Assembly (NCBI GenBank): GCA_013115145.1
Contig: JAAPAO010000309.1
Coordinates: 1 to 40,807, forward strand
Length of the DNA stretch: 40,807 bases
Direction: 5' to 3'
DNA from: Perkinsus chesapeaki ATCC PRA-425
Taxonomy: Eukaryota; Protista; Perkinsozoa
A program made the position numbers and the translations under genes. Positions 1 through 40,807 of the stretch are shown here, piece after piece (position 1 is the stretch's first letter; each line of letters opens with the position of its first letter). The notes under the pieces are model-generated. The model ran no database searches and had not been told where the DNA came from. It saw only the letters and a program-made list of their open reading frames with translations.

Positions 1-197
1 TCCAAGCTGCCAGGGAGAAGAGTGGCCCGCCGTTGGCATCAACACCGCCGGTAAAAGCTGCCAGGGAGAAGAGTGGCCCGCCGTTGGCATCAACACCGCC
101 GGTCCAAGCTGCCAGGGAGAAGAGTGGCCCGCCGTGGGCATCAACACCGCCGGTAAAAGCTGCCAGGGAGAAGAGCGGCCCGCCGTTCGCATCACAT
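1..197 (+). repeat. 51-bp coding tandem repeat, about 3.8 copies visible
   Basis: gccagggagaagag recurs at 9, 60, 111 and 162. Confidence 0.95.
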
Positions 198-950
198 ACA
201 GCTCCAAGGACAGTTGGCTGGTTTCCACAGGTGCCGAGACGCACTGCACCTTCAGGAGCTGTCGCTAGTAAGGCTCATCCGCCGAAGAGGCAAGAAGGCC
301 ACACCAAGCCGACCGCAGCTAAGGCTTCATCCCGGACACCTTCCTCCAGGAGGAGGGCTCCTCCGCCTCCGCCACCATCGACTACACCACCAAAGGCTCC
401 GAATGCCATAGCCGCGGCGCTTAGTGGGACCTTATCACACAGCAATGCCAGGCCGTCAATTAACGATGCCCGTCCCTCTACTATTCACTATAACAGCAAC
501 CCGAGGCCCTCTCTGAACGCCAACACAAGGTCCCCACGGCAAGCCCCGCCTGCAGCTTCCCCTACCTTCTCTGACAGTGTCATACCACGGCGGGCTCACA
601 GCAGAACTCCGGACCGCGGTGGACAACAGGAGGCGCCTTATCGGAGTCCGTCCCTGAGACCACGGACATTTTCGAATCCTGGTCCTCAAGGGTCTTCCCG
701 ATATACCTTCAAGAGCCCCACCCCTCAGACCACGGCTCCGCAATTTCACTCGGGGTTGGCTGGTGACGGTGTGCCTGGCATCGCAGTTCCTTCCTTCTAC
801 TCTGAGCAGTCTCGTCGAGGCCTACCTGTATTGCGACCCAAGGAGGAGTACCGCGCGAATTGGCCACCGCCGCCTCATAGAGGACGGTCAGGAGCGATCG
901 AGATCCCGTGCAAGTTTATACCCAACCGGCCACCAGCTGATAGATCTTGA
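3..950 (+). CDS. 5'-truncated Pro/Ser/Arg-rich low-complexity protein with 17-aa tandem repeats
   Basis: The frame is open from base 3 (CAA GCT GCC...) to TGA at 948-950. The 51-bp repeats keep frame (ASTPPVKAAREKSGPPL). No domain recognised. Confidence 0.55.
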   Translation, partial: QAAREKSGPPLASTPPVKAAREKSGPPLASTPPVQAAREKSGPPWASTPPVKAAREKSGPPFASHTAPRTVGWFPQVPRRTAPSGAVASKAHPPKRQEGHTKPTAAKASSRTPSSRRRAPPPPPPSTTPPKAPNAIAAALSGTLSHSNARPSINDARPSTIHYNSNPRPSLNANTRSPRQAPPAASPTFSDSVIPRRAHSRTPDRGGQQEAPYRSPSLRPRTFSNPGPQGSSRYTFKSPTPQTTAPQFHSGLAGDGVPGIAVPSFYSEQSRRGLPVLRPKEEYRANWPPPPHRGRSGAIEIPCKFIPNRPPADRS

Positions 951-1113
951 TAATTGTACAGGCGGCCTGGCGTCTTCCGAGGGCAACGCTGAACTTCCGG
1001 GAGACGCCTGGGCTTCGCCGTTAACATTTTAGCAACGTCGAGTTTGTTATGTAACATTATTATATTACCTAGCACAGTATTGCGTTCTCAGTGTAAGGCA
1101 ATCCGTTAGTGTA

Positions 1114-2001
1114 ATGTTGCCATCTTTTGATATGCCAGATAGTGCCTCCTCTACCAATGAGCCTAGTTCCATTTATAAGCCCCCTTTGGATCGAGAACCT
1201 CTCAGTCGGTTCCTAGCGCGGCGGGAGAGGCCTCGTATATTGCCCATCCTTCCACAGGGATGTAGCTTTGGTGGTTCAGTCAGTCTCCTTATCGGTCCCC
1301 GGCTGAACACTGCTATCAAAGACCTTGTTTCCGCTATGTCGCAGCGGTGGACATCCAACACTGGCAGGGTATGTATCTTTGATTGCTCCCTGGAGTTTGT
1401 GTTCCCCAAAGGAGCCCGAGCGGGAACCCTTGTCTACTCCACGCCTAGTGTCCCATCGCTTCTAGCATCTCTCCGCCACTTCCATCGCCAGCATCTCGCT
1501 CGCCCCGAAGTGACGGTTGATATAGGTTGGTTGGTTATTATCAATGACTGGACTTGTTTGAAAAATGTTTCTGAGGCCGCTGGTGTACTCGGCACAGCTT
1601 TCCGGTATCTTGAGGAGCTCTCGCAAAGTTACGACTTCCCACTGGTCTTCACTGGACTACCGATTACTTCGAGCGGTTGGGTCCTGAACGAGATAGCTCC
1701 TTCTGATCCTAGTCCGTGGATTGTCCCTGGAAGTGGCTCCCGGCAGCTCCTAGCCAGCGGCCGATTGTGGCTGCGGGGCCGGTGCCTTGCTTGCGGTAAA
1801 GCCGCGGTGACGGTTTATGATTCAACAGGTGGCCGATCATTCCTTTTAACCGAAAGTGATGATAGCGACCATCAGGATTTTGACTTCGTTCCTATCACTA
1901 AGGGCGCCTACTGTTCCTGTAAGCCGGAACATTCTATTACCGGGGAAGAGCTCATGCCAAGCTCTACACAGTTCTTCCCAAGTGCATGGCCAAATGAATA
2001 G
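1114..2001 (+). CDS. Intronless 295-aa protein, probable RecA/Rad51-paralog-like fold with degenerate Walker A
   Basis: Motif order resembles a Rad51 core: PQGCSFGGSVSLLIGP, RVCIFDCSLEF, LVYSTPSVPSLLASL, WLVIINDW, LEELSQSYDFPLVFT. There is no GKT. Pattern recognition only. Confidence 0.5.
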   Translation: MLPSFDMPDSASSTNEPSSIYKPPLDREPLSRFLARRERPRILPILPQGCSFGGSVSLLIGPRLNTAIKDLVSAMSQRWTSNTGRVCIFDCSLEFVFPKGARAGTLVYSTPSVPSLLASLRHFHRQHLARPEVTVDIGWLVIINDWTCLKNVSEAAGVLGTAFRYLEELSQSYDFPLVFTGLPITSSGWVLNEIAPSDPSPWIVPGSGSRQLLASGRLWLRGRCLACGKAAVTVYDSTGGRSFLLTESDDSDHQDFDFVPITKGAYCSCKPEHSITGEELMPSSTQFFPSAWPNE

Positions 2002-2076
2002 TTTCGTTTCAATTAACGTAGATTTTTGAGTGTCATCCGCCTGAAAAGAGTAGTTCTTACAGGCTCGCCTTGTATA

Positions 2077-2921
2077 ATGGTCTCCTCCCTTTACGGCCAC
2101 TCGACCGGTTTCGGCCTCTCCGGTAACCGCACCAGGCGTCGCAGGCCCGAAATCAGCGAAGAGCAGAAGCAGGAGATCAAGGTAAGCTTTCATTTTCCTC
2201 TGTTGTCAGTATCCCGCGCGTAGGAGACTATTAACTTTCCTATTCTCAGGAAGCTTTCGATCTCTTCGATACTAGCCGAAGCGGTTCCATAGATTACCAC
2301 GAGCTGAAAGTGTGTATGCGCGCACTTGGATTCGATGTCAAAAAGGCTGAAGTGGTACGTTTGTAGATCGTTGCCTCTGCTCGACAGATGAGTGATGCTT
2401 TGATCAGCTGGAGCTTATGAGGGATTATGACCGTCAGCAGACTGGTTCTATTCGCTACGATGATTATCTGGAGATCAGTAAGCGGAGCGGAGGTCTGGAA
2501 GCTTTGACCACTGTTGACTTTAGTGACCACAAAATATGCGGATAGAGATCCTACCGAGGAGATGGTCAAGGCATTCAAGCTGTTCGATGATGATGGGACA
2601 GGTGCGGAAGACATTACTTTACGTGCGCGCAAGACAGGTTATTCTGCGTCAGGGCGCATATCACTAAAGAATCTTCGCCGAGTTGCCAGAGAATTGGTGA
2701 GTCTCTAACTGACGTTTAGTATTCCCAGATTCCTGGTGGAAGCTTTCCTCTTAGGGAGAGAATCTATCAGACGACGAACTTCAGGCCATGATAGACGAAT
2801 TTGATACGGACCAAGATGGAGAAAGTGAGCATCGATTGAACTGTGAAATTGAATATCCCCTGATGCTTCAGTTAACGAAGAAGAGTTCATCGCCATAATG
2901 AAACAGACTTCTTTATACTGA
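2077..2921 (+). CDS. CETN3: Centrin (EF-hand, centrin-3/Cdc31 type), spliced
   Basis: The exons join as MVSS...[11 protein letters not shown]|[35 protein letters not shown]|[23 protein letters not shown]|[26 protein letters not shown]|[15 protein letters not shown]|[23 protein letters not shown]|[20 protein letters not shown] introns include 2182-2249. Confidence 0.95.
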
Positions 2922-3124
2922 GCCCATCGATTATTGATACTATTTATTCTATTGTTTAAAGCTGATGCACGTTATTCCCTGCTAGGGTTGTGTTAGAGAA
3001 CACATGTCAACGGAAATGCTGGTAACAGCCGTGAAGAGTAAGCACTAGGACTCCTTGCATTGTTGGTGGGGTAAACCCTTGGCTGAGTTAGCCACTTATA
3101 ACAAACACAAGAGAGCAATCGATC
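2880..3124. repeat. 245-bp segmental duplication, copy A (centrin last exon plus 3' flank)
   Basis: Aligns without gaps to 7786-8030, with 11 mismatches by manual count. Confidence 0.95.
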
Positions 3125-3417
3125 CTAAGCATCAAATATTTTATACGGAACAGCAGTCACCTTGAGATAACCGACCTACCAAGCTCATTTTAGGGGGGGC
3201 ACTGTCCATTCTAGTCCATCGCAGCTATTCTATAGACATCCCTAAAGTAATATGATGACTAACTCAAAACTCACCGAGACGTAAACAGCGAACGCTGTCG
3301 GAGCTTCCAGGGGGTACATTATCAATGATGGAGGCCTTTGAGTGAAGCACCCATGCAAAGAAGTTTAGTCGGATGGGTCATTCTCTACGCTGGCCTCTGT
3401 AGCTTCCTGTTGGCTTC

Positions 3418-3834
3418 TCACGGTCCTCTGCACCTATCGAGTAGGCGAGGGATACCGCCAATAGTCAGCTTCAGATCGTCAGCATAGTCGTAGTGTCGCA
3501 TAGCAGCAAACTCGTTCTTAGTAAAGTAGAAGCCTGTGAAGTCGCGGTTGGTGACCTGTGCCTGCGGGGCATCAGCGCATGGATTATAATGCATAGGTAT
3601 ATCCTTCAACCCACGCTTGTTCCTCCACCATGGGAGGGCCCATCTCCAGTAGTTGTACTGTTGATACTCCATAAAGGTCTTATTATGAAAAGTAACCTCA
3701 TGGCGAACGTACAGTTTCTTCAAGTAGCTGCCATAAGCGATTTCGATGCAGTACTTAGCAGGCAGATGATCAATCAGGTAACCCATGCCTAACATGATAA
3801 GCAACAGATCAGAGATGATGCGAGCCGAGAACAT
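3418..3834 (-). CDS. Orphan secreted-protein family copy 1, C-terminally truncated
   Basis: Hydrophobic N-terminus followed by the core LIDHLPAKYCIEIAYGSY...PWWRNKRGLK...FYFTKNEFAAMRHYD. TGA falls where copies 2 and 4 have W. The ancestral tail ATEASVENDPSD* is out of frame and ends at 3365. Confidence 0.75.
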   Translation of the reverse strand: MFSARIISDLLLIMLGMGYLIDHLPAKYCIEIAYGSYLKKLYVRHEVTFHNKTFMEYQQYNYWRWALPWWRNKRGLKDIPMHYNPCADAPQAQVTNRDFTGFYFTKNEFAAMRHYDYADDLKLTIGGIPRLLDRCRGP

Positions 3835-3944
3835 GGGACTCCCATGATGGGAGAAGTTATGTAAGGTTTGCCTGCGAATAGAAACGAGTGACGTATCTCA
3901 GAGAGTAATAGATATATCAAAAGGCTCTGAAAACGTTGAAATAG

Positions 3945-4230
3945 CAAACTTTGCTCTACTGTCCGGCTGCTCCTCCATCGCATGTATATGACATCTGTAG
4001 GAGTAGCTGGTCGAATTGAAAACACCAATGACAAAGTCATATTTATCTGTGATGTTCATCAGCTAGAAGTACGCTAAAGGTACGTACATCCATGCCGCAG
4101 TGCTAACACTCGGTAAGACCAAATTAAAATGGAACCGGTTGCCAAGTGTTGCCAAGACGCAGTTGTGCTCGCCTGTCAATCGAGCTCCATGCAAGGGCTA
4201 AACCATAGTCATTGTGTTCTCAGTACTCAG
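3945..4230. repeat. Diverged duplicated block homologous to about 9340-9610
   Basis: Shared runs include ctactgtcc, gccgcag, ttgccaagtg, cagttgtgctc.cctgtcaatc and agctccatgcaagggctaaa. Confidence 0.8.
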
Positions 4231-4239
4231 TGTGCAGTT

Positions 4240-4780
4240 TAGATCCTGGGTGGTATGTCGGACGTTACATGTCTCATTTCAATGCTACCCTGGAAAAACG
4301 TGCACGGTGCATCTGTAGTCGACGTCCAACTCGGAGTACGAAAAAGTCCAAATCTCGTGAGGATCTTCCTTTCCCAGTTAAATCGAGGACCTAGTAGATA
4401 TAATATAGGTAGACGTATTTATTCAAGGAACCAGATGAAAATCTGATCATCAGACTGTATGCGAACTTCCGTAGAGAGGCCCGAATTCTCCGTTAAGGCC
4501 ACGTGGGCGAAATGACCAATGGTCACTGAGTCGAACCTGATAGAGAAGGAAATATTGGAATTAACATGAAGGGTGAAAGGCCACACCTGTTCCAGCTGTA
4601 GAGTCCACATAACCCTCCGAGCGTTCGACTACTACTGCAAACCAGAGCGCAAAACTGAGGTTAAGGGGGTAATGTCTCCTACTGTAGGGGGACTTGAACG
4701 AAATCCATCGTGGCACTTCATATTTTAAGTCGGGGAGACCACATCCAGATACTACTTGCCAGCGGTAAAGTTCCACAAGT
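4240..4780 (-). pseudogene. Degraded hypothetical gene, homologous to about 10130-10340
   Basis: IFIWFLE*IRLPILYLLGPRFNWERKILTRFGLF aligns with LVIWFFSEY...VLGP*FIGRRKTLTTFRLY. Both copies have stops or frame breaks. Confidence 0.35.
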
Positions 4781-5399
4781 GGTGCACCACGTCAGATTTT
4801 AAGAGGATTACAAAAAGGATCAATTGTCAACTGAGCGCACAATTAATAACGTATCAGGGAGTCCATGACAGTGACTTCCCGCTGAGATCTAAGACGGGGT
4901 TTTCCAGCAGTTCTTGGTAAAACATGTGTAGTGAACGGTGAACGTATTATCATCACAGTTTTACACCATGGCTGACTTACACGTCCCCGTGGATTGCGCG
5001 ATATGCATGTTAAATGACGCACATAGCGTTGTGGTAACGGTTTTGTGTTTGGCACTAGCGTGGTTTGGAACATGAGAGAAGCTCCGTTGTGAATGGAGTG
5101 AAGAGCCACTTAAGCTACCCACCATTGACGACGAACACAAGAGGCAGTCGATCTCAACCTTCAAATACTTTACGGGAAACGGTATCCACTCCGGTGACTA
5201 ATCTAAGCTTACGGGGAAGAGCGTTCCCGCTGCGTATTCTCGTCAAGCGCAGCTGCTTGATGAGCATCTCTGGCATGAATAATGACGGAGTAAAAGTTAC
5301 CGAGTAGGCGTTGAATAAAAGGATGGCACAAGCCATCAGAGTTCCTACGGGAACGCACTATGATTGACGACTTCGAATGAAGCACTCATGTAAAGAAGT

Positions 5400-5882
5400 C
5401 TACTCAGATAAGTCGTTCTTTACGCTAGCGTCTGTGGCATTAGAAACCACCTCGCGGATATTAGCATCCCAAGGTACTTTGCACCTAGTCAGTAGCCGAC
5501 TTGTACCACTTATAGTCAGCTCTAGCTCGTCAGGGTTATCGTAGTGACGCATAGCAGCAAACTCTTTCTTGGTGAAGTAGAAGCCCTCGAAGTCTCGGTC
5601 CATAACATAAGGCTGTGGGGCATCAGCGCATGGATTATAATGCATAGGTACATGCTTCAGCCCACGCTTGTTCCTCCACCATGGAACGAACCATCTATAG
5701 TTGTACTGCTCATATTCCATATAGGTCTCACTCCAGAAAGTAACCTCGTGGCGAACGTATAGTTTCTTCGAGTAGCTCCCATAAGCGATCTCAATGCAGT
5801 ACTTAGCAGGCAGATGATCAATCAGCTTGCCAATGCCTAGCATGGCGATCAACAGATATGAGATGGTACGTGTCGGAACCAT
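5400..5882 (-). CDS. Orphan secreted-protein family copy 2, full length (about 160 aa)
   Basis: ATG at 5882 (MVPTRTISYLLIAMLGIG), same conserved core, ending ATDASVKNDLSE*. Confidence 0.8.
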   Translation of the reverse strand: MVPTRTISYLLIAMLGIGKLIDHLPAKYCIEIAYGSYSKKLYVRHEVTFWSETYMEYEQYNYRWFVPWWRNKRGLKHVPMHYNPCADAPQPYVMDRDFEGFYFTKKEFAAMRHYDNPDELELTISGTSRLLTRCKVPWDANIREVVSNATDASVKNDLSE

Positions 5883-6705
5883 TGGAAAAAGGTTTGCCTG
5901 TGAATAGCAGAGGTCCTCTGCCAGAGGATGCTGTTCGACACCACGCATACTACACTAGCCTATTGCGTTGAGACGATTAAAAATTTTATAGTTATGCCAT
6001 AGAGACCTCTTCGTACAAATACGAGATCCCCAATGCCGCACTCTAGGGAATGGCCTAGGATTTCTCTGTTCGGCGCTGGAGGGACGAGGCGTCACGAGCG
6101 CCACCGCGAACACTAGGGAGCGCCCGCTGTCTACCAGTCTTTTTTTTCTAGTGTGTTTTAGTATCGATGCGCAATGTTCTAATGAGAAACATTTCAAGGC
6201 CTGCGCGATGAAGCTTACGCTGAGCCGATCGCCATCCTAACAAGCCATTCTTAGTGGCCGTATTGAGCTTGTAGGTTGCAAGCAAAGCCAAAGTGGTGTC
6301 CGGAGCTCTGGGCTCCGTGTCCCGACTCTGCTTGCATTCGATCCTCCACAAATCTCCCTCATTTCCATTGTATTATTGACAAGAACCTCAACGTCTTCCT
6401 GGTGTCGTGTTCTCTATAGTATGAACGCGGACCCGGGGTACCTAGACCGTTGTCTTTATAACGATATTGTAGGTCCAGGTTAAAATGAAAGCTTCGTAAA
6501 AGTTTTGTCACGGGACAGGTATGGTCGGCTTGTGACGGGCCCCAGTCAAAGTGACACAGTGGCACTATATCGAGTCCCGTGCAAGAACTAAACCGCAGTC
6601 ATTAGATGGCTGTGATGAGGTACTCACACTCCAGGCTAAAATCTGATCAACGTGAGTAGATTAGGGTGAAAGGTGATTTCGTGGCTTAACAGTGCCAATC
6701 TCAAG

Positions 6706-6810
6706 GATACTTTTGAACTCCTTGTTACCAGCGGAAGTTTTTCCTTAGACTACCGCGAGCTTAAAGCTTGTATGGGCGCATTCCGTTGTGACGCCAAAAA
6801 GGCTAAAGTG
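6706..6810 (+). pseudogene. Degenerate copy of centrin exon 2
   Basis: 105 nt, the same length as 2250-2354, with flanking AG and GT retained. DTFELLVTSGSFSLDYRELKACMGAFRCDAKKAKV is 19/35 identical to the intact exon. The EF-hand loop is broken and no intervening exons are seen. Confidence 0.85.
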
Positions 6811-7785
6811 GTATGCTATCCTCCCCCACTCTCATTCCATAGAAAAGTGATGTTTCGTCACTGTTGATTCTGCTCACTCAGCGGCCTGGCTCTACTCGCT
6901 ACGATGGTCATCTGGACTCCAGATTCTGGAGGGCAGTGAACGGGAGAGAGCTCTGAATGCTACGAATATTGGCTACGAAGTATACGGACGGAGATCTCAC
7001 TGAGGCAATTTTCGAGCGTTCAAAAACTGATGATGAGATAAGTGCGAAATGGACGTGAAGTTCACACGAAACTGAGTATTTTGCGTTAGGGTGCATATCT
7101 CTGAAGAACCTTTGCCTGGTTGCCAGGATATCGGTGAGTCTTTAACTGACCTTGAGCATTCCCGTGTCTCTGGAAAACTTCTGCCATCAAGGAGGGATTT
7201 GTCAGACGACGACACGCATAGACACGGACATCAGGCGGACATAATCCTGAGTCGGGACTTCAATGGGAGCGTCGTACACGATGTGGAGACGGAAAATAAA
7301 ATATACCAGCTTGAAGCAGTGGGACGATTCACAAGTCTAACCTTAGCTACTGGCAAGATATCACCATTGATACTCAGTGACTGCATCGATAGTAAGCTAC
7401 TATTTGATAGGAAATAGGATGACAGCCGCCTGGCGCATGCATCAACAGTTTTGATGCATGCGTTTTGATTCAAAACGGAAAAAACAGCGGATAGCACCTC
7501 ATGGTGGCCTACAGTCTGCGCCACTTCTCGAGTCTGTGGGAGGAGTTGGAACCAACGGCATTGCAACTCATTTTGGCATCATCCAATCTGTGGACAGCGC
7601 ATGGATGATGACCTTTGCCCGAATAACAGTGGCACTCCTCGAATTTTGGTCGCTGTTTTACGCTGCACACAGTATGTCGTTCTACATATGATACACAGAG
7701 TTGATACGGACGGAGGTAAAGAGAGTGAGCTTCGATAAGGATTAAGAAATGACATTTCATGTCATTTTATCTCATGTCTCACTGA

Positions 7786-8030
7786 GAAGAGTTCATCGCC
7801 ATAATGAAACAGACTTCTCTATACTGAGCTCATCGATTATTGATAGTATTTATTCTATTGTTTAAAGCTGATGCACGTTATTCCCTGCTAGGGTTGTGTT
7901 TGAGAACACATGCCAACAAAAAAGGTGCTAACAGCCGTGAAGAGTTAGCACTAGGACTCCTTGCATTGTTGGTGGGGTAAACCCTTGGCTGAGTTAGCCA
8001 CTTATAACAAACACAAGAGAGCAATCGATC
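7786..8030. repeat. 245-bp segmental duplication, copy B (orphan centrin last exon [13 protein letters not shown] to 7827, plus 3' flank)
   Basis: About 95% identical to 2880-3124. Confidence 0.95.
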
Positions 8031-8277
8031 AACCTCGTACTATTTTTTGAAGTAGCTCCCACCTGGAAAACCGATCAATAAATAAAAGTTACTCTTGCAG
8101 CCATGTCGTGCGACCATGGCAACTCCTCGATAATAAGATGAATATTCTAGTATAAAAGCTACGAGTATAAACTCAGAGAGTAGGCGTAGAAGAGTGATGG
8201 CATAAGCCGTCATAATTATCAGGCATACGCTTTACCGATGACTGTGGAATACGAGTAGAGCACTCATACCGAGGCGT

Positions 8278-8760
8278 TCAATCGGACAGGTCGTTCTCTA
8301 CATTGGCGTCCGTTGCATAAGAAACCTCTTTACGAATGTTAGCACTCTGAGGTCCTTTGCACCTAGCGAGAACGCGAAGGCTACCGCTTATAGTCAGTCT
8401 TAGCTCGTCAGGGTTATCGTAGTGGCGCATAGCAGCAAACTCGTTCTTAGTGAAGTAGAAGCCTTCGAAGTCTCGGTCCATAACATTAGGCTGTGGGGCA
8501 TCAGCACATGGATTATAATGCATAGGTATATCCTTCAACCCACGCTTATTCCTCCACCATGGGACGACCCATCTATAGTTGTACTGTTGATACTCCATAA
8601 AGGTCCTATTATGAAAAGTAACCTCATGGCGAACGTACAGTTTCTTCAAGTAGCTGCCATAAGCGATCTCGATGCAGTACTTAGCAGGTAGGTGATCAAT
8701 CAGCTTGCCAAAGCCTACCACGGCGATCAACAGGTACGAGACGATACGAGCTGTGAACAT
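8278..8760 (-). CDS. Orphan secreted-protein family copy 3, full length (160 aa)
   Basis: MFTARIVSYLLIAVVGFG signal-like N-terminus, conserved core, ending ATDANVENDLSD*. Confidence 0.8.
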   Translation of the reverse strand: MFTARIVSYLLIAVVGFGKLIDHLPAKYCIEIAYGSYLKKLYVRHEVTFHNRTFMEYQQYNYRWVVPWWRNKRGLKDIPMHYNPCADAPQPNVMDRDFEGFYFTKNEFAAMRHYDNPDELRLTISGSLRVLARCKGPQSANIRKEVSYATDANVENDLSD

Positions 8761-9339
8761 GGGGAAAAGTTTGCCTGCGAGTCGAAACGAATAATATTAT
8801 ATACAATTCATCACGTCGGCTGCGCCAATACCTAAAAGCATGTTGCTCACTCACTGGCATTTTGATGTTTGAAGCAAAAGCGGAGCTCTACGCAAATATT
8901 CTACACTCATTCTTGTTGGCTGTTAGGACGCCCCATAACCACTGAATGTGACCTGGGATCCACGCTAGAACTCCCGGAGCGCCTGTTGTCCCTTATCGTT
9001 GTTCTGCTAGGGAGACGTTGGGTGTTGTATAGAGGGCCACAGTATAGGAGGCAGCCTGTTGGGCCCGCGTAGAGTAAACTTTGCCAGTCATACTCTGCTA
9101 CTAGTAGTAACTACACCGAGTTTGTAGATTCCAGAATATATCTGAGGTGGCGGCCGGAACTTGGAGCTCCACGCCCAGATCGTGCGTATAAATGCCTAAC
9201 TACGAGCTACCTTGTTGAGTAAGGTCAAGTCTACCTTACTTTATCGCCGCGAACGGTTTGACCTTCTGTGACTTCTCGGCCTATCACCTCTCAGAGGGTG
9301 GCAAATGAATCGTAAGGCCCTGGAAACGTGGAGGGAGCA

Positions 9340-9610
9340 AAATTTGTTCTACTGTCCAATTGCTCCAGTATGGCGTGTATGTTGGATTGAATGGTCCAAC
9401 TATAACAGCAACGGCAACGTCACGTTAAAATTCGCTGTTCTTCAGGTAGGCTAATCTCTACGAATACATTCTTGCCGCAGCGCTTATAACAATTGGGACC
9501 AAACTAAGACGTAACTGATTGCCAAGTGCTGCTCAGACACAGTTGTGCTCCCCTGTCAATCAGCTCCATGCAAGGGCTAAATAGCAGTTATTGTATTCTC
9601 ACTACTCATG
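9340..9610. repeat. Diverged duplicated block homologous to 3945-4230
   Basis: Same shared sequence runs as listed for 3945-4230. Confidence 0.8.
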
Positions 9611-10129
9611 GTACAATTGAGATTCCATGCTATTTGTTCAAGCTATACTTTAATTACTTAATTTATTATAATAACACCGTGAGTGCGAGCTGTACCTCTC
9701 ATGTCCAGTTTAACTTTCGTCTTCAACGATTCTTCAAGAATAGCTTCCGCACGCTTCTATCGGCCATGGACCGTTTACTTCAGCAAGTACGTCGCAAGTT
9801 TACCGTTAGGTCCCGCTCTGGAAAACTACGTGTTTATGAGAAAGTCGTAGGTTACGACTCGCAACGTGGAGACCAAAATATAGTATTATAATCCATTACT
9901 TCCTATCACAGTTCCCATCTAGTTCGGCTTATATTTGCTGCCCGAAACAGATTGTCACACAGGGCTCGCATTCCATCGCGCCCTCCGTACGGTATATCGG
10001 GCTTTCAATGCCTCGCCTCAATGCTACTCTGGTAGAACGCCCACCTTAAGTCGACTATCAAATCGGTACCACCAAGCCCAGCGAGTTCAGTTGGCGCCAG
10101 ATTTAGGGAAAACATATGATGTGTAAAGC

Positions 10130-10380
10130 CGAAATGTCGTTAGGGTTTTCCTTCTCCCGATAAATCAGGGACCTAGTACAGTAGTATCTATACTTAGGTG
10201 AGCATATTCACTAAAGAACCAGATCACAAGACGGCCAATTAATCCAAAATGGTCATCATTATACGGTATCCAAATCGAAACTTTTCAAATTTCGAGAGAC
10301 TCTTCGGAACTCCTGGATCAGGAAGAGTCTCCTTGAAGAGTATCCGTATATGGTCTCCCATCCGTATATGGTCTCCCTTT
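10130..10380 (-). pseudogene. Degraded hypothetical gene fragment, homolog of 4240-4450, with an 18-bp tandem duplication at 10342-10377
   Basis: Shares ggacctagta and gaaccagat with the 4380-4440 region. atccgtatatggtctccc occurs twice. Confidence 0.35.
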
Positions 10381-11159
10381 TTCAAGAAAAAGATTATACA
10401 AAGGCATCAAATTAGCACACTATCCTATCACGGATAGCTTACCAGTTGGTCTGCATTGAGATATGAGAGACGGTCTCTAAGCGGTGCTTGAGCTCCATCA
10501 TGGGGCTTCCAATCTTCGCGAGACGAGTTTCTTGGCAGATTGTCAGCGTGCGACAGTGTGGATGTTAGTATGGTCACACGTGTCCTGGACTTTGATGGCG
10601 AGTACCACTCATCGAGTCGTGTGCCAGATGTCGACGCCTGCTCATCCAACGCTGTCGGTTGCACTCTACAGACGATCCGTAACGGGTTCTTGCAGGAGAC
10701 CAGATACGTATAGAGCGAGCCATTTTTAGTAGCTTGAGTATTTTCCCTCGGACATAGAGGTGTGCATCGCTAGCTTCCCAGGAACTCGCAAGAAACATGG
10801 CACCCACTGCGAGAAGAAGGCAAATGTTTTAGCGAAGCTCACTGACCTGGAGTCACGTTAGCGGAATTCTGACGCGCAGCTTCGCGCACGCAAACTATCC
10901 GTAGACCTATAGAATCAATGCACAAGCGGTGCTTCGTATTTAGTGCAAGTGAATAAAAAGGGGTCCATTTTAAGAGGTTTAACTGATTGAACGCAACTCG
11001 CTGGTTTGCAAGTTTCGACCTGAAACTTGAATCAAAATAAATGGATAGGCCGTCCGAGGGCAATAACAACAAACCATTCCGATCACAAGTTAGGATGAAA
11101 TCGGAGGGAAATCCGGAATATCATCAAGTCTCTGGGACACTGGTCTATAATGTCCCATT

Positions 11160-12169
11160 CTACGCAACCTTTTTATGCATGACAATCTTCACTTTAAGGA
11201 CCGAGATCGAAACCTCGATAGTCTCAGCTTCGCTGAAGTAAATCAGCGACACTTCTAACAGAGCATAACGACCTGCCTGATTAACTGCTGCTCACCTCCA
11301 ACAATTGGCCTGTATGGTACAGGGATGTCAGTGTAGTTGAGAATAATTACTGGTCCCCACATTGTGTAGGAGATACCGGATAGTACCACATTCACTCCCG
11401 AAATCGTGACGTTCCTACAAAAAACCGCGGTACCCAAATAAATGAAAGACGTTGGGCAACGTCCTCCTACAATTCTTGTACGATCGTCTTGGTTTCTGGG
11501 AACAGCGCCGACATCTCATAGGTGGCTGTGCCGTTGGTGGTGTTACCAGCGTAGGTACCGACAGGGTGTTCTAAGAGGATGTACGAATGAGAAGCTGCAA
11601 CCTTCCAAGCAGTCACGGTCTCTGAAGTTTCCCTTACCATAGCCAGGTGGTGCCGTAGTTGTGGGCCCGGGTGTGTGCGTAGTTGTGGGCCCGGGTGAAG
11701 TGGTGGGGCAGACGGTTGTAGTCACATTCCCTCCACAGAAGACGGGCCTATCTTCGGGACACGCCGTGGGGTGAGTGTTGTAGAAACACGTAGTGTTGTC
11801 GGGAAGATAGTAACTATAAGTAAAATCCCACCCTTTACTTGGATCGATGCTTACAATCCTTGGCAAACTCCCCTGCCCGAGTGACCCCTGGACTTACAAT
11901 ACGAACCAAAGTGGCCACAGTCGCTCATGTTGTTAGATCCACAGAGAGCTTGACATTCGTCCTGACCATGGGAACATTAGTGTGTGAGAGTATCGGACAT
12001 TATGTGCCATCTCTCGCAGTGCGAGGGACTCGCTTTTCGTGCTACCCCTTACGTTTGCCGGGCTTAGCCCATAGCTTAAAGAGCTACCGCCGCCATGTGA
12101 CTGCTCCATGGTCGAGAGGCTTTGAAAGAAGCCCCCGAGAATCCAAATTGCAGCAGTGTTGCCGAACAT
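11160..12169 (-). CDS. Secreted protein: signal peptide, 8-Cys module, Thr/Pro linker and beta-rich C-terminal domain; spliced
   Basis: MFGNTAAIWILGGFFQSL...|DECQALCGSNNMSDCGHFGSYCKSRGHSGRGVCQGF|YYLPDNTTCFYNTHPTACPEDRPVFC-GGNVTTTVCPTTSPGPTTTHTPGPTTTAPP...HPVGTYAG...|EVSLIYFSEAETIEVSISVLKVKIVMHKKVA*. One internal junction near 11440-11480 is unresolved. Confidence 0.7.
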
Positions 12170-13402
12170 GTTGGATCCTGGGAAGTTTGGAGGTGAGACA
12201 AGAGAGTATTAGGCCCGGCTTGGGTTGATCACTGCGCGGTGTCACCGAAACTGTCGTGACTGCACGCATGCGCATACTGTTCTAACTGCAATGCAAATTC
12301 CTACCGGAGGTGCGGGGCTTGATATGGGCGGATTGTTCACAACGTATAGGCAGACTCCACGTGTCTTACACTATATGTAAATTACTTTCCTCTAGGACAG
12401 TTACCATCCAATATATTTCATTGCAATGGACGGTCACGCGTTGTGACGTCACGAAACTCGGCCAAATGCTGGAAGCCATTATAGTAGTCCATGTGATGCC
12501 CAGCTTGAAGGACGGGAAGCCTGTTGCACCTCCACGTTTTCCATTCACCCCTTTGGTAACGTGAGCACTCTGTGCGATGTGTTCGCCGAATCAAAACCAT
12601 GTCCACCACGCAGTGTCCTGGTAGTATGGCCTTATATGTGTGGTATCTCTAGATGAATGAATCGTGCCCTCATGTTAGGCACGGGACTACACTCATTGGA
12701 TATCATTTGTTCCTTTCCCGGCATGACTTTATCCTTCTGAGGAGTGAAAACCAATCTCTACTCTACCTCTTTTGCTATCGCCGACCAAAAGCCCATCCCC
12801 TGCTCATAATAGCCACTTTTAGCTGCCTCTTAGTCATCCGCTTTCGTTGCTCTCAGCAAAATCTTCGCCTTTTCATCTTTTCGTGTCCGACCCTCGCTCA
12901 CATATACACCTTTACATCGGCGGGAGCAATCCAGAAGGGCACGCCGTTCCCTAACGATTGCTCAAAACTCTAAAGGTCGAGTAGGCGATGAAAGCGGGAT
13001 AGCAATAACCGATGGTCACTTTGCAGACAGCCTGAGGATATCCGTTGGACAGCGAGGCGATGTTAACTGCCGAGGCTGACGAACACAACAAAAACAGTCG
13101 CGACATAAAAAATCTCTACGCACTAGAACCGTATCCTTTCAACATCGACTAACTTTTTGAGCTCGCGTAAAGAAGCGAGCCGGAGCCACTCGATCTCTGG
13201 CGCCACCCCACGTCTATCGCATGGATTAACTACTCCTCAGACTTGACACCTGGCATCACAAGCCCAGTTCATCAGAGCAAAGACCGCTGGGTACATATGA
13301 AGGTGGCATAACTCATCCGAAATATAAATGAGGGCGGCTACGAATAACGGGAAAGGGGGGAAACTGAAGGGACACTGTAAAGCCATACTAGCGAATAACG
13401 TG

Positions 13403-13952
13403 TTAGTCGGAAAAGTCATTCTCTACGTTAGCGTCTGTAGCTACCAGAGAACACTTTCCGTATATTAGCATCCCAAGGTCCTTTGCACCTAGAGAGTAGG
13501 CGAGGTTCACCACTTATAACCAACTCAATCTGGTCTAGGTAGTCGTAGTGACGCATAGCAGCAAACTCCTTCTTGGTGAAATAAAATCCTTCAAAGTCAC
13601 GGTCATTGACGAACGGCTGTGGGGCATCAGAGCCTCGATTGTAATGCATCGGTACATGCTTCAGCCCACGCTTATTCCTCCACCACGGAGCGAACCATCT
13701 ATAGTTGTACTGTTGATACTCCATAAAGGTCTTATCCCAGAAAGTAACCTCATGGCGAACGTATAGTTTCTGGAAACAACTGCCATAAACAATCTCGATG
13801 CAATACTTAGCAGGCAGATGATCAATCAGATGACCAATGCTCAAGATGGCAAGCCACAAATAAGAGATGATACGAGCATCTAAAGAACTGTTTTCTGTTC
13901 TTTTTGCGATCACACTGAAAGAACAATGCGCTATGAGATCCACCGCAAACAT
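13403..13952 (-). pseudogene. Orphan secreted-protein family copy 4, altered start and C-terminal frameshift
   Basis: The core is intact, but there is no ATG at the position used by the paralogs (nearest in-frame ATG is 13952). A 1-nt shift gives FSGSYRR* at 13428, and the ancestral ATDANVENDFSD* is out of frame, ending at 13403. Confidence 0.65.
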
Positions 13953-14806
13953 TCTGGAGCGGCAGCTGTCCACCAGTGACACTAATAATAGTTCGCCGGT
14001 ACGTCGCTAGTGAAGTGTTATTATTGGGCAAGACTTCCATGAATAGTGACGTATTTAAAGCATGGAGAACGCTCCTGGCCCACTTTAATGACTGTAAAAT
14101 AAAATTCGTATCGAAGATGCAGATTCAAAGAAGTCTTCAAGGTGTCGCCCGGATCCCCAGGCTCCACGCGTAGAGTTCGATTAGTGAGCTATGATTATGT
14201 GGTTTGTCATCATGGATTGCTCATAGCTTGATCTGGCCTTAATCTTGATCTTCTTTCTCAATGTGGTTTGACAGAGAGCCTATGTCACTCTATAAGGTTC
14301 GTAGAACTCCCAGCGCACACTGTCTACGGCACTGTCACAGTCTCGATGACGCGGCTCGGTGTAGTCCTCCATCGCATGTATTTGTCTCGTCTTTTGAGTA
14401 GGATGGAAGGCAACAGCGCTTGCTTAGCCTGTGGTACTCAGCCCCAAATGGAGTAGCCCGAAAATCTGGTTTTACAACATGGCTACAGTTTGTGGATCGA
14501 AACTCAGTTAACAAGGCCTTGGAGCTTGCTGCGATGTAGGCTGCAGCGGGCTCACTCCCGGGGACACAGTTTGATTCTCCGTAACATACCTTCAAAGTGA
14601 ATGCTCGAAACCCCTTGCTGAGCTTTGATCTCTCTTTTTTATTTACACTTATTATTTGGTGAACTTAGGTGCGTATGGTCTCTCTTTATGTCCTCTACCG
14701 CGCTTTCGCTTGGTATTCGGTAACGAAGGAGGTTTATGAAGAACTGGTCGACAACGCTACCCTCAGCTTGTCCAAGAAAAACATGAAAATTTGATAATGT
14801 TATCGT

Positions 14807-16827
14807 TCAGCCACCATGAAGCCGGCTTTTATCTTCTTGCATTATCAGCAGGACTCTACCCCGTTTGCCGTCTCTGACCAAAAGCTGATGAGCCGGAGCG
14901 TGCCAACATATTTCCGATGCAGAGAAATCGGCAGGAAGCTTGAGGCTTGAGCTTTCCGCACCGCAACATGCTTGCTGGGATGTCGTCCAATCGTATATCA
15001 GCTGACCTCCCAAGCAGACTAAACACGTGAATTATGTAATAGGTCGTCCAACCACATGTCGCAAAGAGCAATACACCGTTACCTATGAGGGTATCGTCGC
15101 CATTTAGAGCAGGTTTCCATGTAAAATCGTCGACGCTGCATTGATGGAGCAGGACCGCGTCCAGCTTGAGCTGTTGGCAGCAGCGCCATATGTAAACCAT
15201 GCCCCCTCCTTCTGAAGAAGAAGTTCTGTCAGCGGGCTGCGACATTCGCGATCTCTCTCACCATTTTGAATCGCCAGATAGCTGCCTGAAGGGCTCACTG
15301 CAACTTTCCTTATTCCACACACGCCACTCGGTGAGCCCTAAGATCGCACTGACTCCAACTTTATGCTCCAGAAACTCACCATTGCGATCTTCGTCGATAT
15401 GCTGTCGACGGGCTTATCTGAAATGCTACATTACGATGCTTACAAGCGAGTAACGCCTATCTGTGGTGATAGCACATACAAAGAATCACTCCCTTACATT
15501 TGGAGCCTCCCTTAGTCCTTTCATTCAGCTGATAGACTGTATAGCCCCCAGCCTCCTTGAGGACTTGCATTGACTCCTCTCTCCTGCAGGATCCGATCAA
15601 TGACCAAGTATCTAAAAAGGCGTCCATCCATCCCTCTGAATTTTTCAACTGATCGAGCATCGCTATCTGCGATACCAGGAGACTCTCCTTCCGAAGCCCA
15701 CCTGTATTCCAGATACATATATCCCCATTGACCGTACCAGCGATCAGGAGGCTCTTTTCACGTTCAACTTTTACGGTGGCCAACCCAAACATAGCTGGTG
15801 CTTCTGGCTCGTTCACCGGAGCTTTTAATACTTTAAAGGGTTCCCCTGCTATCGAATAGACATTCAGCAATCCGCCGCTACTCGGCGCGCGAGCCGATGG
15901 AATGTCCCAGACGATGACGTGCGAGTCTTTCACGAAAGGCCATGCGACGCCTTGGGCATCTATTGTTGGCAAGTTGAAGGAAATAACCTATTGTACACTA
16001 CTAAGGGATATACTCGACTTGTCGAAGACTCACTTGTTTAAATGACCTATCTTGAACCTCATGTATCGATAAGAAATCCTTGCACTCCTACACAGGAGCT
16101 GCAATGACCGAAAGTTAGCCTTGTGGACAAGTCTCACTCGTCTGCGCAGAGCTGCTAGATAATGGCCTGACTCGCTGAAGGCAACTGTTGAGATGCTCGC
16201 TGAGCTCCCTAAACCAATGATGATAAGGAAGCGCCAGTTCGACCGTGGTACCATTTCGAGTTGGTATTGGCGATTTTGTGTAATCGATTCGTTGAATGCT
16301 TAACCCACTAGTAAGGCTCCAGATATCAAGTCCCAGAGAATGGCTGCCAATTGCGAGGATGTGTCTATCAAAAATATATCATAGAAGCTGTCAATGAGAG
16401 AAAGACCTCACCGACTGTCCGGCGACCACAGAGCAGCCGCTAGACCTGTGCAGCCCTGTTCAATCAAGCACCGCCAGTCAGGTTGATCGATTGGCGACAT
16501 AATTGTTATAACACCAGATTCATTATGCGCTGCCATAAGGAGCATCGAGTCCGGTGACCAGGAGAGCACAGATAAGCTAGAGCTACTGCTAGATACAAAG
16601 GCTATGGGTATAGTAGCAATGACACGACTATCAGCCCCATACCGCGGCAAACTGCGAACAACTACCCGCGAGCCAGAGAGGCCTGAAGGGTTCTATCAAA
16701 GATAACATGGACGGTTTCCCTCACCCGTCTTTGTGGCCGTGGCCAAGTACTTGCCGTCGGAGGATAAAGCTGCTAGTTGTACTGGATGACAATCATACGG
16801 TATCGTGGTTACATTTCCATGTAACAT
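14807..16827 (-). CDS. WRAP73: WD40 protein WRAP73/WDR8 homolog, multi-exon
   Basis: Segments in order: LSSDGKYLATA; SWSPDS...PDWRCLIEQGCTGLAAALWSPDSR; VAFSESGHYLA; VIVWDIP...LNVYSIAG; GIRKVAVSPSGSYLAIQN; VYIW...LDAVLLH...VDDFTWKP. This matches the WDR8 family layout. Confidence 0.85.
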
Positions 16828-17025
16828 AACGCCTGATGGGGTGGATCAAAAGATCTCTGAAGAAATTTACGAACTTCCAATTGACAAACTCTGAATGCCC
16901 ACCAAGGTGAAATCAATTCCGAGTATCAACTAACGTGCATTTAGTTCCTCTGGTAGTGTACGACGAATGACATAACAGCTACAAAGTCAAGTACAGATGA
17001 CCAGAGTAAAGCAAGACCGGAAGGG

Positions 17026-20000
17026 CTACTGCTGGAAAAGGAATCGGAGGTCTTCGACTGCTAACTTTTGAAGGGCGCCTTGCTCATTGCCACCGACCGT
17101 GCCGTCGAACACCAACTGTTTCTTCTCCTGAACCATTGAGCGTTGACGTGGAAGACTGAGGGTAGCTACCTGTAAGGCAAGTATCCTCTCCTCCACCGTG
17201 TCCTGAGTAATGAACCTCACTGCATTCACAGGCTTTGTCTGCCCAAGTCGATGGGCCCGCTGAATCGCCTGCTGTTCATAGGCGGGATTCCACCAGGGAT
17301 CTGAGCATCTTCTTGAACGTACGGGCCAGGAAGCACTAACGAGCGTAGCCTTGATATTTTACACTAATGCGATGATCCGTTTCAAAGCTAAGAAGGTTGC
17401 AAGCTGTGAACACTCGGCCATGAGAAGCTGGACGTGTTTCACGAATGAAGGACGCATAAAAACAATGCAAGAGTTTCACATGCGCGTGAAACACGGTGCT
17501 ACCGTAGAGGATGGGTATATAATGCATATATCTGCTCACCTAGCAAGAAGACGCTGCTCGCCGCCTGTAGGTTCAAACCTTCTCCACCCGCCTTTAAGGA
17601 TATTAAAAGTAGGGTGAACTCGGGATCCTAATACCACACACAGACGACGGTCCTCCGGTGAGAGGATACCTGAAAATTACCTGCCGGAACGAGAGAAGTA
17701 TGTTAGAGCGTTGTGTCATAGGTATGCCGCCATGGAGAACCTGCAAAGGTGCGCTCCTATTTACAAGGGAGCTACTGGCCATACCAGACAGGATATTCCT
17801 TCTCTGCGCAGTTTAAAGTTGACGAGCTCCAGCATGCGACTGAACTGCGAGAAGACCAGCCTGAGGGGAATATCTTATCAGCAGCAGTGCAGGAGTTTGC
17901 AAGCGCCTCACCCCTTGGCAGTAGGGTCCTGCTCCTTCATCTTGCGAACCTCGTCCAGCAGTGCATCTATCTTGGCAGAGGATTCAAACTCATCAGCTTT
18001 GATGCGATTCAGAATGCTTCTCTTGGATGATCCGCCAATCGTCGGGGATTCCTTAACCACATCTGGCGGAGGTGATGACCCTTGCCGGCTCTCCTCATCA
18101 TCATCGACGGCCTGAGAGTTAGAACTTAATTCAATGAAGACGGTGCTGCCCCTACCTGTCCAAAGGTAACAGTGATAGGAGCGAAGCAAGCCGGGCATCC
18201 AATGCCTCCATTCAATGGCAGTTGAGGTGCCTCACGGAGGAAGTCTCGCACACATTCACTAAAATGGAGTAAGTGAGAATGCCTTGTAAGGAGAATTTAT
18301 CTTACTTGTGGAAACTATGACCGCAGGTGGCCCGAGCTTGAGCCTCATCTTCGTTGCTGGTCCGAGCCGGAATATCATCTTGACAGAGGACCTGCAAGAA
18401 TAGCTCCTGGATTGGCCACTCCGGAATGGTGACGTACGCAGATATCGGCCCTGTCCTGACCGGCGGCGCTCTTAGCTGGTATCGATCCACAGTCCATACC
18501 GTGGACGATCAAATAAGGGTGATCGACGGCCTGATGGAACATATCACACATGGCGGCGCTACGCTGACAAGCCTACCTGCCGCAGTCTTGTCAGGAGATC
18601 GAAGATATGGGCATAGTTATTAAGAACAGTGCCTTCATCAGCGTACACATTAAATCTCAGTTGACTCTGCATTGCCAGGCTCTCATAGAAATCTTTCTCA
18701 CTGGCCGTTAGCTTGGTTTTCCGAATGCTAACTGTCATCGGTGGCAGGTGCAGATCCGCTGCTCTCTCCTCTTTTGTTCGACGTAATAGAAGGCGGTCTA
18801 AGACTTGTGTTCGAAGCTCCTTCAATGCGTCCTTTCCAACACCAGCAAAACCGTGCCTGACCAGATATAGGCTTGCTAAAGCTTCCGGAAGTGCAGGGGA
18901 GTCAGTTTCATACCGCTCTTCTCTCAACCCAATCTAAATTCTGAGTACCCCCATCAAACTTACTTAAGAATTGGTTTGCTTATAGTCTGATTGAAATAAG
19001 AGTAGTGTTGCATCTTCGTATGCCCACAGCGTTTGCAATAGCGGTTATCTTCGAAACGGTAAGCCATCGATTTACAGTTACAGTCCTTCGACTTGCAGAA
19101 ATAGAATGCATAGGGGTCGTTCTTCAAGAACCTTAACAAGCCATAGTTGCTAAAATCTATCATGTGACTCGAATACCGTATCAAGGAGTAGAGCTCGCCG
19201 ACTCTGTTTTGGAGCGGGGTTCCGCTCAGCCCCCACCTGTACTCGGCTCTCAGGGCGTATCTGTAAGAAGCTATAGCCATGAAGAATCACTACGTCAGCC
19301 CATTACGCTCCCAAGGCAGTTGTTGTGGTTCTGCCTTTGATGCGATGAGCCTCGTCTAGGATAACTCTCCCCCACCGAACACTGTGCAACGCAGACTTGG
19401 ACAGATCCAGATCGCTTCGTTCGCAATCTGATCGGGTTGCGATCAGCGGGCAGACTTTGCGGTAAAGACAAACCTGAGGTGTCCTCCCCCTCAACTGCAT
19501 TCTCCTCCTCTCTCCTAGCTGCAGCGCGTGTAATCCTCCCAGCCCTGGTAGCGGTCTTGTCCTTGGCTTGCCTCCCAGTTTTCTTGCTGGTCACCACCTC
19601 GAGGTCACTGTAACTGGACTGGCTGTATTCAGATGAACTGTCATCACTATCAGCGCTGCCATCATCTTCGCTGAGCTCATAGTCTTCGTCATCATCGTTA
19701 GCCTTTGACTTAGCGACTGGTCCCCTGCCAGCCTGGGGCTTAGCAGTCTGTCGTAGTCTGGCCACAGCAGCGGCACGTCTTTTCTGAGCAGCCATCTTCC
19801 GCTTTTTACTGGGGGGAGGGGGCGCATCCGACTCGGAGCTCGACTCCGAAGAAGAAGAAGAAGAGTCCGAGACGGAAAGTGTTGTCTTTGCTTCATTGAG
19901 GAGATCAGATGTATCAGGGCTACTGCTGCCTAGCATTATAGGAGAGGACCGTCTGCCTTCACTTGACTGAGGAGCGGCAGTACTCGCAGCGCTCGCAGCG

Positions 20001-22032
20001 CTCGCTGGGCTCGCTTTCGCCACCTTGCATCGCCGCGAGGGTGCCCGACGGCGGGATGAGGTTGATGGCTCGGCTTTCATTTCAGCCTCCGCCGTATCGT
20101 TAGAGTAGTCCTTAGTCTTTGCTCCCTTTGTGGTCTTCTGTTCAGTAGAGTCTGCTGCGCTTTCTTTGCCGGGAGCCGCCTTAGCGGTCTTCCTCATTCT
20201 GGCGATTCGTTCGTTATCGACTGCCATTCGCACACGAGCCACAAGATCAGCCTTCAGACCGGAGCTATCGAGGCCCAGCTCCCTGCACTTGGATCGCAAC
20301 TCTGCCACTTTGAGCTTGCCGATATCCGTGGCCGAAAGACGCTCAGGCTTCTGCTCACCAGCACCTTCGTCATCCACTTGGTCGCTGGAAGGTTTGCTTT
20401 CATCGTCCTGCATTTCCAGTATAAGTGAGACTAGCTCCGCTCGACGCATATGATTCGGTATCTCCATTCCAGGATATCTGATCTGGTATGATCCTTACAG
20501 GTCATCGTCTACCATCGTCTCACCTGTCCATAATAACCTCTTTAAGCTGCCTCATCGTCATCCGTCTGATGCTGCTCTCATCCAGATCCTCATGCTGTTT
20601 AATTTCTTCGTGTTTGGCCCTCTGCTTTGCCCAGTAATATTCCTTAACCTTCCATATACTCGCCTTCTCTGCATTCTCCATACCAGCCTTCGCCATCACT
20701 TCTCGAAGTACATTGCCCATCGTAGGAGGCTTGTAATCGCTTTCAGCTTTCCTTTTCTTGCCACGAGAGTTCGATGCCTCTGGACTGTCAGGCGGAGCGG
20801 CGCTGGCTGTTGGAATGCCCAGCGTCTTTTTGGCAGCTTCCGCGGCTTCCCTGAATTTACGGTGGGTCTTGCTCTGCTTCGCGGTTTTCTCTGCATCCGG
20901 TCCGCACATGTACTTTTGGTGCCAAAGTAGCTTATCAGGCAAGAAGGCTCGATGGCAATACTGACATATGGCCTTCAGCTTATTCAACTGCTTTCTATAT
21001 TCATACTCCATCGTCTGATAAGTGGTCAGCACGACGTCGAACTTAAGAAGATCTTCTCCTTTTAAACGGTTGCTGCCGTGATATACGTGAACCTTTAGCG
21101 ATTCCGGTCTAAGGTAGCGATGGATCTCGCTATACCACTGCATAACAGCGGCCACCGGACACACCACCAGAGTGGGGCCTTTTGTCTCAGGCAACCGCTT
21201 CATAACGAGAGCCACAGCTTGGATGGTTTTACCCATCCCCATCTCATCAGCCAGGATGCCACCTCTGCACTCTTGTGTGAGCTCCTGGTTACACATCCAG
21301 GCTAGACCTTCTCTTTGGAAGGGAAGAAGAGGAATAACCAACTGATACGGAGAACTAATTTGCGCATGCAGAGAGCAATCCGACTCACCTCATCAGGAGG
21401 CGGGAATTTGTCGACGAGAAGCTTTGACACCATGTGTTTCATTCCACCGATGTCCAGCTCTTCAACGGGTTTCTTTTCATTCCGCTTCTGGAAGACTTCG
21501 ATAAGGCACTCTTTGTTATCATCAGCCAGCTCTTCAAACCCCATGATATTGCTCTTAAACCACTCGGCTGGATCACAACAGAGATTCTCAGCAGACTCTT
21601 CATTCCCTTCCCTAAGAGAACTGAGTCATACCAAGACTCGCAGCAGGAGAGAACTCACCCGCCCACAAGTCCCTCCAGCGTTCCGTTTATCTCCAAGAAT
21701 TTAAACGGCGCACACTCAGCATGAAACCATATGGTAATCGCGCCGAGATTGCCCCGTGGATCCTCTACTGGGTATCCCATCCGCAGCGAGGACTTCGGGA
21801 TCTTGTGCCCACATCGGCGGCAGGTACTCAAGCCAGATTTAGCCAGATCGGTTTCGAATTTCCAACTCTGCAGTGAAGCAGCTTGCTTCTTCTTCAGCTT
21901 GCCCTGCATGTCCTCGGCGATCCAATTTTTGGTGGTGGGATCCCACATGACGCCCGGAGCAGGCTTCTTCAGCTGAGAGTGTTCCGCGGACAAAAAGTTC
22001 TCGAGATCGAACGACACAGGAACGACGTCCAT
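17026..22032 (-). CDS. Rad16/Rad5-like SNF2 helicase-RING copy 1, with N-terminal PARP-type zinc finger and internal SAP domain(s)
   Basis: zf-[21 protein letters not shown]...WFHAEC; [13 protein letters not shown]; [30 protein letters not shown]; [11 protein letters not shown]; [11 protein letters not shown]; LLRRTK; RING C|VLC...CGHSFH; [14 protein letters not shown]; DPWWNP...[11 protein letters not shown]; ends DLRFLFQQ*. Confidence 0.92.
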
Positions 22033-22449
22033 GTGGAAGGAGAATGGGGCGAGGCGCCGCCGCGAATAGTCACAACAGAACTGCGCAAATACTACAAGCC
22101 AACCTTGAACACAGGCCTCGGAAAGCGAGTCTGCGATTGTCCCATCCCAGATTGAACATCTACTCAACTCGGCTAATTGACTATTCGTCTTCTTGCTCGC
22201 ACCTCCGAGGCATCCCTGTCCCAGTCCCATCGTCGTAGCACGCTCGATTTCTCTCGCCAGAAAAATTCCTTGGGCATGACATGTTACGGAGAAGGAGGAT
22301 TGATAAGGAAAGGATTTGAAGATTTGCGGATTTTTCTGTTGTCCACATCGATTGCGAGGAACAGGACAGAGCCACATACAGAGTGCCAACTGGATGAAGC
22401 TAGAAGTCACGCCATTCCGACCTCCGCGAAATACAGCCCATAGCGTATA

Positions 22450-22529
22450 TGACAGCTGTGGGGTTCGAACCCACGCCCTTTCGGACTGGCGCCTTAAGCC
22501 AGCGCCTTAGACCACTCGGCCAAACTGTC
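22450..22529 (-). tRNA. tRNA-Leu(AAG)
   Basis: The reverse complement reads GACAGTTTGGCCGAGTGGTCTAAGGCGCTGGCTTAAGGCGCCAGTCCGAAAGGGCGTGGGTTCGAACCCCACAGCTGTCA. Acceptor, D, anticodon (CTGGC-TTAAGGC-GCCAG), long variable and T arms are all present. Confidence 0.97.
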
Positions 22530-22857
22530 GGTAATGTATAACTCTACCCCCAAGGCCACAAGGGTAAACGAAGGGGTGATTACAACCTGCTGAACGGCAC
22601 TACGCGCCACAAATCCCTCTTATCCCTGGAAAAAGCGTTTTCTGAGCAGCTCAGGTTGAGCTTTGGCGATTTAGTGACATCTCGCCCGTAGCTCCCTCAG
22701 TTCACTCCCTAACAGACCAACCTAATTTTATTATACTGGCCGACTCTCAGAATGTCCTAACGCCCATATACTCCTTCCCTCCCAAGCATACGGCAGTAGC
22801 CAGGCAAGACTTGAACGCAAGAAAAGGGGGCAAGAAAAGAATTAAACTGTCACGTCA

Positions 22858-24026
22858 CTAATACCACGAGGTACTCCTATTAAATCTACAGTTGCCTTTA
22901 CCTGACAAGTTTACGGCATCTGGAGATATGTTGCGATAAACCTCACCACCACTATTTCCTTTTCCTTTACTCCAGTAAGGTCTGCTCCCCGAACCCTTCC
23001 CTTTGAGCCGATGACTAGGCACAAGACGCACCGGTACACCGGGTGAGTGCCGGCTGTTCCTTGGCGAGGTCGCTGCTCCATTCCTCCACGAGTCGAGGTA
23101 CCCACTCCCCCGACTCTCGTTTGGAGTTATCGTATGAAGCTCTTCACTATCGGCGGTTGGAGCGCTATTGGAGGACGTTCCTTCGGAGCTTAGCCTCCAC
23201 GCTCCCAGATACTTCGAACCCTTATCCTTCACAGGCGTGTCAGTAGTATCGCAGTTCATCACATCAGGCATGCCAAGAGATGCCTCTCTCATCTCGTCTT
23301 TGTCGATTGCATCCAATGGTATAAGGGCGGACGGCGACACATAGCCGTCAACACAAAGTGGATCAATTCCCATATGCAGGCTCTCCTGGCTGTCAATTAT
23401 GTCAGCATGGCTCAGAGCTCCATGCTTCTCCCCTTCCGCTTCGACCGGAGTCCTCTTGGGAGACATGGACACAGCAGCCGGCTACGAGAGGACGACTCAG
23501 TGCCCCAGGTGGCTGGGGCCCTCCTACCTGCGTCTCACAGAAGCCTTGCGCTAATACGGCTTTCTTTTTCTGGGTCAGACTCCAGAAGCCCACTACGTGC
23601 CCAGCTAGCCAAGACTGTACACCAGAGACGCTGCAGAGAAGCAATGCCGGCTGAAAGGAGCTGATAACTTTTCTCTTACTTTCTTTCTCGACACAATCGA
23701 GCAAGACCCCGATCGCTGGACACCAACTCCTCCGGAAGGCAATGTATATGGAGGAAGAACGACCGGACACCATCGGAGCTGAATTTGTCTTCCGCTGGAT
23801 ATCCTATTCTCAAATCGCTTTCAAGAATCTTCCTCTCGCACTCGATACAATGCGTTCTACTGTGGCGTGGAGAATCAATGCTGAACCTCCAGTTATCGGC
23901 TACTGCTGCTGCTACCGTTGCTGCATCAGGCAATGTCCAGCATTCTCTTTGCCGGTCCCATATAGCCCCAGCCACCACTGTGGCGGAGCGTGGAGTTATC
24001 GAAGTACTCACCGCCCCCGTGGACAT
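22858..24026 (-). CDS. Stand-alone PARP-type zinc-finger protein with low-complexity tail, 3 exons
   Basis: GAIWDRQRECW...THCIECERKILESDLRIGY...FLHIHC|...SWLAGHVVGFWSL...ETQ|PAAVSMSPKR...KGKG...STSWY*. The introns are in phase. Confidence 0.8.
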
Positions 24027-24354
24027 ACACTGAATTACAACACCCCCTGGGATGAATTCCTATTGAAAGCCGAAACACAGCAGGCGGTGGCAATAAAGAA
24101 ACGATTATTCCAGATCTCATTCGTTAACTTAAGACTTTAGCTCCATTAGTAATACTATCATTGGCAGCAGCATTAACCTCTATACTGGTATACCCTTCCC
24201 GGGCCGTAATAGTGGTGTATCGGTATCGCATCTCTAGCAGGAGTAGAAGAAGGAGAGGAAGGGATACCTGAGATGGATTGTGAAACAACAACGGACAAGG
24301 TAACAAGTGCAAGCAACGAGTAGTTAGCTTTAAATTCACCACTCCTTCTCTCGG

Positions 24355-27300
24355 TTAAACCCGCCCGGATGTCTCACCTTCTTGGTCCGCGGGTAGCGGC
24401 GGGGGTGGTGATGGCTGTCGCGACCAGTGGCTTCCAGGCGTTGTCGGATAAGTGCTCGCATACGCCTCGAAGTTGCGTATTGTCGTTGGCGGCGGTGAAG
24501 TGTATGAAGGTGGTCCGTTATAACCATACGGATAGTATCCTCCAGAGGAAGAGTATCCACCACTCCATTCCCCACCAGAAGTATTCTGCCCCGCGAAGGT
24601 TGCACGGTAGGAGCGGCCAGCTGCTGAGTAGCTGCCTCTTGTTAAGCTCCAAGTAGGCTCGTTGTTCCTTGTCTGATCCCAGCCCACTGCCCTAGTAGTG
24701 ACATTGGAGGCATTCTGCTCACTCACCCTCGATTGCAAGCAGCCCGTGGAGCGAGTCGTCACTTCCGTGACCACGGCCGCAGGAGACTCGGCTGGCCGCA
24801 AGGTGCATTCCCCTTTCGGAGTGGCAGGCTCGCCGGCCGATGCCTCCCTAGGGTTCAGAACCACCCCCGAGGGCTTCTCTGCCACATCCTTGGTTTCGCC
24901 CCCGACACCGGACGCCGCCTGACGTTCGGCAGCTTTCGGAGATACAGACAGCTGTGGTTTCGCTGACACTTGGTCACGGCTGAGCAATACCGTCCGGTGC
25001 TCTTTACGTCTCCGCTTCTTATGACGCCTCGAGTGCCGGTTCGGAGAGTCCCCGGCACTATATGAGCAATGGCTGCTACTATGCCGATGAGATGAAGAAC
25101 AGTGACTGCTCCGTCGGCCTGTTGAAGATGTTGAGTGCCTACGAGCACTAGAACTTCTTCCTCTGCGGTGCTGGGATCCATGCCGAGACGATGCTCTCCG
25201 AGAGTGGCTACGATGCCGCGAGGAAGGGGCTTCAGACTGCCGTCGAGGGCCATCATCTGGCAAGCCTGTATCGAATTTTCCTCCAGTTCTCAGATCACCA
25301 TGTTCAGGCCACTCGGCAGCTGGATGATCGGTGCCTCCACGCACAGCCTCCTCTTGGGCTCCCTCCCCATCCAGAGCCTCCGCCGTACTCGCCACAGGTC
25401 CACTAGTATCCTCATTAGCTTCATGTCCGCCTGCATCCTTATTATTCAGAATGGAGTCCGAGCCCCACTCTAGCAGCTCCATAGAATCACTGCCTTCCAG
25501 CCTCCAATTCTCCTCGGCCCCCAATGGTAAAACCCCCGTCGGTTGCTCATCTGCATTAGCTGCTTCCCTCTCTGGCACAGTCACCTCATTAGTATCCTCC
25601 TCCTCAGCATGTCCATCTCCCCATACTTGGAACTCCTCCTCATCATCACAGTCCTCCCTCGGTGGACCTTGCCATTTCTTCTCCGCAGTGCGGGCGAAGC
25701 CCTCCTCACCAACGTGATGAGCTCCGACCGCTGAAGCCAGCGGTGAACCATCGCTATAGCTATTCATAGCCAAGCCGCCATCCTGCAGTTCCTCGTCTCC
25801 CAACTCTGGGCTCGGACTTCGGACCATTTCAGCAGTCACTGTAGAGGCACCCTCCGTGGCACGATCCGTCCCAGCGAATTCAGACTGCTGCGTGTCACCT
25901 GCCTCAGTAGGGCTACCCAGTGTTCGATTCTCCCCTTCCTGCTCCAGTGTTGGACTTGGACTTAATACTACCCCAGGCGGCACTGTAGAGGGCTGCTCCT
26001 CCGCCTTGAGTGTAGGAGACGCCTCTTCACGCTTGATGGCGATATGCAGCGGGCTCCTCCTCCGGCCCGGCCACTCCCGTTTCACCACTTCTTCTGTTTT
26101 CACAATGCCCGCAGGAGGAGTCGCAACCACCACTGGCTTTCCAACTGTATGGGAATTACTCACTTCCACTTCACCGCTCCGCCTCACAGTATCCCCTCTC
26201 GATGTTCGATCCAGTCCCTCCGGTAGAATAGACACCGGAGAGCTGCATGATGGCCCGCTCGACGATGATGTCCTAAGCCTGTCTTCCTCCTCCTCGGACT
26301 CATCGGACTCGGGTATCGGACTCACATACCTCCGTGGCGCCTGATGCTTCCTAGTTGCCACCTGAGGCTCTCTTGGCCTCGTTGGCCTTCTTCCAGTCTG
26401 TCCTCTGCCTACACCTCCATTCGATTTGGCTCCAGAAGGGCGGGCTTTAGAATGCGTTTTCTCCGACCATTTCCGTAGCCGTCTGCTGCAGTTGCTGCTG
26501 CTGCTGTTTGTCTGCCTATGGGACTTACTGCGTCTTATTGCCCTAGGCGAGGTGGGCAGACTTAGGTCATCACCGCCATCACGATTCTGTTCGCCTTGAC
26601 CAGTCGAAGCAGTGCTTGCTGTCGTGCTTGCGCTACCCTTTCTAGGCTCGTTTATTTTCTTTTGCTTCCTACCCCCAGCCTTCGGGCTCTGCTCAGCTGG
26701 TCGAGCTCTCTTTGACGGTCTACATTTCCCAGCCTTCGGTACCGCTATCGGCGCCGTTCTCCTTTCATCGGCTTCCTCATCCTCCCCATCACTGCTCGAC
26801 GTTGTCTGATCTTCCTCCCCTTGTTGCTTATCCAGCACTCTTCGGACAAGTAGATACCTCCGACCAGTGCCCACGAGGCCGAGCTGTCTACAGTACTTCC
26901 TCAGCGCGCTTATACCCAGTCCATCCAGCTGCTGTTTCGTCACCTTCCCGATCAGCACAGGTGCCTCGACAGGAGTATCCGGACTGGCCGGTGAAACCGG
27001 CGCCGGCGAAGGCTGGCGAGCAACCGCTTTCTGAGCGGGTGCCTTCTTAACCGATGTTTTCGGAGCCGGTGTCTTTTCAGCTGGTGCTTGCGGAGTTGAT
27101 GCCGGCTGTTGAACGGTGGCCGCGATGACCAGAGGAGGTTCTTGGGGTGCAGGAATCAACTCAGCGTTGCAGCTCTAAAGGGGACGGTGACACTCATTGG
27201 CAAGAATAAACAGATCCCACCAGACTCTCTCGGAAGCCCACCGCCAAATTGATTTGTCTCTCATCCTTGAGAGAGTTGAAGCCATGAACATGCTTCCCGA

Positions 27301-27712
27301 GCCATACGACCAGATGGCGAGTACTGAACAGGGGAGTGGAGAGAACGAACGCTGCATCATCACAGACCCACCTCTTCTGTCCGCAAAGCTCGCTCACTGC
27401 CGGGCACCCCTCGAAGACATCCTCTGGCAAGCAGTGCGCATGGACGTAAACGGTCCTAACACCGCCCGAACTGAATTTGTCGGCCACCGGGTAACCCAGC
27501 CTTAAATCATGCTCTAAGATCTTCCGCTCGCATCCGGAACAGTGCGTCTCGCTGTGCTGCGGCTCATCGACACTAAAAATCCATTTGTCCCGACGTCCAT
27601 TGCCGCTTGACGGCGACTCGAAAAGGCTCCAGCACATACGCTGGTCATCCCACTGAGCCTGGAACGCCGGCAGCTGTGGCCTGTATGGTGGCCTCTGGGG
27701 GCCCATTGACAT
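24355..27712 (-). CDS. PARP-type zinc finger + SAP domain + very long disordered region, 3 exons
   Basis: QAQWDDQRMCW...THCSGCERKILEHDLRLGY...YVHAHC|...VWLGKHVHGFNSL...ESL|SCNAELIPAP... SAP-like LDGLGISALRKYCRQLGLVGTGRRYLLVRRVL at about 26830-26930, within a 934-codon open last exon. Confidence 0.85.
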
Positions 27713-28169
27713 CAAAAAATGACTGAAGTGAAGGCCTGTTGAGGGGAAGACGACCGAAGAAGGAAACGTCACAAAAAGGGGACGAGAATTGAGCCTTGAG
27801 AGAAATACTCTACTGTATAGGATATATACAGGAAACAAGGAAGGAAAGTATATCTCTCTATGACAGGAAGGAAGATAGGAGACTGGTGATATGCATCGCA
27901 ATAAAAACACATGGCAAGCTCTATGACAGTAAAAGTAACTTAAGGTGTGTTATGACTTGGTATAAATAAAAGAGTAATGTGAATCGCTATGATACGAGGG
28001 AAGGAGGCAATGGAGTGATGAGGAGCCACCAGAAGAACTCAAGATGACCATATCGTTTGATGATAAACTGGCATGAGACCGACATGATACTTTACCGTCT
28101 GCAATACCAGACATAATAGAAAGGGCTGCTGCTGCATCTAGTCATTAATAATGAAGGAGATATATGAAT

Positions 28170-31100
28170 TCATAGTTGGAAGAGGAACTTCAGATCAGCG
28201 ATCGTCAACTTCTCGAGGGCTCCGTTAAAATTGCCGCCGATAGTTCCGTCGAATATCAACTGCTTCTTCTCCTGAATGATAAACGCACATCCAAGAAGTC
28301 CGACAAGCTCCGACACTCTCAGCAGCAAAGCTCCCTTCAAAATCTTAAGAAGCTGGAACACAGAGGGGGTATACCGCAGGCGCGCGCGGCGCGCATATGG
28401 TGGATGGTAAGTTATACATTCTATGCACATTCCGTCTCATACGTCTGTACTGGCGTAACAGACGTCGGGTAATGGACACAAGGCATGAGGCCTTCAGCCG
28501 AAGCAACTCACCTGGAGGGACTTGATCTGTTCCTCTATGGTGTTCTCAGAGATGAGATGATGACTCTTAACTTCCTTTTCTTGTCCAAGACGGTGGCAGC
28601 GCTGAATAGCCTGTTTCTCCAGCGCCGGGTTCCACCAAGGATCTGAGCAGCAGCCGAGTCGTCGGGCTTGTGCAGAGGAGCTTGATGACTCACCAAGAAT
28701 AAAGACATGACTTGCCCTCTGTAGGTTAAGGCCCTCTCCGCCAGCTGATATGGAGACGAGGAGAAGGCTGCAATCCGATGCTGAGGACTAAGGAGGCCAA
28801 CACATACAGTGGGACGGGCCGCGACATGCCTGACCTCCACGAAGGCACGTATAATTCTGGTGCGGACGGCCAAAGGAAGACCGCCGTGGATGATCTGAAT
28901 AAAGTGAAGAAAGAAGATATAAAGAAGGGCTCCTCCTTACAAAGGTAGTAATGCCTCGCGCTTTGAGGTGGTGCTGGCAAAGCTCTAGTAACTTAACGAA
29001 GCAAGAGAACACCAGTCTGAAGAGAGCGGCATGAGGCTCAGTGGGGACGGAGCTCTACTCCCTACCCCTTAGCAGTATGGTCCTCCCGTCTCATCTCCAA
29101 CACCTTCGTGATCAGTGCGTCTATCTTGGACGAGGACGGTATACCCGGTCCATGCATCTCTTGCAGCTGGTGTATAACACTATGCTTTCTAGTGAGGCTT
29201 GTCATTGCTAATAAAGCCCTTATTTCCTCGGATGACGGTGTTGTTGCCGCTTCAGGACTAACACTCACATGCGCCTGCGTACGGGAAGAATAGAGTTCTG
29301 TATTAAGTCGGCATTCTACCCATGAAGCATGCACGGTGGACCAACCGACACAGACAGGGCACTGCAAGTACGTGCTAGGAGACGCCGCACCGCAGCCTTC
29401 CGGATCATCATTGCCAAGGCAGTCCCTAAATGAGGAGGGTAGCGTCGAGAGTTATACCAGGCCCTACCTGTGAAACTCATGGCCACAATCCAACCACACT
29501 AAATCCGCCTCCTTGCCCGGGCCTGCGATGATTTCATCCTCACAGCTGTCCTGAAAGGGTACCAATCCGCCAAGAAAGGCTAGTCCTTTTGCCCTACGCA
29601 AAGCCTCAAGTCACCAATGTCTTCCGTGTTGACAAGATACTTATGATTCGCAGCCTAACACGAAGCACTCCACTCCACCGGGAATATCTCCTCCATACCA
29701 ATCTTAGCTTCATAATCAGAGACAAGACCTCCACCATGTGATCACCGACTTCATTTCTTTTCAGATACCCTCGTATCCTCGCTTGATAGAGATCGAAGAG
29801 ATCATCATAGAGCTCCCTATCCTTCGGCTTCATCGGTAGGTTATGAGTTGCACTGCTTAATTCAGGTAGACGGACTTCGACCTGCTTTTCGGCCTTAGTA
29901 CGTCTGAGCATCAGACGCTTCAGGACTTGGGATCTCAAGCGCTGAAGGCCTTCTGCTCCCTCGAGCGCGTCGAGTCCGTGACTGAATACCACCAAGCTTC
30001 CAGACGCGTCAGTAGCATGGTCGCTACTTTTTTATGGGGTTTGCAATCTGCCTAGTGAAATAGATATAATGGCTAATTTTAGGATGTCCGCAGGCTTTGC
30101 AGTTGCCAATGGGATGGTCTAGGATCACGCAATCGCAGCCTTCCCAGTCACACATTCGGGCCCCCTCGGGGACCACTCGCAGAAATCTGAGAAATATCCG
30201 AACATGAACACGCGCATGAACAGCCACGAACCGTATAAGGGAGAAAAGATCCCCCACTTTATTTTGCAGTGGGGTCCCCGAGAGGCACCACCTGCTCCTG
30301 GCCCTCAAGGCGCACCTGGTCAAACAAGACCTGGCGTAAAGCCTCGTATGACGTTAGACTTACGCTGCTTTAGCAGTTGAAGAATTGGCTGCCTTTATTT
30401 TATGCGCCTCATCGAGTACTATCCTCTCCCAGCGGAGGCCGTGTAGCAGTCCGGCATGTCGAAGGCGATCCTCAAGATCAGATCTATCGGTCCCTGGAAA
30501 GCAGGAGTCAATCACTGGCAGTCAAGAACTGGTCGGCCTACCCGTTTCGTCGCTGCTATCCTCCAAAGGCTCACTTCTCTTTATCCTCACTCGCCTCTTT
30601 GACGCTCCAGAGTTGCGTTGCGCTTCATTTGCGCGGGCTGGGTGTTCGACGGTCTCTGGCCTTGCATTCCAGCTGGATGCCCCTCCGCCCGTGGCGTTCG
30701 GCACAGGTGGTGTAGGCAATGTGCCACACTGCGGTGACGGCTTCTGCGCCTCGGTACGGATCGGCTCTCTCGGCGCGAATGTGGCCCGGATATTGCTGTC
30801 GACATTTTCCTTATCCTCTTCAGCTTTGATGCGTTTGGTCAGTCCCAGCAAAGAGCTATGATGCGCTCTATCTGGCAGCCCGCCTCTTTTGGTCGGAGGA
30901 CTGTACATCATGCGCTTCACGGCCCCGCCGTTCGGTCTCCGCCACGAAGGCTCAGTGGTCCCAGTGGGACCGCCGAGAAGAAGATTTTTCTGCGCAGCCG
31001 AGCCCGAGGCGGAGTGTGGCGAGCCGATTTGCAAACTTGGTTGCTCTTCACTCTCCACCTTGATGTAGCCCACATCGCCGGACCTCCTCAAGTCCCTGTC

Positions 31101-32583
31101 AGGCGTCAAGCGCGGCACGGATCCCCCCGGTTCACTTTTCACCCAGACGCCCTGGACAGCTATTCGAGACCCTGGCTGGGAAGGCTGCTCCTTCTTAACT
31201 GTGTCTGGATAGCCAGCGGCTCCCAGCAGAGTCCTTGCGCTGTTGGTAGAGAAATGGGAGTAGCCATTTATGCCGCTACTTGAGACCTCCTTAACGGCAC
31301 CAACCCTCGAGGACAACGACGTTACACCATGAGAGACAGGAGACGGATTGGCTATTGAAGAGCCGCGAAATGGCGCCTGTGACGCGAGTAGATCTCGCGC
31401 TTGCCCACCGGTTGGCAACCCGACATGAGATGGCCCTGCACTACTACTGCAAGTCGGTCGAGCATAAGGCATGCTCCGCACGCTGGGCCGAGGCTGACAG
31501 CTGTTACCATAGTCGAGGTGGCGCTCTTGCTGCTGCTGCTGTTGCTGCTGTTGTCCCAAACTGCCACCAAGCGTTCCCGCGGATGCAGAGCACTGCCGAG
31601 TTCCCTCCACTTTAGCCCGGAAGTCGCCCCCATTGGGTCCGCCAGCAGTAAAGAAGTCGTGAATGCTCCTGGTGGGGGCTTGCTGAGGTAGGTGATGGTA
31701 GATGGTCGGAGGACCTGTTTTGGCCTTGTTCGCGGCGAGACTTTTATAATGGCCTATGGTGTTAGCGAATAAGTCTTTCTGGAGGCTTTTACCCATAGAT
31801 GACGAAGGCTGGGCAGCATAGCTAGCCGCAGGAGGCTGAGCCGGTTTGGCATTCCAGGACGGTGCGGTGCCAGTATGCACCGCTCGACCGCTGGCGTCGA
31901 ACGTCCATGTTCTTGGCCTCTTCGGGCATTTATCTTTATGAGATGACAGCAGCTCGGGGAGCACCTTACGGCCGCAGTAGGAGCACTTCTTCTTCAGCTT
32001 ATTAAGCTGTGTCCTATACTCATACTCCACGGTCCTGTATGTGGTCAGAATAATATCGTAATTTCGCAACTGTTTGGCGGACACTTTGGACTTCCCATGA
32101 TAGGAAAGCACTTTCACGGTATCCGGCTGGAGGTATCTCTGGATCTCAGCCTCCCACTGCAACATGGCAGTAGTAGTGCAGATGATCAAGGTCGGATTGT
32201 GATGAGGTTGGAGCTTCTTAGTGATCAATGATACCGTTTGAATAGTCTTCCCCATACCCATCTCATCGGCTAGTATGCCCCCCTTACAGTCATCCTTCGC
32301 TTCTTGAGCGCACATCCAAGCCAACCCTTCCTTCTGGTATTCCAGAAGAGGCATCACCAACTGAAAAAGACGGTTGAACGATACACGCGTATTGAAAGGG
32401 TCTCACCTGAGTTGGTGGAGGGTACCTCAGGACCAGCTCATGGGGAATCTCTTGGACCATGGTCCCGAGCTCACGTTTGATCTGCGACCTCTCCTCCCTG
32501 GCCTTCTCATCCCCGGACGAGCAGAGGGAATCATCAGAGTTGGAGTCGTCGTACTCACGCTTCCAGAAGGCTTTTGGATACAT
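28170..32583 (-). CDS. Rad16/Rad5-like SNF2 helicase-RING copy 2, no zf-PARP
   Basis: [13 protein letters not shown]; [11 protein letters not shown]; [11 protein letters not shown]; LMLRRTK; CGHEFH...CPVC; [14 protein letters not shown]; DPWWNP...[11 protein letters not shown]; ends DLKFLFQL*. Confidence 0.9.
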
Positions 32584-32753
32584 AAGCTGATAAAATTAAC
32601 TTACTAATAAATCCTAAGGAGACCATCTCACATAAACAACACAAGAACGCATAGCATATAAAAAGGGCCGAGCCTGGGACGGTCGCAGCCATGCCGGCAT
32701 GAATGGCAGATCAAAGTTAGGGTACTAGTTATTATACGATACAGTGGGGGGGG

Positions 32754-35700
32754 CTAGAGCTGGAAGAGGAACCTGATGTCTTCCAACGATAGCCCTTCGA
32801 GACTGCCGTCACCGTCTATGATACCTCGGCAGATAGCACGCTTTTTCTCCTGAAAGCCAATATGTCATTTCCACTTTCCAAGGAGAACATTGAACGCAGC
32901 GAATAAGTAGCACTGTGACGGAACGAAGAAACTCGTAGCTTTCGGAGGAAAAGACCGGGAGACTCTCCTGGAGGAAAGGTGAACTTTGGAATCAAGAAGG
33001 GCCTCCAAAGTACATCAAACGAGGTCTGTCTCAGTCCCCGCATTCTTATGGAGCACCGATTGCAGCTCACCTGCAGCGTCACTATGCGCTCCTCTATAGT
33101 GCCACCAGTTGTCATTTTAATAACCTCAACGGGTTTAGTTTGTCCGAGACGGTGAGCCCTTTGGGTCGCCTGCTGTTCGACTGCTGGATTCCACCATGGA
33201 TCTGATACACCGTCAAACTCTGACTGTCGCTCAGTGACTCTATATAGGGAGGTCTCCCCTAACACCAACTAACTAAAGTACGACAATATCGAGATCTACA
33301 TAGCCGGAAGCCAGCCCTACAAGAATAGCAGTGCTTTTACCTAGGAGATATATATAATTAGCAACTTGAAGATTGAGGCCCTCACCACCAGACATGAGCG
33401 AAATGAGCAGTAATGGACAGGTGTCCGCCGAAGACTGACAAACATTACACAAGCGAAGCACAGTGGGAATTATAGGTACTTCAGTAAAGGTCTTCATAAC
33501 CTTCGACCGGAGAGGCAATGTAAGCTCACCATGGAGAATCTGAACGCACACACATCCACGATGGTAGATGACACTATCAACCTACTAACGTGTCGATGCC
33601 AGCCTGCTTCAGCCTATACTGGCATATCTCCAATAGAGACACAAAACAGGAAAATACGAGCCTGATTGGAAAGCATTCACTGCTGCCAATCCATATGCTC
33701 GACAACCTCCGCTGAGCGAAGCTACCGTTAAAATGAGCCACCTTTGGTGAAGTGGAAAGGTAAAAGTATATAGTGAGCAGTACAGGACGGTAAGGTCGGT
33801 TAACTCTAACAGGTTGATGCTTGGCGAAGCGAACTCCAACGAGATGTGTATCCTCACCCTTTCGCCTGCCCATCAGCACTCCTCATATCTTGGACCCCCG
33901 CTACGAGAGCCTCAACTTTGGAGGAGCTCTCGAATGCTGTTATTGGAATCTTCTTCAATATGCTCGTTTTCCGGGGCAGTCGGGGATCTCCCTGGAGTCT
34001 ACGAAGATACTCGAATTCAACGTTCTCCTCCGCGTCATCATCGGCATCATCAGGGCTCGAGAAAACCTACCCGAAAACTCATTTACTATAAACGAAGTTG
34101 GAAACTAGTTAATTTTCGTACATTGCCATAGCGGACATCCAGCGCCTGCTGGCAACAAGGGCATCGAGCGTCAGCGTTCCTGAGCCAGCTTTTAACACAG
34201 GAGCTGAGCAGTATAGGAACAGACTAACAGAAACGATGAAGATTCATGCTACTTATGAAAGAGGTGATCACAGACCGCTCTTGCCAAGGCCTGGCCAGCG
34301 CAAGCCGTCCTCTGTGGAATTTCATCGTGACATATACCCTGAGCAACAACACACTGTGGAGCGCTTGATGAGGATGGGACCGTACGCAGAAGAATGACTT
34401 CTGGGGGCTGAACTCGATCAAATATCGGTGGTTCGCTGCCTGAGCAGCCACAACGGTGCAAACGACATAATGGGTATGAAGATGCCCACCTGCCTCAACC
34501 GGAGGATCATCTTCAAGGCCTCGACCATCCGGTTGGCAAGTTGTCCGTCCTTCGCATACTTTCTGATGCGGTTGCGATAGAGCTCATACTTCGCCTGGTA
34601 ATATGCCGCCTCCTCGCCCGACATCACAGCGGCCGTGGGCCGCTCTTCCATCGGTGGCAGCTTCACGTCGCTCTCCCGCTGTGACTTTGTCCGCCGCAAC
34701 AGGAACTTACGGAGAAGCTGCGAGCGCAGCATTCTCAAACCCTCGGAACCCTCCTGGGAATTCAAGCCGGACCTGCTCGCAACTTCACCCGGAGATGCTG
34801 AGGAAACGGGCTTACCGTCTGATAGGATTAGCAATGAAGCGGTTGAAGTAATAGCAATGGGACGCTCTTGGATGGTCACAGGAATGGCACCTTTCTTCCC
34901 AAGGGTACTCCAACACATTACAGCGACAATCAGGAGTGTCGCAGCAAATAGTCGATAGAGGTCTCACTCGCAGGAACCTATCCGACCCTACTCCCCCGTC
35001 TGCTTTTCAGGGACGCCTACCTCGCCAACGAATAGATGTCACCAATTTTGTTTTGAATCGGAGTACCGGTGAGACACCACCGGTACCTGCATCTTAGGGC
35101 AAGACTAAAGGGAGCCAAGGTCGTTCATAAGGAAGTGCAGACTAGCCCCTTACCAGGCTTTAGTAGTGCTATTTCCTTTGTTCCTGATGCGATGCGCTTC
35201 ATCGAGACATACCCGTGACCATACAAGGCTATGTAACAACATGTTGTTTCTCAAACGCGCATCCAGGTCTGGCCTTTCGCACCCTAAATATAGGTCGACG
35301 ATGATCCATTTGGGGTAGGCTGTCCTCACCGATATCATCCTCGGCATCATACGTGTCCTGTGGTTGCCGCCATGGTTCGCCAGGCGTCGTAGTCGAGTCC
35401 CGACAACGCTTCTTGGCGCTGCCCCCAGGAGTGCCCCTTCGCTTGCGTGCAGGTGTCCCCTCAGACGTCTTGCTGCCGATGATTTTCACACGACGATTAA
35501 CTTCGGGTGTTGTCGGCTCGCCATGTTGCGGAGTAGGAGGGTTCACACCCGAACTGCTGCTCTCAGACTTTGGAGCTGCCGGCTCATCGACCTTGCACTC
35601 CTCCTTAAATTCGGCCTTCTCAACCGGAGATGAAACGTCAGATACAAGCTCAGCATCGATCACTGTCATTTCAGACTTCAGGGATCCGGCCAGAGACATG

Positions 35701-37022
35701 ACATCATCGTCCAAGTCGATGACCTCATCCTCCTCTTCCTTCAACGGTCGGCTATCATCGGACGAGATCGAGATCACCTCAGGATCTCTCGACGATCTCT
35801 CGGCGGCCCATCGATCACTCTCGGTTTTGCAAAACGGCTCGGTTTTCTCATGCTTCATGCTTGTTGCCACATGAGAACTGCCGAGATGATCGAAACGGTT
35901 CCTCCACGAGACGCCTCCGTAATTCGCTTCAGGTTTTACCCTGCAAGCTTCTTCCTTCAGAAATGCGTTATCTTCTTTGACATGTCCCGTGCGCCAACAA
36001 TGATGGTTGTCTTCTGCCCCCGTTTTCACACCGTCATACGAATCCTTCTTTACGTCGGCAGCAGTGGACACTGCTGTGTTCCAATGTGCTTGCTCGTTAC
36101 CCGTGCTGCTGCACCTCCTCGGCGATTGGTCATAATAGTTGATGAAGGTCGCCCCCCTTTTAAGCTCTGGTATTGGAGAATGACTGGGATAGTCGCTCGG
36201 TGTGCCATACCAATCACCACCGAATATGAAATCCTCGAAACGTGACCTTGTATCCGTGCTCGGCCTGCTGCAGCTCGGTGTGCTTGGCCGCGGTGTAGAG
36301 GCGTCATCTCCGAAAAAGGCATCCAGCACATCAGCTTCGTTGAAATCATAATCCCTAGGATCTCCTCCCCTCCCTGTCCGAGCGTCCCCGTCTCGATTGT
36401 GCCCACAGGCGTTTTTGTGCGCCTCGAGGAGCTCAGGCAGATAACAACGTGCGCAGAACTTGCAGCGGACCTTCAACTCGTTCACCTCCGCCCGGAACTC
36501 GCACTCCAACGTTTGGGGTGTTGTGAGGACAATGTCGTATTGTATCAGTTCCGGTGCGGTGATCTTATGATTCCCGTGGTAGAGATAGATTTTTAAAAAC
36601 TCCGTGCCGAAGTACTTATGTACCTCAGAGACCCACTGATGGAGCGTAGCAAGGGGTGCTATGATCAAGGTAGGCCCCTTCGTCTCCGGCTTTCTCACAG
36701 CGAGCATGGAGAGGAATTGGATGGTCTTACCCATCCCCATCTCGTCGGCTAGGATGCCACCGCGACGTTGCGGCAGTGTTTCTTGATTACACATCCAGGC
36801 TAGGCCTTCGCGCTGGTAAGGGAGTAGTTCAACACGTAACTGAACAAACAAGGTAAGGCTGAGAATGTGATACCATCTTACCTCGGAAGGCGGGGGGAAT
36901 CTGTGTAGTAGCTCTGGGGGTACATAACTGAATCCAATATCGACTTCGCTTTTTAGAGCCCCGGCATGAAGAGCATCATTTTCTCGGGCAGCGGTGCCTG
37001 GCGAAGATGGACTTGAATACAT
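32754..37022 (-). CDS. Rad16/Rad5-like SNF2 helicase-RING copy 3, no zf-PARP
   Basis: [13 protein letters not shown]; [11 protein letters not shown]; [11 protein letters not shown]; LLRRTK; RING C|GIC...CDHLFH...C...CPCC; [14 protein letters not shown]; QRAHRLGQ; ends DIRFLFQL*. Confidence 0.9.
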
Positions 37023-37683
37023 TAATCAACTTAGAAACTAGGTAGAGAACAATCTAGCAGGAAGGGAGGACCTACAAGCAGAGAGCAAATGGAGCTCTTC
37101 AAAGTTTGTAGGGATGGGACGCTATAACGTTGAGGCTCTCACTACAATGTGGGCATACAAATAACTACTGTTATATGCTCACACATCGTCTCATAGATGC
37201 TGCAGATGCTTAGTAAACAAAGGGACATTTATACACACTGGCTTCATCACAATAACGGTTCCAGGAAAGTAGGGCTTTATCCTTCCTGATCGTCGAGTAA
37301 GTGGCGCTAGTGTGACACTCATGGCAATATCACAGACACTCCCCAGTCGTGACACTATAAGTTGGTATCAAAGGGGAAAACGAGGAGAAACAAAGTGAGG
37401 GACATTACTCTGGGCCGGGATGAGCTTCTCGTTTGCCAAACCCAGTGAGGACTACACAGCTCACCTTTACCATCCCCCACTCAAGCCCGAACTGAACACG
37501 AGGCGACAAGTTCGTCTCGGCACACCATTAACAAGCACAATCAGCGCCATGCACAAGCAACACTACGCACCTTCGACTTACTAAATTCAGAAACGCCGAG
37601 CGAATGGGTGGCTCCCATGTCCTCTCGAACTCTCGGAGCATGATTTATTATTAATGTAACGGAATGAACTGTAACATGTTTGC

Positions 37684-40259
37684 TTAGAGTTTAAATAGGA
37701 ACTTCAAGTCCTGCAGACTAAGCTGCTGCAAGCGATAGGTGGCGCTCTCGTCGCCCCCAATCGTAGTGTCAGATACGAGCTGCTTCTTCTCCTGAATGTA
37801 AAAAATACCAAAGGCAGTAAAGCCACACAATTTGCACGGAGAAGTTCGCCCTTTGCCTTTCTCAGTTGATCAAGCTACAGAAGGGTTCTAGTCCCCAAAG
37901 TCCCCAGTTATTCTACTGCACACCAAGGAAATCGCAATCACGGCACACGCTAGTAGACGGAAGTCTCGGAAAGTGCGTCCAACGGGCCGCGTTTCTCGGA
38001 ACGCGACCTTCCTAACGATGCCACTTCAAGCCCCACTTGTAATAAAAGTATTCGCTCTTCAATGGTATCTTGGACAATGAACTTGATCGCTTTAACCTCT
38101 CTAGTCTGCCCCAGACGATGGGCCCTTTGGATAGCTTGGAGCTCGGCTGCTGGATTCCACCACGGATCTAGCACAGACGAGATACAATGGGACACTGCAA
38201 AACTTCGTCTCAAACAGAACCGCTGCGCCGTGGAGGTCGTGAAAGAATCGCAAAGTAGAATGAGCTATATTTCACACATACAATCGAAGTGAAATCCGAG
38301 ATTGACCTGTCGGCAATTTCCAGCCCATAGGCGACAGGCAACAAGATGATCATACACACGAGGATGTGTTCGAAGGCGGAGTTACTGAAACACCCGCATT
38401 AATAGAACAGTTCAGTTAGATAATTTAACAGCGTACATAATCTACTCCAAGTACACCACACCAATGGCTACTCGTATTAGGCTACTACCACCACACTACT
38501 CACATGATGGTACGTAGTGCGACAGGTAGTACTATAATCAGTATAGACCCTCACAGGGATTCCGTACTAGTATAGTAACGTAAATGGCCCTCAATTATCC
38601 ATATAAGGCCTGGCCTGATAAACAACGACTTACCGACTATAAACGCTCTGTTGGCAGCTTGCAGATTTATACCCTCTCCTGCCGCACGCAGGGATATCAG
38701 TAGTATAATGGAATTAGGGTCCTGAACGCGGAAAATACAAGAAAGCAACAGAGCGATGGCACCTTACGGATTTAAAATGATAAACCAGTCTGTTACGTGT
38801 CGCCACATTCAACCCTCCATGAATTGTCTATACACCAACAACTATAATCGAAAGTGAGCACATGTTTCTGCCTACCCCTGATAGGCCCATATTTCTGCGC
38901 CGAATCTCCTGCTCAGTTATTTCCAACAGTGACGTGAACTGCGAGAAAATCAAACTGAAAAGCAAAGACCACCGTCGGGCGAGTTCTATCAAGAGCTGCC
39001 GAATGCTTACAACTTATTGGTCGGGTCCACCTTGACCATAGTCTGGACCACATCCAACACTTCGTTCACCTTACTTGAGGATACCACCTTATCGCTCGGT
39101 ATCCTACTGATGATCGTGTTCTTTCGAACCAGCTTAGGAGATCCAAGGAAAGCCTCGAGGCTGCTACCGGGCTCGACCGGCGGCTCGGCTAACTGCCGAG
39201 GTATTGTCACCTGAAGGTAGTATTAATCATAAGCAGGAACAAAAGACTTTCCTCACCGTGCCAAAATGAACCTCAACCCGTTTGAGACATGACGGGCATT
39301 CTATTAGTCCTGATGCTTCTTCGCCCGTATATTGGCGGATACATTGACTAAAAATCATACCACTATGCTCCTGCCCGAAACCCTACTTATGGAACACATC
39401 CCCACAAGTTCCCCTCGCCATGGCCTCTCCTTGCACTGGCGGTCTCACAGGAATCTCATCATAGCAGATCAGCTGAGCATGGGAAGTAAGTCAGGAGAGA
39501 CACAGAAAGCATTGTAGAAAGAAAGATTGTAAAGCGCGTTGATATCATCTACTGTACTATGTAGTCATCGGCGATCCGTATGTAGCCAGCGCAGAACAGC
39601 ACGCTACAAGAGCCCTAATGCTACTGCATAGACTATATAAATACGCCCACCAGTCACAAACGACTCGGATATCTTTCAAAGACGTAAATTACATATCCAC
39701 CTCCACACTTACACATTGCCTATTTGCATTCTTCTCCAAAGACTCACTATAGGTGATAAGGTGCCGGTGGTTAGCCGCCTGAAGGAATAACAAATAATCC
39801 CGATAACAGTGGGCCCCGCTGATTGCGTAATTAGCCGTTGTATAACTGTTAAATGCCCTCTTGTAACCCTTTCTCAGAAACGAGACAACATCGAGAACGC
39901 GCCGCATTCTGGGATAGTTTGCCGAATTCAATACGTCCAACTATCGCAGACCATCTGTCCATAAAGTAGTCCCCAACGCTCTTACCTGTCTAAGCCTCAG
40001 CAACAGTACCAATATATCCGATACCTTGGCCTCTAGTTGCCCCTCAGCAGCAAGTTGCTGCACCTTTTCCTGATACTCCTCGAAAAGCTCATCGTAGAAC
40101 GCACGCTCGTCCGGCGCAAGGCGGATGAAACGCGTCTCGGTGACGAGGTCAAGTAGCTGGACATCTTGATGTCGCTCGGCTTTGGTGCGACGCAGCAGGA
40201 TGTTGCCAAGAATCTTCCGCAACAAGTCCAACGCTTGCCGACCTTCCCAAGAATTAGCA
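37684..40259 (-). CDS. Rad16/Rad5-like SNF2 helicase-RING copy 4, only the C-terminal half visible (partial or 5'-decayed)
   Basis: LLRRTK, LRLRQ|AANH, RING C|LIC...CGDVFH...[29 protein letters not shown]...[16 protein letters not shown]. No Walker A or B in the window. Confidence 0.8.
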
Positions 40260-40597
40260 CTTCCAAGACGGACAAGGAATACAAATTTCCGGAATGCCCG
40301 TTCAGTATATAGTATTAGTGATTGTGAAGACTCAAGTGTTTCCGAGTATCCCATAATATAAACTATAAGTTTATATCACCTTACTCAAGGTTACTGAATA
40401 GATATATGGATTATAATCTCAGGATAGGCTATAGTGCTGCCTAATACCACTCATGCCACATACATTCGAACAAAGTATACGAACAGTTCAAACAAATACT
40501 ATCACAGTTTTTGTTTGCTAATTTGCAATGAATGCTTTATCATCATAAAGATGGACCGTACTGTAGTGGCCCTGACTAGACTATTTGTAGCAGACTC

Positions 40598-40807
40598 TCT
40601 GTAATAAACCCTGTATATAATCTATCTTACTAGTCCAGTCCAGAATGTCTGTAATAAGCCCTGTATATAATCTATCTTACTAGTCCAGTCCAGAATGTCT
40701 GTAATAAGCCCTGTATATAATCTATCTTACTAGTCCAGTCCAGAATGTCTGTAATAAGCCCTGTATATAATCTATCTTACTAGTCCAGTCCAGAATGTCT
40801 GTAATAA
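40598..40807. repeat. 50-bp minisatellite, at least 4 copies, running off the window end
   Basis: The unit gtaataagccctgtatataatctatcttactagtccagtccagaatgtct starts at 40601, 40651, 40701, 40751 and 40801, with no spacers. Confidence 0.97.

What the first reader, a model, noticed from the sequence alone, without database searches (positions are those of the whole stretch)
17026..37022. Split sensor/motor system: fused zf-PARP-SAP-Rad16 gene beside sensor-only and motor-only paralogs
Seen in sequence: copy 1 carries zf-PARP, SAP, SNF2 and RING. The two upstream genes (22858-24026, 24355-27712) carry the same N-terminal zf-PARP module, one also with a SAP domain, but no helicase. Helicase copies 2 and 3 begin directly before the ATPase with no zf-PARP or SAP. 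All three zf-PARP modules have a phase-2 intron after the HxxC and a W-x3-(H/N)(V/I)xGFxxL tail, pointing to common descent. Established: PARP-type zinc fingers bind DNA breaks (PARP1, ligase III) and Rad16-type enzymes are damage-associated translocases and E3 ligases. Inference: fission or domain shuffling may have produced interchangeable DNA-lesion sensor subunits, or dominant-negative decoys, for several motors. I do not know of such a modular repair or chromatin system.
Basis: partly seen in the sequence, partly recalled or inferred. Interest (0 to 1): 0.75.

Follow-up and report, generated by a model that had tools for sequence, protein, structure and literature searches.

The report
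Perkinsus Rad16 cluster with zinc-finger-only paralogs
This stretch of the oyster-parasite relative Perkinsus chesapeaki holds one ordinary protist-type Rad16 DNA-repair gene, three duplicated copies that lost its DNA-break-sensing zinc finger, and two small genes that kept only that finger; the layout is real and conserved, but nothing shows that the pieces work together.

Summary
The window is a whole 40,807-bp contig of Perkinsus chesapeaki. All the genes lie on the minus strand, in this order: helicase copy 4 (partial), copy 3, copy 2, gene 3, gene 2, tRNA-Leu, copy 1.

- **Copy 1** has a zf-PARP finger, an SNF2 domain with a SAP domain inside its lobe-1 insertion, a RING and Helicase_C. 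Dinoflagellate RAD16/rhp16 proteins have the same layout. The finger fused to Rad16 is also widespread in kinetoplastids, oomycetes and apicomplexans. Copy 1 is therefore an ordinary ortholog, not a novelty.
- **Copies 2 and 3** group with copy 1 in one Perkinsus-only clade. They lost the finger and SAP secondarily, evolve three to four times faster, and keep intact ATPase motifs.
- **Genes 2 and 3** carry only the Rad16-type finger module plus disordered tails. They are conserved in P. olseni, and gene 2 also in P. marinus. Their zinc ligands are intact and dN is far below a saturated dS. A cDNA contig confirms splicing of one gene 2 intron.
- **P. olseni** has a third finger-only copy whose finger exon has a frame break.

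The best reading is birth-and-death evolution by partial tandem duplication and domain loss. The "interchangeable sensor subunit" idea is untested. GenBank merges gene 3 with part of gene 2, and separate transcripts are not yet proven. Interest is modest.

The parts
17026..22032 (-). Copy 1: a full-length Rad16/rhp16-type gene of about 1,337 aa. It has a zf-PARP module, an SNF2 domain with SAP in the lobe-1 insertion, a RING and Helicase_C.
   Evidence: Pfam on exon pieces and on the deposited model P0124. The P. olseni ortholog is 1,334 aa with the same domains. GenBank model KAF4663677.1 runs on into the downstream WD40 gene.
21389..22032 (-). Finger module of copy 1. Exon 1 is 22032-21659 (WD..W extension and the CX2C..HX2C core). 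A phase-2 intron is 21658-21612. Exon 2 is 21611-21389 (the W..GF..L tail and the linker ending FPPPDE).
   Evidence: Sequence reading; Pfam zf-PARP 5.7e-9; alignments A1 and A2.
20222..20326 (-). SAP domain of copy 1, inside the disordered insertion between SNF2 motifs Ia and II.
   Evidence: Pfam SAP 2.1e-12 at 46.8 bits, above the cut-off. Dinoflagellate Rad16 proteins P0007, P0021 and P0196 carry SAP at the same position.
22450..22529 (-). tRNA-Leu(AAG) between gene 2 and copy 1.
   Evidence: ARAGORN. The same tRNA sits at the same place in P. olseni, L002 8989-9068.
22858..24026 (-). Gene 2: a finger-only gene of about 355 aa. Exon 1 is 24026-23680, intron 23679-23631 (phase 2), exon 2 23630-23528, intron 23527-23482, exon 3 23481-22858. 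The tail is disordered and carries conserved YLG(A/S)WR and VRLVPS.R.KGKG motifs.
   Evidence: Pfam zf-PARP 2.9e-4. Orthologs are P. olseni P0125 (338 aa) and P. marinus P0274 (319 aa, 62% identity). Run X1's cDNA contig skips exactly 23482-23527, with GT..AG ends on the minus strand. dN is 0.24 with dS saturated.
24355..27712 (-). Gene 3: a finger module, a SAP-like motif and a long disordered tail rich in Ser and Arg, about 1,090 aa. Exon 1 is 27712-27372, intron 27371-27324 (phase 2), exon 2 27323-27221, intron 27220-27175, exon 3 27174-24355.
   Evidence: Pfam zf-PARP 5e-5. The AlphaFold model of residues 1-152 has pLDDT 87.9, and its top 28 Foldseek hits are all PARP1 Zn1/Zn2 or ligase III zinc finger. 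The P. olseni ortholog lies at L002 4087-7156. dN is 0.245 and dS 1.7. GenBank model KAF4663678.1 (P0122) joins it to gene 2 exons 2-3.
26833..26919 (-). SAP-like motif of gene 3 (below the Pfam threshold).
   Evidence: Pfam SAP E 0.1 at 12.7 bits. The P. olseni ortholog scores E 0.003 at 17.6 bits. BLASTP against the copy 1 SAP gives 46% identity over 28 aa, E 9e-5.
28170..32583 (-). Copy 2: a helicase-only Rad16 paralog with no finger and no SAP. GKT, DEAH, motif VI and the C-terminal LKFLFQL are all present.
   Evidence: tblastn and Pfam; frame reading. The P. olseni ortholog P0001 is 75% identical in the N-lobe.
32757..37022 (-). Copy 3: a helicase-only Rad16 paralog with no finger and no SAP. 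The RING and motif VI are present.
   Evidence: The P. olseni ortholog is 1,115 aa with SNF2, RING and Helicase_C.
37684..40807 (-). Copy 4: the 3' two-thirds of a fourth Rad16 paralog, cut by the contig end. Its N-terminus is unknown.
   Evidence: ORF and tblastn matches to the SNF2 C-part, RING, motif VI and C-terminal pieces of copy 1.

Best explanation
This is a tandem Rad16 gene family specific to Perkinsus, shaped by duplication and domain loss.

- Copy 1 is the conserved ortholog of the dinozoan and general protist Rad16/rhp16. This is an SNF2 translocase and RING E3 ligase with an N-terminal PARP-type zinc finger and a SAP motif in its lobe-1 insertion.
- An early full duplicate lost the finger and the SAP. 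It then multiplied to give helicase-only copies 2, 3 and probably 4.
- Partial duplications of the 5' end of the intact gene, landing just upstream of it, gave the finger-only genes. These are gene 3 (which kept a SAP-like motif), gene 2, and a third copy in P. olseni.
- The finger-only genes have been retained under purifying selection since before the three Perkinsus species split, and at least gene 2 is transcribed and spliced.

Inferred mechanism:
- The finger-only proteins bind DNA nicks or breaks through a PARP1/ligase III-like finger.
- They act through their disordered tails as independent break-binding factors, or as competitors or regulators of copy 1 at lesions.
- The helicase-only paralogs work like the finger-less Rad16 of yeast and plants.

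Shown here: the architecture, orthology, order of descent of the helicases, conservation, the fold, and one splice junction. Inferred: the duplication mechanism, DNA binding, and any functional link between the genes.
For: Identity and the known architecture:
- One search identifies the contig and its GenBank proteins.
- In one search the best named hits are RAD16/rhp16. PF00645 together with SNF2, RING and Helicase_C occurs in Trypanosoma, Phytomonas, Phytophthora, Cardiosporidium and Pavlovales, and with SAP as well in Symbiodinium, Durusdinium and Effrenium.
- One search places SAP in the same insertion in the dinoflagellate proteins.

Helicase descent:
- In one search the Perkinsus copies 1-3 from two species form one clade (99/99). 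Copy 1 is sister to copies 2+3 (97/94), and the outgroups carry the finger.

Finger modules:
- In some searches the finger-only modules form one clade (100/100) inside the cluster of Rad16-attached fingers.
- In some searches the best non-Perkinsus matches are all SNF2-bearing, and they match from the N-terminal extension onwards.

Conservation and expression:
- Searches show conserved synteny in P. olseni, including the tRNA.
- One search finds the P. marinus ortholog of gene 2.
- In one search the finger exons have dN 0.24 against a saturated dS.
- Searches confirm the zf-PARP fold.
- One search shows a spliced cDNA contig across gene 2 intron 2.
- One search shows a frame break in the extra P. 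olseni copy, which fits birth-and-death turnover.
Against: - The finger tree does not place the stand-alone modules next to the copy 1 module. Their descent from copy 1, rather than from a lost N-terminus of the copy 2-4 ancestor, is not resolved.
- No trace of the SNF2 N-lobe exon remains in gene 3, so the partial-duplication route needs an extra deletion.
- The only RNA evidence is a 207-nt contig that fits both the stand-alone model and the merged GenBank model.
- DNA binding is inferred from the fold and the zinc ligands alone.
- The finger-only modules have replaced the RG..G and W.H motifs that are typical of Rad16-type fingers.
Confidence: 0.6

Rival explanations
1. Split sensor/motor system. 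The finger-only proteins are trans-acting lesion-sensor subunits, or dominant-negative decoys, that pair with the helicase-only Rad16 paralogs. Together they rebuild in two polypeptides what copy 1 does in one.
For: - Both gene classes are conserved side by side in two species.
- P. olseni has three finger-only and three helicase-only genes.
- Both classes are under constraint.
- The helicase-only copies keep intact motifs.
Against: - No interaction evidence exists, and no shared docking element was found.
- P. chesapeaki has two finger-only genes against at least three helicase-only genes, and the third P. olseni copy has a frame break.
- Finger-less Rad16 works without such a partner in yeast and plants (established knowledge).
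- Adjacency is expected from tandem duplication alone.
Confidence: 0.13
2. One larger multi-finger gene. Gene 3 and gene 2, perhaps reaching copy 1, are exons of a single transcript, so the 'stand-alone' genes are an artefact of reading ORFs.
For: - They lie on the same strand with gaps of only 330-460 nt.
- GenBank model P0122 joins gene 3 to gene 2 exons 2-3, and the P. olseni model P0276 merges the copy 2 tail, the extra copy and gene 3.
- An AG lies 3 nt upstream of the gene 2 ATG.
- An earlier, unchecked note of this scan (s1-226048) reports a tRNA nested in an intron elsewhere in this genome.
Against: - The merged model skips the conserved zinc-binding exon of gene 2 by way of a roughly 550-nt intron, where local introns are 46-49 nt.
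- Each gene ends in a stop codon and starts at an ATG that is conserved in three species.
- Independent P. olseni and P. marinus models call gene 2 alone.
- An in-frame stop lies 12 codons upstream of the gene 2 ATG.
Confidence: 0.12
3. Decaying relics. Genes 2 and 3 are non-functional 5' fragments left by partial duplication and are on their way to loss.
For: - They evolve three times faster than the copy 1 finger.
- The extra P. olseni copy has a frame break and a GF-to-GS change.
- Their Pfam scores are the weakest of the three modules.
Against: - The ORFs, zinc ligands and splice sites are intact across species whose synonymous sites are saturated.
- The gene 2 tail keeps conserved motifs.
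- A spliced transcript exists.
- The predicted fold is confident.
Confidence: 0.1

Closest known systems
Protist Rad16/rhp16 with an N-terminal PARP-type zinc finger. Examples are Symbiodinium and Effrenium RAD16 (which also carry SAP), Trypanosoma brucei 'DNA repair protein, putative', and Phytophthora rhp16.
   Same: Copy 1 has the same domain order, including SAP in the lobe-1 insertion as in dinoflagellates. It also has the Rad16-type C-terminus (..DL.FLFQ) and a C2HC knuckle after motif Ia.
   Different: Nothing essential differs for copy 1. The neighbouring finger-only and helicase-only paralogs were seen only in Perkinsus in these searches.
Saccharomyces cerevisiae Rad16 and plant RAD16, the SNF2 translocase and RING E3 of global-genome nucleotide excision repair.
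   Same: Copies 2-4 have the same core of SNF2, RING and Helicase_C with no N-terminal finger. Plant RAD16 proteins are among the best named hits.
   Different: Copies 2-4 lost the finger secondarily within Perkinsus. They carry large, copy-specific disordered insertions. Partners such as Rad7 were not examined.
PARP1 Zn1/Zn2, the DNA ligase III-alpha zinc finger, and the fingers of plant ZDP, all zf-PARP nick or break sensors.
   Same: The fold matches (Foldseek probability 1.00, target TM-score up to 0.75). The CX2C..HX2C ligands and the LR(x)G arginine are conserved.
   Different: The Perkinsus modules have an extra N-terminal WD..W hairpin and a C-terminal helix. They are single fingers, not tandem ones. 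They are not attached to a PARP, ligase or phosphatase domain. Sequence identity is only 15-23%.
The HIRAN domain of Rad5, HLTF and SHPRH-type SNF2-RING enzymes (named from my own knowledge, not tested here).
   Same: The logic is the same: a small N-terminal DNA-end-sensing domain fused to an SNF2-RING motor.
   Different: The fold and the SNF2 subfamily both differ. It is only an analogy for how copy 1 may work.

Membership tests
Rad16/rhp16 subfamily of Rad5/16-like SNF2 ATPases | SNF2 N-terminal ATPase domain with motif I (GKT) and motif II (DEAH) | tested here: met
   Pfam SNF2-rel_dom scores 4e-29 for copy 1, 1.3e-28 for copy 2 and 1.7e-24 for copy 3. GMGKT and LDEAH are readable.
Rad16/rhp16 subfamily of Rad5/16-like SNF2 ATPases | RING finger inserted between the SNF2 N-domain and Helicase_C | tested here: met
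   In P0124, zf-RING_2 lies at 1054-1108, between SNF2 and Helicase_C at 1165-1279. The RING cysteines of copies 2-4 were read. Copy 4 has CGD.FH in place of CGH.FH, and the first cysteine pair of copy 2 is uncertain across a splice site.
Rad16/rhp16 subfamily of Rad5/16-like SNF2 ATPases | Closest named relatives are Rad16/rhp16 rather than Rad5, HLTF or SHPRH | tested here: met
   Named hits are 'DNA repair protein RAD16' and 'ATP-dependent helicase rhp16'. UniProt names P0124 rad16. No Rad5 or HLTF sequences were included in the tree, so this rests on hit names and ranking.
zf-PARP (PF00645) | Pfam score at or above the gathering cut-off of 39.3 bits | tested here: not met
   Copy 1 scores 37.0, gene 3 24.4-24.9, and gene 2 22.0 (its ortholog P0125 scores 26.8). 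All are significant by E-value but below the cut-off.
zf-PARP (PF00645) | CX2C-X(28-30)-HX2C zinc ligands | tested here: met
   The ligand columns C58, C61, H91 and C94 are invariant in all 23 aligned modules. All three window modules have them.
zf-PARP (PF00645) | PARP1/ligase III zinc-finger fold | tested here: met
   The AlphaFold model of gene 3 residues 1-152 has pLDDT 87.9. Its top 28 Foldseek PDB hits are all PARP1 Zn1/Zn2 or the ligase III zinc finger, at probability 1.00.
zf-PARP (PF00645) | Binding to DNA nicks or breaks | not testable with these tools
   Needs a gel-shift or fluorescence-anisotropy assay with recombinant modules.
SAP domain (PF02037) | Pfam score at or above the cut-off of 23.9 bits | tested here: met
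   The copy 1 SAP scores 46.8 bits.
SAP domain (PF02037) in gene 3 | Pfam score at or above the cut-off of 23.9 bits | tested here: not met
   P. chesapeaki scores 12.7 bits and P. olseni 17.6 bits. The motif is 46% identical over 28 aa to the copy 1 SAP, so it is SAP-like and probably homologous, but below threshold.
   One spliced 207-nt cDNA contig lies across gene 2 intron 2. It fits both the stand-alone model and the merged model. Conserved ATGs and stop codons favour separate genes.
   No multimer prediction, interaction data or expression data were available.

The most novel reading that the evidence does not exclude
Perkinsus has taken the protist Rad16 apart. Conserved finger-only proteins (genes 2 and 3) serve as exchangeable DNA-break-sensing subunits or competitive regulators for the three finger-less Rad16 motors encoded next to them. 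That would be a two-part version of an enzyme that is a single chain everywhere else.
Probability: 0.12. Interest if true: 0.6.

Novelty: new variant of a known kind. Interest (0 to 1): 0.3.

Why it matters
If the finger-only proteins really cooperate or compete with the Rad16 motors, Perkinsus would be a natural experiment on what the PARP-type finger contributes to protist Rad16. That fusion is widespread in trypanosomes, dinoflagellates, oomycetes and apicomplexans, yet it has hardly been studied.

As things stand, the locus is mainly a clean example of domain loss and partial duplication in a tandem family. It also corrects three deposited gene models (KAF4663677.1, KAF4663678.1 and the P. 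olseni FOL46_007910), each of which merges neighbouring genes.

Tried and rejected
- **RNA evidence.** The run search listed only two tiny runs of the same species. One 207-nt contig lay on the stretch, and it covered nothing of gene 3 or the exon 1 junctions.
- **Literature.** Four searches for zf-PARP with SNF2 or Rad16 found no study of this fusion. There were only domain-list mentions for Toxoplasma and T. cruzi.
- **PDB sequence search.** A search with the N-lobe does not separate SNF2 subfamilies.
- **DUF5710.** A weak Pfam hit of the N-terminal WD..W extension of the gene 2 orthologs (E 0.0075) was not reproduced in copy 1, gene 3 or eight Rad16-type homologs, so I dropped it.
- **dN/dS.** Synonymous sites are saturated between P. 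chesapeaki and P. olseni, so only an upper-bound argument is possible.
- **Simple gene fission.** I rejected this because the finger-only genes are not interleaved with the helicase-only genes.
- **Haplotype or assembly duplication.** I rejected this because the copies are only 45-55% identical and are orthologously conserved in P. olseni.
- **Spliced models.** Window exons were searched one by one by reference, and full-length comparisons used deposited database proteins.
Full report
**What the window is.** An exact look-up of proteins found by a profile search shows that the window is a whole 40,807-bp contig of Perkinsus chesapeaki. GenBank proteins KAF4663677.1 (FOL47_005594, 'rad16') and KAF4663678.1 (FOL47_005596, 'SAP domain-containing') both sit on a contig of exactly this length. 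All genes of the finding lie on the minus strand and have short GT-AG introns of 46-49 nt.

Read 5' to 3' on that strand, the order is:
- helicase copy 4, partial, cut by the contig end (40807-37684)
- copy 3 (37022-32757)
- copy 2 (32583-28170)
- gene 3 (27712-24355)
- gene 2 (24026-22858)
- tRNA-Leu(AAG) (22529-22450)
- copy 1 (22032-17026)

**Checking the observation.**
- Pfam on single exons finds zf-PARP in copy 1 (5.7e-9), gene 2 (2.9e-4) and gene 3 (5e-5). It finds SNF2 in copies 1-3 and a strong SAP (2.1e-12) in copy 1.
- On the deposited copy 1 protein the order is zf-PARP 63-159, SNF2 from 207, SAP 523-557, RING 1054-1108 and Helicase_C 1165-1279. The SAP therefore lies inside the lobe-1 insertion of the ATPase, not at the N-terminus.
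- tblastn with the three finger peptides finds exactly three modules in the window, and none upstream of copies 2 or 3. The P. olseni counterpart of copies 4-3-2 also has none.
- Genes 2 and 3 are 45-50% identical to each other in the module, and about 30-36% identical to copy 1.
- The SAP of gene 3 is below threshold at 12.7 bits, and at 17.6 bits in the P. olseni ortholog. It is 46% identical over 28 residues to the copy 1 SAP (E 9e-5).
- All zf-PARP scores fall below the Pfam gathering score. I therefore folded gene 3 residues 1-152 with an alignment of 23 modules. The model has pLDDT 87.9, and its top 28 Foldseek hits in the PDB are all PARP1 Zn1/Zn2 or the ligase III zinc finger. The four zinc ligands are invariant in the alignment.

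**The fused architecture is not new.**
- A word search with the N-lobe of copy 2 returned proteins named RAD16 or rhp16.
- Many protist members carry PF00645 together with SNF2, RING and Helicase_C. These include Trypanosoma, Phytomonas, Phytophthora nicotianae, Cardiosporidium, a Pavlovales alga and many unnamed transcripts.
- The dinoflagellates Symbiodinium, Durusdinium and Effrenium also carry SAP.
- Pfam coordinates show that their SAP sits in the same place as in copy 1, after the first part of SNF2.
- A Toxoplasma survey of SNF2 ATPases and a T. cruzi RING survey list the same domain set in passing (PMC12215852 and PMC5976635). I found no paper that studies the fusion.
- Copy 1 is thus the ordinary ortholog of the Perkinsus plus dinoflagellate lineage.

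**Descent of the helicase-only copies.**
- I built a maximum-likelihood tree of the single-exon N-lobe (150 aa). It used three P. chesapeaki copies, three P. olseni copies and 54 homologs.
- All Perkinsus copies fall in one clade (99/99). Copy 1 is sister to copies 2+3 (97/94), and each copy pairs with its P. olseni ortholog.
- The outgroups on all sides carry the finger, so copies 2 and 3 lost the finger and the SAP after duplication within the Perkinsus lineage.
- These copies evolve faster. N-lobe dN against P. olseni is 0.18 for copy 2 and 0.26 for copy 3, against 0.06 for copy 1.
- They still keep GKT, DEAH, motif VI, most RING ligands and the Rad16-type C-terminus.
- The N-terminus of copy 4 lies beyond the contig end.

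**The finger-only genes are conserved.**
- P. olseni contig L002 shows the same order: the copy 2 tail, an extra finger-only copy, the gene 3 ortholog, the gene 2 ortholog, tRNA-Leu(AAG), the copy 1 ortholog (1,334 aa) and a separate WD40 gene.
- Gene 2 has stand-alone deposited models in P. olseni (338 aa) and P. marinus (319 aa, 62% identical). All three species share an ATG start and tail motifs such as KYLGAWR, YLGSWR and VRLVPS.R.KGKG.
- Between P. chesapeaki and P. olseni, synonymous sites are saturated. The finger exons of genes 2 and 3 nevertheless have dN of only 0.24, against 0.08 for copy 1. This indicates purifying selection, though weaker than on copy 1.
- The extra P. olseni copy has a one-base frame break inside its finger exon and a GF-to-GS change. 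It may be decaying, and P. chesapeaki has no such copy.

**Descent of the finger modules.**
- In the profile search, the best non-Perkinsus single-finger matches are all SNF2-bearing proteins. They match from the N-terminal WD..W extension onwards.
- Plant ZDP-type and other multi-finger proteins match only the finger core.
- In trees, the finger-only modules form one strongly supported clade (100/100) on a long stem. That clade sits inside the poorly resolved cluster of Rad16-attached fingers.
- A sister relation to the copy 1 finger is not recovered, but it is not rejected either (log-likelihood difference 1.94, AU p 0.41).
- Common descent from the Rad16 N-terminal module is therefore supported by module type, shared intron phase and position, adjacency and the SAP similarity. 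Whether the source was copy 1 itself or the lost N-terminus of the copy 2-4 ancestor remains open.
- Gene order favours partial 5' duplication, because the finger-only genes sit directly upstream of the intact gene and are not interleaved with the helicase-only genes. A tandem duplication that ends inside a gene leaves a truncated 5' copy upstream of an intact one. Gene 3 would then have needed a further loss of the N-lobe exon, of which no trace remains.

**Are genes 2 and 3 separate genes?**
- The only RNA evidence is a 207-nt contig from a small 2015 run of the same species. It lies on 23312-23481 and 23528-23564 and skips 46 nt with GT..AG ends on the minus strand. That is exactly the predicted second intron of gene 2. 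Gene 2 is therefore transcribed and spliced.
- This junction is shared by the stand-alone model and by the GenBank model P0122.
- P0122 joins the end of gene 3 to gene 2 exons 2-3 and skips the zinc-binding exon of gene 2 through a roughly 550-nt intron. That model would encode a finger tail without its core, and it ignores an exon conserved in three species. I consider it a prediction error.
- Two other deposited models look like similar errors. P0124 merges copy 1 with the WD40 gene, which P. olseni keeps apart. The P. olseni model P0276 merges the copy 2 tail, the extra copy and gene 3.
- Stop codons, conserved ATGs and an in-frame stop 12 codons upstream of the gene 2 ATG favour separate genes.
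- The tRNA between gene 2 and copy 1 is weak support only, because an earlier unchecked note of this scan reports a tRNA nested in an intron elsewhere in this genome.
- From my own knowledge, Perkinsus mRNAs are trans-spliced with a spliced leader. Closely packed same-strand genes could therefore be co-transcribed and then separated. I did not test this.

**Function.**
- Shown: the fold, the zinc ligands, conservation and one splice.
- Inferred from established knowledge of PARP1 Zn1/Zn2 and the ligase III zinc finger: the modules bind DNA nicks or breaks. The arginine of the LR.G motif is invariant.
- Inferred from yeast Rad16: the helicase copies are translocase and E3 enzymes of excision repair.
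- Nothing available bears on whether the finger-only proteins pair with the helicase-only paralogs, compete with copy 1, or act alone. I give the pairing idea about one chance in eight.

**Method limits.**
- Window exons were searched one by one by reference.
- The finger trees rest on about 100-120 columns, and the N-lobe tree on 164.

Noticed in passing
Its RING has CGD.FH where the other copies have CGH.FH. Whether it carries a finger is unknown.
   Followed up: partly
window 22450-22529 (-); L002 8989-9068: A tRNA-Leu(AAG) lies between gene 2 and copy 1, on the same strand as the genes. It is conserved at the same spot in P. olseni.
   Followed up: partly
window 14856-22032 and 22858-27712; L002 204-7156: Three deposited gene models merge neighbouring genes. 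KAF4663677.1 merges copy 1 with the downstream WD40 gene. KAF4663678.1 merges gene 3 with gene 2 exons 2-3 and skips the gene 2 finger exon. P. olseni FOL46_007910 merges the copy 2 tail, the extra finger copy and gene 3.
   Followed up: yes
L002 1581-3536 (+), P. olseni: An extra finger-only gene lies between copy 2 and gene 3 and is absent from P. chesapeaki. Its finger exon has a one-base frame break near 1700-1720, and its tail has GS in place of GF. It could be a pseudogene or an assembly error.
   Followed up: partly
window 3418-3834, 5400-5948, 8278-8760, 13428-13982 (-): Four tandem paralogs of a small protein of about 140-185 aa share HLPAKYCIEIAYGSY..KLYVRHEVTF..YNYRW..PWWRNKRGLK..PMHYNPCADAPQ. 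None of the three copies scanned (5400-5948, 8278-8760, 13428-13982) has a Pfam match.
   Followed up: partly
window 20900-20970, 31930-32000, 36400-36470 (-), approximate: A conserved C2HC-type zinc knuckle (C..C..LP..L..H...C) follows the TTY motif in the N-lobe of copies 1-3. It gives weak zf-C2HC_2 hits, and some protist Rad16 homologs carry the same precomputed family (PF13913).
   Followed up: no
window 19295-20467, 30522-31800, 35229-36230 (-): Each complete helicase copy has a different long disordered insertion at the same lobe-1 site, and only copy 1 keeps SAP there. This agrees with another first-stage note on this stretch.
   Followed up: partly
window 33-950 (+): A proline-rich ORF starts with three copies of a unit of about 17 aa (ASTPPVKAAREKSGPP.). 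I did not examine it.
   Followed up: no
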